Origin: Treponemataceae bacterium
GTDB taxonomy: Bacteria; Spirochaetota; Spirochaetia; Treponematales; Rectinemataceae
Assembly (NCBI GenBank): GCA_963678065.2
Contig: CAXXVZ010000003.1
Span: 1,184,001-1,248,000, forward strand
Direction of reading: 5' to 3'
DNA length: 64,000 nucleotides
Part shown: one piece after another, positions 1-64,000 of the stretch
How positions within the stretch are numbered: the stretch's first letter is position 1
Layout of the letters: the number at the start of each line of letters is the position of its first letter
Notes under the pieces: generated by a model
What the model saw: the letters and a program-made list of their open reading frames with translations, nothing else
What the model was told of the DNA's origin: nothing
The model's database searches: none
Program-made: the position numbers and the translations under genes

Positions 1-482
1 TCGATACGGAATCGGGTGAATGAATCCATGATCCCCGCCAGGAACAGCCTCTGGAATCCCTTCGTCGAAAGGAATACGGAGATCGCGGCGATGTTGAAAA
101 GACCGGAGACCGCCGACGACTCGTCGCCCGTCGCAGGATCGAGGATCGAGGCGGAGCCGAATCCCGAGACCGGTGAGAGATATCCCGCGGCGAGGGAAAG
201 CGAGGAGAAGAGGAGGGTCAGGAAGAAACCCGTCACCGCCCCCGCGAGGAATTCACCGACAAGGGTCAGAAGGTAAGCGGACTCGCTCGCCGGGATGGAG
301 TAGCCCGCGGCCGCCACTGCCGGCATGACGGCGGCGGCCGAAAGGAGGGCGATCCCCGCCTTCGCCGCGCGGGGAATTCCCGGCCCGGAGAAGAGAGGAG
401 CCGTCGCGACGATGCCGGCGATCCTCGCGACCACGCAGGGGAAGATCAGGGCATCGGCGCCGGGGGCGAAGGGAAGTTCCAT
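1..482 (-). CDS. fliR: Flagellar export gate protein FliR (5' part; runs off the window edge)
   Basis: Not in the ORF track. Manual translation from ATG at 482: MELPFAPGADALIFPCVVARIAGIVATAPLFSGPGIPRAAKAGIALL...LVGEFLAGAVTGFF...GFGSASILDPATG, matching FliR motifs (R-x-x-G...APLFS...IP...K, E-x-x-x-G, DP). Starts 1 nt after the fliQ stop. Confidence 0.9.
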   Translation of the reverse strand, partial: MELPFAPGADALIFPCVVARIAGIVATAPLFSGPGIPRAAKAGIALLSAAAVMPAVAAAGYSIPASESAYLLTLVGEFLAGAVTGFFLTLLFSSLSLAAGYLSPVSGFGSASILDPATGDESSAVSGLFNIAAISVFLSTKGFQRLFLAGIMDSFTRFRI

Positions 483-483
483 G

Positions 484-753
484 TCAGCGCGCCATCGACG
501 GGATGAGGGCGAATATCTGTCGGGTATAGTCCCCGAGACTTCCGAGAATCCAGCCGCCGAGCAGGGCCAGGATGAGAAGCACGGCGGCGAGCTTCGGAAC
601 GAAGGAGATGGCCTGGTCCTGAACCGCGGTCACGGCCTGGATGATGGCGGCGAGGAGGCCGGCGAGGAGGGCAGCCCCGAGCACAGGGGCGGACAGTATC
701 AAAATTTTGAAAAGTCCCGAACGGAGGAGGGCCGCGAAATCCGGTGCGTGCAT
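484..753 (-). CDS. fliQ: Flagellar export gate protein FliQ
   Basis: 89 aa hydrophobic protein with QAVTAVQDQAISFVPKL (FliQ QAxTQIQEQTLxFVPK motif); lies between fliP and fliR. Confidence 0.95.
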   Translation of the reverse strand: MHAPDFAALLRSGLFKILILSAPVLGAALLAGLLAAIIQAVTAVQDQAISFVPKLAAVLLILALLGGWILGSLGDYTRQIFALIPSMAR

Positions 754-766
754 CTTCCCGACCTCC

Positions 767-1600
767 TCACATGAAGGACTGTACGAGCTGCCGTGCCAAG
801 AGTCCCCAGCCGTCGGCGAGGACGAAGACGGCCAGCTTGAAGGGCAGGGAAATCATCGCGGGAGGAACCATGACCATGCCCATGGACATAAGGATGGCCG
901 CGACGACCATGTCGATGACGATGAAGGGTATAAAAAGGAGGATACCGATGCGGAAGGCGACTGTCAGCTCGTGGAGGGCGAAGGCCGGAACGAGGACATA
1001 GGTCGGAACCTCCGCCAGGGTCGCGGGTTTGGGCAGGCCCCTCATCGACATGAACATCCTGATGTTGTCCGGACTCTCTCGCATCTGGTTGTACATGAAG
1101 AGACGGAACGGCTTTTCGGCCTCAGACCAGGCTTGGCCGCTCGAGATGCTCCCCTCGGAGAGCGGCTTCAGGGATCTCTCGTAGACTGTCGTGAAGGTCG
1201 GCCACATGACGAAGACTGTGAGGATGAGGGCGAGCCCGGCCATGATCTGCGCCGAGGGGGCCTGCTGGAGCGAGAGGGCGCGTTTCATGAAATCGAGGAC
1301 GATCGATATCCTGAGGAAACTCGTCGCGAGGATGAGGATGCTCGGCGCCACGGCGAGGACAGTTATGAGGAGGATGAGCTCGACCGATTGGGCGTTTCCG
1401 CTCCCTCCCGAGACCCCCTGTATATTCAAGTCGACAAGAGGAAGTTCCGAAAGGGTGGATGTATCGCCTTTTGCTCCGGCTCCGCGGGCCGCAGAACGCC
1501 CCGCGCTCCCCGGAGCAGCCGCAAAAGCCGGCGTCGCGGCGAGAATGAGGAGGAAAAAGAGAGAGATGCAGGCGATCGGGCGGAGTGCTCCTCGCTTCAT
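767..1600 (-). CDS. fliP: Flagellar export gate protein FliP
   Basis: Signal peptide, then LAVAPSILILATSFLRISIVL, PAFALHELTVAFRIG, IPFIVIDMVVAAILMSMGMVMVPPAMISLPFKL, DGWGLL. Confidence 0.97.
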   Translation of the reverse strand: MKRGALRPIACISLFFLLILAATPAFAAAPGSAGRSAARGAGAKGDTSTLSELPLVDLNIQGVSGGSGNAQSVELILLITVLAVAPSILILATSFLRISIVLDFMKRALSLQQAPSAQIMAGLALILTVFVMWPTFTTVYERSLKPLSEGSISSGQAWSEAEKPFRLFMYNQMRESPDNIRMFMSMRGLPKPATLAEVPTYVLVPAFALHELTVAFRIGILLFIPFIVIDMVVAAILMSMGMVMVPPAMISLPFKLAVFVLADGWGLLARQLVQSFM

Positions 1601-2358
1601 CGATCTCCCCCTTTCCGATATTTGTCGAGTCTCCCTCTCTGGGCAAAGAGGATGCCGCGGGCTGCATCTCCGGCGCCGGAAGATCCACTGCCAACTCCGC
1701 GACCGGCGTCCCGGGGTTTTCCCGCCACCGCGCCCGCCCCTTTCCTCCCAGGCCCCGAGGCCGAGAGAAGGCGGCGAAGACTGAGGCCGAGGGAGTGGGA
1801 AAAAGAGCCGGACGAGGCTCGGCCCCGGATGGGCGGGGCTGATTTTGCGCGGCGCAGGAGATCCTGCACGAGTTCGGGATCATCCAGAGTATCGATGAGA
1901 CTGACCGAGGATTCGGAGGTCGCGACGAGCCATGCCTTGGATCCGAGACAGACGGCGTAGACGGCTTTCCCCGGGCCGAGGGCTGCCGAAGCCGCCACCT
2001 TGATCGGGCTGTCTCCCTCATCGGCGCGCGGCGAGGACTTCCGGACAAGGACTATGGCCAGATAGACTCCGCCGGCGAGGAAGAAGAGGACGATGACGAT
2101 GCGAAGGAGAGATGATGATCCCGGAGCGGAGCCTTGTTTCGCGGGGTTCCCTGCCCCAGCCCCATCGAGAAGGATGGTCTTTTCCTCTTGCTGGCCAAAG
2201 ACTGCTGCGCCCGCGGTCGCGTTGCCGGTGCCCCCGACGGCGGCACTGGACTGGGCGCAGACGAGGCTCAAAGGAAGGACGAGCGCGAAAAGACAAAGAA
2301 TGAGAGCCTTGGATTTCAAAAAATCCTCCCCTTGCAGCGGCATGATCCGTTCACCCAA
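1597..2358 (-). CDS. fliO: FliO/FliZ-family export gate chaperone (start may be ATG at 2343)
   Basis: Signal-like N-terminus, one TM helix, then IKVAASAALGPGKAVYAVCLGSKAWLVATSESSVSLIDTL (FliO pattern). Stop overlaps the fliP ATG (ATGA). Confidence 0.85.
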   Translation of the reverse strand: MGERIMPLQGEDFLKSKALILCLFALVLPLSLVCAQSSAAVGGTGNATAGAAVFGQQEEKTILLDGAGAGNPAKQGSAPGSSSLLRIVIVLFFLAGGVYLAIVLVRKSSPRADEGDSPIKVAASAALGPGKAVYAVCLGSKAWLVATSESSVSLIDTLDDPELVQDLLRRAKSAPPIRGRASSGSFSHSLGLSLRRLLSASGPGRKGAGAVAGKPRDAGRGVGSGSSGAGDAARGILFAQRGRLDKYRKGGDR

Positions 2359-2436
2359 GGGCCATCCTGACCCTGATCAAGAAACGGCCCGAACGGAATC
2401 TGCCCGCGCCCCCTTCAGTTCCGGAGCGCTTCAAGT

Positions 2437-3948
2437 TTACTTTATGGCCCCGAAGGATGCAAGCGAAACGCCTTTTCCGCTGCCGGCGCGGGCGAGACAG
2501 CCCCATGCGGCGGGGACAGACCCGTCGAGCACGCAGAGTTCCCGGATTTCCGTCCGGACGCCCGCATCCGCGCAGGCGGCATATTCTCCGTATTCCATGC
2601 TCATCGGGGGGCCGGCTACCTTGCGCAGAGGCAAGAGCCGGCGCATAGCCTCCCCCTCCACGAGCCAGGCAAGTCTTTCGGAGCTTCCCTCGCTGAAACA
2701 GACGTCGAAATTGAAACTGAAATAGTGTTCGGGAAGATCGTGCACAAAACAGTTCCCCGCGCTGATTCCCGGGGACATTCCTCCCGGGGGCACAGAGAGG
2801 GGCGCGGGAAAAACATGAAAGGCGACGAGGAAGGCCGCTGTCCAGGCGAGCGCGAACTCCTGGATACAGAGTGAGGCGAAGGGGTCGAAGCCTGCCAGGC
2901 CGGGATCGAGGTCCGCGGAAGCGATGAGGGCATCGGCGAGCCGGGGGCCGAGGATGAGGCCGGCGTTTCCTTCCTGACCGCCAGGGCAGGCAAATCGGAT
3001 TCCTGTCACCCGGTCCCGGTGGCTGACCGACCACCCCGTCATGCCAGGGTCGGCCACGGCTCCCTCATCCCGGGTCGCGACAGACAGAAGGGCAATCTTC
3101 ACATCGAGACCCGATGCCTTCGAGAAGGCATCCGACAAGCCCTCCTCGTGGCGGCTGACCCTCGCCGCGAGGATGCTCCGATAGAGATCTCCGAACGACT
3201 GTCCTTCTTCTGGTTCCCGTATTCTGAGGACATCCCTCTCGCCTAGATGCCTCCACTGCGCCGCGTCTACGTCGAGCACCCCGATAACCGGGCGCAGGGG
3301 AACAGGCACAGGGCATGGCGACGGGTAGGAAGAGGGACGCGCGTAGGCGCCGAGGCCCCGGGGCAGGGCTGCCGCAAGCACAATATATCCAATAAAACTA
3401 CTTTTATATATATCTATTTGTGCACACAAACAGATACTGTCAAAACGATAATCCATTTCAGGAAAATAGCTTGCCTCTTTGTTCCTTTCGACGGAAAAAT
3501 CCATGCCGAAGGCTGGAGGCAGGGCGCACAATACCGCATCCCGAAGGATTCCATCCGTCTTTTCCATGACCTCGGACTCGAGGAGGCTGAGAGCCCGTTC
3601 GAGCCTGCCGCAGCCTCCCGGGCCCTTGCCACCCCCGAGCAGCCCGTCAAGAACGAAAAACGTGAGGCCGGGATCGAAGGACACGCGCAGCGACACCGTC
3701 AGACCCGAAGGGTGGAGCGTCGAGCCGGCGGCAGCGCTGCAGACTTCGAAGCCAAGACTGTAGGGAAAAAACACTGCTTCATCAGGGAAGGCCGAGACCG
3801 ACGACAGGACTGCCCTTACGGCCGAACCAGACAGTTCCGGAAACCTTGGCGCCACGGACTCGGCAAAACCTTCGGCGAAGAGGATTCCGCGGCCCAGAAT
3901 CCGTTCGGTCTCGACTCCGGGAGCGCCCAGCGCGGACTCCAGCCTCAT
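2437..3948 (-). CDS. Divergent C-ring protein, apparent FliM-FliY(FliN) fusion lacking the CheY-binding N-terminus
   Basis: FliM middle-domain motif LDGLLGGGKG...RALSLLESEVM; SpoA-like VPLRPVIGVLDVDAAQWRHLGERDVLRI; a second CheC-like block (LSDAFSKASGLDVKI...GLILGPRLADALI...CIQEF); a degenerate SpoA-like tail (SMEYG...ELCVLD...FG). Occupies the fliM-fliY position before fliO. Confidence 0.65.
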   Translation of the reverse strand: MRLESALGAPGVETERILGRGILFAEGFAESVAPRFPELSGSAVRAVLSSVSAFPDEAVFFPYSLGFEVCSAAAGSTLHPSGLTVSLRVSFDPGLTFFVLDGLLGGGKGPGGCGRLERALSLLESEVMEKTDGILRDAVLCALPPAFGMDFSVERNKEASYFPEMDYRFDSICLCAQIDIYKSSFIGYIVLAAALPRGLGAYARPSSYPSPCPVPVPLRPVIGVLDVDAAQWRHLGERDVLRIREPEEGQSFGDLYRSILAARVSRHEEGLSDAFSKASGLDVKIALLSVATRDEGAVADPGMTGWSVSHRDRVTGIRFACPGGQEGNAGLILGPRLADALIASADLDPGLAGFDPFASLCIQEFALAWTAAFLVAFHVFPAPLSVPPGGMSPGISAGNCFVHDLPEHYFSFNFDVCFSEGSSERLAWLVEGEAMRRLLPLRKVAGPPMSMEYGEYAACADAGVRTEIRELCVLDGSVPAAWGCLARAGSGKGVSLASFGAIK

Positions 3949-4328
3949 AGGGCTTCCCTCTTGCGTTTTTCCGCCACTCTCGCCTCTTTCTGCCTGCGGT
4001 CGACCAGGCGTTCGAGGACGAGCCGCTCTGTGCGGGCCTCCCCGTAGAGTCCCAGAGCGGAAGCCAGCCCCTCTTCCGCCCCGGCTCTCTGCGCTTCGAG
4101 GGCGAGCCGCTCGGTTTCCTTCTTCTCGATAAAGGCCCCGAGGTTGTCGATCGCCGAGAGCGTTTCGGCCGCCGGCCTCTCACCGGGCGGGAAATGGGAA
4201 TTTTCCGAAAGTCGATCCCGGATTCCCGCGAGCCTTCCCGAAACCTCGGCGACCCGCATGCCTGCGAGATCCTCTCTGTATTCCCTGAGCTCATGCATCC
4301 ATTCAGGAAGGGGATCGCCGGTTTTCAT
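3945..4328 (-). CDS. fliJ: FliJ-like coiled-coil export protein
   Basis: 127 aa helical protein directly after fliI (ATGA overlap); LRE+REx...ERLVLERL pattern resembles FliJ. Confidence 0.7.
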   Translation of the reverse strand: MKTGDPLPEWMHELREYREDLAGMRVAEVSGRLAGIRDRLSENSHFPPGERPAAETLSAIDNLGAFIEKKETERLALEAQRAGAEEGLASALGLYGEARTERLVLERLVDRRQKEARVAEKRKREAL

Positions 4329-5662
4329 GCTTTGGTTCCACCATTGACTTCTGTATGTCTGAAAATAGACAACATTTCATCCATGATTGCGTCAAGCCCG
4401 AAGCTTTCACGCCTTTCCTGGGCCAGGAAGCTGTCGATCCGGGGCTTCAGGAGGATCGCTTCGTCGACTTCCGCGTTCGATCCGCGCACGTAGGCGCCCA
4501 CAGCTATCATATCTTCGTACCGCTCGTAGACTGCGAGAGTCTTCCGTATCCGTTTCATGAGGAGGAGTTCGCCGCTCTCCGTCACCGCAGTTTCGACCCT
4601 GGATACCGATTTGAGCGGGTCCACGGCCGGATACTGGCCGCGCTCGGCGAGACTCCGCGAGAGCACGATGTGGCCATCGAGCATGGACCGGAGGGCGTCC
4701 GCGATCGGCTCGTCGGGATCGTCCCCCTCCACCAGCACGGAATAGATGCCGGTTATGGAGCCCGAATCTGAAGTCCCGGCCCGCTCCAGAAGGCGCGGCA
4801 GGAGGTCGAAGACGCTGGGTGGATAGCCCCGGGCGGAGGCCGGTTCGCCGGAGGCGAGACCGATTTCGCGCTGCGCTTTCGCGAGCCGCGACAGGGAATC
4901 GAAGACAAGGAGGACATCGAGCCCTTGCTCCCGGAAGTACTCGGCCGCCGCGGTGGCGAGGAGGGCTCCCCTGATCCGGGCCAGCGCGGGGCTGTCCGAG
5001 GTCGAGACGACGACGACGGAGCGGGCCAGTCCTTCCGCTCCGAGTTCGCTCTCCACGAACTCGCGGACCTCGCGTCCCCTCTCTCCGATGAGGGCGATCA
5101 CATTGACGTCGGCCTTGCCTCCCCGCGCCATCATGCCGAGGAGAGTGCTCTTGCCGACGCCGGAGCCCGCGAAAACGCCGATCCTCTGGCCCAGGCCGAG
5201 GGGAACCATGCCGTCGACAGCCTTGACGCCCGTGAGGAAACGGCTGTCTATCCTCCTGCGCGACAGAGGTTCGGGAGCGGCCGCCCTGAGATTCCGGTAT
5301 TCGCCTTCAGTCACAGGGGGAAGGCCGTCCAGCGGCCTTCCCCGGGAGTCGATCACCCGTCCGAGAAGGGAGGATGACATCGCGACGCCGGCGGCGAGGC
5401 CGCTCGCGATGACGGGGCATCCGATTTCGATGCCCTCCATGCTCTCGTAGGACATGAGGCGGACGCTGTCCACGCCGAGTCCCACGACTTCGGCTTCCAT
5501 GGAGCGGCCGGTCTGGGGAATCACGATCCGGCACAATTCGCCGAGGACGGCCCTGGGACCGCGGCTCTCCACGAGAAGGCCGCGAACCATCGTGACCCGG
5601 CCGGTGTGGAGGATGGGATTGGCGTTCGTGGCCGCTTCGATAGCCGGCGCAAGGAGGCCCAT
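4325..5662 (-). CDS. fliI: Flagellar/type III export ATPase FliI
   Basis: Walker A GSGVGKST, LIGERGREV, VFDSLSRLAKAQREIGL, GYPPSVF, LLERAG, LDGHIVLSRSLA, YPAVD. Start set at ATG 5662 behind GAGGGTGA. Confidence 0.96.
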   Translation of the reverse strand: MGLLAPAIEAATNANPILHTGRVTMVRGLLVESRGPRAVLGELCRIVIPQTGRSMEAEVVGLGVDSVRLMSYESMEGIEIGCPVIASGLAAGVAMSSSLLGRVIDSRGRPLDGLPPVTEGEYRNLRAAAPEPLSRRRIDSRFLTGVKAVDGMVPLGLGQRIGVFAGSGVGKSTLLGMMARGGKADVNVIALIGERGREVREFVESELGAEGLARSVVVVSTSDSPALARIRGALLATAAAEYFREQGLDVLLVFDSLSRLAKAQREIGLASGEPASARGYPPSVFDLLPRLLERAGTSDSGSITGIYSVLVEGDDPDEPIADALRSMLDGHIVLSRSLAERGQYPAVDPLKSVSRVETAVTESGELLLMKRIRKTLAVYERYEDMIAVGAYVRGSNAEVDEAILLKPRIDSFLAQERRESFGLDAIMDEMLSIFRHTEVNGGTKA

Positions 5663-5667
5663 CGCGA

Positions 5668-6540
5668 TCACCCTCTTGAAGCCGCGGCGCCGAGGTCCGC
5701 GACAATCGGTCCGGGCGCCGGCCCGCGCAGGACAGTCTCCATGGCTGCGAGCATCGACTCGATCCGCGCGTCGATCCACCCGGAAGATGTCTCGAGGACG
5801 CAGCCGCCGGGCTGAATGGCGGGATCGGCCTCTATCCGCACTCCGCTCGAGGCAATCCCGACTCCCGGGGCGGCGGAAGTTTCATGGCCGAGGGCGGCGC
5901 GGACAGCCTCGAGGTCGGCGGGGGAAACCGAGAGAAGGAGGGGTCGGGCGTTCCCGAGGAGGGAGAGGAGTCTGGGAACTGTTTCCGCGACGACAGCGCG
6001 GGAGTCGGCGCAGGCGCCACCCACAATCTTGCGCGCCACGAGGAGAGAGAGCTCGATGAGTTCGGCTCCGGCGTCCCTGATGGCGGAGCTCCGGGTCGCC
6101 TCCGCCCGCGAGTGGATGGCCTCGATCGAGGCGACGATGGAGCGCGCCCGATCCATGCCCTGGGCGAAACCCCGCGCTTCGCCTTCGGCGCGGACTTTTT
6201 CACGTTCCAGATCCGCCTGTCCCCTGGCAGTCGCGAGCAATTCATCGGCCTCGCGGCGCGCCTCGCCGAGAATGCGGGCGGTTTGAGCCTCCATATTCGC
6301 CATGGACTCAGCTTCATACCGGGCGAGTCTTCCGCGGATTTCCTTTTCCGCGTCGGAGAGGGCCTGGGCGCGGGCTTCCTCGTAGACAAGGATTGCCTGT
6401 TCGCGCCACTGTGCCTTGAAAATCCCGATCTCGCCGAGAGCTTCCGACTCGGCGTCGAAAGCGAAAGCCTCCGTCCGTTCCGGCTTCACGTCCGCTGTCG
6501 GGTACGGCGCGTCGCCTTCCGGTGAGTGCAGCGTGCTCAT
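5668..6540 (-). CDS. fliH: Flagellar export ATPase regulator FliH
   Basis: GxxxG-type repeat (EGEARGFAQG), C-terminal DPAIQPGGCVLETSSGWIDARIESML; spirochaete-like PTAD...FKAQW N-terminus. Confidence 0.92.
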   Translation of the reverse strand: MSTLHSPEGDAPYPTADVKPERTEAFAFDAESEALGEIGIFKAQWREQAILVYEEARAQALSDAEKEIRGRLARYEAESMANMEAQTARILGEARREADELLATARGQADLEREKVRAEGEARGFAQGMDRARSIVASIEAIHSRAEATRSSAIRDAGAELIELSLLVARKIVGGACADSRAVVAETVPRLLSLLGNARPLLLSVSPADLEAVRAALGHETSAAPGVGIASSGVRIEADPAIQPGGCVLETSSGWIDARIESMLAAMETVLRGPAPGPIVADLGAAASRG

Positions 6541-7238
6541 TGTTTTTCGGTCGCCCTGCCGCCGGCTCGGGCCTCGGCCCGGCCCGCCTTCCGCAGAGCC
6601 TCCCTGATGGCCCTGGCGATGCCTGGATGGCCCGAATCGAGCTCACCCATGATTCTCCTGCCCGACTGGCCGTCGACGCATTCCAGGATGCGGGCGAGGG
6701 ATTCGGGGCCGGATTCCGTTCCGGAATCCGGGGATTTCCTCCCATCGGGGCAGGAGGCTTCTTCTCTCGCTGTCCTTCCCTTTCCCGCGGGGCCGAGCCG
6801 GGTCTCCAGCACGCGCTCCACAGTCCTGACAGTTTCCGGGGCCGCCCTGTCGATGGAAGCAATGCGCCGCGCGATGTCCGATTGCATGGCTGCGGGGAGA
6901 TTGCGCAGGACGAAGGCCGCCCCTTCCGGCTCCATTCTGGAAAGCACGAGGGCTATGGTCTGAGGATGTTCGGAGCCCACAAGTTCGAGAATCCGCCCGG
7001 GATCGGCCTCTCCGGAAGCTTCCGTTGCCCGGTTCCTGTCCATGTGACCGCAGAAGGACCTCAGGGCATCGTACTTTTCGTCCTGATCGATGCAGTCCAG
7101 ACAGGAGATCTCGGCGGCGAGGCACTCTACCTCGGAGGGCGCGAGATGTCGGAAAACCTCCGCCGAGATGTCGGAGCCCAGTGTCACGAGGAGAAGGGCC
7201 GCCTTCCTGCGGGAACCCTGCGCGTCGCCGCCACTCAT
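6537..7238 (-). CDS. fliG: FliG, C-terminally truncated (N and middle domains only)
   Basis: KAALLLVTLG...AEVFRHL, EHPQTIALVLS, IARRIASIDR...VERVLE, ARILECVD. Ends where the MFxF motif and torque domain should begin. ATG at 7238 overlaps the fliF stop; stop overlaps the fliH ATG. Confidence 0.88.
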   Translation of the reverse strand: MSGGDAQGSRRKAALLLVTLGSDISAEVFRHLAPSEVECLAAEISCLDCIDQDEKYDALRSFCGHMDRNRATEASGEADPGRILELVGSEHPQTIALVLSRMEPEGAAFVLRNLPAAMQSDIARRIASIDRAAPETVRTVERVLETRLGPAGKGRTAREEASCPDGRKSPDSGTESGPESLARILECVDGQSGRRIMGELDSGHPGIARAIREALRKAGRAEARAGGRATEKQ

Positions 7239-8704
7239 GATTCGTTTTCCTCGCTGATCCACGAGCGGATGAGTCGGGCGACCTCGGCAGGGTCCTTGCG
7301 CGCCAGCTCGGCCGCTTCCTCCTGCAGACTGGCGCGGCGCCGCTCGAGAAGCTCGGTGTCGTCGGGGCTCATCCCCGCGCCGTCGCGCCCGGCTCCCGCG
7401 CCGGAGTTACGCGCGAGGCGGGCCTTCGTCAGGGAAACGACAAGAAGCACAAAAAGCACAAGAGCGAGGGCCGCGGCAGCCACGAAACCCGTCCGGTAGA
7501 GCCTGTCCGAATCCGCCTTGGCGAAATACGCCGCGTCCTCTGCTTTGAACTGGGCTGTCCTGTCGAAGGGGATGTTGCGGACAGTGAGCGAGTCGCCGCG
7601 CGCGGGCTTGAAGCCGACAGCGTCGCGGATGAGTTCCTCTGCCTGGGAGAGCTCGGCCGCCGGAATGGGGCTGTACTCCCTCTCTATCCCTCCGCGGGGA
7701 TTCACGAGGGGCTTCCCTTTCATGTCGTAGGAGGTTTTCCACAGGCCGTCTATGTTGACCGAGACGGAGATCCTGCCGATGAAGGGCGTGGATTCTTCGT
7801 CGATGCGGCCTGTGCCGGGCGCCGCGCTGCCGACCGCCGGGCCTGACGCATCCGTCTCGATCCTGACGGCGAGGTCGCGCACACGGTCGGCAGTGTAGAT
7901 CTGCTGGAGGGTTTTCAGGACCTGAGCCCGGTAACGCGATTCCATCTCGCGGACAAGCTTCTGCCGGGCGACCGTCTTTTCCAGATGGCCGAGGGGGGCT
8001 GATTCCGTCGCATCGTCCAGGACGACTCCGTCGGAATCCGTTATGACGACATTGTCGGCGGAGAGCCCTTCCACGGCGAAGCAGAGTATCCTGCGCACGC
8101 CCGCTATCTTGGCGGGGTTGCGCGCGAAATCGGAACCGGACTTCGTCTGGAGGACGACCGAGGCGGTGACCGGGTTCTGGTCTTCGCTGAAGAGTTCCTT
8201 TTCGGGCATGACGATGGCGACGTCGGCCCTCTCGATATCGTCTATGGACTCGATGTGGCGCTTTACTGCGGCCGTGACGGCTCTTCTGAGATTGACGTTC
8301 CGTTCGAAGTCGGTCGCTGTCCAGCGCTCCATATCGAAGATCGCCCAGGGATCTGTGCCGGTGGGCAGAAGGTCGTCGCGGATGAGGAGGGATCTCGCCC
8401 TGAGGGCGGAAGCCGCGTCGGGCGCGTAGAGGAAGTTTCCGTCGCGCAGCTCGTAGCTCACATTTCCGGCGTCGAGGCTGTGGGTCATCCTGACGAGGAG
8501 GCTCTGGTCTTTGACGGGGGCTCCGAGAATGCGCACCGAAGCCCGGCCCGCCCCGCCGCCCGGAAAAGCTCCGGCCAGGGCGAGAATGAGGATGGCGAGG
8601 ACGAGAACCGCCGCACAGGCGGCGATGAGCGCGATGATGTTGAAGCCGGACTTCTGCCTGAGATCTTTGATCCGCGCGGCGAGTCCATCGATGAATCCGT
8701 TCAT
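7235..8704 (-). CDS. fliF: MS-ring protein FliF (shortened)
   Basis: Two TM segments; DPWAIFDMERWTATDFERNVNLRRA, IVMPEKELF, VTASVVL, AVEGLSADNVVITD, AVGFKPARGDSLTV, and C-terminal ARKDPAEVARLIRSWISEE (spirochaete FliF tail). Confidence 0.93.
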   Translation of the reverse strand: MNGFIDGLAARIKDLRQKSGFNIIALIAACAAVLVLAILILALAGAFPGGGAGRASVRILGAPVKDQSLLVRMTHSLDAGNVSYELRDGNFLYAPDAASALRARSLLIRDDLLPTGTDPWAIFDMERWTATDFERNVNLRRAVTAAVKRHIESIDDIERADVAIVMPEKELFSEDQNPVTASVVLQTKSGSDFARNPAKIAGVRRILCFAVEGLSADNVVITDSDGVVLDDATESAPLGHLEKTVARQKLVREMESRYRAQVLKTLQQIYTADRVRDLAVRIETDASGPAVGSAAPGTGRIDEESTPFIGRISVSVNIDGLWKTSYDMKGKPLVNPRGGIEREYSPIPAAELSQAEELIRDAVGFKPARGDSLTVRNIPFDRTAQFKAEDAAYFAKADSDRLYRTGFVAAAALALVLFVLLVVSLTKARLARNSGAGAGRDGAGMSPDDTELLERRRASLQEEAAELARKDPAEVARLIRSWISEENES

Positions 8705-8732
8705 TTCCCCTCCCCCGCAAGCGTTCCGGAAA

Positions 8733-10106
8733 CTACAGAATGTACTTGCTCAAATCCTGCCTCTCCGCGAAGTCGATAAATTTCGAGTCGACGTAGGCCG
8801 CGTCCACCACGACGCTGGTCCCCGCGCGGTCGGGAGCCTCGAAGGAGATGTCCTCGAGGAGTCTCTCCATGACCGTGTGGAGGCGCCTCGCGCCGATGTT
8901 TTCGGTGGTGGCGTTCGCCTGGGCGGCGATCGAAGCGACGCGGGAAACCGCTTCCGGCGAAATTTCGACACTGAGGCCTTCGGTCGCGAGGAGCTCCACG
9001 TACTGGGTCACGAGAGCGTTCTTCGGCTCGGTCAGTATCCTCTCGAAATCCCTGGCCGTGAGGTCCTCGAGCTCCACCCTGATGGGAAAGCGCCCCTGTA
9101 GCTCGGGTATGAGGTCTTCGGGCTTGGAGACGTTGAAGGCTCCCGCGGCTATGAAGAGGATGTGGGAGGTGTCGACGGGCCCCCACTTGGTCGAGACCGT
9201 CGAGCCCTCCACGATGGGCAGGATGTCCCGCTGCACGCCCTCGCGGGAGACGTCGATGCCGCCTGCGCTCCGGCCTTCCCGGTTGGCGATCTTGTCGAAC
9301 TCGTCGATGAAGACGATGCCCATCTCCTGGACGCGGCGCCTCGCCTCCTCGGCGGCGTTGTCGGAATCGACGAGCTTGTCCATCTCCTCGGCCTCGAGGA
9401 TGCGGCGGGCATCCGCCACGTTCACGGCTTTCTTCTTTTTCTTGCCGCCGAACATGGATGTGATGGAGCCGATGGCGGCCTCCATATCCTCCATCTTCGC
9501 GCCGGAGAATATTTCGAGCCCCGGCTGCTGAGCCTGGATGTTCAGTTCGACCTCGCGCTTGTCGAGGGCCCCTGAATGGAGAAGTTTGCGGAATTTCTCG
9601 CGGGAGTCCGTCTGAAAGCCGGTATCACCCGCGACATAGGTGGCCTGGGTGGGGCCTATGGGCTCGACCGAACCCTTGATCCCCGGCAAAAGGAGGTCGA
9701 GAAGCCTCTCCTCGGCCCTGCGCTTCGACTCCTCCTGCACTCCCTGGCGCATCTCTTCCTTGACGGCGGCGATGCCGGCGGCCATGAGGTCGCGTATCAT
9801 CGATTCGACATCGCGCCCGACATAGCCGACCTCGGTGTACTTGGTGGCCTCGACCTTGATGAAGGGGGCCCCGCAGAGCTTGGCGAGGCGCCGCGCGATC
9901 TCGGTCTTGCCGACGCCGGTGGGACCGATCATGAGGATGTTCTTGGGGATGATGTCGGCGCGCATGTCCTCGGAGAGACGCTGGCGGCGCATGCGGTTGC
10001 GCAGGGCGAGGGCTACCGCGCGCTTCGCCCTGGCCTGGCCGACGATGTAGCGGTCGAGTTCCCCGACTATCCATTTCGGGGTCATGCTCTCGAAGGAGAC
10101 GCTCAT
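8733..10106 (-). CDS. hslU: HslU ATP-dependent protease ATPase subunit
   Basis: [56 protein letters not shown]-terminus. Confidence 0.98.
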
Positions 10107-10636
10107 TCGGCCACCTCCACCACGATCTTGTCGTTCGTGTAGATGCAGATGCCGCCCGCTATGCCGAGGCTGCGCCGGGCTATCTCGTCGGCGGCGAGGT
10201 CGGTCCCGTCGAGGTAGGCCAGGGCTGCGGCGTAGGCGTAGGGGCCGCCGGAGCCGATGGCGATGACGTTTTCCGCGGGCTCGATCACATCGCCCGTGCC
10301 GGAGAGGAGGAGGGCCTTATCCTTGTCGGCGACGAGGAGCATCGCCTCGAGCTTGCGCAGTATCTTGTCCGTGCGCCAGTCCTTCGCGAGCTCGACGGCG
10401 GCGCGGGTCAGGTCGCCCTGGTACTGCTCGATCTTCTTCTCGAAATGCTCGAAGAGGGTGAAAGCGTCGGCGGTCGCCCCCGCGAAGCCGCAGAGGATCT
10501 TGCCGCCGAAGGTCGTCCTGACCTTGCGGGCGTTGTTTTTCATGACGGTGTTGCCGAGGGTGACCTGTCCGTCCCCCGCCATGGCCATGCGGCCGTTGCG
10601 CTTGACCGCGATTATGGTTGTCGATCTGATCTTCAT
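10103..10636 (-). CDS. hslV: HslV protease subunit
   Basis: [37 protein letters not shown]. Confidence 0.98.
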
Positions 10637-11538
10637 CGTGTTTCTCCCTTCCTTGCCTTTCCCGCGTGCGGATGTGCATTTTCGTAGACACTGCGCAGTC
10701 GCGCCATGTCGACATGGGCGTATACCTGTGTAGTCGATACGCTCTCGTGCCCGAGAAGTTCCTGGACTATGCGGATATCGGCTCCATTCTCGACGAGATG
10801 GGTCGCGAAGCTGTGCCGGAACGCGTGGGGCGAAACCCTCTTCCTGACTCCGCTTTCAAGGCTCCTCCTGTCGACGATGAGCTCGATGCCGCGCTCGGTC
10901 AGCCTCGTTCCCCTCATGTTGATGAAAAGAGGTCCGGAGCCCGCACCGTAGCGTCGCGCCCTGTAGGGCAGGTAGGCCGCGAGGGCTCTGCGGGCCGGGG
11001 CGGCGAGGAAGACTATCCTCTCTTTAGCCCCCTTGCCGAGAACTATCGCGGTTCCGTTCCCGAGATCCAGCCTTTCGAGGGTCATCCCGGCGACCTCGCC
11101 GACGCGGCAGCCCGTGCTGTAGAGAACTTCGAGGAGGGCGCGGTCGCGGACCGAGCGGAAATCCTCGCCATCGACGCCGGAGATGATGTCGGTGATCTCT
11201 TCCTTGAAGAGGAAGCGCGGCAGAGGGCGCCCGGTCCCGAGGTTCTCGATGTCGCGCGAGGGGTCCTCGGTCATGAAGCCGAAGCGGACCCGGTAGCGGT
11301 AGTAGCCGCGGATCGAGGAGAGGGAGCGGTTCACGCTCGACGAGGCGAGGCCGCCCTGCACGAGAGAGGCGACAAAGTTCCGTATATCTGATGCCGCGAC
11401 CCTGTCGGGGTCCATGCCATCCAGATGGGTGGAAAAGTGTCCGAAGTCCTCGCGGTAGGAGCGGAGAGTCCGCTCGGCAAGTCCTCGCACGGACTCGAGA
11501 TAGGCGAGGTAGTCCTCAATCTTCGGGTCCATGTTCAT
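10633..11538 (-). CDS. xerC: Tyrosine recombinase XerC-type
   Basis: [31 protein letters not shown]...TTQVY catalytic residues; topA-xerC-hslVU context. Start at ATG 11538 or 11532. Confidence 0.9.
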
Positions 11539-13783
11539 CCTCGTCGGTCTGGAAGTGGAGATAGTCACAGTCCGGATTGATGCAGGCTTTGTGTCCGCCC
11601 GTCTTGCGGTCCACCTTCTCCACGAGAGGCCAGCCACACTTCGGGCAGGGCGCGCCCGTCGGTTTGTCGTAGGTGATGAAATCGCACTCGGGATAGCGGT
11701 CGCAGCCGAAGAATTCCCTTCCGGCTCCCCTCGCCTTGCGCCTCGCGACGACATCGCCGCCGCATTTCGGGCACTTCGCGAGCGGAACGGAGCGGGTGTT
11801 CCGGCATTCCGGGAAACCGGTGCAGGCGAGGAAGAAGCCGAAACGCCCGAGTTTTTTGACCATGGGCTTGCCGCACTTCTCGCAGACGATGTCGGTGCTC
11901 TCGTCGAGGGTCCCGCGGTAGGATGCGAGGCTCTCCATGATCTCGTCGATGCGCTTCTTGAAAGGGCCGTAGAAGTCGCCTATGACCTTGACCCAGTCGG
12001 CGCGCGATTCGTCGACCTCGTCGAGCTTGGTCTCCATGAATGCGGTGAAGCCCGCCTCGACCACGGTCGGGAACGATTCGACGAGAATGTCGTTTATCAT
12101 CCTGCCGAGGGTGGTGGGCACGAGCTGACGCGTTTCCCTGGTGACGTAGTAGCGCTCGAGGAGAACGGAGATCGTGGGCGCGTAGGTCGAGGGGCGTCCG
12201 ATCCCCTGCTCTTCCATGGCCTTGATTATGGAAGCATCGGTGAAACGGGAGGGTCCCTGGGTGAAGTGCTGTTCGGGTTTGAGGCCCTCGACCTTGAGCT
12301 TTTCTCCCGCGACGAGGGGCGGGGCCGCGTGGGCTTCCTTGTCTTCGCGGGCGATCCCGACCTTGAGGACGGCGAAGAATCCCCTGTCCACGAGCCGTGA
12401 AGTCGAGGAGCGGAACACCGCGTCGCCGATGAGGATGTCGGAGCCCGTCACGGACATGCGCGCGCTGGCCATCTGACTCGCGACAAAGCGCTCCCATATG
12501 AGGGCATAGAGCTTGTACTGGTCTTTGGTGAGGGATTCCTTGATCGCGTCGGGAACGTAGTGGACAGTCGTCGGCCTGATGGCCTCGTGGGCGTCCTGGG
12601 CCTTGGCATCCTGAGCGTAGACGATAGGCGCATCGGGCAGGGCGCCGGGGAATTCCTTCGCTATGTAGCCGCGGACTTCCTCGATGGCGCCTGCGGAAAT
12701 CCTCGTCGAGTCGGTGCGCATGTAGGTTATGAGACCGATGCGTGTCGAGCCGACGTTGACGCCTTCATAGAGCTGCTGGGCAAGCTGCATGGTTTTCTTG
12801 CTCGTGAAGCCGAGGCGGTTGGCCGCCGTCTGCTGGAGCTTGGAGGTGGTGAAGGGAGCCTTGGGTTTCAGTATCCTCTCGCTCTCTTTGATCTCTCCGA
12901 CGACGGCGTCTTTGCCCTCGATATCCTTCACGATGGCGAGCACGTCCGCTTCAACGCCGAGCTCGGGCTTGGCGCCGCGGTAGAGGGCGAGTTCGGCCGA
13001 GAATCCTACCCTTCCTTTCTTGAATTCCGCGTCGAGGCTCCAGTACTCGGTGGGAATGAAGGATTCGACTTCTTTCTCCCGGTCGCAGATGAGGCGGAGG
13101 GCCACGGACTGGACGCGGCCGGCGGAGAGGCCGTTCTTCACCTTCTTCCATAGAAGTGGCGAGAGATTGTAGCCGACGAGACGGTCGAGGACACGGCGGG
13201 CTTTCTGGGCGTCGACCTTGGGGATGTCGAGGCTGTGGGGATTCTTGACCGCTTCCTTGATCGCCGCCGGGGTGATTTCGTTGAATATGATGCGCTCGCA
13301 GGGGAGTCCGGGGATCTTTTCCTGGAGGTATTTGCCGATCTGGAAGGCGATGGCCTCCCCTTCGCGGTCAGGGTCCGACGCGAGGAGGACGAGCTTGGCC
13401 TTTTTCGCGGCCTTGTGCAGGTCCTTGAGGAGGGCCGCCTTGCCGCGTATCGTCATGTACTCGGGCTCGAAGCCATTCTCCGTGTCGACGCCGAGGCGCG
13501 ATTTGGGCAGGTCGATGAGGTGTCCCATCGAGGCGAGGACGGTGTATTTCGATCCGAGATATTTTTCGATTGTCTTGGCCTTGGCGGGAGACTCGACGAT
13601 GACGAGTGTGCCTGAGGGAGCGGCCTTGGCGGTCTTTTCGGCCTTGGAACCCGCACTCTTTCCGGCGGCGGGAGTCTTTCTCGGCTTCGCCGCGCCCGCG
13701 GAGGCCTGGGCCGCCTTCGTCGGACCAGAGGTCCTGGCAGTCTTTTTCGTCGTCGCAGTCTTTTTTGTTCCTGTAGCTGCCAT
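11516..13783 (-). CDS. topA: DNA topoisomerase I with Lys/Ala-rich N-terminal tail and C-terminal zinc ribbons
   Basis: LVIVESPAKAKTI, DPDREGEAI, SAGRVQS, ITYMRTDS, GIGRPSTY, three CxxC ribbons. Confidence 0.98.
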   Translation of the reverse strand: MAATGTKKTATTKKTARTSGPTKAAQASAGAAKPRKTPAAGKSAGSKAEKTAKAAPSGTLVIVESPAKAKTIEKYLGSKYTVLASMGHLIDLPKSRLGVDTENGFEPEYMTIRGKAALLKDLHKAAKKAKLVLLASDPDREGEAIAFQIGKYLQEKIPGLPCERIIFNEITPAAIKEAVKNPHSLDIPKVDAQKARRVLDRLVGYNLSPLLWKKVKNGLSAGRVQSVALRLICDREKEVESFIPTEYWSLDAEFKKGRVGFSAELALYRGAKPELGVEADVLAIVKDIEGKDAVVGEIKESERILKPKAPFTTSKLQQTAANRLGFTSKKTMQLAQQLYEGVNVGSTRIGLITYMRTDSTRISAGAIEEVRGYIAKEFPGALPDAPIVYAQDAKAQDAHEAIRPTTVHYVPDAIKESLTKDQYKLYALIWERFVASQMASARMSVTGSDILIGDAVFRSSTSRLVDRGFFAVLKVGIAREDKEAHAAPPLVAGEKLKVEGLKPEQHFTQGPSRFTDASIIKAMEEQGIGRPSTYAPTISVLLERYYVTRETRQLVPTTLGRMINDILVESFPTVVEAGFTAFMETKLDEVDESRADWVKVIGDFYGPFKKRIDEIMESLASYRGTLDESTDIVCEKCGKPMVKKLGRFGFFLACTGFPECRNTRSVPLAKCPKCGGDVVARRKARGAGREFFGCDRYPECDFITYDKPTGAPCPKCGWPLVEKVDRKTGGHKACINPDCDYLHFQTDEDEHGPED

Positions 13784-13833
13784 GTTCGATAAATCTCCTG
13801 ATCCTTGGATGATCCCGGCCACGCCGGATCCCT

Positions 13834-14880
13834 TCACCGCATTTCCATGCCGAGCTCAAGCCGAAGTGCCTCTGCCTGAACCTGTCCCGGCCTGTCGCCT
13901 GAACCCGCAGAGCCGCGCGATTCCGGCCGATTCCTGCCACCGGACGCTGACTTGACCTCACCCACTCCGCCAGACTCCGCGCAGGGCAGGGCCAAGCCCC
14001 AGTCGCAAAGGAGTTCCCGCGCTCCGGAAAGGACTGGAGCGCCCGCGGCCGCCAGAGCGTCCGCCCCTGCGTTTCGCTGGCCTCCCGCGCAGTCTCCGTG
14101 CACCCAGACATCCCTTCCTTCCGAAAGAGCGTGCTCCGCGGTGATGAGGGCTCCCGAAACAGCCGGAGCTTCCACGACGACGCAGGCGCGCGCGAGCCCC
14201 GCGATGATCCTGTTGCGCTCCGGAAAACGGTATTTGTGGATTCCGGTGTCCGGAGGATACTCGGAGACGAGGCCGCCGCCCGATTCCAGGATTTCCGCCG
14301 CCAGGCTCCGGTTCGAGGGAGGATATATCCGATCGATCCCGCAGGGCAACACCGCCCAGGTATGGCCGCCGGAGCCGACCGCCCCGATAGCTCCGCGGTG
14401 TGCCGCCGAATCGATGCCGAGCGCGAGGCCGGAAATCACGGAAATTCCCGCGCGGATCAGAGCCCCGGCGAGACAGGCGGCCGCGGATAGTCCGGTGCCC
14501 GTCGGAGAGCGCGTCCCCACGATGGCCGCCGCCGGTTTTGCAGGATCGGGAAGCCCGCCCCGGAAGAAGAGTCCGACAGGCGGAACTGCGGTTTCGCGCA
14601 GGAGCGGGGGATACCGGACGTCGTCATAATGTACATACGAGATGCCCATGCGGTCAAAGAGCTCCAGATCCCGCGCCGCGAGGGCGATCGCCCGCGCAGG
14701 TTGCCAGCTGCCGGCGCTCTTCTCCCGCCCCGTGCAGGCCCTGATGTCGGCGGCAGTGAGGTTTTCAAGATCGCGGATGTCCCGGCAGAGGTCGGAGAGC
14801 AGTATCTTTTCTTCCCTCCGGAGTCCCTCGAGCCGGTGGATAGCGATGAGAAGGGTGGACTCGTCTCGCGTGTCGTGCAT
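13834..14880 (-). CDS. dprA: DNA-protecting protein DprA (Smf)
   Basis: YPPLL, IVGTR, VISGLALGIDSAAH, SEYP, FPERNRIIAGLA, VVEA..SGALITA. Start at ATG 14880 behind GAGGGGG. Confidence 0.95.
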   Translation of the reverse strand: MHDTRDESTLLIAIHRLEGLRREEKILLSDLCRDIRDLENLTAADIRACTGREKSAGSWQPARAIALAARDLELFDRMGISYVHYDDVRYPPLLRETAVPPVGLFFRGGLPDPAKPAAAIVGTRSPTGTGLSAAACLAGALIRAGISVISGLALGIDSAAHRGAIGAVGSGGHTWAVLPCGIDRIYPPSNRSLAAEILESGGGLVSEYPPDTGIHKYRFPERNRIIAGLARACVVVEAPAVSGALITAEHALSEGRDVWVHGDCAGGQRNAGADALAAAGAPVLSGARELLCDWGLALPCAESGGVGEVKSASGGRNRPESRGSAGSGDRPGQVQAEALRLELGMEMR

Positions 14881-14938
14881 GGTAAAGCCCCCTCTCCCTC
14901 TACGTCGCCGAAGCCCCGTTCCGATTGCGGATACGGCC

Positions 14939-15934
14939 CTACTGCCGCGGAAAATATTCTCCGTGGTACTCGGCGAGCCCCTCTTTCTCGATATGGGTGT
15001 AGATCTGCGTCGTCGTGATGTCCGAGTGACCGAGCAGCTCCTGCACCGTCCGGAGGTCCGCGCCGCCCTCGAGAAGGTGGGTGGCGAAGCTGTGACGGAA
15101 GGTGTGGACCTTGGCCGACACACCGGAAATATCGCGCACGCCGTCAAAGCGCTTCCATATTCCTTTGCGGGAGATCCCGTTCCCTGCCTGATTCAGGAAG
15201 ACGAGTTCGGACCTCTTGTTTTTTGCGAGGAGAGGACGCCCCTCCTCGAGATAGCGCGAAAGCCAGGCCGCGGCCTCTTCCCCGAAGGGCACGAGCCTCT
15301 CCTTGCGCCGTTTGCCGAGAACCCGCACGACCCGTTCGTCCAGGTAAAGCCTGTCGAAGGTCAGGCCCGCGGCCTCCGAAACGCGCAGGCCGCAGGAGTA
15401 GATGAGTTCGAAGAGCGCCCGGTCCCGGAGGCCGCGGGGACTCCCTGTTTCGACCGACGACAGGAAGTGGTTGATACTCTCGAGAGGGAGGACGGAAGGA
15501 AGGGTTTTCTCCTGCTTGGGAGTCAGGATGAGGGCTGTCGGATCATCGCTCCGTATCCCCTCCAGTCTGAGGAATTTGAAGATGGAGTGCAGGCTCGAGA
15601 CGATGCGGGCCATGGTTTTCCGGGACAGACCCGTCTTTTCGGCAGAGGGCGGCACAGGCGGTTTTGCTATCGGGTTTTCGTCCGCGGCAGCATCCACAGC
15701 CCTTCCCGGACCTGCCTCCCGCCCGCGCTCCTGAGCCGCAACGACCGGCGTCTTCTGGCGCCAGATGAGGTATTCGAGGATATCCCGGCTCTCCGCGCGC
15801 GCGATATCCTTTCCCCGCCGGTCGAGCCAGGCTTCGAGGACGAGATATTCGTGCACGTAGGCTTCCGCCGTCAGAGGCGAACGGCGGCGGGCCGCGAGGA
15901 GATAGGCCCTGTACCGGAGAGCCGGACCCGTCAC
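14939..15934 (-). CDS. xerD: Tyrosine recombinase XerD-type
   Basis: [52 protein letters not shown]. Probable GTG start at 15934, just after the ftsZ stop. Confidence 0.88.
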
Positions 15935-15936
15935 GC

Positions 15937-17229
15937 TCAGACCCCGGGCTTTTCGCCGGCGTAGCGGCGGTCGCGCAGCACGGTCGGAATGTCGAGCTCG
16001 GTGTTTTCGTCGGCGCCCGGAGCCCGCGTTCCGCGCTGGGGCACCGAGTTGAAAATCCTCTCCCACTCGTTCTGGGAAATGTTGCCCTCGTCGTTCTTCC
16101 GGACTTCCATCGGCTTGGCGGGGTTCTTGGCCACGTTCAAAGTCGGAGTCGCCGACGCAGTCGCCGCCTCGACGATTCTCGCGGCCACATCGTCGTTGCG
16201 CGCGAAGCCAGTGGCGATCACGGTGACCCTGACTTCGTCGCCCATCGACGGATCGATGATGAAGCCGGTGATGACGTGGGCGTCATCGTTGGCCTTCTCG
16301 GTGATGAGGTCGACGATTTCCTGGTACTCGATGAGGGAGAAATCCTCTCCGCCCGTCACGTTGACGAGGATATTCTTGGCTCCCTCGATGCGGGAGTCTT
16401 CGAGGAGGGGATTGTTCACGGCCTTGGAGGCCGCCTCGACAGCCCTGTTGTCTCCGGTGGCGGCGCCGATGCCCATGATCGCGTCGCCCTTCCCTTCCAT
16501 GATCGTCCTGACATCGGCGAAGTCGATGTTGATCTCGCCGGGCACGGTGATGAGGTCGGAGATGCCCTGCACGCCCTGGCGGAGAACCTCGTCCGCCATG
16601 CGGAAGGCTTCCTTGATCGGCGTCCGGCGCTCCACGATCTTGGTCAGATTCTGATTGGGGATGACGATGACGGTGTCGACGGCCTGGCGGAGTTTCTGGA
16701 GCCCCTCTTCGGCTATCCGGGAGACGACTTTTCCTTCGAAATTGAAGGGCTTGGTCACGACGCCTACGGTGAGCGCGCCGAGATCCCTCGCGATCTGCGC
16801 GATGACGGGCGCCGCTCCCGTGCCCGTTCCGCCGCCCATGCCCGAGGTCACGAAGACCATGTCTGCGCCGCGCAGCGCGTCCTCGATGGCGTCTCTGTCC
16901 TCAAGAGCGGCCTTCTCCCCGATATCGGGCTTTCCGCCCGCGCCGAGACCGCGCGTCACCTTCTCTCCGATGCCGAGCTTGATGTCGGCCTTCGAGAGAC
17001 GGAGCGCCTGAAGATCGGTGTTCACGACGATGAACTCGACATTGGAGAGTCCCCCGTCGATCATCCTGTTCACCGCGCTCGAGCCGCCGCCGCCCGCCCC
17101 GATCACCTTGATCACGGTCGGATTCACCGTCGGGAGCGCGGAGGAATCATCTTCCGCGATTTCCGTGTGCGACGTTCCCTTCGAAACCAATGATCCCGTT
17201 TTCCCCTCATCCACCATGGCGATTGTCAT
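15937..17229 (-). CDS. ftsZ: Cell division protein FtsZ
   Basis: [19 protein letters not shown] tubulin signature, INIDFADV, C-terminal LDIPTVLR. Confidence 0.99.
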
Positions 17230-17277
17230 ACTCCCCTCCCCTCAAGGCAATATGTTGAAATGATCATGAAATCCTGT

Positions 17278-18531
17278 TCAGAAAAATCCGTTCTTTATCC
17301 AGGCCAATATCTTCCCGAGACCCGCGCTCCTCGTCTTGTCGGACTTGGGACCCAGCGGGCGGGATTGCGCACGCTGCGGAGCCGGCAGACTGTCGGCCCC
17401 CGAGAGCACCAGGCCGACAGCCGTCGAATACACGGGATTCCGGTACTCCTCCACGAGCCCGCCCATCGTGAGCGGCAGCCCCATCCGGACCGGCAGGCCG
17501 AAAATCTCCTGGGCCAGCTCGACGACTCCGGGCATCATGGCAGCGCCACCCGTCAGGATGACGCCCGACTTGATGTGGCCCCAGCAGTGCCCCTTGTTCT
17601 CGACCTGATCGCGCGACATGCGCAGGATTTCCTCGATGCGCGGCTTCACGATCGACGAGAGCTTGCGGCGCGTGATCTCCATGGGCGCCCTGCCGCCGAT
17701 GCCGGGAACGACGATAGTCTCGTCCGCGTCGATGGAGGCCGGCCAGCAGGATGCCGACTGGCGCTTGATGCGCTCGGCGGCGTCCATGGGCACGCTCAGC
17801 ATGATGGAGATGTCGTTCGTGACGTTGAGCCCGCCGACGGGCACGGCTCCCGTGAAGTAGGGCGCCCCGTTGGAGTAGACGAGGAGGTCTGTGGTGCCGG
17901 CCCCCATGTCGATCACGAGGCAGCCGAGATCCTTCTCGTCCTTGGACAGGACTGAACGGGCCGCCGCGAGGCTCTGGAGCTGAAGGCTCTCCACCTTGAA
18001 TCCCGCGCGGTTGACGCACTTCAGGAGATTCTGGACGGTGGTCACCGAGCCGGTCACGATGTGGACCTCGGCCTCCAGTCTCACGCCTATCATGTCGAGG
18101 GGATCGCGGATTCCCGCCTGGTCGTCCACGATGTAGGTCTGCGGAATGACGTGGATGACCTCGCGGTCCATAGGAATCACGACGGCCTTGGCCGCCTCGA
18201 GGACCCTGTCCACATCTTCCTGCGCGATCTCGCGCCCTTTGCCCGTGACGGCGACGACGCCCCGGGAGTTCAGGCTCTCGATGTTGGCTCCTGCGACGCC
18301 CACGATGCAGCTCTTGATCTCGCGGCCCGACATGAGCTCGGCGGCCTCGATGGCGGAGGCCACGGAGGCGAGTGTGGCTTCAATGTTGACGACGACGCCC
18401 CGACGAAGACCGGTCGAGGGAGCCACTCCCACGCCGATTATCTCGAGAACGCCATCATCGTTGTATTCCCCGACGACAGCCCTTGTGGAAGCCGTGCCGA
18501 CGTCGAGGCCGACGATCAGATTGTCAGCCAG
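17278..18531 (-). CDS. ftsA: Cell division protein FtsA (probable CTG start)
   Basis: The frame extends 33 codons above the tracked start to (L)ADNLIVGLDVGTASTRAVVGE, which holds the phosphate-1 motif. Also DMGAGTT, LTGGAA and an amphipathic WIKNGFF end. Confidence 0.96.
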   Translation of the reverse strand: MADNLIVGLDVGTASTRAVVGEYNDDGVLEIIGVGVAPSTGLRRGVVVNIEATLASVASAIEAAELMSGREIKSCIVGVAGANIESLNSRGVVAVTGKGREIAQEDVDRVLEAAKAVVIPMDREVIHVIPQTYIVDDQAGIRDPLDMIGVRLEAEVHIVTGSVTTVQNLLKCVNRAGFKVESLQLQSLAAARSVLSKDEKDLGCLVIDMGAGTTDLLVYSNGAPYFTGAVPVGGLNVTNDISIMLSVPMDAAERIKRQSASCWPASIDADETIVVPGIGGRAPMEITRRKLSSIVKPRIEEILRMSRDQVENKGHCWGHIKSGVILTGGAAMMPGVVELAQEIFGLPVRMGLPLTMGGLVEEYRNPVYSTAVGLVLSGADSLPAPQRAQSRPLGPKSDKTRSAGLGKILAWIKNGFF

Positions 18532-19399
18532 GTTGTCCCTCCTTTGTTCGGTACACGACGGTACCGGTGCGGAAGTCGACTTCCTCGATGGTGCCGGCGG
18601 AATGCCTGTCCTTGAGGATGTCGAGTACCAATATGACGGAACGAAGCGTTTTTTCGTCCAGAACCGCCTGCGTCCTCACCGGGATGGGAACGTGGACGGG
18701 ATAGAGCAGAAGTTCGATGTCGCCGGCGGCGAGCCGGACGATCCTGATCTCGGAGAAGGCGGAGATGAGGGCAGGCGCCGTCGTCTCGAGGTTTTTCAAG
18801 CCCGCGAGGACGGGCAGGAGCTCGGCGGGCAGACGCTGTCCGGGCATAAAATTCTCGAACTGGACACCGGAGACGACGGGAAGCCCCGCGGGGGATTCGT
18901 CGGCGTAGGCGTAGACGACGCCCAGGGCATCGACGAGGACGGGCCTCAGGCCCCTGTCGGTCTGGACGAGGAGACAGGCCACAGGCTTGCGCTCCGTGAC
19001 CATGACGGCGAGTGTCGTGGGCAGAACCCTGGATACCCTGACCCTCTCGATGCGGGGCTCGGCGGCCAGTCTGCGCTGTATGGCGGGAATGTCGACGGTC
19101 ACGATGTTCTCGTTGCCGCCGAGCGCCGCAACCGCGAGGATATCGGCCTCGGGTATTGTCACGTTCCCGGTGACCTGGACCTGGGTTATCCGGAGGGCGG
19201 GCGGAAGATAGATCCAGGCCGCGTAGCCTGCCCCAGCAAGAATGGCGAGAACGAGTACGGCTCTGAGTGTCCGGACGAAGTATCCGGGAGAGCGGTCGCG
19301 GGATGCTTTCCGCAAGCCCGAGTCCTGATTCCGCGGTGAAATTTTCCCCTGTTTCGGATTCGTCTTCATCGTCGACATGCGGGCGGCGTAATCAGACAC
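18524..19399 (-). CDS. ftsQ: Cell division protein FtsQ/DivIB
   Basis: Single TM, POTRA domain (ITQVQVTGN...VSRVLPTTLAVMVTERKPVA), C-terminal VDFR; upstream of ftsA. Confidence 0.92.
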   Translation of the reverse strand: MSDYAARMSTMKTNPKQGKISPRNQDSGLRKASRDRSPGYFVRTLRAVLVLAILAGAGYAAWIYLPPALRITQVQVTGNVTIPEADILAVAALGGNENIVTVDIPAIQRRLAAEPRIERVRVSRVLPTTLAVMVTERKPVACLLVQTDRGLRPVLVDALGVVYAYADESPAGLPVVSGVQFENFMPGQRLPAELLPVLAGLKNLETTAPALISAFSEIRIVRLAAGDIELLLYPVHVPIPVRTQAVLDEKTLRSVILVLDILKDRHSAGTIEEVDFRTGTVVYRTKEGQPG

Positions 19400-20681
19400 G
19401 CTCGTACCCTCCCTTGCGGGTGCAGTTGTACAGAAGGCCGAAACAGATGGCTATCATGAACAGGGACGAGCCGCCCGCGCTGAAAAGAGGCAAAGGAAGT
19501 CCGGTTGCGGGAACGAAGCCGGACACGACGGCGACATTGGCGAGAACCTGTATGGAGACGAGAAAGCCAAGCCCGAAAGCGAGGTAGGAACGGAATCCGT
19601 CCATCTCGAATGCGGCCTTGAATGTCCGGAGAAACAGGGCGCCCCAGAGAAAGAAGAAGACGAGCACACCGATGAAACCCGTTTCCTCCGCGAAAGCCGC
19701 GAAGATGAAATCTGACTGCACTGCGGGGATCGATGCGATTTTCCGCGTACCGAGCCCGATTCCCTTGCCGAAGAATCCTCCGGAAATGATCGCCTTGAGC
19801 GAGTTCTGCACCTGATAGCCCTGGCCGTGTGGATCGAGACCGGGCACGATGAAGGAGAGAACCCGCATCATGCGGTAATCGGAGACGAGGACGCTGAGGA
19901 GGCCGAGCGGAACTACCATCGAGAGGATGCCGACGAAGAAGCGCATCGGGGCCCCGGCCGCCCAGAAAACGGCCAGGCCGGCCAAGGCGGCCACGGCCGC
20001 CGTGGAAAAGTTGCTCTGGAAGAAGATGATGCCTGAGCCCGCGATGAGAACCAGAAAGGGCGGAATGAGGGTGCCGATGGTGTCGTCCATCGACTCGCGT
20101 TTCTTGTCGAGTATGTGGGCGAGATAGAACACGAGGATGGGCTTCCAGAATTCGGATGGCTGGATGGTCGTCGGGCCGAAATTGATCCAGCGCGAGGCGC
20201 CATTGCGCACTTCGCCCAGCCCCGGGATAAGGGGAAAGAAGAGGAAAATCAGGCCAGCGATCATGAAAACTCCGGCCCTCGGCCTGAGAACCTCAAGAGG
20301 AATCATCGCCGAAAGCACGAACAGAATGCAGGCGGGAATCATGAACATGAGTTGTCGGATGAGGAAATGCTCGGCGCCGCGTCCGATGGACAGGGCGTAG
20401 CCCGAAGAACCCGACCAGAGCGTGGCAAAACCCATGACGGTGAGGCAGATGAAGAGGGCGAGCATGGTGGTGTCGCCGTCCCGGGCGCCGAAAGCGGCCA
20501 GATTCGCCGCGCGCAGCGACACGCTTTTCACTTTGCTTTCCTGCGCAGCCGAGACCCGGTAGGGGGATTTGTACTCGTAGGCCTTTTCCCTTCCGGCCAG
20601 GAAGGCGGAGATGCCTCGCGCGGATTGTTCTTTTCCGGCGGCAGGAGAGCGCCCATGCCGGAAATTCCTCACCTTCATCAT
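19392..20681 (-). CDS. ftsW: SEDS peptidoglycan polymerase FtsW
   Basis: NGASRWI, QPSEF, GYQVQNSL..I.SGG.FGKGIG, SDFIFA..AEETG, PATGLPLP..SAGGSS. Start at ATG 20681 or 20678. Confidence 0.95.
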   Translation of the reverse strand: MMKVRNFRHGRSPAAGKEQSARGISAFLAGREKAYEYKSPYRVSAAQESKVKSVSLRAANLAAFGARDGDTTMLALFICLTVMGFATLWSGSSGYALSIGRGAEHFLIRQLMFMIPACILFVLSAMIPLEVLRPRAGVFMIAGLIFLFFPLIPGLGEVRNGASRWINFGPTTIQPSEFWKPILVFYLAHILDKKRESMDDTIGTLIPPFLVLIAGSGIIFFQSNFSTAAVAALAGLAVFWAAGAPMRFFVGILSMVVPLGLLSVLVSDYRMMRVLSFIVPGLDPHGQGYQVQNSLKAIISGGFFGKGIGLGTRKIASIPAVQSDFIFAAFAEETGFIGVLVFFFLWGALFLRTFKAAFEMDGFRSYLAFGLGFLVSIQVLANVAVVSGFVPATGLPLPLFSAGGSSLFMIAICFGLLYNCTRKGGYERV

Positions 20682-20686
20682 GTCTT

Positions 20687-21790
20687 TCACTGTATTTTCA
20701 GGGTTGTGAGAGCCAGAATCGCGAAAATGCCGCCCATTATCCAGAAACGGACGACAACCTTTGTCTCCTTCCATCCGCCCAGCTCGAAGTGGTGGTGCAA
20801 GGGGGCCATGCGGAAGAGGCGCTTGCCCTTGCCATCCGCGCTCTTCGCCTTTGTCAGCTTGAAATAGCCGACCTGCAGAATGACGGAGAAGGCTTCGAGG
20901 ATGAACATGGCCCCTACGACGAGAAGGAGAAGCTCCTTCTTGACTATGAGGGAGAGAACGCCGAGAACGCCGCCGAGGGCGAGGGAGCCTGCGTCGCCCA
21001 TGAACACTTCCGCGGGGTGGGCGTTGAACCAGAGGAAGCCCGTGCAGGCGCCGATGAGGGCGAGGTTGAAGACAGTCAGTTCGCCTGCGCCTTTTATGAA
21101 GGGGATGGCGAGGTAGGCCGACCAGTCCGCGCGCCCGGACACATAGGTCAGGACCGCGAAGGCGAGAACCGCCATTATGACGAGGCCGGTCGCGAGCCCG
21201 TCGAGTCCGTCGGTGAGGTTGACCGCATTGGACCAGAGCACGACGTAGATGGCCGCGAGCGGAATCCAGAGGCTTCCGAGATCGATGACGGGTTTCTTGA
21301 AGAAGGGGATGTAGAGCTGGGTGGTGTCGGCTCCGCCGGTAAAGTAGAGCACGAGCACGGCTCCGCCCGCCACCAGGAACTGCAGGACGAGCTTCTGGAC
21401 AACGGAGAGTCCGTCGGAATTCCTGCGTTTTATCTTGAGGTAATCGTCCGCGAAGCCGATCGCGCAGAACAGGAGGAGGGTTCCGAGGGCTACCCACGTG
21501 TACACGGTGTGCAGGTCCTGCCACAAGAAGACGGAGATGGCGACGGAAAGAATGATGAGAACGCCGCCCATGGTCGGGGTTCCGGATTTGACGAGGTGCG
21601 TCGAGGGGCCGTCAGTTCGGACCGACTGTCCGAACTTGAGGACCCTCAGCCTCTCGATCACCCTGGGACCAAAAAGCCAGCACAGGAGGAGCGCCGTCAC
21701 GGCGGCGTACATGGCCCTGAAGGTCAGATACTTCATGATGTTGAGAGCGCTGAAGTATTTGACGAGGGGAAGAAGGAGGTCACGCAACAT
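20687..21790 (-). CDS. mraY: Phospho-N-acetylmuramoyl-pentapeptide transferase MraY
   Basis: KSGTPTMGG, DDYLK, NAVNLTDGLDGL, FMGDAGSL, MAPLHHHFE. Confidence 0.98.
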   Translation of the reverse strand: MLRDLLLPLVKYFSALNIMKYLTFRAMYAAVTALLLCWLFGPRVIERLRVLKFGQSVRTDGPSTHLVKSGTPTMGGVLIILSVAISVFLWQDLHTVYTWVALGTLLLFCAIGFADDYLKIKRRNSDGLSVVQKLVLQFLVAGGAVLVLYFTGGADTTQLYIPFFKKPVIDLGSLWIPLAAIYVVLWSNAVNLTDGLDGLATGLVIMAVLAFAVLTYVSGRADWSAYLAIPFIKGAGELTVFNLALIGACTGFLWFNAHPAEVFMGDAGSLALGGVLGVLSLIVKKELLLLVVGAMFILEAFSVILQVGYFKLTKAKSADGKGKRLFRMAPLHHHFELGGWKETKVVVRFWIMGGIFAILALTTLKIQ

Positions 21791-23303
21791 GGTTTGCATC
21801 CTTTGTGTCGGCCAGGACCGCGGCTGACGCCGCGGCTTGGTCGAAGCCCGGGAGGCATTCTACCAGCCTCTCGAGGGCCATGCCTCTGGAACCTTTGAGG
21901 AGGACGATGTCTCCCTCTTTCACATACGAGCGGAGAGCCGTTTTGAGGCCGTCGACATCGGTCCCCTGCCAGACCGGTCCTGCGAATCCGGCTTCCTTCG
22001 CGGCCTTGGCCGAGGCATCCGTCTCGACCCCGAAGAAGAAAAGGGCTTTTGCCTTTGACGAGCCGGCGCGGGCTCCGAGGACGGCGTGGGCGTTTTCCGA
22101 TTCCGGCCCGAGCTCGAGCATGGATCCGAGGACATAGATCCTCCGCGAGGAGGTCTCCACCGAATCACAGAAGTCGAGGACGGCGCCGACTGAGTCGGGG
22201 TTCGAGTTGTAGCAGTCCCGGATGAGGGTGAGCCTGCCGCGCAGGATCTCGGAACGGCCGAAGAGCGGCTTGACCGACTCGAGCCCCGCGACGACATCGT
22301 CGTCGGAGGCTCCCGCCGCGAGCGCCACAGAGATGGCCGCGAGCGCGTCGAGGAGGTTGTGCCGCCCCGGCAGGGGGAAGCGGATGGTCCGGTCCCTCCA
22401 GTCGATCTCGAAACCGTCGAGCCCCGCGGGGCGCGCGCCCGTAAAACCGGGAGTCGAGCGTTCGCCGAAATTCCGGACTTCGCCCGCGACTTCGCGTCTC
22501 AGGTAGGCGTTGAAATCGTCGTCCTCCCAGACAAAACCGCGCTGGCTCCCGGAAAAACGCGAGAACACATCCTTTTTTTCCTTTGCAATGGTGTCCCGAC
22601 TGCCGAGAATTCCGATATGGGCAGTCCCCACATTGGTGATGAGGGCGATGTCGGGTTCATAGACTGCAGTTATCTCGCCGATCTCGCCCGCGCGGTTCAT
22701 TCCCATCTCGAAGATCCCCACTTCGTGTTCCGGGCCGATGAGGAACATCGAGACGGGAAGTCCGATGTCGGAGTTGAGGTTTCCCGGATTCATGACGACA
22801 TTCCGCCCCTTTCCGAGGATGGAGGCGACGCACTCCTTCGTCGTTGTCTTGCCGGAAGAGCCGGTTATCCCGATGCGCAGGAGTGAAGGGTGGCGGCTTC
22901 TGTGCACGCGGGCGAGAGTCTGGAGAGCCTTTACGGTATCGTCGACGAGGATGAGGGCGGATTCTCCCGTGGTCGCAAAGAAGGCCGCGAGGGCTGCCTC
23001 TGCCCTGGCCGCAGAGGCGAGGATGCAGGAGGCTCCGGAGTCGAGGGCTTTCGCGATGAAGTCGTGGCCGTCGACCCGCTCGCCGGGAAGGGCGACGAAC
23101 ATCGCACCCGGACGGACCGAACGGGAATCGGTGACGACGCTCGAGATGCGGGCTCCGACATCGCCTTGGAACCCACAGCCCAGAAGGGATGCCGCCTCTC
23201 CGGCTGTGAAAAGGAGTCGAGACTCCCGGGCAGCGAAGGAGGCCTGGGCATCCGCGGCGAGGCCGGATTCGGGGCCGGGCGCAGCCATGGCTGTCTCGTT
23301 CAT
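21780..23303 (-). CDS. murF: UDP-MurNAc-tripeptide--D-Ala-D-Ala ligase MurF
   Basis: TDSR, DGHDF, ITGSSGKTTTKE, EMGMN, DCYNSNPDS, LKGSRG. Confidence 0.97.
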   Translation of the reverse strand: MNETAMAAPGPESGLAADAQASFAARESRLLFTAGEAASLLGCGFQGDVGARISSVVTDSRSVRPGAMFVALPGERVDGHDFIAKALDSGASCILASAARAEAALAAFFATTGESALILVDDTVKALQTLARVHRSRHPSLLRIGITGSSGKTTTKECVASILGKGRNVVMNPGNLNSDIGLPVSMFLIGPEHEVGIFEMGMNRAGEIGEITAVYEPDIALITNVGTAHIGILGSRDTIAKEKKDVFSRFSGSQRGFVWEDDDFNAYLRREVAGEVRNFGERSTPGFTGARPAGLDGFEIDWRDRTIRFPLPGRHNLLDALAAISVALAAGASDDDVVAGLESVKPLFGRSEILRGRLTLIRDCYNSNPDSVGAVLDFCDSVETSSRRIYVLGSMLELGPESENAHAVLGARAGSSKAKALFFFGVETDASAKAAKEAGFAGPVWQGTDVDGLKTALRSYVKEGDIVLLKGSRGMALERLVECLPGFDQAAASAAVLADTKDANHVA

Positions 23304-23581
23304 TTGCCGGCCTCCGCTGGCGTCACGACTACGCGGATACGCTGTTCGGGTTTCGCTTTTTCAAGCCCGAGCCTCACTGCGGCCGTCGCCGACCTCGTTC
23401 TGTTCGTCAGAACGGAAATTCCGGACTCGAGTTTGCGATTTTCCTCGGTCCAGTCTTCCTGCGTCCTCTCGAGCTTCTTCGCCCTGGAGGAAAGAGAGGC
23501 GAAACGGGCTGTCTGCCAGGTCAAAAGAAGCAGGGAGAGCCCCGCTGCGGCAGCGGCTATGAAGAGAGGATTGCGCTTCAT
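23300..23581 (-). CDS. ftsL: Cell division protein FtsL
   Basis: 93 aa, TM helix plus coiled coil, between rsmH and murF. Confidence 0.8.
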   Translation of the reverse strand: MKRNPLFIAAAAAGLSLLLLTWQTARFASLSSRAKKLERTQEDWTEENRKLESGISVLTNRTRSATAAVRLGLEKAKPEQRIRVVVTPAEAGK

Positions 23582-24642
23582 GCCCCGCCTCCTTGCTCCG
23601 CCGCGACTACGGAATCCGCAGAGGGGCCTGAGACCGGATATTTGGCGAGAACGCGCAACTTCGCGCTGCGGGAGGGAGGATTCTTTCTCGCCTCTTCCTG
23701 CGTCGGCTCGAGGGGTTTTTTTGTCAGAATGAGGAAACCCTCCGCGCCCGCCTTGTCCGACCTGCCTGTTCCGCCCGACAAAGCCTTTCCGCCGGCTCCG
23801 GGAACTCCGTCGTGAAGCTTCGGACCCTGCGCGAGCTCGCGGAACAGGTTCTTCGCTATCCTGTCCTCGAGAGAATGGAAGCTGATCACAGCCACCCTTC
23901 CTCCGGGGGCGAGAAGTCCCGCCGCTGCGCTTATGCCGCGTTCGGCGCGGCCAAGTTCGTCGTTGACACAGATGCGCAAAGCCTGGAAGGTGCGTGTGGC
24001 GCAGTGAAAACGCCCATTCCGGTAAGTCGCAGGCACCGACGAGGCCACAAGGTCGGCGAGCCGCGCGGTAGTCGTGATGGGGGAGACTCTGCGTTCTTCG
24101 ACGATGGCGCGGGCGATCCTTCTGGAGTAGCGTTCCTCGCCGTACTCGAAGATGATCCTGGCCAGCTCCTCTTCGCGCTCCTTGTTGACGATGTCGGAAG
24201 CCGTGCGGCCCCGGCCGGGGGAGAGTCTCATGTCGAGGGTCTCGTCCTTGCCGTGGCCGAAACCGCGACCGGACTCGGCGAAATGGTGCATGGAGATGCC
24301 GAGGTCGAAGAGGATGAGATCTGGCCGGCGGACGCTCGCGTCGGGAAAGGGAATCCCCGCGGTTTCTCCCGATCCGAGATCGGCGAGAACCTCGTCGAAA
24401 TACCCGGAGAGGAAGACGACCCTGGGAGCATAAGGCGAAAGCCGCTCGCGCGCCTTGGCCTGGATCACGGGATCAGCGTCGATGCCGGCGTAAAGCAGCT
24501 GTGGGTACTTTACGAGGAAGGCTTCGGCGTGCCCGCCCTCGCCCAGGGTGCAGTCGAGCATGAGGGCATCGGGCTTGGCCGGAACCAGCCACTCGAGGAT
24601 TTCCCCGAGCATCACCGGATAATGAACGATGGAGGACTTCAT
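23578..24642 (-). CDS. rsmH: 16S rRNA m4C1402 methyltransferase RsmH
   Basis: HYPVML, DCTLGEGGH, DLGISM, LDMR, TRTFQALRI.VN.EL, ISFHSLEDR, NPPSRSAKLR. Confidence 0.97.
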   Translation of the reverse strand: MKSSIVHYPVMLGEILEWLVPAKPDALMLDCTLGEGGHAEAFLVKYPQLLYAGIDADPVIQAKARERLSPYAPRVVFLSGYFDEVLADLGSGETAGIPFPDASVRRPDLILFDLGISMHHFAESGRGFGHGKDETLDMRLSPGRGRTASDIVNKEREEELARIIFEYGEERYSRRIARAIVEERRVSPITTTARLADLVASSVPATYRNGRFHCATRTFQALRICVNDELGRAERGISAAAGLLAPGGRVAVISFHSLEDRIAKNLFRELAQGPKLHDGVPGAGGKALSGGTGRSDKAGAEGFLILTKKPLEPTQEEARKNPPSRSAKLRVLAKYPVSGPSADSVVAAEQGGGA

Positions 24643-25097
24643 CACTGCCTCGCCTCGAGTCTCACGCTCTTGAAGCTCTCGGTCGCCGCGATGAAATCGG
24701 ATTCCGTCTCTCCGAGGTAGGCCGAATAGGCTGCGCTGTCCCAGATTTCCACGTAACTGGTCATTCCGAGGATCGTGCAATCCTTGCCGAGCCGGGCGTA
24801 GTCGCGCAGGCTCTGGGGAATGGAAATTCGACCGAGCTTGTCGACCTCGACTTCCTGGGCGGGGGCCAGCATCCTTCTCTGGACGAGGCGGGCGTTCGCG
24901 TCGAAGGGACTCCCGATGGATGTCACGCCTCTCGCGAAAGACTCCCAGACAGCTTCCGGGAAGAGCCAGAGGCAATTGTCCACTCCGCGGGTGAGGACGA
25001 AAGAATTCCCCGCGAGCCCATTTCTGAGTCGCACAGGGAGAGATATTCGTCCTTTCTCGTCCAGGGTATTCCTGAACTCGCCCGTCAGTAAGTTCAT
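24642..25097 (-). CDS. mraZ: Transcriptional regulator MraZ
   Basis: Two DxKGR motifs (LDEKGRISLP, VDKLGRISIP); first gene of the dcw cluster. Confidence 0.97.
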   Translation of the reverse strand: MNLLTGEFRNTLDEKGRISLPVRLRNGLAGNSFVLTRGVDNCLWLFPEAVWESFARGVTSIGSPFDANARLVQRRMLAPAQEVEVDKLGRISIPQSLRDYARLGKDCTILGMTSYVEIWDSAAYSAYLGETESDFIAATESFKSVRLEARQ

Positions 25098-25098
25098 T

Positions 25099-25134
25099 CC
25101 ACCTCTTCCTACTATTTACCACTATTTCCCACTT
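25099..25134 (-). promoter_or_regulatory. MraZ-binding direct repeats (GTGG-like, 10-bp period)
   Basis: Minus strand reads AGTGGGAAAT AGTGGTAAAT AGTAGGAAGA GGTGGA immediately before the mraZ ATG, matching the known MraZ repeat architecture. Confidence 0.8.
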
Positions 25135-25142
25135 ACATTGTT

Positions 25143-25170
25143 ATTCTACCTGTACATCGAGATATGTCAA
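25143..25170 (-). promoter_or_regulatory. Sigma70-type promoter of the dcw/hsl/fli superoperon
   Basis: TTGACA (25170-25165), 16 nt spacer, TAGAAT (25148-25143). Confidence 0.75.
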
Positions 25171-25315
25171 CGAATCTTTTTGCGAAAATACTCGACAGAA
25201 TTAATATTCGTGGATTTGTCGCACACACGCGTGTAGTACTGTCCGGATCAGAATTCGGGACCGGAAGGTCAAGCGAAAGAGAAAGATGTCAGCCCCGGGA
25301 CTGTCAGGGTTCCGA

Positions 25316-26608
25316 TCAGGACTTTGAGGCGAAGTAGTCGCTGACGACGAGGCGTGTCTCGGGATCCGGATCGATTCCGCCTTGTCCGGCGCGGGAGAAA
25401 ACCCGCAGACGCCTGAGGGAGTTCGAGAATCCCGCGATCACGGCTGGGGCGAAAACCGTCGCACTCTCCGTAAAAGGCAGGTCCCGGCCCCCCTCGTGGC
25501 CGATGACAGGCAGGTCGGATTCGAAGGAGACGGGCTCGGGTATGTCGATGACGACATCGAGACTTCCCGATGCCCTCCCCTTTAGGGCCAGCAGAGCGGC
25601 GATTTCCGCTTCGACGCGGCACCTGTGTTCCAGGTCGAGCAGCGCGACATGGGTCGGCTTTGCCGGTTCGAAGGGTATGTCGAGGACGGCCTGAAAGAGC
25701 CTGCCCTCCCTCACGTCACGGGCGAGGGAGAAAGGGCTGTAGTCGCGCGAGGCGAGGAGGTGGAAAAAACCTGCATCGTCCAGGCCGTAGAGCTCGGGAC
25801 CGGCCAGAACGCCCTCATTCAATGCGAGGACGACGGCCTTCTTGATCATGGCCGTGGCGGCGCGCACCGACTTGTGCCAGTAGACTGAACGGTACATGAG
25901 ATACTTGGAGAAGAGGATTCCCTCGATGCTCATGATGCCGCGCCCGTCGACGCCGAGCCTGTCGGCTCCGTCGACCGCGACCCGTCTCAGGATGAAGTCG
26001 CTGTCCTGGATTCCGTAGGGCACGCCGCAGAAGAAGGCGTCCCGGTTGAGATAGTCGAGTTTGTCAGGGTCGAGGACACCCGAGAGCAGTCCCCTGAAAA
26101 AACGGATTTCCCGCGAGCCCCTGTCGGGAAGATCCGCATCCACGATGGCGGCAGCCATCTCCGTTTCGGCGCCGGATGCCTCCACGGAGGCTCTGACTCT
26201 GCCTTCGCGGATGGCGAGGCCGGTGAGGGTCTCGTGGTCGGCAAGGGGCAATTCCTTGAGCGAATGGGCGAAAGGGAAATGGCCGAGATCGTGGCAGAGA
26301 GCCGCGGCGAGGAAGGAGGCTGCCCCCTCGCGACTGACGAAGTCGATCATGCCTTTTTCGCCCAGGGCGAGAAGGAGCCGGCGCGCCGCGTGGCAGACAC
26401 CGATGGAGTGGGCCCGGCGCGTATGTGTCGCGCCCGGATAGACCAGATGCGCGGGGCCGAGCTGGAGTATGCCGTCGAGTTTGACAAGGGCCGGGCAGGC
26501 GGCGAGAGCCGCGAGGCCGGGCGAGAGGAGTATGGTTCCCCAGACAGGGTCACGCAGGGCTTCGTCGAAACCCGTGGAAAGAAAACGTACGATCGCGTCG
26601 CTTGACAT
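25316..26608 (-). CDS. HD-domain phosphohydrolase (SAMHD1/dNTPase-like family)
   Basis: RDPVWG, QLG..HLVYPGATHTR..HSIGV, LCHDLGH.PF.H, DPDKLDYL.RD, MYRSVYWHK. Start at ATG 26608 behind GGGAGGG. Confidence 0.9.
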   Translation of the reverse strand: MSSDAIVRFLSTGFDEALRDPVWGTILLSPGLAALAACPALVKLDGILQLGPAHLVYPGATHTRRAHSIGVCHAARRLLLALGEKGMIDFVSREGAASFLAAALCHDLGHFPFAHSLKELPLADHETLTGLAIREGRVRASVEASGAETEMAAAIVDADLPDRGSREIRFFRGLLSGVLDPDKLDYLNRDAFFCGVPYGIQDSDFILRRVAVDGADRLGVDGRGIMSIEGILFSKYLMYRSVYWHKSVRAATAMIKKAVVLALNEGVLAGPELYGLDDAGFFHLLASRDYSPFSLARDVREGRLFQAVLDIPFEPAKPTHVALLDLEHRCRVEAEIAALLALKGRASGSLDVVIDIPEPVSFESDLPVIGHEGGRDLPFTESATVFAPAVIAGFSNSLRRLRVFSRAGQGGIDPDPETRLVVSDYFASKS

Positions 26609-26718
26609 TGTTTCCCTCCCCGCCGCAGGCCCGGCACGAAAATTCCCGACCAAAGTCATACACAATCTACACGATTCGGGTATAAAATGCAGCACACTCG
26701 ACAAGGGGAAACGCAGCA

Positions 26719-29700
26719 ATGATCCGCATCGTGATGGACAGCTCGAAAACGCACAGGGATCCCTCCTCTGAAAGCAGGAGACTGGGACTTTTCGGGCAAC
26801 TCTGCGCGGAAGCGCGGCGATTCGGGGCTCTCGTCCATCCGGAGGAAGAGGGCATCGTCGCCGACTTCCCCGAGTCGCGAAGTCCGGGACTTCTCGCTCC
26901 GAGCCTTTTCCTCGAGTCGGCATCCGCCATCCTCGCGGCACCCGACGCCGAGCCCGCGCGGATACGCCTTCGGGTGTTTCCTCCCGGGGAAATCGGGGGC
27001 GGTCCCGGGGAAAAGCGAGCCGAGCAGGAAGCCTTCTACCCCGGCGTGTCGGCGGCTTCCGGGGCGCTCGCCGGATTCACCCGGTATTTCGCCGCGGAAA
27101 CCTTGCCGGGGACGGATTGCCGGAAAATCAGCCGTTTCCGTTTCAGAAAACCGCTCTGTCCGCCGGGCGAAATGGCCATCGCCGCGTGCCCGGACGATAT
27201 CGCAGGCCTGCGTTCGAAAATCCGGGAATTCTCTGCCTCGGCCATCTCCTGCGCTGCCGCCGCCCTTTTTCCGGCCTCGGGTTCCTCCCCTTCCACCGTC
27301 GGGACAATTCCCGCCCCGCTCTGCGTCCAGGGCCCTTCGGACATGGCCTTCCGTCTTCTCCTGGCCGCGTTCAAGGTCGAGTTCGGCGACGAGGCGGCGC
27401 TGTTCCCCATAGTCGGTCCTGGATCGCGCAAACGGAATGCCTTTTCGCCCATCATCGACGGGATCGAGGCCATCATCTCCGGACTGAGTGCAGGTGAACC
27501 CGCTTCGGAGGAAGAAGGCCGGATCTTCGGTGAACTGGCCGCCGGCGTGGACTTTTTCCGCCACTATCCCTACAGGACTTCATTCTGTCAGGACCTTGTC
27601 CGCGGCCTCAGCCTCGACTTCCGCAAGGCCCTTGAGCTCTACGCGCGGCGGATGGCCGCAAAGGGGCTGCCAGCCTGGATCATACTCCGCTGGCCGGAAG
27701 AGCTCTCCGAGGAATGCCTTGCCCTCCTCGGAGACCCGGAACTTTTCCGCGCAGGAAAGGGCATTCTCGTGGCGGCCGGATCCCGGGTGCCGACTTCCCC
27801 CCAGAATGCCTTCTGCCGTGACCCTGTGCGGATTGCCGGACTGTCCTTCGCCGACACGATACAGGTCGCCCGGAAAGAGCTTCCGGCGGGACTGCCGGGA
27901 CTCGACGCGGTCGCCGCGGCGAGGGCGAGCCTCCAGGATCCCTTGAGACTCGCCCTCATCATCGAGGCTGCGGGCTCCGCAGGCCAGTTTTCACCACTTC
28001 CGGGAACCTCATTCGAGGAGCTGGCAAAACAGCTTCTCGAGAACCTTCCGGAGGAACACTCACGCTATCTCGTCCTTTTGAGTCTCGCGGAAGGAGTCCT
28101 CACGGGGGCGGAATTCGTCTCGTACATGGCATCGCAGGGGTTCCCGAAGGCGGCCCTGGACTGCGTGGAGGAGTATTTTTCTTTTCTGGGCTTCATCTCG
28201 CGCGAATCGGGTCTTCCGAAACCAGTCTTCAGGGAAGTGCCCTCGATCGCGAAGAATATTCTTCCCGACTCAGGCTCAGAGCTTGTGGGCGATTTTCTCC
28301 GCCTCCTCGAAGCGAGGATGAAATCGGGCAAGGTCCGGCCATGCCTCGCCCTCTACCGCTCCCTCTCCCTGCCCGCGGCAGAGGACGCGACGACCCAGAC
28401 CCTCGCCCTCGAGTGCATCGCACAGGAGCTCGCCCTCGATCCCGCCCATCCCGGCACCTGGACAATCCAGGACTCGCCCTGCGCGCCGTGGTCCGATTTT
28501 TTGTCCGCCCAGGAGATGGGCGATCGGGAGGGCTCGGCGGGGGCTCTCATCGAACTGGAGCGATCGGCCATTCCCGGCACCCCATCGCGGGCCCTCGCGC
28601 TTCTGGCCAGGGCCTGCTCCGAATACGCAGAACACCGGATACCGAGCGCCGCTTCCTATGCAAAATCCGCCATCCTGGAATCGGGAGGTCGCAGACCGCC
28701 CCTCATCGAGGCGCGGGCCCAGAGAATTCTCGGACTCTGCTCCCTCGCGACAGGCCAGCTCATCCAAGGCAGCGCCTATCTCTCCAACTCTGCCGACCTA
28801 GCCGGTCCCTCTGGAGACTGGATGGAATGCGCCAGAGCGAAGATCGCGGAGGCAGGAAGCTGCCTCGCCATGGGAGATTTCGGGCGGGCGGGATTGCTCG
28901 CGCGCGAAACCTCCGCCCTGTCCAAACTCGTCCGACGGCACTACCCGGAGGAAGCAGCCTTCTTCGTGCTCGCCCGCATCGATTTCGAACTGGGAAGGTA
29001 CGCGGGGGCGAGCAGGACTTTCGGCGCTCTGGAAACCATCGCGGGCAGCTGTGGCCACGATGCGGTGTGCAAGCGTGCAGGGATCTGGAAAGCCAGATCC
29101 GACTGCCATCTCGGGGACACCAGACTTTCCCGGGCCATCCTGGACAGAGAATACGCGGATCCGGAGGCGCGGTGGTTTCTCGCCGAATGCCTCCTCGACC
29201 TCGGCATGACCTCGGCCGCCGCCGAGGCTGCCGCCGAGGCAACCCGCCTGGCGGGCTTCGCGCCGGAGAGCATCGAAACGCGCACGGAAGCGACAAAATG
29301 GACAGGCGCCGACTGGCATTCGTGGCAGGATGGCTTTTCATCGCTGGAAGGCCTTTCGGTAGGGTACGGTGCATCCCGCAGTCTCGCCTCGGACAGGATA
29401 CTCGCGTTCAGTCTCTACACCACATCGCTCGCTCAGCCCGCGACTGCGGAGAAAAACCTCGATACACTTCTCTCCCTCGCGCGGGAAAATCGCCTGGCGA
29501 CCGTTCACCCCTATTCCTATCTCTATTTCTACTATGCCTACCGGCTCTCCCTTCTTTCGGAATGCGCCGGGGCGAGTCCCCTCTCCCTGCTCGGGCGGGC
29601 GTTCAAGGCTCTGCAGCTCAGGGCAGGCAAGCTCGGCAGGGAAGCCGATTTCGCCGATTTTTTCGAGTCCAACCGCGAACACGCCGCGATCATGGCCGCT

Positions 29701-29724
29701 GCCCGTGCCTCGAAACTCATGTAA
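26719..29724 (+). CDS. Large hypothetical protein; degenerate STAND-like region plus TPR-like helical C-terminus
   Basis: 1001 aa ORF with RBS AAGGGG. Ala/Leu-rich helical repeats in the C-terminal half; no intact Walker motifs. Confidence 0.6.
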   Translation: MIRIVMDSSKTHRDPSSESRRLGLFGQLCAEARRFGALVHPEEEGIVADFPESRSPGLLAPSLFLESASAILAAPDAEPARIRLRVFPPGEIGGGPGEKRAEQEAFYPGVSAASGALAGFTRYFAAETLPGTDCRKISRFRFRKPLCPPGEMAIAACPDDIAGLRSKIREFSASAISCAAAALFPASGSSPSTVGTIPAPLCVQGPSDMAFRLLLAAFKVEFGDEAALFPIVGPGSRKRNAFSPIIDGIEAIISGLSAGEPASEEEGRIFGELAAGVDFFRHYPYRTSFCQDLVRGLSLDFRKALELYARRMAAKGLPAWIILRWPEELSEECLALLGDPELFRAGKGILVAAGSRVPTSPQNAFCRDPVRIAGLSFADTIQVARKELPAGLPGLDAVAAARASLQDPLRLALIIEAAGSAGQFSPLPGTSFEELAKQLLENLPEEHSRYLVLLSLAEGVLTGAEFVSYMASQGFPKAALDCVEEYFSFLGFISRESGLPKPVFREVPSIAKNILPDSGSELVGDFLRLLEARMKSGKVRPCLALYRSLSLPAAEDATTQTLALECIAQELALDPAHPGTWTIQDSPCAPWSDFLSAQEMGDREGSAGALIELERSAIPGTPSRALALLARACSEYAEHRIPSAASYAKSAILESGGRRPPLIEARAQRILGLCSLATGQLIQGSAYLSNSADLAGPSGDWMECARAKIAEAGSCLAMGDFGRAGLLARETSALSKLVRRHYPEEAAFFVLARIDFELGRYAGASRTFGALETIAGSCGHDAVCKRAGIWKARSDCHLGDTRLSRAILDREYADPEARWFLAECLLDLGMTSAAAEAAAEATRLAGFAPESIETRTEATKWTGADWHSWQDGFSSLEGLSVGYGASRSLASDRILAFSLYTTSLAQPATAEKNLDTLLSLARENRLATVHPYSYLYFYYAYRLSLLSECAGASPLSLLGRAFKALQLRAGKLGREADFADFFESNREHAAIMAAARASKLM

Positions 29725-29778
29725 GCAGCGACGTAGTGACCGCAATCGATGAGGGGCAATCGATGAGAGGCGATCACT

Positions 29779-30765
29779 GTGTCGCGGCTGACGGACCGCG
29801 GCTTTCGGTTGACCCCGGAATGCCCTTCCGTGCATACTCCGCCGGTGAGACCCCTCGAAGGAACCATCTTCCACGCTGCGCGCGGCTTTCTCGACCACCT
29901 GCTCGAAGAGCTGCCGGACCGGATCCGCGTCGACTCCGAACTCGTTACGGTTCTGGGACCCAGGCCGAAAGCCTACTGGACGCGCAATGTCTGGCTGGAT
30001 CCCTTGGTCATCGAGTTCGATTCGGTCGGAGAGGCCGCCCGCACGCTCAAGGCCATTCAGCGCAACTGGGCACCCTGCCCGACCCGCCTGCACAGGCGCA
30101 CGGCCTTGATCTCGGAGAGACTCCCGCCCCTGCCGACAAAACCCAAACCTTTTCCCTTCGAGATTCCCGCTGTCCCCATGGGCGCCTTCACCCTCCTCGA
30201 CGAAAACCTCCTCGTGGCCTCTCCGGCCTGCTCGAGCCCCTTCCCAAACGGTGAGTTCGAGTTCGAGGAGGACAAGGAGGGACCGCCGAGCCGTGCCTAC
30301 CGGAAAATCTGGGAGGCTCTGCTGCTCGCGGGGAAGAGGCCGGGGCCGGGCGAACGCTGTGTCGACGCCGGAGCCTCGCCCGGCGGCTGGACCTGGGCAC
30401 TCGCGGGGCTCGGCGCCTCGGTGCTCGCCATCGACCGCGCCCCTCTCGATGAGCGCATAGCGGCCATGCCGGGGGTCAGCGCCATGAAACACGACGCCTT
30501 CACCCTCAAGCCGGCCGATATCGGCGCCGTGGACTGGCTGTGCTCGGACGTCATCTGCTATCCGGAAGCCCTCTACGCGTGGGTATCAAAGTGGCTGGAT
30601 TCAGGCCTCGCCCGGAATTTCGTCTGCACGATCAAGATGCAGGGCGCATCCTTCGACAAGGCGACGACAGAGCGCTTCGCCGCCATACCCGGCTCCCGCG
30701 TCGTCCACCTCTGGCACAACCGCCACGAACTCACCTGGATCAAGCTGGACCGAACATCGCCTTGA
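29779..30765 (+). CDS. RlmM/FtsJ-like SAM-dependent RNA 2'-O-methyltransferase
   Basis: PPSRAYRKIWEA, VDAGASPGGWT, AIDRAPL, DWLCSDV, TIK (RlmM-like motifs). Confidence 0.85.
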   Translation: MSRLTDRGFRLTPECPSVHTPPVRPLEGTIFHAARGFLDHLLEELPDRIRVDSELVTVLGPRPKAYWTRNVWLDPLVIEFDSVGEAARTLKAIQRNWAPCPTRLHRRTALISERLPPLPTKPKPFPFEIPAVPMGAFTLLDENLLVASPACSSPFPNGEFEFEEDKEGPPSRAYRKIWEALLLAGKRPGPGERCVDAGASPGGWTWALAGLGASVLAIDRAPLDERIAAMPGVSAMKHDAFTLKPADIGAVDWLCSDVICYPEALYAWVSKWLDSGLARNFVCTIKMQGASFDKATTERFAAIPGSRVVHLWHNRHELTWIKLDRTSP

Positions 30766-32737
30766 GGCGGTCGAAACAGGCGGCGCCCTCTTCCTCCGTG
30801 AACTCCCCCTCGATCTCGGGCTGGCTCGTGAGCCCGGCCGGAATCTCCAGAAGGAAGGGCGAAGGCGCGCAGTCCACGATCTGGTTGCGGTTGCGCCGCT
30901 TGAGGCACGAAGAGATGACGAGTTTCTGCCTCGCCCTCGTCACGGCGACGTAGAAGAGCCGCCTCTCCTCCTCCAGGTTGCCCTCCCCCTCCTCGATGGC
31001 GCGGGCGTGGGGCACGATGCCGTCCTCGCAGCCCGCGAGGAAGACGACGTCGAACTCGAGGCCCTTGGCAGAGTGGATGGTCATGAGGTTGACCTTGCCC
31101 TCCCCGTCCTTGTCGTCGTCGCGGTTCACGAGGCTGACGCGGGAGAGCCACTCGTAGAGCCCCGGGCTCAGGTTGTCGGGGTCTTTCTCCCAGTCCTCCA
31201 TGGACTGCAGAAGGAGCTCGATATTGCGGAACTTCCAGACCGCAACCTTGTCGTTCGTCTTGTGCTCTTCGACGAGGTAGCCCCAGTAGTCGATCCTGTC
31301 GATCATGGCGCGCACTGCCTGGGCGATGCGCTTCTTGCCGAGGAGCTGTTCGCGGAAGGACTCGATGAGATCCATGAACTCACAGAGTTCGACGATACTC
31401 TTGCCCGAAAGCTCCGACAGGGCACCCGAACGCAGAAGCTCGACGGCCGAGCGAAGCGAGCACGAGTGAGCCCTCGCGATGAAAACCAGCTTCTCCAGCG
31501 TCGACTTGCCGATGCCACGCCTGGGGGTGTTCACGATGCGCACGAAGTTGGTGTCGTCGTCGGGATTGGCCACGACCCGCAAGTAGGAAATGACGTCGCG
31601 GATCTCCTTGCGTGAGTAGAAGGAGGGGCCGCCCGTGATCCTGTAAGGAAGCCCGGCGGCCATGAGGGATTCTTCGAGCTGGCGTGAGAGCGAGTTCGTC
31701 CGGATGAGGATGCCGAACTCTTCCCAGGGTTTGTTCTCCCTGAGCCGTATCTCCTTTATGGAGCGGCTTATGTACTCGGCCTCCTGTCTGTCGTCCTCGG
31801 GGCTGACCAACTCGATGGGCGTGCCCTCTTTCCCCGAGGGCGACCAGAGGTTCTTTACTTTGCGGTTCGTGTTGTTGGCGATGATGGCGTTGGCCGCGGT
31901 CAGTATGGTCGAGGTCGAACGGTAGTTCCGCTCGAGCTTGATCTCTTTCACGGCGGGGTAATCCCGCTCGAAACGCAGGAGATTCTCGTAGTTCGCCCCG
32001 CGCCAGGAGTAGATCGACTGATCATCGTCGCCGACGACGCAGACATTCTCGCCCGCTATCATGTGCATGAACTCGTACTGCTGGCTCGAAGTGTCCTGGA
32101 ACTCGTCGATCATGATGTAGCAAAAGCGCTCGCGGTACTTCTGTCTGACTTCCGGGAAGCGTGCAAAGATATCGACCGGCATGGAGATGAGATCGTCGAA
32201 ATCGACGGCGTTGAAAATTTTCAGCGCTCGGCGGTACTCGGCGAAAAGCCCCTTGTAGGCATCGTTCTCCCCGGCCCACTCGGCCCTGCCGCAGGCGACG
32301 TCCGAGAAAATCTGCCCCACCTTGTACGCGTCGAAACCTTCCATTGTAAAGCCCAATTCGCGGGCGCAGTCCTTGATGGTCTGGGTCTTGTCGGTCTCGT
32401 CGTAGATCGAGAAGTTATCCTTCCAGCCGAGGAGGTGGATCTCCTTTCTGAGAATCTTCACGCCGAAGGAGTGGAAGGTCGAGACGGTCAGGTCGCGCAG
32501 CTTGCGTCCCGTGATCTCCTGGGCGCGGTTCGCCATCTCCCGCGCGGCCTTGTTCGTGAAGGTCAGCGCGAGTATGGCGCTCTGGGGGATGCCCCTCTCG
32601 AGCATGTACGCGATGCGGAAGGTGATGACCCTCGTCTTGCCCGAGCCGGCGCCCGCGATGATGAGGACAGGGCCCTCCGTCGCGGTGACGGCCTCGTACT
32701 GTTCCGGATTGAGTTCTTTCGAGTAATCGATGCGCAT
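30740..32737 (-). CDS. UvrD/Rep/PcrA superfamily 1 helicase
   Basis: AGAGSGKT, TFTNKAA, DEFQD, VGDDDQSIY, NYRS, TIHSAKGLEF, EERRLFYVAVTRA. Start at ATG 32737. Confidence 0.96.
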   Translation of the reverse strand: MRIDYSKELNPEQYEAVTATEGPVLIIAGAGSGKTRVITFRIAYMLERGIPQSAILALTFTNKAAREMANRAQEITGRKLRDLTVSTFHSFGVKILRKEIHLLGWKDNFSIYDETDKTQTIKDCARELGFTMEGFDAYKVGQIFSDVACGRAEWAGENDAYKGLFAEYRRALKIFNAVDFDDLISMPVDIFARFPEVRQKYRERFCYIMIDEFQDTSSQQYEFMHMIAGENVCVVGDDDQSIYSWRGANYENLLRFERDYPAVKEIKLERNYRSTSTILTAANAIIANNTNRKVKNLWSPSGKEGTPIELVSPEDDRQEAEYISRSIKEIRLRENKPWEEFGILIRTNSLSRQLEESLMAAGLPYRITGGPSFYSRKEIRDVISYLRVVANPDDDTNFVRIVNTPRRGIGKSTLEKLVFIARAHSCSLRSAVELLRSGALSELSGKSIVELCEFMDLIESFREQLLGKKRIAQAVRAMIDRIDYWGYLVEEHKTNDKVAVWKFRNIELLLQSMEDWEKDPDNLSPGLYEWLSRVSLVNRDDDKDGEGKVNLMTIHSAKGLEFDVVFLAGCEDGIVPHARAIEEGEGNLEEERRLFYVAVTRARQKLVISSCLKRRNRNQIVDCAPSPFLLEIPAGLTSQPEIEGEFTEEEGAACFDRLKAMFGPA

Positions 32738-32834
32738 ATTGACCCTTGTCGTGCGGTATTTCCTGGGTTGTCCCGGGTCGACGATTCTGTGGTGTGGATA
32801 TCGCGCTCGCCCCGGAGTGGGGCAGCTCGCCTGT

Positions 32835-33314
32835 CTAGATTTTTTTCGTGAAGAAAGAGAGAGCCCCGATTCCGAGACCGACAACCGCCGTGACGATGCA
32901 GCCGGCCACGAAGACGCCGGCGGCCACGGCGAGTATGGTCTTCTTCTTCTCCATGCCCAGTATCCATCCCCCGAGGATGCCCGTCCAGGCACCTGTCAGG
33001 GGAAGCGGTATGGCGACGAAGACCATGAGTCCCCAGTAGCCGTATTTCTGGACGCTCTCGTGGACCTTGAGACGGGCCCGCTCGACGAAGCGGTCGAAGA
33101 AGTTCTTGTAGGCCTTCCATTTGTACAGAAGCTTGTGGAATGTGTTGAGAAAGAGGTAGGCGATCGGCCCCGCGAGGGCGTTGACCAGGATGCAGAAGAC
33201 AGCCGCCTGAAGAAGCGGCATGCCCTTGGCGACCGCGAAGGGAATGGCTCCGCGCAGTTCGGAAATGGGAAGAAGAGCGAGGAGGGCTGTGAGCCCGAGG
33301 TTTTGCAGGTCCAT
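32835..33314 (-). CDS. COG2426-type small multidrug-export-like membrane protein
   Basis: LPISELRGAIP and FVAIPLPLTGAWTG motifs. Confidence 0.88.
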   Translation of the reverse strand: MDLQNLGLTALLALLPISELRGAIPFAVAKGMPLLQAAVFCILVNALAGPIAYLFLNTFHKLLYKWKAYKNFFDRFVERARLKVHESVQKYGYWGLMVFVAIPLPLTGAWTGILGGWILGMEKKKTILAVAAGVFVAGCIVTAVVGLGIGALSFFTKKI

Positions 33315-33389
33315 CGCCAGAGTATACCGGCGTTTTCAGGCTTCGGGAAGGCCGGCGACTTCATTCGCGGCCGCAACCCGGTTCGCGAC

Positions 33390-34466
33390 CTATAGGGGAA
33401 CCTGAGCGCCACGCGCCGCAAGGAATCTCGAAAGGGCCTGCATAAAGGCCTCTTCGTCCGGAGGCAGCCAGACGATGCCGGGCAGGGCCCGGAAAAAGGT
33501 CATCTGCCGCTTCGCGTAGCGCCTCGTGTCGAGCTTGACGAGTTCTCTGATCCCTGCAAGGACGACTTTCCGGTCGAAGTCAAGAATCTGTCCTGATTCG
33601 GGATCGAAGAACTCGCGGTAGCCTATGGCCCTCATGCCGGGGTCCCGGGCGCGGTATCCCTTCGCGGCAAGGCCTCTGAACTCCTCCACGAGTCCTGAGT
33701 CGAACATGGCGTCGACGCGCCCGTCGATCCTCGCGTTGAGCTCCTCCCGCGGCCTTTCGATACCGACGACAAGGAAATCCTCGTCGTCGCGCAAACCTTC
33801 CCCGGCCGCGAAATCGGCCAATGGCCTTCCCGTGGCGCGGATAATCTCGAGCGCGCGGGTCAGTCTGTAGGTATCATTGACATGTATGCGTTCCGCCGAA
33901 ACCGGGTCGGATCTCTGAAGCTCCTCGCGCAGGGCCCCGACGCCGAGACGTTCGAGGTCGGAGGCCACACAGGCCCGGATCGCGGGATCGGCCGCGGGAG
34001 CGCCCGGGACCCCGCACAGGAAGTTGCGGACGTAAAAGCCGGTTCCCCCGCAGAGGACAGGGAGCCTGCCCTTCTGCCGTATCGCCGCACAGGCTTCGAC
34101 GGCGAGTCGGACAAAATCCCCTGCCGTGTACTGTTCGTCGGGGTCGCGGATATCGATGAGGTGGTGGGGAAGCCGGGAGAGAAGCGCCGGCTCGGGTTTG
34201 GCCGTCCCGATGTCCATGCCCCGGTAGGCCTGCATGGAATCCGCGCTGACAACCTCGGCGACAAAACTGCCCGGAACCTCGGCTCCGAAGCGGCCGCCGT
34301 CGAGACCACTGGAGTCGTCAACAACTCCGGGTTCACCGTCGGCAGGCAGGTCTTTGGCGATACAAAAGGCCCCCCCACCGAAAACCCGGTCGAGGAGCCC
34401 TGTTTTTCCCGAAGCGGTCGGACCGACGAGAACGACGGTCTTATTCTTCGATTGCCTTGTACTCAA
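33390..34466 (-). CDS. miaA: tRNA dimethylallyltransferase MiaA
   Basis: GPTASGKT, SADSMQ.YRGMDIGTAKP, GGTGFY, AIGY.E, YAKRQ.T. Start uncertain (TTG at 34466 chosen). Confidence 0.95.
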   Translation of the reverse strand: MSTRQSKNKTVVLVGPTASGKTGLLDRVFGGGAFCIAKDLPADGEPGVVDDSSGLDGGRFGAEVPGSFVAEVVSADSMQAYRGMDIGTAKPEPALLSRLPHHLIDIRDPDEQYTAGDFVRLAVEACAAIRQKGRLPVLCGGTGFYVRNFLCGVPGAPAADPAIRACVASDLERLGVGALREELQRSDPVSAERIHVNDTYRLTRALEIIRATGRPLADFAAGEGLRDDEDFLVVGIERPREELNARIDGRVDAMFDSGLVEEFRGLAAKGYRARDPGMRAIGYREFFDPESGQILDFDRKVVLAGIRELVKLDTRRYAKRQMTFFRALPGIVWLPPDEEAFMQALSRFLAARGAQVPL

Positions 34467-34635
34467 TGTCTTTCGCGAAAACCTGCCTGGTCGCGAGGGA
34501 AACCACCTTCCCGTTGCTCTTTTCGACATCCTCGTTCTTGATGACGCCGAGCTGGTAGGCCCGCCTCGTGATGGCCACGGTGATTTCGTAGGCGTTTCTG
34601 TCGTATTCGATGAGTTGCTCAAGAGGCATGATCAT
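34441..34635 (-). CDS. rpoZ: RNA polymerase omega subunit (short spirochaete type)
   Basis: 64 aa MIMPLEQLI...NAYEITVA..RRAYQL...KVVSLA; RBS GAGGAG; directly upstream of miaA. Confidence 0.8.
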   Translation of the reverse strand: MIMPLEQLIEYDRNAYEITVAITRRAYQLGVIKNEDVEKSNGKVVSLATRQVFAKDIEYKAIEE

Positions 34636-34712
34636 TTCGACTCCTCTTTTCTGTCATGGCGCCGCCAGGGTGTCACGGAGAAATCCGCGTGCTGCCCGGC
34701 GAGCGGTGCCGT

Positions 34713-35051
34713 TCAAAGTCCGGCTTCGAAAAGTCTTTTGTCCAGAGAGGCGAGGAGACTGCTCGCGGCCATTTCTCCCTCGTCGTTCGCCCTGCCTTCC
34801 TTGCCTTCTCCGGCCGCCTTCGCGTGACGGAGTTCATCCAGTAGGACGATACCGGCAAGGATCGAAAGCTTGAGCGGATCAGAAACGTGGGTCGCCGTCG
34901 AGAGTCTCGACATGCGGAGGCGGAGTTCAGAGACGAGATCATCCATATACTCGGGACTTTCGTCCGTCTGGATGGAGAACACGGTGCCCAGAAGGTCTAT
35001 ACGCACCTGGCTCGCGGCTTTTTCCTGTGGATCAGAAGATGTCGAGCTCAT
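34713..35051 (-). CDS. zapA: Cell division protein ZapA
   Basis: VRIDLLGTVFSIQTDESPEYM...DPLKLSILAGIVLLDEL. Start at ATG 35051. Confidence 0.85.
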   Translation of the reverse strand: MSSTSSDPQEKAASQVRIDLLGTVFSIQTDESPEYMDDLVSELRLRMSRLSTATHVSDPLKLSILAGIVLLDELRHAKAAGEGKEGRANDEGEMAASSLLASLDKRLFEAGL

Positions 35052-35841
35052 TTTCGGCTCCGGGAAATGTAGGCTCTTGAGTCGCTGGAGCTGTCGGGGT
35101 CCAGACAGCCGCCTCCTCCTCGAAGGCCCCAGAATCCTCTGAATCCGGCGCCGCTGTGGTGGCGGTTCCGGAACCGGCAAGCGCCGCGTCCAGCGCGGAT
35201 ACCGCGTCAGCGAACATGTCCGCTTCACGGACATCCTCGCCTGAGGCGCTTGCCTGGTGCTCGACGACAGGCTCGGTCCGCTCCGTCCCCGCAGTCTGGT
35301 CCGCCGACCGATCTTCGGTCGCCACGGCAGACGAAACGGCAGCGCTCTCTTCGTGCGCCTGGGCCGTCCTCGAGCCCAGCACGAGATCTTCGAAGGCGTC
35401 GAGCTTCTCGAGAGCATGCACGATGCCTTCCTCGATACGTGCCTGCTCGCGGCGCAACTCCTCGGCGCGGTTCTCGAGCTCGAAGGCCCTCGCCTCCGCG
35501 CGCGCGGCTTTTTCCTCGAGCGCGATGGCGCGGGCTTCCCGCTCGGAGAGCCTGGCCGAAAGTTCGGGTATCTTGGCTTCGGCCACCGCGGTGCGAGCCT
35601 CGAATGCCGAGGCCCGGGCCTCGGCAGCCTGGAGCGCCGTCTGGCCCTCGGCTTCGCGCCTGGCCAGAACTTCCACGCGGGCCTCGAGCTCGGCGCTGCG
35701 GCTCTCGGCCGCGCCCTGCCTGGACTGGGCTTCCGCGAGGCGGCGCCCCAGACCTTCGTTCTCGCCGCGAAGTTCGCGAATGAGTACGACCGCCTTTTCT
35801 ACCCTCGCTTCAAGGGCGCGGATTTGCTCGAGGCTTATCAT
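35032..35841 (-). CDS. ZapB-like coiled-coil protein with acidic tail ending ELDIF
   Basis: MISLEQIRALEARVEKAV..I..LR.EN, long heptad region, directly upstream of zapA. Confidence 0.75.
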   Translation of the reverse strand: MISLEQIRALEARVEKAVVLIRELRGENEGLGRRLAEAQSRQGAAESRSAELEARVEVLARREAEGQTALQAAEARASAFEARTAVAEAKIPELSARLSEREARAIALEEKAARAEARAFELENRAEELRREQARIEEGIVHALEKLDAFEDLVLGSRTAQAHEESAAVSSAVATEDRSADQTAGTERTEPVVEHQASASGEDVREADMFADAVSALDAALAGSGTATTAAPDSEDSGAFEEEAAVWTPTAPATQEPTFPGAENELDIF

Positions 35842-35845
35842 GGTC

Positions 35846-36205
35846 TCAGGCCGCCAAAGCCGCTTTGGCCTTCTCCACGATGGCCGTGAACGCGGCCAGA
35901 TCGCGGACGGCGAGGTCGGCGAGCATCTTGCGGTCGACAAGAATGTTGGCCTTGTTCATGCCTTCGATGAAGCGGCTGTAGGAGATGTCCTGGGCCCTGC
36001 AGGCGGCGTTGATGCGGGCGATCCACAGATTGCGGAAGGTGCCCTTCTTGTCCTTGCGATCCCTGTAAGCGTAGGACAGAGCCTTCGCGACCGCGTCTTT
36101 GGCGACTTTGTAGTTGGAATGCCTGCGGCCCCAAAAGCCCTTGGCATGTCCGAGTATCTTTTTCCGATGTTCTTTTCGTTTGGAACCGTCTACCGCTCTC
36201 GGCAT
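35846..36205 (-). CDS. rplT: 50S ribosomal protein L20
   Basis: [37 protein letters not shown]. Confidence 0.98.
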
Positions 36206-36299
36206 GTGCGTTCTCCTCTCATATTACGGTCATAATCCCGCTCGCTCTCAATGGCGTCGAGGGTCCGGTCCGACGGGGCTTCATTCCGGACCCCTGAAA

Positions 36300-36500
36300 T
36301 CAGCCGTAGGGAAGGAGCTTCTTCTTGATCTGGCCAGTGGCGCAGGGAGCGACGAAACCGGCTTTCCGGAGGCCTCTCTTGCGCTTGGTGGTTTTCTTGG
36401 TGAGAATATGGCGAAGATTCATCTTCTTGTACTTTACCTTGCCGCTCGCGGTCAGCGAATAACGCTTGGCGGCGGCTTTCTTCGTCTTCATCTTGGGCAT
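36300..36500 (-). CDS. rpmI: 50S ribosomal protein L35
   Basis: MPKMKT..AAAKR...TASGK...HILTKK..KRKR.L...LLPY. Confidence 0.98.
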
Positions 36501-36528
36501 GATCTACCGTCCTTCGTGTCGATACAAA

Positions 36529-37098
36529 CTATTGTTGGCCGCCATCGGCCGGGGCAGGCTCCTCGGCGGCAGGTTTCTTGATGATCGAGATCTTGGGCTG
36601 GAGGATCATAGACATGAAGCGGCCTTCCATGAGTGGAGGCTTCTCCATGATATAGTATCCCTCGAGCTTGCCGAGGACCCGCTTGAGGACCTGCTCGCCG
36701 ATCTCGGTGTGGGCCAGTTCGCGTCCGCGGAAGCGGATGGTGACCTTGACCTTGAAGCCCTGCTCGAGAAAGTCTCTGACATGCTCGGACTTGAAATCGA
36801 GGTCGTGACCCGCAATCTTCGGCTGCATGCGGATTTCCTTGAGTTCGCCGACCTTCGTCTTCTTCCGGGAATCCTTGACTTTCTTTTCCTGCTCGAACTT
36901 GAACTTGCCATAGTTCAAGAGCTTGCATACGGGCGGAATCGACTGGGGGGCCACTTCGACGAGGTCGAGACCGAGCTCTCTCGCCGTGCGGATGGCTTCG
37001 AGCGTCGGGATGATACCCTTCTGCTCGCCCTGATCATCGATGAGCCTGACTTCACGCACGCGGATCTGTTCGTTGATCCGCAAGTCCTTGTCTGCCAA
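36529..37098 (-). CDS. infC: Translation initiation factor IF-3 (TTG start)
   Basis: INEQIR..EVRLI, LDLVEV, PPVCKL..YGK, KVK..IRFRGRE; RBS AAGGAGGT. Confidence 0.98.
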
Positions 37099-37330
37099 CT
37101 GACCTCCTTCGGCAACGGCTCCGCAACGGACGGAACCAGGCCCCGCAAGCGCGGAACCGTGGCAAGTACTTTAGCACAGCCGGAGCGAACGCGTAAAGGC
37201 CCGCGGAGGGATAAACGCCTATACCATTGCAGGAAAAAGCACAATGACTCTGCCGCTCACGGACAGCGCCGCCAGGGCGGGCTGCGGGCGTCTTGTGGCG
37301 GGCGCGGATACCGTGGTAACTTTTATCTGT

Positions 37331-38071
37331 ATGTATGTCTTTTCATGCCTCGCCCCCGCGCTCGCCTTCTATATTCTCTTCGCGCTGTTCTATCCCATCG
37401 CGGAGCGGAGAGCCACTCTGAGGATCTGGGTCCGGGGACTCGCGTTCTCGCTTCCTCTCGTTTTTCTCTCAAGACTTGCAGGATCTCTCGTCCCCGCCCT
37501 CTATGGCAGCATTCTCTCGCCCTTCCACGAGGCGGCCGACCGCTTCCTGCCCTACGCGCTCCTTCCCGGAGCCCTTTATGCCCTGTTCAAGCACAGACGC
37601 GACATGGCCAGGGAAGGAGCTGCCCGGAGGAGTTTGACGGCCTTCTATGCCGGCTCACTCTCGCTCACCGGATTCGCCGAAATTTTCCACACCGTCGAGG
37701 CGCCCTCCATTTTCGTGCTCTTCGCGCTCCCCCTGCTGACTTTTTCCGTCATGCTCGTCGCTCCCCGTTTCTGGGCCGGCCTCGGGAACATGGCGGAGGA
37801 TCCGGTGCCGCGCCGTCCCTTTGCCGGACTGCCTCTCCTGCCCGCCCGGAAAGGCGACGCTCTGGTGAGGCGCGCGGCCGATTTCCTGCGGAAGATGACA
37901 TTTACGGCGAAGCTGCGGCTCTGGCTCTACTTCGCGGGCATCTGTCTCACCGCATCCCTCGTGCCCGAATTTTTCAGGCACCGCCAGTGGTTTTTCGCCT
38001 GGCCGCTCACGCTGGGCATCGCTCTCCTTTCCTGGACATTCGCGCTGCCGGGACTGCGGGCCGGAGAATGA
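37331..38071 (+). CDS. Multi-pass membrane protein, unknown function
   Basis: Several hydrophobic segments. Tracked ORF 37244-38071; start moved to ATG 37331 because a promoter-like TTGTGG-18-TAACTT lies just upstream. Confidence 0.7.
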   Translation: MYVFSCLAPALAFYILFALFYPIAERRATLRIWVRGLAFSLPLVFLSRLAGSLVPALYGSILSPFHEAADRFLPYALLPGALYALFKHRRDMAREGAARRSLTAFYAGSLSLTGFAEIFHTVEAPSIFVLFALPLLTFSVMLVAPRFWAGLGNMAEDPVPRRPFAGLPLLPARKGDALVRRAADFLRKMTFTAKLRLWLYFAGICLTASLVPEFFRHRQWFFAWPLTLGIALLSWTFALPGLRAGE

Positions 38072-38119
38072 CAGACCAGGTCTGAACACCCTTCCTTCAA
38101 CCGGGGTCTCAACCCGGAA

Positions 38120-38157
38120 AACAAAGAACCGCGCCCCGGAAGGCGCGGTTCTTTGTT
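38120..38157. terminator. Bidirectional intrinsic terminator between convergent genes
   Basis: Perfect 16-bp inverted repeat AACAAAGAACCGCGCC-ccggaa-GGCGCGGTTCTTTGTT, U-rich 3' arm on both strands. Confidence 0.85.
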
Positions 38158-38263
38158 CACAGGGCCAGTCTCCCCGATGGAAGGCCAGCGCTGAAGGGTA
38201 TGCGATTCTCCTTGCGAATCAGCAACCTCGCAGCGAGCTGCAGAGAATGGACCCACATGCGAA

Positions 38264-39262
38264 TCAGGCTTTGCCGGCCGATCCGAGGACTTCGATATTC
38301 TTGTGCGCGTAGAGCTTCTTGAGCTCGTCTCGGGCCGGCCCCAAGTACTTGCGGGGATCGAACTCGTCGGGCTTCTCGGTGAGGACCTTGCGGATGAGGG
38401 CGGTCATGGCGAGCCTGCCGTCGGAGTCGATGTTGATCTTGCAGACGGCGCTCTTGGCGGCGCGGCGGAGCTGCTCCTCGGGGATGCCGACGGAGTCGGT
38501 GAGCTTCCCGCCGTATTTCTCGATCATCTTCACGTACTCGATGGGCACGCTGGAGGAGCCGTGGAGGACGATGGGGAAGCCGGGGATGCGCTTCTCGATC
38601 TCTTCGAGGATGTCGAAGCGGAGCGGGGGCGGGATGAGGATGCCGTCGGCGGTCCTGGTACACTGCTCGGGCTTGAACTTGGTGCGGCCGTGGCTGGTTC
38701 CGATGGAGATGGCGAGACTGTCGACGCCGGTCTTCTTCACGAAGTCCTGGACTTCCGCGGGCTGAGTGTAGTTCGAGTGCTCGGCGGAGACTTCATCCTC
38801 GACGCCGGCGAGAACGCCGAGTTCGCCTTCCACCGAGACATAGTCGGGGCGGGAGTGGGCGTACTCGCAGACTTTCTTGGTCAGGGCGACGTTCTCGTCG
38901 TAGGGGAGATGGGAACCGTCGATCATGACGCTGGAGAAGCCAGACTCGATGCAGTCCTTGCAGAGCTCGAAGCTGTCGCCGTGGTCGAGGTGGAGAACGA
39001 TCGGGACGGCTACCCCGAGTTCCTTGGCATATTCGACGGCACCCTTGGCCATGTTGCGCAGGAGTGTGGAGTTGGCGTACTTGCGGGCTCCGGCGGAAAC
39101 CTGGAGGATGACCGGGCTCTTCGTCTCGACGCAGGCCTGGATGATCGCCTGCATCTGCTCCATGTTGTTGAAATTGTAGGCGGGAATGGCGTATCCGCCG
39201 GCGACTGCTTTTTTGAACAGGTCGACGGTGTTCACCAGGCCCAGTTCCTTATAGCTTGTCAT
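38264..39262 (-). CDS. fba: Class II fructose-1,6-bisphosphate aldolase
   Basis: HLDHG, GFSSVMIDGS, VEGELG, SIGTSHG, VLHGSS, KINIDSD, DPRKYL. Promoter-like TTGACG-18-TAGAAT at 39330-39301. Confidence 0.97.
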   Translation of the reverse strand: MTSYKELGLVNTVDLFKKAVAGGYAIPAYNFNNMEQMQAIIQACVETKSPVILQVSAGARKYANSTLLRNMAKGAVEYAKELGVAVPIVLHLDHGDSFELCKDCIESGFSSVMIDGSHLPYDENVALTKKVCEYAHSRPDYVSVEGELGVLAGVEDEVSAEHSNYTQPAEVQDFVKKTGVDSLAISIGTSHGRTKFKPEQCTRTADGILIPPPLRFDILEEIEKRIPGFPIVLHGSSSVPIEYVKMIEKYGGKLTDSVGIPEEQLRRAAKSAVCKINIDSDGRLAMTALIRKVLTEKPDEFDPRKYLGPARDELKKLYAHKNIEVLGSAGKA

Positions 39263-39488
39263 GTGGACTCCTTTCGATAGAAACGTATTGAGTCGCTGTC
39301 ATTCTAAAAACCCGCGTATGGACGCGTCAAGGCCCGTACGTTACCATAGGCCCGTGACATGCAGACATTCCTTGTCAAAGGGCAGAAAAACACGCGGTTT
39401 TCCGACAAAAGCATCTGGACGCTTTGACCGACAGAGAGGTCGGAGCAGTCCGGCCAGGCTCCGGCGAAGGCGGGCGGGCGGAGGATCG

Positions 39489-40571
39489 ATGAGCCCGCTT
39501 CTCCTTATTTCGGCTATGATGGTCGCCTTCCTGGCCGCCATCGGTTGCAGCTCCGGGAAGTCCTCGACCCTGGTCGTTCTGGACGAGGCATTCAGGGCGA
39601 TCCGTCCCGACCTTTCAGCGTCGCTTTCCCGCCTCGATACGGCGGGGAAACTGCCCGGCAGGAAAATCGCAGGCGGGGAGTACTCGTACGGCGACGGCAC
39701 CGAGGCGCTCGCGAAGGATATCGCTGCGGCGAAAAAGCGCGCGCACGGCGTCGGACTCCTCGTCGCTTCGCCGCTCGTGGCAGCCCGGGCGGGAATCCTG
39801 CCGGCCGGAGTGCCCCTCGTCGTGGTGGACGGCCCCGCCCCTTCAGGACCAGGCATCTTCTCCATAAAAACCGACCGGGCAAGAGCCTATCGCGCCGCGG
39901 GCAGGGCCGCGGGCATCTACCTCGCCTCCCTGCCTTCCCATGAGACTCCGGCTGCCCCCCACCCTGCGATGCCATCCGCGTCTTCGCCTGCGGAAATCCC
40001 TGCCCTCCGGCCCGGCTGTGGGATAGTCTTCGCGCCCTCTTTCTCGAGACAGACGGGCCTCATCGCGGAATTCGAGGCGGGCTACAGGGAAGGCTGGGCA
40101 GAGGCCTCGGGGCCGGCGCCAGCGGGCGGACCGCCGCCGGTCTTCATGGAGATGGTGTCCACGGCGGGGGCCGCCGACCCCAACAAGGCTTCCATCGATT
40201 TTGTCGATTCCGCCGGAGAGACCGACGCCGCAGTGAAGAAACTCCTCGAACATGACCTCAAGGTCATCTTCTTTGCCTGCGGACGGATACAGGAGGCATT
40301 CCGGACCGCGTCGGAACACCCGGACATCATCGTCGGCCTGGACGAAATCGGCTCCGATCCCCTTCCCGGGATGGCCTTCCGGATCGTTCCCGACGAGAAG
40401 GCCATTGCGAAGGCGGTAGCCGCGCTGAGGGGAGCGATCCTGTCCGGCAGGGAAAACGGAGATTCCACGGTCGGCATCCCCGCCCTCCTCGTTCCGGGCG
40501 CGAAAAAGGATCTCGAACGCGGGGGAGTGTCTTTCGGGGCGGCCTTGAAGAAAGCGAAGAAGGCTCCATGA
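39489..40571 (+). CDS. Putative lipoprotein (periplasmic binding protein/BMP-like, divergent)
   Basis: ATG at 39489 behind GGAGGA; hydrophobic signal ending LAAIG|C (lipobox); FEAGY and IFFACG resemble BMP-family segments. Confidence 0.6.
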   Translation: MSPLLLISAMMVAFLAAIGCSSGKSSTLVVLDEAFRAIRPDLSASLSRLDTAGKLPGRKIAGGEYSYGDGTEALAKDIAAAKKRAHGVGLLVASPLVAARAGILPAGVPLVVVDGPAPSGPGIFSIKTDRARAYRAAGRAAGIYLASLPSHETPAAPHPAMPSASSPAEIPALRPGCGIVFAPSFSRQTGLIAEFEAGYREGWAEASGPAPAGGPPPVFMEMVSTAGAADPNKASIDFVDSAGETDAAVKKLLEHDLKVIFFACGRIQEAFRTASEHPDIIVGLDEIGSDPLPGMAFRIVPDEKAIAKAVAALRGAILSGRENGDSTVGIPALLVPGAKKDLERGGVSFGAALKKAKKAP

Positions 40572-40587
40572 TTTCCCTGCGCCCCTG

Positions 40588-41399
40588 TCAGCCGCCGAAC
40601 AGGGCGCGTGCATTCCGGGCGACGAGAGCCGATAGAGCTTCCGGGCTCGTGCCGCGGAGTTCCGCTATATAACGGTAGGTCCGCTCTATGTCGAGGCTGG
40701 TCGAGGGTTTTCCACGCGCAGGCAGGGGATTCATGTAGGGAGCGTCGGTTTCCAGAAGAAGGCGCTCCTCCGGCACGGACAGACATGCCTTGCGCAGGAC
40801 GCTCGCCGACTTGTAGGTGACATTCCCCGCAAAAGAGAGCATGCAGCCGAGAGAGAGGAAGCGCTCCGCCTCGGCCGGCCCGTAGCCGAAGCAGTGGATT
40901 ATGACAGGTACGGACAGCTGTGCCGCCGCAATGATGTCGATAGTATCCGCGGCCGCGTCCCTCGAGTGCACGATCACAGGCTTTCTGTGCGATTCGGCCA
41001 GGGCCAACTGCCCCTCGAAGAGGCGCCTCTGAGCTTCCCGCGAGGCATTCATGTGGTGGTAGTCGGGCCCGCATTCGCCGATCGCCCGGCAGCGGATATC
41101 CGCCGCGTGGGGAGCGAGCAGCGCGAGGGCGCGCTCCGGATCATCCAGGGCTCTCTTCGAAGGCCAGATACCCGCCGCCAGCCTCACGAAGGACAGATGG
41201 CCGAAACGCTCCGCGCGGCCGGCAAAATCCTCCGCTTCGACCCCGGGATCGACGAGAATCGCGCGGGAGCCTGCCTCGCTGGCCGCCGTGTAGGCGCGGA
41301 GCATCGCATCGAGAGCCGCCTCGCCGGGACGGTCGGCGATGTACGAGAGATGGGCGTGCGTGTCCGTGAATATGGCCGCCCCACCCGGGCCGCCGCCCG

Positions 41400-41403
<4 letters not shown>
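40588..41403 (-). CDS. tatD: TatD-family DNase
   Basis: [35 protein letters not shown]. Confidence 0.93.
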
Positions 41404-43982
<2,579 letters not shown>

Positions 43983-44017
43983 GTTTTGTCCTTTATTCCG
44001 AAAATAGCCACGCGGCC

Positions 44018-44118
44018 GGCGCCGGGGCAAGTTCGGGCGCCGAGGCGCCGGGGCTAGTTTGCGCGCCGAGGGCCGGGGCTGGTTTATGCGCCGAGGCGCA
44101 GGGGCAAGAGGTTCGGGG
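44018..44118. repeat. Four degenerate tandem copies of a ~26-bp GC-rich unit
   Basis: GGCGCCGGGGCAAGTTCGGGCGCCGA / GGCGCCGGGGCTAGTTTGCGCGCCGA / GGGCCGGGGCTGGTTTATGCGCCGA / GGCGCAGGGGCAAGAGGTTCGGGG. Confidence 0.8.
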
Positions 44119-44181
44119 ACTCGCCCAGCGGAAGGCAGTCGCGGCTTGCACGGCTTCGGGCATTGGGCTAGAGTCGGAGCC

Positions 44182-44391
44182 ATGGAAAACAAGGTTGTCG
44201 TACTGCACGGGTTCACGCAGGAAGAGGCCGTCGCGGCCATGAGGGCCCTGAAAGCGGGATTGCCCTCGGCGAAAGACGCGGCTTTCGCCATGACCACAGA
44301 GACCAACCTCGGATGGAAGGTTGCCGATCTCGTCGAACACGTCTCTGAAGAACACGAAGCCGTAAAAAAGGCGATGGCCGCACGACCCTGA
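44182..44391 (+). CDS. Small DUF3783-like protein
   Basis: 69 aa [11 protein letters not shown]...[20 protein letters not shown], matching the DUF3783 pattern (TxTNxxW...EEH). Confidence 0.75.
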
Positions 44392-44516
44392 ACCCCGCCG
44401 GGAGGGTGGCGGCCGTCGGCCGGTCCTGGCCATAGTCAGGCTGGGATAGTGCGGCAGGCAGGAAGACGTCTGTGGCCGGACGCTTTCGCCGATCGGACAC
44501 AGGCGGGCAGGGCTGC

Positions 44517-44993
44517 TCAGTCCGCCTCGAACTCGGGGATTTTCCGTTTCATCGCGGCGACGAAATCCTCGCCGGTGTTGCCCTGTCTGAGCGCGATGAA
44601 AACCACATTGTCGCGTCCTGAAATCGTGCCGAGAACCTCTTCGAGCCCCATGTTGTCTATGGCGAGAGCGACGGAGTCCGAGTGGCCGGAGAAGGTCCTG
44701 ATGACCACCGTGGTCTGGTTCCAGTCCACGGAGACGTAGCCCCGGAGGAAGTCCTGGATGTGGTGCCGCTCTGACTCCCGCCTCTCTTCGTCGGAGGGTA
44801 CGGTGTAGTAGTAACCCGTGTGACCATCCGATATCTTGCCGACCTTGAGGAATTTGAGGTCGCGGGAGAGGGTTGCCTGAGTGACGCTGTATCCCTGTTC
44901 CTGCAACAGCTGCAGGAGGGCGTCCTGGGAATCGATGCGATGGGCCTTGATGATGGCGCGCACGGTTTTGAGTCTTTCGATCCGTTCTTTCAT
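44517..44993 (-). CDS. argR: Arginine repressor ArgR
   Basis: IDSQ..L, VTQATLSRDL, VVIRT..G, LGTISGRD. Confidence 0.93.
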   Translation of the reverse strand: MKERIERLKTVRAIIKAHRIDSQDALLQLLQEQGYSVTQATLSRDLKFLKVGKISDGHTGYYYTVPSDEERRESERHHIQDFLRGYVSVDWNQTTVVIRTFSGHSDSVALAIDNMGLEEVLGTISGRDNVVFIALRQGNTGEDFVAAMKRKIPEFEAD

Positions 44994-45187
44994 GTTTGAA
45001 TCCATCCCGCATCCACGCCCGAATGCGCCGGATGCCTGTGCATTATTACATAATATTCCGTCCCGGACAAGGCCGAAAAATATTTATACAGTTTGGTTCG
45101 GAATGCAAAATGACTCCGCGTTTCATCGAAACGGCGCGCAGCCCCATCCCATTGTACATCCATCCTGTCAGGTACTACCCTGCCCGC

Positions 45188-46267
45188 ATGGACAGATCGG
45201 AGTGGACGAAGGAACTGCGCGACCGGATAAGGACGGTCGGAGAACTGAAGGACTACGCGGAAGGCCGTTTCGGACTGCCCGCCGGGACAGCCGAGGCGAT
45301 CGAGCACAGTGCGCGCGACGGCGGACTTCCCTTTGCCGCGACGCGCAGCTTCCTTTCACTCGCGGGTTCCGCTCCGAACGATCCGATTCTCGCCCAGGTC
45401 CTTCCCTCTCCCCGCGAGGCCGAAATCCTGGAGGCTGAGTCCGCCGACCCCCTCGGGGAGGAGTTGCATTCTCCGGTGAGACGGCTCGTGCATCAGTACA
45501 GATCGAGGGTGCTTCTGCGTGTCACCGGGGACTGCCCCGTCTTCTGCCGGCACTGTTTCCGGCGCTCCCTGCTGCCGGGGCAAGGCGGCTTCATCACGGA
45601 GGAGGAAACCGGCGAGCTTACCGACTACATCGCGAAGAGGCCGGAAATCCGGGAGGTCCTCGTTTCCGGCGGCGATCCCCTCACCGCCTCCGACAGGAAA
45701 CTCGAATTCCTTTTCCGCTCGCTCAGACAGGCGCGACCGGAGATACTCATCCGGCTCTGCACACGGGGCCCGGTCACCCTCCCCTCGCGGGTCGGGGAGA
45801 AACTCGTCGATATGCTGCGGGACTTCCGTCCGCTCTGCGTGGTCACCCAGGCGAACCACCCGGCCGAACTCGGGGCAGAGTGCAAAAAGGCCCTGGCCAG
45901 GCTGATCGACTCCGGGATTCCCGTGCACAGCCAGACCGTCCTTCTTCGCGGCGTGAACGACGATCCCGACATCCTCGAAACCCTGTTCTCGAGGCTCGCG
46001 CGCATGGGCGTCGACCCTTACTACCTCTTCCAGGGCGATCTTGCCCCGGGAACGGCCGGCTTCAGGGTACCCCTCTCGCGGGGACTCGCCCTGTACGCGG
46101 AACTCAGGCAGAGGCTCTCCGGCATCGAACTGCCGCGCTACGCCGTGGACGCTCCCGGAGGAGGAGGCAAGGTTATCCTTCCCGAGGGCATCCTGGGGAG
46201 AAAAGATGGATACTGGATACTGGCGGCTCCCGACGGAACGCAGAGACTGTATCCTGAAGAAGTGTGA
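45188..46267 (+). CDS. KamA/EpmB-family radical SAM 2,3-aminomutase
   Basis: DPLGE, HQY..RVL, CPVFCRHCFRR, EVLVSGGDPL, NHP.E, QTVLLRGVND, PYYL, DAPGGGGK (PLP lysine). Confidence 0.93.
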   Translation: MDRSEWTKELRDRIRTVGELKDYAEGRFGLPAGTAEAIEHSARDGGLPFAATRSFLSLAGSAPNDPILAQVLPSPREAEILEAESADPLGEELHSPVRRLVHQYRSRVLLRVTGDCPVFCRHCFRRSLLPGQGGFITEEETGELTDYIAKRPEIREVLVSGGDPLTASDRKLEFLFRSLRQARPEILIRLCTRGPVTLPSRVGEKLVDMLRDFRPLCVVTQANHPAELGAECKKALARLIDSGIPVHSQTVLLRGVNDDPDILETLFSRLARMGVDPYYLFQGDLAPGTAGFRVPLSRGLALYAELRQRLSGIELPRYAVDAPGGGGKVILPEGILGRKDGYWILAAPDGTQRLYPEEV

Positions 46268-46322
46268 GATCGCGCCCGGCCCGCTTGAAAAGAGAGACCG
46301 GGACACCTACACTGCCAGTCCA

Positions 46323-47096
46323 ATGAGACAGCACCTGAAAAGCCCCGCCCGCAGAGCGCTGCCGGCCATTCTCCTCGCGTTTTTCTCGCTCATGCCCTTG
46401 GGCGCCTTCGCCTCCGGCTCGGTCATCATACTCGACTATCACTCTTTCACGGGGAAGGGAACATCGTCGATAGACTACACCGAGGCGGAGCTGGCAGCCC
46501 AGCTCGACCGCTTCACCGCCCTCGGATACCACTTCGTATCGATCACGGAGGCCATCGAAGGCAGGATCGAAGGTTCGAGAAATCTGGTCATCTCGATCGA
46601 CGACGGGAACCACACCGTGTATCCGACCTACACGCATGTCCTGAAGCCGCGAGGGATCAGGCCCCTGCTCTTCATCTACCCGGCGATCATCGGCAAGGTT
46701 CCCTACGCGCTCACCGAAGCCCAGCTGAAGGAGCTGGCAGCGGAAGGCTGCGTCATCGGCGCGCACGGCTACAATCACGAATACCTGACGGAGAAGGCCT
46801 TCGTGGCCGATCCCAAAAAAACAAGGCGCGAAATAGAGAAGCCGGGCCCGGTATTGGAGGCCATGCTCGGGAAGCCGGTCAGACTTTTCGGTTTCCCCTT
46901 CGGAGTAGGCTCCATGCAAGCGGAGACAGTCCTGAAATCATCGGGCTACGGGTGGGCCTTCCTCGCGGGGGGAGGAGTCCATCCCGTCTCGTTCGTCGAT
47001 CCTTCGCTCGACCATCTCGCCGTGCCCCGCACCATCGTTTTCCACTCGAACATCGACGCGATCTACGCGAAACTCACCGCCCTCCGCGCAGAATGA
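46323..47096 (+). CDS. Exported polysaccharide deacetylase (NodB/CE4 family)
   Basis: Signal peptide, ILDYH, ISIDDG, GAHGYNH, FGFPFG, VPR. Confidence 0.88.
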   Translation: MRQHLKSPARRALPAILLAFFSLMPLGAFASGSVIILDYHSFTGKGTSSIDYTEAELAAQLDRFTALGYHFVSITEAIEGRIEGSRNLVISIDDGNHTVYPTYTHVLKPRGIRPLLFIYPAIIGKVPYALTEAQLKELAAEGCVIGAHGYNHEYLTEKAFVADPKKTRREIEKPGPVLEAMLGKPVRLFGFPFGVGSMQAETVLKSSGYGWAFLAGGGVHPVSFVDPSLDHLAVPRTIVFHSNIDAIYAKLTALRAE

Positions 47097-47189
47097 GCCA
47101 CGGCGTGGCGTGAACTCCTGCGCCGGAGAGCCGAAGCAGTTTTCTGATGCCTCGTCAAAGAATTGCGACAGGTCCGGTTCTCCGCGGGC

Positions 47190-48736
47190 TCACTCCCACT
47201 CGATCGTGGCGGGCGGCTTGGACGAGATGTCGTAGACGACGCGGCCGATCTGCGGCACGCGGTTGGTGATCGCCGCCGAGATCTCGAGGAGATCCTTCGC
47301 CTCGAAGGGGTAGACGTCGGCCGTCATGCCGTCCTCCGAGACGACGGCGCGCAGGGCGAGAACCGAGCCGTACTTGCGCTCGTCTCCTGCGACACCCACC
47401 GAGCGGATGGGCAAGAGGACGGAGAAGGCCTGCCATATCCTGTCGTACAACCCCCGCGCCCTCAGCTCCGCGATGTAGATCGCGTCGGCTTCGCGGAGGA
47501 TATCGCAGCTCTCCTTCGTGACCTCGCCGAGGATGCGCACGCCGAGTCCAGGACCGGGAAAGGGGTGGCGCCCCACGATCTCCTCGGGCAGGCCGAGAAG
47601 GCGTCCGAGGGCGCGGACCTCGTCCTTGTAGAGACGGTCCAGGGGCTCGATGACCCTGTTGGCCTTGCGCTTGGCCTCCACGAGAGGACTGCGCACGTTG
47701 TGGTGGCTCTTGATGACCTGGGCCGCCTTTCCGACGCCCTTCCCCGACTCGATGAGGTCGGTGTAGAGTGTGCCCTGGACGAGGAAGGCGTCCCTGGGGA
47801 TGCCGAGTCGGCCGAGTTCGCGCTCCTGGATGGTGATGAAGAGGTCGCCGATGATGCGGCGCTTGGCCTCGGGTTCCTCGTGGCCTCGCAGGGCGGAGAG
47901 AAAATCATCCTCGGCCTCGATCATGTGCAGGTGTCTCGCGCCGAGCTTCGTGAGGTTGCGCATGACCTCGGCGCTCTCCGCCTTCCGCATGAGGCCTGTG
48001 TCGATGTACATGAGGTGGACCTTGGCAGGGTCGAGGATGGTGAGGAGAAGCGCCCCCGCCACCGTGGAGTCCACGCCGCCGGAGATGAGGAGAAGGACCT
48101 CCCCTTCGCCGACACGTCTGCGGATGATCTCGCGCTCGGAGTCGATGTAGGCCTGCATGGACCAGCCTCCGCGCGCGCCGCAGATGCCCTTCACGAAATT
48201 CCCGAGCACGAGACTTCCCTTCTCGCAGTGGCTCACCTCGGGGTGGAACTGCACGCCCCAGATCCTGTTTTTTCGGTCGACGAGGGCGGCGGGTATGCCC
48301 CCCTCGCTCTCGGCGAGAATCTCGAAGCCTGGCGCGGGAATGTCGATCGAGTCGCCGTGGCTCATCCAGCTCGAAAACTCGGCGGGCATGCCGGCGAGGA
48401 GCGGGTCCTGAGCGGCCGCGTCGAGGAGTCTGACGGCTTTGCGTCCGTACTCGCGCTCGGGCAGACGGCGCACCGTGCCGCCTCGCTCCTGGGTCATGCG
48501 CTGGACGCCGTAGCAGATGCCGAGCAGGGGCACTCCCGCCGCGAAAACCGAGGGATGGATGGCCGGCGCATCCGGCTCGTAGGCGCTGCGGGGGGAGCCC
48601 GAGAGGATGATGCCGACGCAGTCCGCGAGTTCCGCAGGAGCGAGGGCCGAATCGCCGTGCGCGATGGCGGCGTAGACACCCAGCTCGCGCACGCGCCGGC
48701 CGATGAGCTGGGTGTACTGGCTTCCGAAATCGAGGA

Positions 48737-48752
<16 letters not shown>
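47190..48752 (-). CDS. guaA: GMP synthase (glutamine-hydrolysing)
   Basis: LDFGSQY, GICYG, QFHPEV, SGGVDS, IKSHHNV, KPPATIEWE. Confidence 0.98.
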
Positions 48753-49966
<1,214 letters not shown>

Positions 49967-50017
49967 GACAAATAGCTCCTTGGCGGAAGCTCTCCGCCTG
50001 CGTATCCCGATCCCGAC

Positions 50018-50575
50018 CTATATCAGGTCAGCGTATTCAGCCTCCGCGGCGCGCACGAGGTCGCCGGGTGCGATGATCATCTGAAGGCCGCGCATTCCCG
50101 CGCTGACCGCGATCCTGTCGAAAAGCTGGGCGGTTTCGTCGATGTAGACGGGAAATTTCTTCTTGGTGCCGACGGGAGAGCATCCCCCCCGGACATAGCC
50201 GGTGGCTGGCTGAAGCTCTTTGAGCGGAAGCATTTCGACATTCTTGTTTCCGGAAACCCGGGCCGCCTTCCTGAGGTCGATCTCGGTGTTTCCCGGAATG
50301 CAGCAGAGGAAGATGCCCGAGGCCGCTCCCCGGAGGGCCAGGGTCTTGAACACCCGCTCCGGTTCCATGCCGATCTTCTCCGCGACGGAAACTGCGTCGA
50401 GCTTCTCCTCGTCGACCTCGTAGGCGATGGTTCCGACCCGTATGCCGTGAGAGGCGACGATGCGCAGGGCGTTGGTCTTCGGACCCGCGCCCGGATCTTC
50501 GCGGCGGCCGGGAGCGGGCCCGGGTGCTGCGACGTTCACTCCCGGGACCTCGTGCCCCGCGGCCTCTGGCTGCAA
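50018..50575 (-). CDS. ybaK: Cys-tRNA(Pro) deacylase YbaK
   Basis: KTNALR, VFKTL, TGYVRGGCSP.G.KK, SAG.RG.Q. True start may be downstream of the tracked one. Confidence 0.92.
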   Translation of the reverse strand: MQPEAAGHEVPGVNVAAPGPAPGRREDPGAGPKTNALRIVASHGIRVGTIAYEVDEEKLDAVSVAEKIGMEPERVFKTLALRGAASGIFLCCIPGNTEIDLRKAARVSGNKNVEMLPLKELQPATGYVRGGCSPVGTKKKFPVYIDETAQLFDRIAVSAGMRGLQMIIAPGDLVRAAEAEYADLI

Positions 50576-50579
50576 GGGG

Positions 50580-52202
<1,623 letters not shown>

Positions 52203-52211
52203 GGGCTTTTC

Positions 52212-52922
52212 TCACTCTCCGTCGAAAAGGATTCTGCAGGGATTCCCCCGCTCGGGCGGCGTGATGTTCAATTCACGGCTGCCAGAAAGGAGGATCAGGG
52301 TGTGGGTATCGGAGTCTTCGCACCAGACTTCGGTATCGGCGTATTGGCGCGGCAGGGCGACTTCGTTGGAGCGCGCGAGAGTTTTCGTCTTGCCGCCCGA
52401 CTGCACGCAGAGGTCGATCCGATATCTGGACCCCGGATGGGGCATGTTGATGTACCACTGGTAATCGTTGTGCGAAACAGGTATGTCGAAAAAATCCTTG
52501 CGCGGATCGTGGCCGGGCGCGACTTCGCAGACGCGGAGGCACAACCCCGGCTGACCTTCCTCCGCGTCGCTCGACCGCATCCTCTCGGCGATGTCCCAAT
52601 ACGCGAAGACCCAGCCCGGATCGCGAGCCAGGGCGTGGATCATCGTGTCGCCGTAACGCCCCCCGGATTCGGAGAGGTTGGACTGGGACTGCGCGGCGCT
52701 CGGCGCAAGTGTCTGGAAACCCGTACCGGCGAATTTCTTCTCTTCGACGTGTCCGGGGGCGTCGTGGGAAAAACGGCGTTCCTCCGACTCCTCGTCGAAG
52801 GCCTCCATGATCTCTTCCAGCACGAAGACGCGGTCCAATCCCGGCGGAAGGTTGAGACCCATCTTGTCCGCAAGAAACAGAAGTTCCTCATCGGTCAACT
52901 GACCCAGCTTGTCGGGATTCAC
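52212..52922 (-). CDS. DUF4912-domain protein
   Basis: LARDP.W.FAYWDI, LRV, WYI, LARSN.V.LP; upstream of GH57. GTG start at 52922 inferred from promoter geometry. Confidence 0.85.
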   Translation of the reverse strand: MNPDKLGQLTDEELLFLADKMGLNLPPGLDRVFVLEEIMEAFDEESEERRFSHDAPGHVEEKKFAGTGFQTLAPSAAQSQSNLSESGGRYGDTMIHALARDPGWVFAYWDIAERMRSSDAEEGQPGLCLRVCEVAPGHDPRKDFFDIPVSHNDYQWYINMPHPGSRYRIDLCVQSGGKTKTLARSNEVALPRQYADTEVWCEDSDTHTLILLSGSRELNITPPERGNPCRILFDGE

Positions 52923-52978
52923 AGTGGCATTGTGAAAAACAAGCCGAATGCTTGTCAAGTCCGAGGCCATGGCCGTTT

Positions 52979-54109
52979 TCAGACGCTCCGGGCGCGCGGG
53001 GAACGCCGGCGCGGCTGTCCTGACCGGGGTACTGCTCCCGAAGGGGCTTCGCGGCGGGGTTTCTGCATGGGTGACAGTCCCCTCCGCTTGAATACCATCA
53101 TGATCGCGGCTTCCAGCTCGACCCGGGGAGGATTGAGGGGAGAGAGGAAGAGCCGCGATCCGGAAAGAGCGTCCCTGAAGGCTTCGGAGGTCTCTGCGAG
53201 AAGTTCGGGCTCCGATTCGAGGAGCGGTTTGATGAAATGCGCGAGCAGTGCGGAGAGAAAATTCTTGTCGGCGGCCGTCCGAACGAGCGTGTCGAGTTCA
53301 TCCAGCGAGGCGTACATCGCCGTCCGGAATCCTGAATCTGAGCGCATCCGGCGGTCGACCTCGGGAAGCATGTGGCGGAGCAGGTCAAAATCCGAAAGCC
53401 CCTTGATGATCCGCGAGGAATTCCCCGACGCGAGGATCTTGGAGAATTCCTCGGTGAGCCGCGAGGTGCTCGACTCCGCGAGAAGCGCGGAGTCCCGTTT
53501 GAGCGCGCGCCGGAGAGTGAACGGGAGGCGGAAATCCGAGGTCGAGGCATATTTCACGCAGCGGATCATGCGGACAGGGTCCTCGACGAAAATCGTCTTG
53601 AGCGGAATGACAGGTTTCACTTTCCGCGCCACGATGTCCTTGTATCCTCCCACATAGTCGACGAGAGTGTCGTCGTGGGTGTTGTAGTACAGGGCGTTGA
53701 AGGTGAAGTCCCGACGCATGGCGTCCTCGTCCATGGTGCCGAACTCGTTTCCCACGGTGCCGTTGGCGGTGGATCTGAAGGTTGCGACTTCGTAGATGCG
53801 GGGTCCGACATAGACGTGGACGAGCCTGAAGCGCTTGCCGATAACCCGCGCGTTGCGGAAGATGCGGCGGATCCTCGTCGGCTGGGCATCCGTGACAAGG
53901 TCGAAGTCCTTGGGCGCGCGTCCGAGGAGGAGGTCGCGGACGGCGCCCCCGACGATGTAGGCTTCGTGTCCGTTGTTCCTGAGATGTTCGATTATCCTGA
54001 TCGCGTCGGGATCGATCTTCGCGCGGTCTATGCCGTGCTCGGTCCGGGTGTAAACGAGTGCCTTGGCCACAGGCCTGCCGTCTTCCGATCGTCGATAGCG
54101 GATGAACAC
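52979..54109 (-). CDS. pcnB: Poly(A) polymerase I
   Basis: VGGAVRDLLLG..PKDFD, IGKRFRLVHV (PAP I signature), EVATFR, DA.RRDFT.NAL, EDPVRMIR. Confidence 0.93.
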   Translation of the reverse strand: MFIRYRRSEDGRPVAKALVYTRTEHGIDRAKIDPDAIRIIEHLRNNGHEAYIVGGAVRDLLLGRAPKDFDLVTDAQPTRIRRIFRNARVIGKRFRLVHVYVGPRIYEVATFRSTANGTVGNEFGTMDEDAMRRDFTFNALYYNTHDDTLVDYVGGYKDIVARKVKPVIPLKTIFVEDPVRMIRCVKYASTSDFRLPFTLRRALKRDSALLAESSTSRLTEEFSKILASGNSSRIIKGLSDFDLLRHMLPEVDRRMRSDSGFRTAMYASLDELDTLVRTAADKNFLSALLAHFIKPLLESEPELLAETSEAFRDALSGSRLFLSPLNPPRVELEAAIMMVFKRRGLSPMQKPRREAPSGAVPRSGQPRRRSPRARSV

Positions 54110-54219
54110 GAGTACGCCCCTAGTGATTTGATAACAGAGGCTTCTCAGGAATGCCCGGCATCCCGGAGAGGCGACCTTGGATGTGTTGTCGCATTATACC
54201 GCGCTTGCTCGGTGGAGGG

Positions 54220-55224
54220 TCAAGGACTGCCGCGGGAGCTGCCCGAAGCTGCGACGGGATGGTCGCCGGCGTCGGCACCGATGCTCCCGCCGAGCCGTCT
54301 GCCGATGCGGGCCGCGAACCAGCCGGTCAAGTCCGCGATCACCTCATCGCGGTTGGTTTCATTCAGCGTCTCGTGGCGACCGCCGGGATAACAGCGGGCC
54401 GTGAAATCCGAAAGTCCGAGCGAGGCCAGTCTCTCTCTCTGTTCGGCGTAGCCCTTCTCCTTCCCGACTACCGGATCATCCGAACCGCAGAAGAAATATA
54501 CCGGCAGCGATTTCGGCACCCTGTCGAGGAAACCGGGGGCATAGACGAGCTTCGTTCCTTCGAAAACATCCCTGTAGAAGGAATAGCTGCAGGTAAAGGA
54601 GCAGGCCGGATCCGCCATATAGGCGGCGACGACGGCGGGATCGCGGGAAATCCAGTCGCAGGGGGTCTTCGCGCCGGAAATGGAGCGCGCATAGTCGCCG
54701 AAGGTCATGGCCTTGGGAAGCTTGCCCGGGGCTCGTGCGCCCTTGAACAGAGTCCCGAGCTCTATGATGATCTTCCCTCCGAGGTTCAGGACCATGGTTG
54801 GCTTTGAGGGAGGGGCCGAGAGGACGCAGCCGGCGAGATCGGAGCCGTAGAGACCTATGAAGGCCAGGCCGAGGAGGGAGCCGAAGGAGTGCCCCAAATA
54901 GTACAGGGGCAGACCGCTGTTTTCCTTCCGCGCCGCGAGTCCGAGTTCGTGGAGGTCGTCCACGACCCGCCTGAATCCTCCGGTTTCGGCGAGGAAACCC
55001 CAATTTCCATCTTTATCCGTCTCCCCGTGGCCGCGGAGGTCGGGAATGCAGACGGCCAGGCCGAGCCCCGAGAGGACCGAGGCGAGGCGAAGGTAGCGCG
55101 CTCCGTGCTCTACCATGCCGTGGGCGACGAGCAGAACGGCCTTCGGCTGTCCTTCGGGAAGAATTCGGCGCACGAATATGCGCTTTCCGTCTGTCGCCGC
55201 GAACTTGAATGTATCGGATCCCAT
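54220..55224 (-). CDS. Alpha/beta hydrolase (lysophospholipase/monoglyceride lipase-like)
   Basis: HGMVEH..RY, DLRGHG, GHSFG nucleophile elbow, G..DPV, RHE..NE. Start at ATG 55224. Confidence 0.92.
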   Translation of the reverse strand: MGSDTFKFAATDGKRIFVRRILPEGQPKAVLLVAHGMVEHGARYLRLASVLSGLGLAVCIPDLRGHGETDKDGNWGFLAETGGFRRVVDDLHELGLAARKENSGLPLYYLGHSFGSLLGLAFIGLYGSDLAGCVLSAPPSKPTMVLNLGGKIIIELGTLFKGARAPGKLPKAMTFGDYARSISGAKTPCDWISRDPAVVAAYMADPACSFTCSYSFYRDVFEGTKLVYAPGFLDRVPKSLPVYFFCGSDDPVVGKEKGYAEQRERLASLGLSDFTARCYPGGRHETLNETNRDEVIADLTGWFAARIGRRLGGSIGADAGDHPVAASGSSRGSP

Positions 55225-55349
55225 GATATCCCCTTTTCGGTCTTCCGGGAGGAAGAGCAATTCCGGCCAGGACGAGGACCGCAGCCAAAATCTTACACTC
55301 AGCAGGACCTGCAAGCAAGTTGGGTGGCGAGATTGCCCAGAGCACTGCA

Positions 55350-55414
55350 TCGCGGGGCTCGCCAAGATCGGGCCTCGCCCCGAACAGGGGCTCGCGGGGC
55401 TCGCCAAGACCGGG
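55350..55414. repeat. 23-bp direct repeat (1 mismatch) in a divergent intergenic region
   Basis: TCGCGGGGCTCGCCAAGATCGGG at 55350-55372 and TCGCGGGGCTCGCCAAGACCGGG at 55392-55414. Confidence 0.8.
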
Positions 55415-55470
55415 GCGGCCAGCTATCATCGGAAAAAAGAGGAATGCATGCCTTATCTCCGGAGGTATTT

Positions 55471-55998
55471 CTGAAGACCATTCACAGCGCGAGCGCGGAA
55501 GAGACTGTGGCGCTCGGAGAAATAATAGGCCGAAACGCTCACGGGGGCTCCGTGATCGCGTTCCGGGGCGATCTCGGAGCCGGAAAAACGACGATGTCCA
55601 AGGGCATCGCCGCGGGTCTCGGAATCACGGACGAGGTGACTTCGCCCACCTTCACCATAATTTCCGAGTATGATGGCAGACTCAGGCTCTGCCACGTCGA
55701 CGCCTGGCGCCTCGGCGGTCCCGGAGATTTCGAGGAGATCGGCGGATTCGACATGGTTTCGGACCCCGAAACCCTCCTTCTCGTCGAGTGGAGCGAGAAG
55801 CTCGGAGAGACCCTTCCCCCGGAAAGCGCCATCGTCGACATACGGGTTCTGTCCGACGGCAGCCGTACGATCCGTGTCGAGGGAGCATGGCTCGAAGAAA
55901 TCCTTTCAGTTCCCGAAGACAGGTCGGGGCCGGCAGCCGGGGAACAGGGATCGGGACAGGAATCCGGCCCGGCCTCATCGACCAAGGAGCACGCATGA
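55471..55998 (+). CDS. tsaE: tRNA t6A biosynthesis ATPase TsaE (start CTG 55471 or ATG 55444)
   Basis: GDLGAGKTT, VTSPTF, H.DAWRL, VEW; directly upstream of tsaB. Confidence 0.94.
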   Translation: MKTIHSASAEETVALGEIIGRNAHGGSVIAFRGDLGAGKTTMSKGIAAGLGITDEVTSPTFTIISEYDGRLRLCHVDAWRLGGPGDFEEIGGFDMVSDPETLLLVEWSEKLGETLPPESAIVDIRVLSDGSRTIRVEGAWLEEILSVPEDRSGPAAGEQGSGQESGPASSTKEHA

Positions 55999-56657
55999 AC
56001 GTCCTCGCCTTCGACACATCCTCGTCCACACTCTCCGTCGCGCTTGTGGGCGCGGCCGGGAGTGTATCCTTCTCGATCAGCATGGGCACAAAGCACACCG
56101 AGAGGCTCATGGATGCTATCGACATCTGCGTTTCGAGATCGGGAATGGCGAAGACCGACATCGACCTCGTCGCATGCGCCCTCGGGCCGGGATCATTCAC
56201 GGGCCTCAGAATCGGCATGGCGACGGCAAAAGGCCTCGCCCTGGCGCTCGGACTGCCCTGGGTGGCCGTTCCGACCCTGGATTGCCACGCATTCGGACTG
56301 GATTCCTTCCCGGGCGCCGTCGTCCCAGTCATAGACGGCAAAAAAGGGCGCGTGTATGCGGCCGTCTACGAGAGGGGCCGGAGAGTGGGTGACTGGCTGG
56401 ACATCAGCGCAGGCGATCTTGTCGGGAAAGTCGACGCATACGCCGACCTGCTCTTCTGCGGCCCCGACGCGGGGCTGTTCGAGGGCACATGCCTGGAAAG
56501 ACCCGGGTTCAGGATTTACAAACGGGGCGAGGCGGGCTCAGGCGAGGCCATGGCCGCGCTCGCGATCAGGATCTTCGCGGAGGAAGGTCCCGCCCGGGAT
56601 GATGCGGCCCCTCTCTATCTGCGCCCGCCCGAGGCGGAAGAGAGCATCTTGAGGTAG
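55995..56657 (+). CDS. tsaB: tRNA t6A biosynthesis protein TsaB
   Basis: MNVLAFDTS, HTERL, GPGSFTGLRIG...AKGLA, PLYLR. Confidence 0.95.
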   Translation: MNVLAFDTSSSTLSVALVGAAGSVSFSISMGTKHTERLMDAIDICVSRSGMAKTDIDLVACALGPGSFTGLRIGMATAKGLALALGLPWVAVPTLDCHAFGLDSFPGAVVPVIDGKKGRVYAAVYERGRRVGDWLDISAGDLVGKVDAYADLLFCGPDAGLFEGTCLERPGFRIYKRGEAGSGEAMAALAIRIFAEEGPARDDAAPLYLRPPEAEESILR

Positions 56658-57763
56658 ACCCTGCGACGCTTGTGCTGCCGCTTCTCGTAATCCTTCCACA
56701 GGCCGTGAACCTGGACGTTCGTCTCGAGCTCCGGATTGGACTCGGCGAAACGGACACCCGACTTGATGGCACTCAGGTTGAAGGCCGTCATGAGGAGGGC
56801 TATCACGCCGCGGGCCTGGTACTCCGGCCTCACGGCGACGAGGAGCATGTCCACGATCTCCGGTTTGCGCATCGCCTTGATGAGGTAATACCAGCCGAAG
56901 GGGAAAAGCGCCCCCTTGCACTTGTTGAGGGCATCCGAGATGTTCGGCACGGAGAAACCGAAGCCGGCCAGCTTCCCCTCGGCATCGACGAGAACCTTGA
57001 TGAACCGAGGATCGGCGAATCCGAGATATTGCTTGACATAGCCGTCGACCTGGCCCTTGGAGAGCGGAGTGGTCCCGTACAGATGCGAGTAGGTCTCGTC
57101 GAGCATGCCGAATATCTGACTGCCGAAGCGCGCCACCAGCTCTTTGGACTTCTTCCACTCGTAGACCGTGATGCCCGTGCGCTTGGCGATGACGTCCTGG
57201 ACGCGCTGGACCTTCTCGGGTATGGATTCAGGCACACTGACGAGGAACTCGATCCAGTCGATGTCCTTGATGTAGCCGAGCCTCTCCAGAAAGTCGCGGT
57301 AGTAGGGATAGTTGTAGATAGTGGCGAAGGTACCCCGTTCCTGGAATCCTTCGACGAGGAGACCCTCGCGGTCGAGATCCGTGAAGCCGAGCGGGCCGTG
57401 CACGCCGTCCATACCCTTCGAGCGCGCCCACTCCTCCACCGTCGAGATGAGGAGCGAGGCCACCTCGAAATCCTCGACAAAATCGACCCAGCCGAAGCGC
57501 GCGTACTTGTTGCCCCACTTCTCGATGTATCGACGATTGATGATGCCGGCTATCCGCCCGACCATGACCCCATCGCGCCAGGCCGTCCAGTATTCTGCTT
57601 CGCAGAACTCGAAGGAGGGATTCTTGTCTTTCCTGAGGGTGTTCATGTCGTCGAAGCGGGGAGCCGGAACCCACTGAGGCACTCCCGCGTACATGCTCGC
57701 CGGAAATTTCACGAATGCCCTCAGCTGGGCCCGATTTTCCACTTTGCGGATTTGTACGCTCAT
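56615..57763 (-). CDS. GNAT-fold protein (YghO-like)
   Basis: VGRIAGIIN, ARFGW.DF, GPLGF, GLLVEGF, YNYPYY, VRPEYQARGV. Start at ATG 57763. Confidence 0.8.
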   Translation of the reverse strand: MSVQIRKVENRAQLRAFVKFPASMYAGVPQWVPAPRFDDMNTLRKDKNPSFEFCEAEYWTAWRDGVMVGRIAGIINRRYIEKWGNKYARFGWVDFVEDFEVASLLISTVEEWARSKGMDGVHGPLGFTDLDREGLLVEGFQERGTFATIYNYPYYRDFLERLGYIKDIDWIEFLVSVPESIPEKVQRVQDVIAKRTGITVYEWKKSKELVARFGSQIFGMLDETYSHLYGTTPLSKGQVDGYVKQYLGFADPRFIKVLVDAEGKLAGFGFSVPNISDALNKCKGALFPFGWYYLIKAMRKPEIVDMLLVAVRPEYQARGVIALLMTAFNLSAIKSGVRFAESNPELETNVQVHGLWKDYEKRQHKRRRVYLKMLSSASGGRR

Positions 57764-58062
57764 GGTTTCTCCTCGATCGCAGACCTGGATTCGCGCTTCC
57801 ATTCCGAGACAAAATACTCGTATGCGGCCACCGTGGCAGACATGACGATGTCGCCGAGCTCCCCCCTGCCGATCCAGTCGTTCCCGTCGGAAACATAGAG
57901 ATGCCCGAGAATTCTTTCCGCATCACCGATGCCGAACTCGGCGTCGCGCGCTCTGCGGAGGACAAGCAGCCTCAGTGTTCCCTCGAACACTTCGCTGTAT
58001 TTCGCCTCGCGCCAGTCGGGATTCTCCGAGGAATCGCCAATACCAGTGCCCTTCATATCCAT
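57760..58062 (-). CDS. Conserved-looking hypothetical protein (~100 aa)
   Basis: ORF whose stop overlaps the GNAT gene start; LYVSDGNDW.GRG motif; upstream promoter-like TTGCAT-16-TATACT. Start uncertain. Confidence 0.65.
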   Translation of the reverse strand: MDMKGTGIGDSSENPDWREAKYSEVFEGTLRLLVLRRARDAEFGIGDAERILGHLYVSDGNDWIGRGELGDIVMSATVAAYEYFVSEWKRESRSAIEEKP

Positions 58063-58095
58063 AGTTTCACCACAATTCCATAGTTCCACCACAAT
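58058..58095. repeat. 19-bp tandem duplication (1 mismatch)
   Basis: TCCATAGTTTCACCACAAT (58058-58076) followed by TCCATAGTTCCACCACAAT (58077-58095). Confidence 0.8.
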
Positions 58096-58415
58096 GCCTG
58101 GATCTGCCGGAAAACGGCTCAGTATATACGGTTTCCCGGATTATGCAAATAAAAACGGCTGCAACCACCCCTTTGGGTCGATTCGGCCTGCACGGCGGGA
58201 AGACGGCCTCAATAAATCGAATATTCAACCAGCCACGGCGGGAGAATGCTGCAAGAACCAACAGAGGGTCAAGTATGACATTGACTGATCTGCGATGGCC
58301 TTGAGTCTCATGCCAGCGGAACCTGCCTGACGTGCAGGCGCCGCGGCCATAGTTCGTTCCTCAACCCTTCACCGTATGGTCATGCCTTTGTTATGGCAAG
58401 CAAATATCGGTTATG

Positions 58416-58433
58416 AATATTAACGATAATATT
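58416..58433. promoter_or_regulatory. Candidate LacI-family operator, upstream copy
   Basis: AATATTAACGATAATATT, a near-perfect palindrome with central CG. Confidence 0.7.
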
Positions 58434-58522
58434 GATGTATTATAGTAAAATACGCAAAATAATGTCATATTAAGTTGTATATCGCAATAAATAACTCTTG
58501 ACAAATTAAGAAACCACATAGA

Positions 58523-58538
58523 ATATTATCGATAATAT
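58523..58538. promoter_or_regulatory. Candidate LacI-family operator overlapping the start codon
   Basis: Perfect palindrome ATATTATCGATAATAT with central CG, downstream of TTGACA (58498-58503) and TAGAAT (58519-58524). Confidence 0.75.
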
Positions 58539-59544
58539 GCGCACTTCACTTAAACAGCTGGCCGACATGAGCGGCTATTCGATCAATACCGTTTCGCGGG
58601 CTCTGCGGAATGAGAGCGACGTAAAAGACGAGACCAAGCTCGCAATCCAGCAGCTTGCCCGGGAGATGGGATACATACCCAACACCGTGGCCAAAAGCCT
58701 GAGAACGGGAAGGACGAATGTGATCGGCGTCGTCTCCGCGGACTCCTCGAATCCCTTCTTCGCGGAAGTGATCCTTGGCATCGAGGATGCCGCCCGCGCG
58801 TGTGATTACCACATACTTCTCGTCAATACGGAGGAGTCTCCGGCACAGGAACGCGAGGCTATCGACGTCCTCGTGGAGCGTCAGGTGGACGGACTGCTCC
58901 TTATGCCGGTATGCGGGGAACACAGCAACGTCGAATACCTCAAAACGCTCGGCATTCCCTTCATCCTCGTGGGCCGGTGGCTCCCGGGGCTTGAAGACCA
59001 CTCGGTCCTGACCGACGAGTACGAAAAGGCCAAGGAGATAACCTCACTGTTCCTGGCGAACGGGCACAGGGACATCCTCCACCTGGCAGGGCCCTCCTTC
59101 GTGAGCAGCTCCTACGACCGGCTGAGGGGATACCGCGACGCCCTCGCGCTCGCGGGTGTCCCTGTCCAGGAGAAACTGATCATCGAGACCGACGGGCATA
59201 CGGAGGACGGCCACCGTCAGATCAATGCCCTGATCCGCAAGGAAATTTCTTTTACGGCCGTCTTCGCCTTCAACGATCTCGTGGCACTCGGCGCGTTGCG
59301 GGCACTCAAGGAGTCAGGCTTCCGCGTGCCGAAGGATATCGAGGTGATGGGCTTCGACGACCTCGACTATTCCCGCTACCTCTACCTGAGCCTGAGTTCT
59401 GTGCGGATACCGAAACAACAGCTGGGTCGCGCCGCTTTCGAAGATCTACGTGAGCACATGCAGGGAATGGAGGTTCCTTACCGGAAAAGAACGCTCGAAT
59501 CCCGCATCATGCTTCGCGAGACCACGTTATTTGAAGAGCCCTGA
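58537..59544 (+). CDS. LacI-family transcriptional regulator
   Basis: SLKQLA..SG.S..TVSRAL, YIPN.VA.SL hinge helix, FAFND..A.G, GFDD. Confidence 0.97.
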   Translation: MRTSLKQLADMSGYSINTVSRALRNESDVKDETKLAIQQLAREMGYIPNTVAKSLRTGRTNVIGVVSADSSNPFFAEVILGIEDAARACDYHILLVNTEESPAQEREAIDVLVERQVDGLLLMPVCGEHSNVEYLKTLGIPFILVGRWLPGLEDHSVLTDEYEKAKEITSLFLANGHRDILHLAGPSFVSSSYDRLRGYRDALALAGVPVQEKLIIETDGHTEDGHRQINALIRKEISFTAVFAFNDLVALGALRALKESGFRVPKDIEVMGFDDLDYSRYLYLSLSSVRIPKQQLGRAAFEDLREHMQGMEVPYRKRTLESRIMLRETTLFEEP

Positions 59545-59568
59545 GGGGCAAGTACAAGGAGGCATCAG

Positions 59569-60822
59569 GTGAAAAGACTGACAGTCATGGCCATGGCCGC
59601 GCTTCTGCTCTTCGTGGGCACATCCGTGGGCGCCGAGGGCGCGGGCAAGCCCAAGGAAATCACATTCTGGTCCCTGTTCACCGGAGGAGACGGCGAGTTC
59701 TTCGACGCGATGGTGGCAGCATTCAACGCTTCGCAGAACGAGATCGTCATGAAGACCGATACGGTCAAGTTCGACAGCTACTATACGAAGCTCACGGCCG
59801 CGCTCGCGGCGAAGACCGCGCCCGACGTCGTGGTGATGCACCAGGACCGGCTACCCGGTTACGTGCCCAACGGGGTCCTGCTTCCTCTCGATGAGTACAT
59901 CAAGAAAACGGGAATCGACATGAACACCTTCGAACCCGGCCCGCTCGCGAATACCAAATTCAACGGCAAGACCTACGCGATCCCGATGGATGTGCACCCC
60001 CTCATCATGTACTACAACAAGACTCTGTTCGCGAAGGCGGGAGTCACCAAGGTTCCCGAAACCCTGCCCGACCTGATCGCCGCGGCGAAGGCCATCCAGG
60101 ACAGGACGGGAGCAATCGGCATCGCGGCGGACAACACGACCGCAACCTACAAGGCCTACACTCTGACCCGCATGTTCATGTCGATGCTCATGGAGCAGGG
60201 TTTCACCACTCTGGACGCCGCCAACGCCAAGGCGAACTTCAACAATGAAGCGGGCATCAAAGCGTATCAGGCCCTCTCGGAAATGGTGAACAAGTACGGC
60301 GTCATACCTGAAGGCCTCGATTATGATTCTTCCGTCGCCGACTTCAAACTGGGAAAGGCTGGCTTCCACTTCAACGGCGTCTGGGTGACGGGCGCATTTG
60401 AGGCTCAGAGCGGTCTCGACTTCGGCGCCGTGAAGTTCCCTGCCTTTTTCGGAAAGAGTGCGGGCTGGGCCGGCTCCCACACCTTCGCCGTGCCGGTACA
60501 GAACAGGATCGAAGAGGATAAAATACTCGCGGTCATGAAATTCATCGACTGGATGACGAACCATGGCGAGATGTGGGCGAAGGCCGGGCATATCCCCACG
60601 AGGAAGACGGTGATCTCGAAGGCCGAGTTCAAGAGCCTTCCCCACCGTGCGGAATACGCTGACGCCGTAAAGTACTCCTTCGCCACTCCCGGGACTCCGA
60701 AGTGGCCGGAATGCTACAATGCGATCTCCGATTCCCTCGAAGAATCCATCGCGCTCAACAAGGACTCGAGGACGGCTCTTGCACAGATGGAAAAAATCAT
60801 CAACGACATTCTGAAGAAGTAA
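59569..60822 (+). CDS. Carbohydrate ABC transporter substrate-binding protein
   Basis: GTG start behind AAGGAGG; signal peptide; APDV, YAIP.D, YYNK.LF, F..GK, G.W (CUT1 SBP pattern). Confidence 0.93.
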   Translation: MKRLTVMAMAALLLFVGTSVGAEGAGKPKEITFWSLFTGGDGEFFDAMVAAFNASQNEIVMKTDTVKFDSYYTKLTAALAAKTAPDVVVMHQDRLPGYVPNGVLLPLDEYIKKTGIDMNTFEPGPLANTKFNGKTYAIPMDVHPLIMYYNKTLFAKAGVTKVPETLPDLIAAAKAIQDRTGAIGIAADNTTATYKAYTLTRMFMSMLMEQGFTTLDAANAKANFNNEAGIKAYQALSEMVNKYGVIPEGLDYDSSVADFKLGKAGFHFNGVWVTGAFEAQSGLDFGAVKFPAFFGKSAGWAGSHTFAVPVQNRIEEDKILAVMKFIDWMTNHGEMWAKAGHIPTRKTVISKAEFKSLPHRAEYADAVKYSFATPGTPKWPECYNAISDSLEESIALNKDSRTALAQMEKIINDILKK

Positions 60823-60842
60823 AGTCGCCTTGCTCCAATCCT

Positions 60843-60882
60843 GCGCGGCGGGGCGCGTCCCAGAGGATGCGTCCCGCCGCGC
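60843..60882 (+). other. GC-rich intercistronic stem-loop after the SBP gene
   Basis: GCGCGGCGGGGCGCGTCC-caga-GGATGCGTCCCGCCGCGC, 18-bp stem including G-U pairs, no U-tract. Confidence 0.7.
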
Positions 60883-60910
60883 GGGCAATCTGCCTCCAGG
60901 GAGAAATTCC

Positions 60911-61780
60911 ATGCATCGCGCCGATCACACGACCAGGGATATCATACTTTTCTCCGCGCCTTTTCTGGTCGTGTACAGTGTATTCCTTGTGTTTCCGGTG
61001 ATCTATGGAATCTACCTGAGCTTCTTCGACTGGAATATCCTGTCGGCAAAGGCTTTCGTGGGGATCAAAAACTACCTGGAGGCATTCAGGGACCAGAAAT
61101 TCCTTTCGTCTCTCGGGCACACCTGCCAATTTGTGCTCTTGTCCACGCCGAGCATCATAATCGTGGGATTCCTGATGGCGCTCGTCGCTGTCCGCCCTTC
61201 GGGCCCGGGCAAGGCGGCCGAGACCATCTTTTTCCTTCCGTACGTTCTGTCGACCGCCGTTGTCGGCACGCTGTGGGGGTGGATTTTCCAGAAAAACTTC
61301 GGACTGCTGAACCAGATTCTGATTCAGGCGGGATTGCGGCCGGTCGGATGGCTCACCGATCCGAAGTACGCCATGATCGCTGTCGCCTGGGCAACTCTGT
61401 GGTGGACGGCGGGCTTCAATATGATTCTCTTCTCGGCCGGAATGAAGCAGATTCCCGATGAAATTTACGATTCCGCGCGCCTCGACGGGGCAGGGAGCTT
61501 CACGACGCTCGTCAGGATCACGATACCGCTTCTCAGGGACACAACGCTGCTCGTTGGCATCCTACAGCTCATCGCTTCGTTCAAGGTATTCGGCCAAGCG
61601 TACGTTATGACTGGTGGGGGTCCCTACGGCAGGACACGGGTGCTGGTCCAGTATGTCTACGAGACCGGATTCAGCTACTTCAGACTGGGCTACGCGTCCG
61701 CGATGTCTATCCTGCTCTTCCTGGTCATCCTGATCATTTCAGCCTTCCAATACTTCGCCAACAAGGACGACGGACGATGA
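60911..61780 (+). CDS. Carbohydrate ABC transporter permease (MalF-like)
   Basis: FVG.KNY, FLPYVLS, EAA loop (YDSARLDGA), MTGGGP, GYASA. Start at ATG 60911. Confidence 0.94.
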   Translation: MHRADHTTRDIILFSAPFLVVYSVFLVFPVIYGIYLSFFDWNILSAKAFVGIKNYLEAFRDQKFLSSLGHTCQFVLLSTPSIIIVGFLMALVAVRPSGPGKAAETIFFLPYVLSTAVVGTLWGWIFQKNFGLLNQILIQAGLRPVGWLTDPKYAMIAVAWATLWWTAGFNMILFSAGMKQIPDEIYDSARLDGAGSFTTLVRITIPLLRDTTLLVGILQLIASFKVFGQAYVMTGGGPYGRTRVLVQYVYETGFSYFRLGYASAMSILLFLVILIISAFQYFANKDDGR

Positions 61781-62586
61781 AAAAGATCATGGGGAACGTA
61801 GCGCTCGTCCTTCTGCTTATCCTCTGGCTCGCGCCCCTCCTTTGGCTCGTCGTAACGTCGCTCAAGGCCGAGAAGGACGTCATGACCGATCGCCTGACCT
61901 TCTTTTCCGCCGCGCCGACCATCGTGAATTACGCGAAGGCCTTCGGGAAAACGGCCATAGGCAGGTGGCTCATGAACTCCGCCATCGTGGCCTCGGTCGC
62001 GACGACACTGACGTTGATACTCGATTCCACGATGGCATTCGTGCTATCCCGCATCAGATTCCGCGGCAGGAACGCGCTTTTCCTCTTCGTGCTGGCGGGT
62101 ATGATGATACCCTTCGAGGTGATCATCATACAGCTTTATCTCCTGTTCAACGCGATGGGGCTCGTCGACTCTCTGGCCGCGGTGGTCATTCCACGCCTGG
62201 CTCTGCCCATCGGTGTATTCATCCTCGCGCAGTTCTTCAACGGTATACCCGTAGCGCTCGAGGAAGCCGCCTACATGGATGGCGCGAACCGTTTCACGGT
62301 ATTCCGCGCCATCATCATCCCGCTGAGCAAGTCGGCCCTTTTCGCCGTCGCCATCCTCTCCTTCGTCAATGCCTGGAACGATTTCCTCTGGCCCCTCGTG
62401 GTGGTCTCCGATTCGGCGAAATACACCGTGACAGTCGGCATCGCCAATTTCCAGGGTACGCACGGCACGGAGTACTCGCTCATCATGGCGGGCGCCGCCA
62501 TCGCGTCCATTCCGCAGGTGGCGATGTACCTCCTGTTCAAGAAAAACATTGTCAAGGGGATAGCCATGACGGGGATAAAAGGGTAG
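61777..62586 (+). CDS. Carbohydrate ABC transporter permease (MalG-like)
   Basis: SLK, NY, NS, MIP, LEEAAYMDGA, WNDFLWP, C-terminal GIKG. Confidence 0.95.
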   Translation: MKKIMGNVALVLLLILWLAPLLWLVVTSLKAEKDVMTDRLTFFSAAPTIVNYAKAFGKTAIGRWLMNSAIVASVATTLTLILDSTMAFVLSRIRFRGRNALFLFVLAGMMIPFEVIIIQLYLLFNAMGLVDSLAAVVIPRLALPIGVFILAQFFNGIPVALEEAAYMDGANRFTVFRAIIIPLSKSALFAVAILSFVNAWNDFLWPLVVVSDSAKYTVTVGIANFQGTHGTEYSLIMAGAAIASIPQVAMYLLFKKNIVKGIAMTGIKG

Positions 62587-62593
62587 CGGGTCG

Positions 62594-64000
62594 ATGAACG
62601 ACGATATGGGGTATGGTTTCTTCGGAGACGACAGCATCTATTCGGAACATCCCGATCCGGCATGGGCGCGCAGGAACTGGATTCCTCTCGACGGGACATG
62701 GAAGATCGCCCACAGGGGCCGCGAAGAGGAGATACAGGTACCCTTCCCCATAGGAAGCGAAGCCGCCGGTGTCGACTTCCGCGACAGCGGCACTTTCACG
62801 TATACACGCTCCTTCGACCTGCCAGGCTTTGGCTGCGGGAAGCGGTATCTCCTGCGCATCGGCGCCTGCGACTACGAGGCAAAGGTGTCCGTGAACGGGA
62901 AAGAGGTCGGACGGCATCGGGGCGGATACGCTTCGTTCTCCTTCGACATCACGGAGGCGGCCGTGCGCGGGAAGAACAGGCTGGAAATCCGCGTCCGGGA
63001 TTCGCACAGTCCCTTCATGGCGCGGGGGAAGCAGACATTCCTGCGCAATCCCTTTTTTGTGTGGTACGCCGGGACGGCGGGCATCTGGCAGAGCGTCTGG
63101 ATCGAGGAGACCGGGTCGAGTTACCTGAGGCAGGCGGATCTGCGGCCCGATTTCACGGAGCGCGTGGTCGAAGGATCGGCCCGCCTCGCCTCTTGCTTTC
63201 CGGCCGGCGCCCCCCTGCCCGCCGGCGCCGCACCATCTTTCGGACTGCGGCTGGAACTTGAGACAGTCGCGCCCGATGGTTCGCGCCGCAGGTTCACGAT
63301 CTCCGCCCCGGACGCGGAAGGCGTCTTCAGGCTCCGTTTCTCCTTCGACGACATCGGCGCGATACTCTGGTCGGTGGATCGGCCCGAGCTCTATGCGCTG
63401 CATTATCGCCTGTATGACGGGGATGAGATCCTCGATACCGTGGAGAGCTATCTTGGCCTGCGGAAGATCGATGTGGACAAGGGTGGCTTTTGCATCAATG
63501 GCGAGCGAACCTATCTCCGCATGGTGCTCGTTCAAGGCTATTATCCGGGGGGCTCGTATGCGCCCACAACCTTCCGCAGGATGGAAGAAGACATACGGGC
63601 GATCAAAGGCATGGGTTTCAATGGCGCGCGCATCCACGAGAAGGTAGAGAACCCCTACTTCCACTACCTCTGCGACAGGCTCGGCCTCATGACGAGTTTC
63701 GAGATGCCCTCGTTCTACCTGCCTTCGCGGAGGGCTTTCGCCGCGTACGAGAGCGAGCTTCGGGAGCTCATCGAGCGCGACTCGATGCACCCCTCCTGCG
63801 TCATGCGGATGCTGTTCAACGAGACCTGGGGAATCTGGGGCATGTACAATCCGCGTTCGAGGACCAGGCGTTTCGTGCTGGACATGATCGGGCTCGCGAA
63901 GAAGTTGGACCCTACCCGCCCGGTGATCGAGAACAGCGGCTGGGAGCACATACGCACCGACGTCGCCGATCTCCATCACTACCTCAAGACATCCGCGCTG
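62594..64000 (+). CDS. Glycoside hydrolase family 2 protein (5' part; runs off the window edge)
   Basis: Not in the ORF track. Manual translation from ATG 62594: ...EHPDPAWARRNWIPLDGTW...IGACDY...VNG..VG.HRGGY..FSFDIT...RGKQ...GIWQSVW...GFNGARIHEK...CDRLGL...HPS...FNETWG...DPTRPV (GH2 acid/base NE motif). Confidence 0.92.
   Translation, partial: MNDDMGYGFFGDDSIYSEHPDPAWARRNWIPLDGTWKIAHRGREEEIQVPFPIGSEAAGVDFRDSGTFTYTRSFDLPGFGCGKRYLLRIGACDYEAKVSVNGKEVGRHRGGYASFSFDITEAAVRGKNRLEIRVRDSHSPFMARGKQTFLRNPFFVWYAGTAGIWQSVWIEETGSSYLRQADLRPDFTERVVEGSARLASCFPAGAPLPAGAAPSFGLRLELETVAPDGSRRRFTISAPDAEGVFRLRFSFDDIGAILWSVDRPELYALHYRLYDGDEILDTVESYLGLRKIDVDKGGFCINGERTYLRMVLVQGYYPGGSYAPTTFRRMEEDIRAIKGMGFNGARIHEKVENPYFHYLCDRLGLMTSFEMPSFYLPSRRAFAAYESELRELIERDSMHPSCVMRMLFNETWGIWGMYNPRSRTRRFVLDMIGLAKKLDPTRPVIENSGWEHIRTDVADLHHYLKTSAL

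Follow-up and report, generated by a model that had tools for sequence, protein, structure and literature searches.

Gene Content and Layout of the Locus

The window analyzed here, a stretch of 64,000 nt on contig CAXXVZ010000003.1 of a spirochaete of the Rectinemataceae (assembly GCA_963678065.2; G000), opens with the inner-membrane and export genes of a flagellum, which are intact but trimmed (Table 1). On the minus strand, a backbone of ftsA, ftsZ, dprA/smf, topA, a xerC/D-like gene, hslV and hslU leads, across a gap of 28 nt, into fliF-fliG-fliH-fliI-fliJ-like-503-aa gene-fliO-fliP-fliQ-fliR. The original prediction of this order, running from hslU into fliF to fliR without axial genes, was borne out by gene calls and Pfam; also confirmed were the 28-nt gap, which leaves no space for gene relics, and ATGA overlaps (n = 5) at exactly the pairs named (fliF/G, fliG/H, fliI/J, fliJ/503-aa, and fliO/P). 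Promoter and terminator matches were sought in the 28-nt spacer and none was seen, and transcription of the operon would presumably read through from hslVU.

Table 1. Features of the reduced flagellar cluster (plain coordinates are window positions; rows with C3 coordinates lie beyond the window).
Feature	Position	Strand	Basis or remark
hslU	8733..10106	-	last housekeeping gene ahead of cluster; Pfam AAA_2/AAA; 73% identity to flagellated G004
hslU-fliF spacer	8705..8732	-	28 nt; G-rich ribosome-binding site GGGGGAGGGG
fliF, MS-ring protein, 489 aa	7235..8704	-	Pfam YscJ_FliF and partial YscJ_FliF_C
short fliG, 233 aa from ATG	6537..7238	-	Pfam FliG_N and FliG_M
fliH, export-ATPase stalk, 290 aa	5668..6540	-	Pfam FliH, 62 bits
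fliI, export ATPase, 445 aa from ATG 5662	4325..5662	-	Pfam ATP-synt_ab (281 bits) and T3SS_ATPase_C
fliJ-like, 127 aa	3945..4328	-	operon position and similarity to G004 FliJ
503-aa FliM/FliY-like gene (P0001)	2437..3948	-	occupies place of fliM and fliY
fliO, 253 aa from TTG start	1597..2358	-	Pfam FliO, 35.6 bits
fliP, export-gate subunit, 277 aa	767..1600	-	Pfam FliP, 238.8 bits
fliQ, export-gate subunit, 89 aa	484..753	-	Pfam Bac_export_3
fliR, 5' part	1..482	-	Pfam Bac_export_1; whole gene G000:C3:1183697-1184482
flhB, 267 aa, without C-domain	C3 1182897-1183700		after fliR
flhA	C3 1180663-1182900		after flhB
flhF	C3 1179449-1180648		after flhA
flhG-like gene, dead P-loop	C3 1178553-1179446		after flhF
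sigma-28 gene	C3 1177716-1178531		after flhG-like gene

The genome is 99.94% complete (5.3 Mb), and its five contigs and estimated contamination of 6.72% might raise the suspicion that the gene order is an artefact of assembly at the junctions. This is exceedingly improbable, because a separate assembly (run X6) gives a single contig of 15,441 nt that matches window positions 1-9816 colinearly; metagenome contigs also bridge the fliP-fliO-503aa, fliI-fliH and fliH-fliG junctions, and matching contig sizes make it probable that a 511-aa homologue of the 503-aa protein and a 267-aa FlhB lie on one metagenome contig of 7,021 bp.

Ring, Switch and Export Proteins

FliF scores above the NCBIfam cut-off (225.9 vs. 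129.75) and matches only positions 96-147 of the 147 in the YscJ_FliF_C profile; in alignment with two full-length FliF proteins, about 76 residues are absent within this region, which we take to be the RBM3 collar, while the C-terminal tail that is retained is presumably the part that binds FliG. FliG has only its N and M domains according to Pfam, the FliG_C domain being absent, and the alignment shows the loss of about 33 N-domain residues and of the entire C-terminal torque-helix bundle (NCBIfam fliG score 119, below the cut-off of 226.7). The EHPQ motif of FliG_M is invariant across all of the short FliG forms aligned.

The 503-aa protein has no match in Pfam or NCBIfam, and no FliM, FliN or SpoA (FliN) domain was detected in it. 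Residues 251-442 in its C-half have a CheC/FliM-middle fold (Z scores of 11.7-13.9 to the middle domains of CheC, FliM, and FliY), and the N-half, for which structure prediction is poor (pLDDT 39.5), resembles FliM around the GG motif. In addition, hhalign against two FliM proteins gave an E value of 0.001, the protein language-model neighbours are all FliM/FliN (0.86-0.89), and short stretches at about 220-245 and at 468-503 are FliN-like as judged by eye. The protein is 44-46% identical to its homologues P0004 and P0010, and many columns are invariant over three lineages. From profile and fold comparisons, it is a highly divergent FliM/FliY-like protein, and the prediction of a retained C-ring or sorting platform needs correction in that it rests on a protein undetected by the Pfam FliM/FliN models.

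Of the export proteins, FliI (NCBIfam FliI/YscN score 555.6, cut-off 379.5) and FliP (266.9, cut-off 217.45) score above their cut-offs and FliQ reaches 88.2 against 88.9, while FlhA, FlhB, FliG, FliH, FliJ, and FliO fall below theirs. FliI has a Walker A sequence, and Walker B-like and catalytic-Glu stretches were read by eye against the consensus. FliH is 31% and FliO 33-36% identical to the proteins of flagellated relatives. The fliJ-like protein has no Pfam match and an NCBIfam FliJ score of 19.8 bits, and it shares 33% identity over 120 aa (pairwise E 9e-5) with the FliJ at the same operon position in the flagellated relative G004. The genome holds a single FlhA. FlhF has its G1 and G4 motifs. 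All four of the flhB, flhA, flhF, and flhG genes that the original prediction suggested looking for do follow fliR, but FlhB lacks its whole cytoplasmic C-domain, stopping after the linker and ahead of NPTH, and in the FlhG-like protein the P-loop is destroyed (GKGGVGKT to GLARAGRS). The description of the set as the core shared with injectisomes is accordingly inaccurate: the FlhB C-domain shared with SctU is gone, and the flagellum-specific trimmed FliG, FliO, FlhF, FlhG-like protein, and sigma-28 are retained. Flagellar NCBIfam models also score higher than Sct models on these proteins. The trimming of FliG, FliF and FlhB had formed no part of the earlier reading.

Flagellar Parts Missing From the Genome

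No rod, hook, filament, stator or switch-input genes are detectable in this free-living spirochaete. Genome-wide HMM searches gave no match to Flg_bb_rod, Flg_bbr_C, FliE, Flagellin_N, MotB_plug, FliM, FliS or FliW, nor to FliMN_C at E ≤ 0.1, as anticipated for the axial and stator sets; these same nine families do match in flagellated relatives and control genomes. A tblastn search of the whole genome with the FlgD, FlgE, FliK, FliL, FliM, and FliY of a relative also found nothing. Near-identical sequence is present in sludge and biofilm metagenome runs.

Flagellated relatives do place some flagellar genes (flaB and flgG-type) outside the main operon, and G000 might in principle have a normal flagellum with its rod, hook, filament and stator genes elsewhere in the genome. 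There is next to no chance of this, given nine unmatched HMM families in a 99.94%-complete genome and a FliG that lacks the stator-facing domain. The only other FliG_C-like protein is also found in 9 of 10 non-flagellated genera. The sole MotA_ExbB match is an ExbB that adjoins ExbD and a TonB-like gene. The three CheW domains of the genome all lie within one Wsp-like cluster (CheW-CheR/TPR-CheW-MCP-CheA/REC-CheB-REC/PAS/GGDEF).

Comparison With Flagellated Relatives

Two flagellated genera from this family, G004 and G013, share with G000 the operon backbone and order (hslV-hslU, fliF to fliR, flhB, flhA, flhF, flhG, and fliA), which shows that the reduction happened in place, inside the ancestral spirochaete flgB-type operon. 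The relatives have flgB-flgC-fliE between hslU and fliF, and a 210-aa gene, fliK, flgD, flgE, and fliL between fliJ and fliO, all of which G000 lacks; their fliM and fliY correspond to the single 503-aa gene, and the FapA gene 3' of their fliA was not found in G000. Four proteins are trimmed or inactivated by comparison, and these changes (the FliG C-domain, about 76 FliF residues, the FlhB C-domain, and the FlhG-like P-loop) are targeted, the kept proteins having been cut where the lost parts once met them.

The kept flagellar proteins have diverged far beyond their housekeeping neighbours. Identity between G000 and the flagellated genera is 35% for FliG, 45% for FlhA, 30% for FlhG, and 33% for FlhB, as against 90, 80, 78, and 71%, respectively, between the flagellated genera themselves, while for HslU the values are 73 and 76%. 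The best kept, by identity to G004, are FliI (60%), FliP (66%), FlhF (57%), and sigma-28 (75%, and 75-78% to the two relatives), and the catalytic and gate parts are the best-kept portion of the set.

Flagellar loss is common in the family, as 10 of 18 other genera have neither rod genes nor FlhA. The loss in G000 was probably separate from these total losses, since among the 31 genomes searched G000 alone has FlhA without a rod, and it is nearer to the flagellated genera by the identity of one shared protein (a single protein rather than a species tree).

Recurrence and Selection

The original prediction proposed selective streamlining rather than random decay, and suggested recurrence in relatives as a check; the trimmed forms were indeed found elsewhere. 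In at least two other lineages, the short FliG, 267-aa FlhB, and 503-aa protein are again found together (44-69% identity; 57-69% for the trimmed forms). Three additional clusters hold the FlhB, at 98, 57, and 57% identity and always at 267 aa with no gap columns; four additional ones hold the short FliG without FliG_C, and homologues of the 503-aa protein are seen in further clusters as well. Matching longest-contig sizes indicate that P0010, P0014, and P0132 are probably on one contig (1,264,366 bp), as are P0004 and P0133 (7,021 bp), and P0006, P0011, and P0131 (3,036,746 bp). In trees, the short FliG and short FlhB each form a 100/100 clade, with stems of 2.3 and 2.5 changes per site and much shallower crowns.

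A non-functional remnant that is heading for complete flagellar loss, as in 10 other genera of the family, would fit the strong acceleration of the kept genes, the lost domains, the one dead P-loop, and the lowered GC3 (GC3 in the flagellar genes is below that of housekeeping genes). Such a remnant is improbable and already disfavoured. As predicted, no reading frame is broken, and the 12 genes contain 0 stop codons, where about 49 would be expected had the observed divergence come about by neutral drift. Near relatives differ by 5 indels in coding DNA, each a multiple of three in length; the two indels of other lengths lie in the two intergenic spacers. Divergence in run X11 is similar for the flagellar pieces (125/6,260 nt, 2.0%) and hslU (19/1,018 nt, 1.9%), and GC3 is above GC2 in every gene. 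The same trimmed forms elsewhere, an FlhB of identical length, and the invariant columns of the 503-aa protein in three lineages also count against it. Recurrence of the trimmed forms, in-frame indels, and the lack of stops argue for a maintained, remodelled machine rather than a wreck. A reduced set under purifying selection and shared by other lineages is thus supported, and it is very probably maintained for some function, though the acceleration, sub-cut-off scores, and lowered GC3 are also compatible with partly relaxed selection. The prediction of a selective, maintained reduction stood, but its description as an injectisome core did not.

Possible Function of the Reduced Set

We give roughly even chances to a trimmed spirochaete flagellar type III export core kept as a putative inner-membrane exporter into the periplasm; that the maintained function is protein export is about evenly balanced in its own right. 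FliF, FliG(N+M), and the 503-aa protein would form a ring platform carrying FliH, FliI, and FliJ and situated below an FlhA/FliPQR/FlhB(TM) gate. Since no rod caps the gate and no FlhB C-domain switches substrate classes, this gate would run in a single mode, passing cargo to the periplasm. Against this stands the absence of the FlhB C-domain, which model flagella and injectisomes require in order to export. No cargo, chaperone (FliS and FliW gave no genome-wide HMM match) or anti-sigma factor was identified, and scanning for the sigma-28 promoter consensus returned 13 matches, none convincing, vs. about 12 expected by a rough estimate. The strong divergence, low NCBIfam scores and GC3, the SpoA domain undetected by Pfam, and the poorly predicted N-half of the 503-aa protein also weigh against it.

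The main rival, which we consider unlikely, is a kept machine without protein export, in which FliF, FliG(N+M), and the FliM/Y-like protein would build a ring platform, placed by FlhF, that acts as a polar landmark, an organiser of cell division or cell shape, or an assembly checkpoint signalling to sigma-28. FlhF and sigma-28 are among the best-kept genes, the substrate-handling domain of FlhB is gone, no cargo or chaperone was found, and the invariant EHPQ motif is the one that binds FliM. In Campylobacter, flagellar ring proteins and FlhG influence the site of cell division. A pure scaffold, however, would have no need for FliH, FliJ, a FliI ATPase that looks catalytically intact, FliP, FliQ, FliR or FlhA; conservation of FliI and FliP is among the highest in the set, and the FlhG-like partner has lost the ATP-binding loop. 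Periplasmic protein export is favoured.

Related Systems

The kind of system is already known from Buchnera, Lysobacter, and the needleless T3SS* of Myxococcus, with the present set as a further variant. The basal-body structural genes kept by Buchnera are those for rod and hook. According to the cited account, non-motile Buchnera aphidicola expresses basal-body and export genes without flagellin, the complexes being suspected protein transporters (PMC8109811). Flagellar export genes are likewise kept without flagellin in G000, but Buchnera retains basal-body structural genes (PMC8109811) and is a reduced endosymbiont, whereas G000 has no axial genes at all and a 5.3-Mb genome whose sequence is seen in sludge and biofilm metagenomes.

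Lysobacter enzymogenes OH11, which is free-living and non-flagellated, similarly retains flhA, flhB, fliP, fliQ, fliR, and fliI, and its FT3SS-like genes are described as expressed and required for the secretion of non-flagellar proteins (PMC7688988). The remainder is the reverse of G000: OH11 has flgC, flgG, flgE, flgD, flgH, flgI, and fliN and chiefly lacks fliC, with FliH and FliJ not recognisable in the cited description (PMC7688988), while in G000 axial parts were not found and FliH, FliI, and a FliJ-like protein are present.

The needleless 'Myxo' T3SS of Myxococcales (T3SS* of Myxococcus xanthus) is viewed as a state following the loss of motility parts, with a proposed role in protein translocation or as a periplasmic structure (Abby and Rocha, 2012, PMC3459982; PMC12075869). 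Both it and the G000 set comprise a T3SS-type core of inner-membrane and cytoplasmic parts; rod, hook, and stator are absent from both, as are a needle and a dedicated secretin. The Myxo system is, however, a non-flagellar branch from which FliG is absent as described (PMC3459982), while G000 has flagellar orthologues in the ancestral spirochaete operon, keeps a trimmed FliG, FliO, FlhF, an FlhG-like gene, and sigma-28, and has lost the FlhB/SctU C-domain. The trimmed core is similar to what has been proposed as the initial stage when flagella evolved into injection machines.

Organization of the Gene Cluster

The flagellar genes at the start of the window lie in the 5.27-Mb genome G000 (5 contigs, 99.94% complete, 6.72% estimated contamination), where ftsA, ftsZ, dprA/smf, topA, a xerC/D-like gene and hslV stand upstream on the hslU side and where the set continues downstream, beyond the window, with flhB (267 aa, its GTG start overlapping the fliR stop), flhA (745 aa), flhF, a 297-aa flhG-like gene and a gene for a FliA/WhiG sigma factor. 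The close packing reported in the original prediction, with 28 nt between hslU and fliF and ATGA overlaps at fliF/G, fliG/H, fliI/J, fliJ/503-aa gene and fliO/P, is borne out at every junction. A strong ribosome-binding site lies in the 28-nt spacer, where a search for promoter and terminator matches found none, so the operon is probably transcribed through from hslVU.

Coordinates of the cluster genes and of associated features (plain numbers, window positions; G000:C3 and G000:C5, contigs of the genome; L numbers, stretches cut from it)
Feature	Position	Strand	Family match
hslU	8733-10106	minus	Pfam
fliF	7235-8704	minus	Pfam
short fliG	6537-7238	minus	Pfam
fliH	5668-6540	minus	Pfam
fliI	4325-5662	minus	Pfam
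127-aa ORF (fliJ-like)	3945-4328	minus	no Pfam match
503-aa ORF	2437-3948	minus	no Pfam match
fliO	1597-2358	minus	Pfam
fliP	767-1600	minus	Pfam
fliQ	484-753	minus	Pfam
fliR (start)	from 482 downward	minus	Pfam
Region of lower GC	58001-62000		
ORFs of 210, 220 and 310 aa	G000:C3:1174412-1176803 (L003:10412-12803)	minus	no family match
First ORF after fliA (210 aa)	L003:12751-13383		
Gene for 367-aa protein	G000:C5:75125-76225 (L014:9125-10228)	plus	FliG_C-like stretch, 33 bits
Wsp-like cluster	G000:C5:696790-705909 (L013:4790-13909)	minus	
GspD, GspE, GspF, GspG cluster	G000:C5:1143570-1158001 (L016)		

Of four ORFs past the sigma-28 gene, three have odd codon-position GC; they may only shadow real genes that lie in a different frame or on the opposite strand, and they were left out of the parts list because of that composition. 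Flagellated relatives do have homologs of the first ORF after fliA, in the corresponding position (29-41% identity). Elsewhere in the window, the region of lower GC has a value of 0.55-0.57 vs ~0.63 in the remainder.

Absence of Axial and Motor Genes

In G004 and G013, flagellated genera from the family of G000, the same backbone carries a full operon, in the order hslV, hslU, the flgB-flgC-fliE region, fliF, fliG, fliH, fliI, fliJ, a 210-aa gene, fliK, flgD, flgE, fliL, fliM, fliY, fliO, fliP, fliQ, fliR, flhB, flhA, flhF, flhG, fliA and fapA. A tblastn search of G000 with a relative's FlgD, FlgE, FliK, FliL, FliM, FliY and FapA gave no match. HMM searches of the whole G000 genome likewise returned zero matches for the rod and hook proteins FlgB, FlgC, FlgF, FlgG, FlgE and FliE (Flg_bb_rod, Flg_bbr_C, FliE), for the filament and its helpers as represented by Flagellin_N, FliS and FliW, for the stator (MotB_plug) and for the C ring (FliM, and FliMN_C even at E 0.1). 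All nine families do match in control genomes, and four of them (Flg_bb_rod, Flagellin_N, FliS and FliW) do so in the flagellated relatives as well. The absence of axial and stator genes that had been read from the operon thus holds genome-wide for these nine families, and no partner set split off from the operon was seen.

Candidates for missing parts were considered individually. The sole MotA_ExbB-family match is an ExbB adjoining ExbD and a TonB-like gene. A second, full-length fliG had been named as a point to check, and the one FliG_C match elsewhere is a weak one in a 367-aa protein with homologues in 17 of the 18 other genera of the family; since these include 9 of the 10 genera that have no flagellar genes, it is not a motor FliG. 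Its gene adjoins an ABC transporter and in many genomes has a small paralogous ORF immediately upstream. All three CheW domains of the genome fall in one cluster (CheW, CheR with TPR, CheW, MCP, CheA with a receiver domain, CheB and REC-PAS-GGDEF), a layout that we take to be Wsp-like, with a c-di-GMP rather than a flagellar output. Membership in an injectisome was also rejected on the basis of the secretin and the core proteins, as the only secretin of the genome sits in the GspD-E-F-G cluster on another contig and each core protein scores higher with its flagellar NCBIfam model than with the Sct one. The DNA around this type II secretion cluster is lower in third-position GC, and a 1872-aa ORF beside it matches the RHS repeat weakly.

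Trimming of the Retained Proteins

The export gate is present, with Pfam scores of 660 bits for FHIPEP (FlhA), 239 for FliP, 81 for Bac_export_3 and 92 for Bac_export_1, FlhA lying under its NCBIfam equivalog cut-off (632.6 vs 772.1). In the ATPase complex, FliI is above its subfamily cut-off and has its Walker A motif and FliH has a Pfam match, while the FliJ-like assignment derives entirely from operon position, 33% identity and a sub-threshold NCBIfam match.

Several of these proteins are cut back. FliG consists of N and M domains: the C-terminal bundle is gone in full, with no FliG_C remaining, and the N domain is shorter by ~33 residues. FliF has lost ~76 residues within the Pfam YscJ_FliF_C region, a stretch that presumably forms the collar around the rod, and retains its C-terminal tail. 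Of the four genes for which the original prediction had proposed a look at the adjacent stretch, flhB, flhA, flhF and flhG, all were found, two of them with products that are not intact. FlhB covers profile positions 2-245 of 335 only, ending after the linker and before NPTH, so that the cytoplasmic C-domain and the autocleavage site are absent, and as flhA begins at the flhB stop there is no room for this domain. The FlhB/SctU C-domain is regarded as essential for the gate. In the FlhG-like protein, GLARAGRS replaces the relative's GKGGVGKT, destroying the nucleotide-binding loop, and no Pfam ATPase family matches; FlhF retains its G1 and G4 motifs. The cuts lie at interfaces with lost parts: FliF is cut at its rod collar, FliG at its stator face and FlhB at its switch domain.

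A FliM/FliY-like Protein

The 503-aa gene occupies the exact place of fliM and fliY in the relatives. Its product matches no Pfam or NCBIfam model, and a word-based search retrieved the protein itself alone, but an exhaustive HMMER search found two more clusters of the family, at 46% and 41% identity, with full-length cluster members of 508-555 aa. Genome scans with the family alignment hit G000 alone (1/69 in the family, 1/401 in the order and 1/401 in the phylum), and alignments of the 503-aa family, searched against genome and metagenome contigs, and of the short FliG, searched against metagenome contigs, gave no confirmed related locus.

A structure model built on the shallow alignment has a mean pLDDT of 45.2 for the whole protein, with residues 251-442 reaching 70-84 in parts. 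In the model, these residues match CheC, FliM-middle and FliY-middle structures with Z scores of 11.7-13.9 over 159-176 residues; the top 11 matches of the fold search all belong to this fold family and the next has a Z of 5.0. The N-terminal half, when modeled alone, has a pLDDT of 39.5, and in hhalign it aligns with FliM of both relatives (E 0.001, 30-33% identity over 58-60 columns, probability ~21%) around a conserved 'D..L.GG' stretch, the GG motif. The EHPQ motif of the short FliG, which we take to be the contact site for the GG motif of FliM, is invariant. Language-model neighbors of the 503-aa protein, used as a lead only, are FliM/FliN clusters (0.86-0.89). The family profile gave no meaningful match to PDB sequences, and an hhalign comparison of the family with FliY was likewise unsupportive (probability 0.4%). 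In our reading, the protein descends from FliM/FliY by fusion or replacement, and its FliN-type (SpoA-like) ends, judged by eye, are strongly reduced.

Maintenance Versus Decay

Such a gene set could be a wreck, and the flagellar proteins of G000 are indeed far more diverged than their housekeeping neighbors, for which the identities between G000 and G004 vs those between G004 and G013 are 73% vs 76% (HslU) and 85% vs 78% (HslV).

Amino acid identity of flagellar proteins between G000 and a flagellated genus and between two flagellated genera
Protein	G000-G004	G004-G013
FliG	35%	90%
FlhA	45%	80%
FlhB	33%	71%
FlhG	30%	78%
FliH	31%	67%
FliF	47%	77%
FliQ	51%	85%
FliI	60%	82%
FliP	66%	72%
FlhF	57%	64%
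Sigma-28	75%	85%

Point-mutation drift down to such identities over 12 genes, however, predicts ~49 in-frame stops and none is seen (Poisson P ~5e-22). In addition, the five coding indels in contigs of near relatives are all in frame (fliP, 6 nt; 503-aa gene, 15 nt; fliG tail, 9, 9 and 12 nt). Indels of a length not divisible by three number just two (2 nt and 1 nt, the latter seen at a depth of 3 and possibly an error), and these lie in the two intergenic spacers. In the sequencing run X11, which holds such contigs, flagellar pieces diverge by 2.0% (125/6,260 nt) vs 1.9% for hslU pieces (19/1,018 nt), and in run X17, at depths <5, by 1.6% (50/3,056 nt) vs 3.0% (16/533 nt). GC3 exceeds GC2 in all genes of the set and is below that of housekeeping genes.

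The trimmed forms are also conserved in other clusters, which again argues against decay. FlhB has the same size, 267 aa, in all four known clusters, the three further ones showing 98, 57 and 57% identity with zero gap columns, and the next matches are canonical proteins of 353-357 aa at 27-30% identity. Four further clusters hold a short FliG that lacks FliG_C (99%, 69%, 73% and 70% identity), after which there is a gap down to canonical FliG at <=37%, the nearest of these carrying the source labels Treponema or Spirochaetaceae. As judged solely by matching longest-contig sizes (1,264,366 bp for proteins P0010, P0014 and P0132; 7,021 bp for the other), short FliG or FlhB probably co-occur with homologs of the 503-aa protein in at least two other sources, and a closely related genome is joined likewise by a matching contig of 3,036,746 bp (P0006, P0011 and P0131). 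In the tree each short form makes up a 100/100 clade, on a stem of 2.3-2.5 changes per site; crown depth is <=0.78 for FlhB and 0.38-0.57 for FliG, and ~0.7 separates the canonical FliG of spirochaetes from that of Bacillota. Long stems with shallow crowns point to a burst of change that ended in renewed constraint rather than to decay. We conclude that this is very probably a maintained inner-membrane machine and not a wreck: stop count, conserved trimmed forms, tree shape and in-frame indels all favor the streamlining, as opposed to random decay, that had originally been proposed.

Among 31 genomes, G000 alone has FlhA without rods, the others having both or neither. Within its family, 8 of the 18 other genera have rods and FlhA and 10 have neither, and in other families 12/12 have both. 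The 367-aa protein of G000 is 41-50% identical to those of flagellated genera vs 31-41% for non-flagellated ones, and since G000 is by this one protein, taken in place of a species tree, nearer to the flagellated genera, its reduction was probably separate from the total loss in the others.

Possible Function and Relation to Known Systems

In the mechanism that we propose, FliF and the N and M domains of FliG would carry the FliM/Y-like protein, which would in turn hold FliH, FliI and FliJ under a gate of FlhA, FliPQR and the transmembrane part of FlhB. With neither a rod cap nor an FlhB C-domain to switch substrate class, the gate would run in one mode, letting cargo out into the periplasm. 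The chief alternative is a polar platform or checkpoint that does not export, which would suit the good preservation of FlhF and sigma-28, the loss of the FlhB C-domain and the fact that neither cargo nor chaperone was found; the good conservation of FliI and FliP, on the other hand, argues against this alternative.

The sigma-28 promoter consensus, taken from upstream of flaB in two relatives, occurs 13 times in G000 vs ~12 expected by a back-of-envelope estimate, mostly inside ORFs. The flaB loci of four relatives (G004, G009, G012 and G013; L019-L028) have 5' leaders of at least 200 nt with shared conserved blocks and repeated AAGGA motifs by the start codon, which to us resemble CsrA sites, and two show a TAAA-N15-CCGATA promoter.

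No published account of this spirochaete system was found in the open-access literature searched, and several analogs are known. The T3SS of Myxococcales is without needle, secretin, rod, FliG and stator and was read by Abby and Rocha as descending from a flagellum-injectisome intermediate (PMC3459982); a later paper names it the needleless T3SS* and ties it to predation (PMC12075869). The Myxococcus T3SS* sits in an already separate non-flagellar branch, unlike the present system. The basal bodies of Buchnera are a close analog (PMC8109811) and an FT3SS-like system of Lysobacter secretes toxins (PMC7688988), and both remnants keep axial parts, whereas the G000 system has none of the axial genes. 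A 'hat' structure of unknown function that is related to the fT3SS has been observed by tomography (PMC9380563). The present system differs from these analogs in being flagellar by descent and genome position, in keeping a trimmed FliG and in lacking the FlhB C-domain.

It is conceivable, at somewhat under even chances, that in a clade of free-living spirochaetes the step proposed as the first in the origin of injectisomes has been taken again, independently, a periplasmic flagellum being pared down to an inner-membrane machine without rod, stator and needle that was kept under selection after a burst of remodeling, with a gate working without the FlhB/SctU C-domain. If true, this would be a new minimal, single-mode device for type III export or for organizing. 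Flagellar remnants of non-motile bacteria are already known; here a gene-by-gene comparison with flagellated genera of the family shows the descent from a normal motility operon, providing a natural experiment on the minimal type III core, on a gate without the FlhB/SctU C-domain and on the role of a flagellar core after motility. Near-identical sequence is present in runs labeled with organism names and in sludge and biofilm metagenomes, and if the labeled runs are cultures, cryo-tomography, proteomics and genetics become feasible.

Follow-up and report, generated by a model that had tools for sequence, protein, structure and literature searches.

A FliG lacking the torque sub-domain in a motorless, rod-less remnant of a spirochete flagellar export system

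What purpose can a FliG serve when it stops short of the part that drives rotation? The question is raised by a 64,000-nt stretch (the window) on contig C3 of a spirochete genome, here G000, with other G labels given to its relatives. In this window a gene at 6537..7238 on the minus strand encodes a FliG of 233 residues. The G000 assembly has 5.27 Mb in 5 contigs and is 99.94% complete, with a contamination estimate of 6.7%; it was compared with 68 relatives, of which 29 have a canonical FlhA and 39 have none, with G024 and G042 as flagellated references and G065 as a flagellum-free relative. The original prediction, a FliG cut before its motor part, is right about the truncation, but it stops short of what our results point to, namely a trimming of the whole machine with a role in export or regulation.

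As shown by Pfam, alignment and a structure model, the protein consists of a FliF-binding N domain (residues 10-68), an EHPQ middle domain (77-148), a disordered linker, the ARM-C helices (177-215) and a short tail, with neither MFXF nor the torque sub-domain. FliG_N (PF14842) matches residues 10-84 with E 2.7e-20 and FliG_M (PF14841) matches residues 81-148 with E 1.3e-26, while FliG_C (PF01706) has no match at E<=1 in this frame nor in FliH; this is the Pfam outcome that had been predicted for a 233-residue protein with the N and middle domains, and it supports the claim that the torque domain was deleted and not interrupted. The TIGR00207 score is 119 bits against a cut-off of 227, and the protein falls outside the motor-type FliG family. 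An alignment with 7 full-length FliG (335-357 aa) reveals a loss of about 37 residues between positions 66 and 79, namely the helices past the FliF-binding core and the PFDF motif, in agreement with the shortened N-to-middle linker noticed earlier, and a gain of about 16 residues in the linker from the middle domain to ARM-C. The likeness stops at the residue before MFXF, and therefore about 100 C-terminal residues are gone. However, the original prediction had counted ARM-C among the lost parts, which puts the order wrongly: according to the part of a review accessible to us (PMC7355467), ARM-C precedes the MFXF hinge and the torque helix comes after it, thus ARM-C (helices 177-215) is retained and the torque sub-domain is lost.

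The EHPQ stretch E90-Q93 and R125 are invariant across 40 aligned FliG sequences, and in an AlphaFold2 model from this 40-row alignment the three helical modules have pLDDT 78-90 (ARM-C helices 82-86) and are joined by low-confidence linkers, with a mean of 72. As described before, the fliG TGA overlaps the fliH ATG (ATGA at 6537-6540), where flagellated G024 has a gap of 30 nt; moreover the fliG ATG overlaps the fliF TGA at 7235-7238. The 90% cluster of this FliG has 3 members, on other contigs, and one independent contig from run X7 spans window positions 1-9918, where 12 substitutions and a single 9-nt insertion that keeps the frame set it apart from G000 over fliH-fliG-fliF. Short contigs from the RNA run X18 lie over fliG, fliJ and other parts, and we rejected them as a sign of transcription.

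No full-length motor-type fliG is found elsewhere in the genome. The sole FliG_M match in G000 is the fliG of the window, against 3-5 matches in flagellated relatives, and the lone FliG_C match (C5:75929, E 1.2e-6) falls within a 367-aa protein that has neither FliG_N nor FliG_M. We considered this protein as a split-off torque domain and rejected it, for it is a separate protein at another locus. Its gene adjoins one of 143 aa (G000:C5:74697-76228, L001:269-1800); the two share a repeated helical unit weakly resembling part of MotA (NF006583, E 0.013), and the FliG_C-like domain at the end of the second gene persists in the motorless G000. In several flagellated relatives (G001:C55, G013:C27, G033:C1, G037:C25, G028:C186 and others), frames of 620-780 aa in which a FliG_M match comes after one to FliM are apparently FliM-FliG fusions outside the main operon; no such frame was found in G000.

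The stator is missing as well. MotA_N and MotB_plug have no match in the 99.94%-complete G000 and are matched in flagellated controls, and the only MotA_ExbB match is an exbB adjoining exbD; with the torque sub-domain gone and motAB not found, as had been anticipated, this FliG cannot drive rotation. In flagellated G042:C19 and G024:C10 motA and motB lie at a separate locus outside the main operon, and in G012 a MotA_N match is within the operon region. Flagellin, the rod/hook C-domain and FliE are also without a match in G000, each being matched in 2 or 3 flagellated controls, and tblastn with the G024 operon did not find FlgB, FlgC, FliE, FlbB, FliK, FlgD, FlgE or FliL in G000. Inside G000 contigs the genes flanking three other flagellar loci are direct neighbours. 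A short junction at 55224..55462 of the window stands where G024 has a flagellin block of two flaB and following genes. G000 has 3 CheW-domain matches, the same number as flagellum-free G065, where flagellated controls have 13-14; those of G000 lie in the one remaining chemosensory cluster (G000:C5:699748-705831), which is laid out as in G065 and has an output other than the flagellum. Genes resembling cas3, cas4, cas1 and cas2 were recognised by eye at G000:C3:1135955-1139910.

The FliG cut is one of several coordinated cuts, which also affect FliF, FliM/FliY and FlhB. In FliF (7235..8704, minus strand, 489 aa) about 75 residues of RBM3 are replaced by a short loop and the C-tail is retained; the residues missing from the middle of this third ring motif are presumably the beta-collar, and the same loss is found in two relatives of 500-501 aa. 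Only 28 nt (8705..8732) separate hslU from fliF, at the place of flgB-flgC-fliE in flagellated relatives. On the other side of fliG, all on the minus strand, lie a divergent FliH (5668..6540, 290 aa, 32% identity to G024), an intact FliI export ATPase (4325..5662, 445 aa, 60%), a FliJ-like protein (3945..4328, 127 aa) with a weak TIGR02473 match (E 8e-4) in the expected position, a divergent FliM-FliY fusion (2437..3948, 503 aa), FliO (1597..2358), an intact FliP (767..1600, 65%), FliQ (484..753) and FliR (1..482, running off the window edge), with FliO, FliQ and FliR recognised by Pfam. The fusion occupies the place of flbB, fliK, flgD, flgE, fliL, fliM and fliY in relatives, and it is this position that identifies it, since its matches are weak alone: E 1e-5 pairwise and 1e-4 by profile to FliM around the FliG-facing GG loop, and E 2e-3 over 162 columns by profile to FliY. 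For each half, Atlas features (0.88 and 0.84) point to a FliM-like fold, and at 44-46% identity there are full-length relatives with 540 and 555 aa. The GG loop segment is retained and both CheY-binding peptides (LSQ-EID) are absent. Neither FliM nor FliMN_C of Pfam matches the fusion, therefore a C-ring that docks FliH is uncertain; a genome-wide FliM/FliY profile search gave E 0.87 only and no match for the fusion, and its single-sequence fold has pLDDT 30.

Past FliR, contig C3 continues with flhB, flhA, flhF, a degenerate flhG and fliA. FlhB has no C-terminal domain, stopping 3 residues before the NPTH cleavage site with its stop codon overlapping the flhA start; a stand-alone gene for the missing domain was not found in G000 and is present in 2/2 flagellated controls. 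FlhA retains its membrane motifs, while its cytoplasmic substrate-docking region has diverged and carries insertions. FlhF keeps its GTPase motifs, with conservation like that in flagellated kin (59% vs 62%); FlhG has lost the Walker A motif and keeps the N-terminal DQAxxLR segment, which has an activator role. The fliA frame (G000:C3:1177716-1178531) starts with VDSDLRS, like the start of a membrane-protein gene before G024 fliA, which suggests the scar of an in-frame deletion. The export core, that is FliP, FliQ, FliR, FlhA and the membrane part of FlhB, is detected in full; FliF, FlhA and FliI have their best scores with flagellar or shared models, and the operon has no needle or secretin gene. 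Judged by these genes, the remnant is a novel form of flagellar type III system and not an injectisome.

Is this a peculiarity of one genome? Among the best 120 of 1005 FliG matches there are at least three further clusters with a similarly short protein: P0002 (229 aa, 66% identity to G000 FliG), P0003 (3 members, each 171 aa) and P0004 (171 aa), the latter two ending after the middle domain with ARM-C absent. Their loci were found neither in genome contigs (2 scans) nor in metagenome contigs (1 scan), and 9 fliG loci from one genome-contig scan were dropped as unrelated; the divergent remnant system was in no other of the 68 family genomes. The larger finding is a flagellar export core that has neither motor nor rod and is conserved.

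The retained genes have changed quickly. With G024 as the reference, G000 and flagellated G042 have identities of 34 vs 90% for FliG, 32 vs 75 for FliH, 38 vs 71 for FliR, 32 vs 66 for FlhB, 26 vs 78 for FlhG, 46 vs 81 for FlhA, 60 vs 79 for FliI and 65 vs 77 for FliP. No such extra divergence is seen between G000 and G024 in TopA, HslU and HslV, and FlhF is, besides fliA, the only retained flagellar gene without acceleration. Between truncated lineages the identity is uneven: in FliG it is 63-65/72 in the middle domain, 41-44/59 in the N domain and 5/16 to 6/19 in the linker, and in FliF 161-162/177 in the ring motifs, 27-31/35 in the C-tail and 1/17 in the new loop. Such fast divergence together with uneven identity implies a burst of change and then constraint on the new form. 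Strain differences over fliH-fliG-fliF are 7 silent and 5 changing (pN/pS 0.25, p 0.017, from one contig of depth 4.7), and a test on columns conserved in canonical proteins is significant in only 3/6 FliG pairs and 0/3 FliF pairs. The export gate, the ATPase and FlhF have remained intact, under purifying selection.

The rival that survives best, though we consider it unlikely, takes the block as a slowly decaying relic, whose genes persist as part of the transcript that lies between the division cluster/hslU on one side and fliA on the other, the in-frame trimming merely keeping the coupling to a needed fliA. The acceleration of most retained proteins fits with decay, and so do the FliG lengths that differ among relatives (171 vs 229-233 aa), the Walker A motif lost from FlhG, the promoter and ribosome-binding site lost before flgM (see below) and a sister clade that lives without the flagellar block. 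Yet about 14 reading frames are free of stop or frameshift, domain identity near 90% stands beside saturated loops with the pN/pS of 0.25, and a single deletion from hslU to fliA would solve the coupling, just as it stands in the sister genomes.

The place of G000 in the family bears on this point. In an RpoB tree, which covers 30 of the 41 genomes searched, is based on one gene and has one long branch, G000 is sister to 9/9 FlhA-negative family members included (support 98/95), which form a clade of their own (support 92/89). In 6/6 FlhA-negative genomes examined, hslU is followed directly by fliA. With this sister position and adjacency, G000 looks like a surviving halfway state, while the sister clade seems to have taken the other exit, losing FlgM with the whole machine and retaining sigma-28. 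Compared with this flagellum-free sister group, G000 alone retains FlgM together with sigma-28.

As the sole known flagellar export substrate found in G000, FlgM merits particular attention. Both FlgM (PF04316) and the FliA/WhiG model are above cut-off. FlgM is present in 27/29 FlhA-positive relatives and 0/39 FlhA-negative ones, a co-occurrence that amounts to one or two loss events or shared descent, not to 39. FliA is found in 67/68 relatives and thus has a non-flagellar job, for which reason we rejected its retention alone as evidence for a remnant. The flgM of G000 itself is altered: a sigma-28 promoter and ribosome-binding site precede the gene in 24/25 parsed relatives (2 loci unparsed) and are absent here, and the protein is 41% identical to those of relatives, which are 69% identical to each other; it may be poorly expressed or in the course of being lost.

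What would sigma-28 control without a flagellum? The promoter motif was read from flgM of flagellated relatives, with a GCCGATA-type -10 and a spaced T[AC]AA-like -35. In G000 it is found at C3:323980 before a LysM/M23 gene, which is followed by a sigma-70-family gene, an arrangement that suggests a sigma cascade. The same promoter precedes the LysM/M23 gene in 27/27 FlhA-negative loci that have upstream DNA, 25 of them with the exact motif and 2 with a single change (one locus lacking upstream DNA and one further locus were left out), in 3/3 additional loci and in 16/17 flagellated loci (11 GCCGATA, 5 TCCGATA), against a background of 16/1518 windows. The promoter lies about 10 nt before the start codon of the LysM/M23 gene (G000:C3:323980-326121), leaving little or no leader. 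A second site, C3:799277, precedes an unnamed gene and an amidase gene (G000:C3:797152-799277); the box stands before the same unnamed gene in G014 and G015 and in 0/20 flagellated relatives. In flagellated relatives this gene is coupled to an upstream gene instead, and a rewiring in the non-motile clade is possible. Genome-wide the strict pattern is near chance (2 matches vs 1 control; 19 vs 10), and use was made only of sites with conservation across genomes; we dropped C3:1138118, C3:998213 and other sites of this type, which lie in or before no credible gene. A precedent exists in B. subtilis, where, as far as the accessible text of PMC4793158 goes, sigma-D controls cell-separation autolysins.

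Gene content, the coordinated cuts, their occurrence in relatives, the presence of FlgM and FliA and the conservation of the promoter motif are what we observe. From these we propose that the remnant is a late-locked, motorless FlgM exporter gating sigma-28, a reading to which we give about an even chance. In this proposal FliG would be an adaptor of two or three modules that sits with its N domain on the FliF tail, contacts the FliM-FliY fusion by its middle domain and keeps FliH-FliI-FliJ beneath the FlhA/FliPQR gate, while FlhF would place the machine. The earlier suggestion that FliG could bridge FliF and FliM accordingly fares well in its main part: a bridge from FliF to the FliM-like protein is probable, as the FliF- and FliM-binding parts are conserved together with the matching partner surfaces (the FliF C-tail and the GG loop segment of the fusion), and what has to be corrected is the domain detail, ARM-C being retained. 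FlhB without its cleaved domain would fix the late specificity with no need for FliK or a hook; FlgM would be exported to the periplasm, and the freed sigma-28 would transcribe the LysM/M23 gene with the downstream sigma-70-family gene, and possibly the amidase operon, all with a predicted role in remodelling the cell wall as far as the LysM/M23 and amidase genes are concerned.

The design matches a state engineered in Salmonella. In the portion of PMC13344023 (2026) available to us, rod-hook-less cells without the cleaved FlhB domain and Fluke send FlgM-Bla to the periplasm with no need for FliK, and an early substrate is no longer exported. Against the FlgM exporter, the same text has FliE activating the FliP pore and a selection strain that kept fliE and needed extra basal bodies, yet FliE is absent from G000. 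Also against it, most retained proteins evolve much faster than in flagellated kin, and deleting flgM alone would be a cheaper route to free sigma-28; the FlgM evidence, moreover, comes from G000 only among the truncated lineages. The altered flgM with its lost promoter, a C-ring that is hardly recognisable, an FlgM-FlhA pattern set by shared descent, the few significant pairs in the column test and a strain comparison from a single low-depth contig weigh against it as well.

Could the machine instead export other, non-flagellar proteins to the periplasm, with FlgM incidental? We find this rather improbable. The gate and ATPase motifs are retained while the FlhA docking region has diverged and gained insertions, and there is a precedent in Lysobacter enzymogenes OH11, a bacterium without a flagellum, whose residual flagellar T3SS is proposed to export enzymes in the accessible part of PMC7688988. 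However, no new gene has entered the operon, no candidate substrate or chaperone was found, and there is no conduit across the outer membrane. A similarly improbable account makes the remnant a polar landmark or assembly checkpoint, in which FlhF, FlhG, FliF, FliG and the FliM-FliY fusion would set the place of division or send a signal to some regulator, while exporting little or nothing. It gains from the unaccelerated FlhF with its GTPase motifs, from the DQAxxLR segment of FlhG and from C. jejuni, where mutants of the MS- and C-ring form minicells (PMC6946799) and FliG without its C-terminal domain still supports signalling (PMC3760246), as far as these two sources were accessible. But FliH and FliI, dispensable for the division role in C. 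jejuni according to the same part of PMC6946799, are retained in G000; FlhG, through which that role is exerted, has no ATPase motif here, and the FlhB cut and the retention of FlgM are left unexplained. Finally, an assembly artefact, with the missing genes in gaps or the ORF a sequencing error, is most improbable: in spite of 5 contigs and the contamination estimate, the X7 contig and the cluster members agree with the truncated ORF, and the flanks at the lost loci are joined inside contigs of a nearly complete genome.

Returning to the FlgM exporter, a fuller form of it, which we hold tentatively and somewhat short of an even chance, would see in G000 a living intermediate of spirochete flagellum loss, pared domain by domain to a dedicated FlgM-exporting sigma-28 switch, with a natural late-locked FlhB-deltaCCD state without FliE and with FliG as a stator-free adaptor parallel to the injectisome sorting platform. 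A natural deletion series common to at least three species sorts the domains of FliG, FliF, FliM/FliY and FlhB into those for rotation or axial assembly and those for export. Evolution thereby tests, independently, the model of 2026 that has the gate kept in early mode by the cleaved domain of FlhB. It also offers an order of flagellum loss, in which the export core and FlgM stay tied together while sigma-28 has other targets, and a minimal type III exporter for rebuilding in the laboratory. A phylum-wide preprint (10.1101/2025.07.04.663154), in the part accessible, says of non-spiral spirochetes that they have hardly any motility genes. PMC12199754 reports a rotor protein in 11% of non-motile species, and our results bear on the role of such rotor proteins in non-motile genomes. 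We found no account of a motorless export remnant in the literature searched, which comprised papers open without subscription. FliA and FlgM were reportedly described by Tlapak in 2017 in the non-flagellated Legionella oakridgensis, with a possible overlap with the present finding.

Among known systems the closest is the spirochete basal body, with its flgB operon and the FliG2 of Treponematales: the G000 block has the same place after hslU and the same gene order, and it shares the N and EHPQ middle domains of FliG, FliF, FliH/I/J, FliO/P/Q/R, FlhA, FlhF and FliA. What it lacks is the torque sub-domain, the FliF collar, the FlhB C-domain and FliE, as well as rod, hook, FliK, filament and stator; its FliM and FliY form a degenerate fusion, and the second FliG paralogues of relatives were not found in G000. 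With the rod-hook-less flhB-deltaCCD flk-null strains of Salmonella, as described in the consulted part of PMC13344023, it shares the lack of rod and hook, an FlhB without the cleaved domain and, probably, a dispensable FliK and FlgM as the late substrate. Unlike those strains, the G000 form is natural, conserved, also without FliE and the FliG torque domain, and known from its genes. The FlgM/sigma-D circuit of B. subtilis likewise sets a sigma-28-family factor over cell-separation autolysins, according to what is accessible of PMC4793158. There, export reports the completion of a flagellum, while G000 builds none. FlgM secretion in that bacterium reportedly goes through the export apparatus of the flagellum. 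Flagellar export genes in non-motile bacteria, as in G000, are known from Lysobacter enzymogenes OH11 (PMC7688988) and Buchnera (PMC3459982); to the extent that these accounts are available, Lysobacter, for which enzyme secretion is reported, retains flhB as well as flgD, and Buchnera retains the basal body, both unlike G000, and neither text, in that extent, mentions trimming of FliG, FliF and FlhB at the level of domains. The NF-T3SS/injectisome core of Myxococcales, as presented in the accessible part of PMC3459982, is a flagellum-derived export core without motility parts, as in G000. Unlike the injectisome, the G000 core arose in place, out of the flagellar operon of a spirochete, with its best matches to flagellar models, and SctU of the injectisome retains the C-domain that FlhB of G000 does not. 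The collarless ring and the adaptor-like FliG resemble SctJ and SctK of the injectisome.
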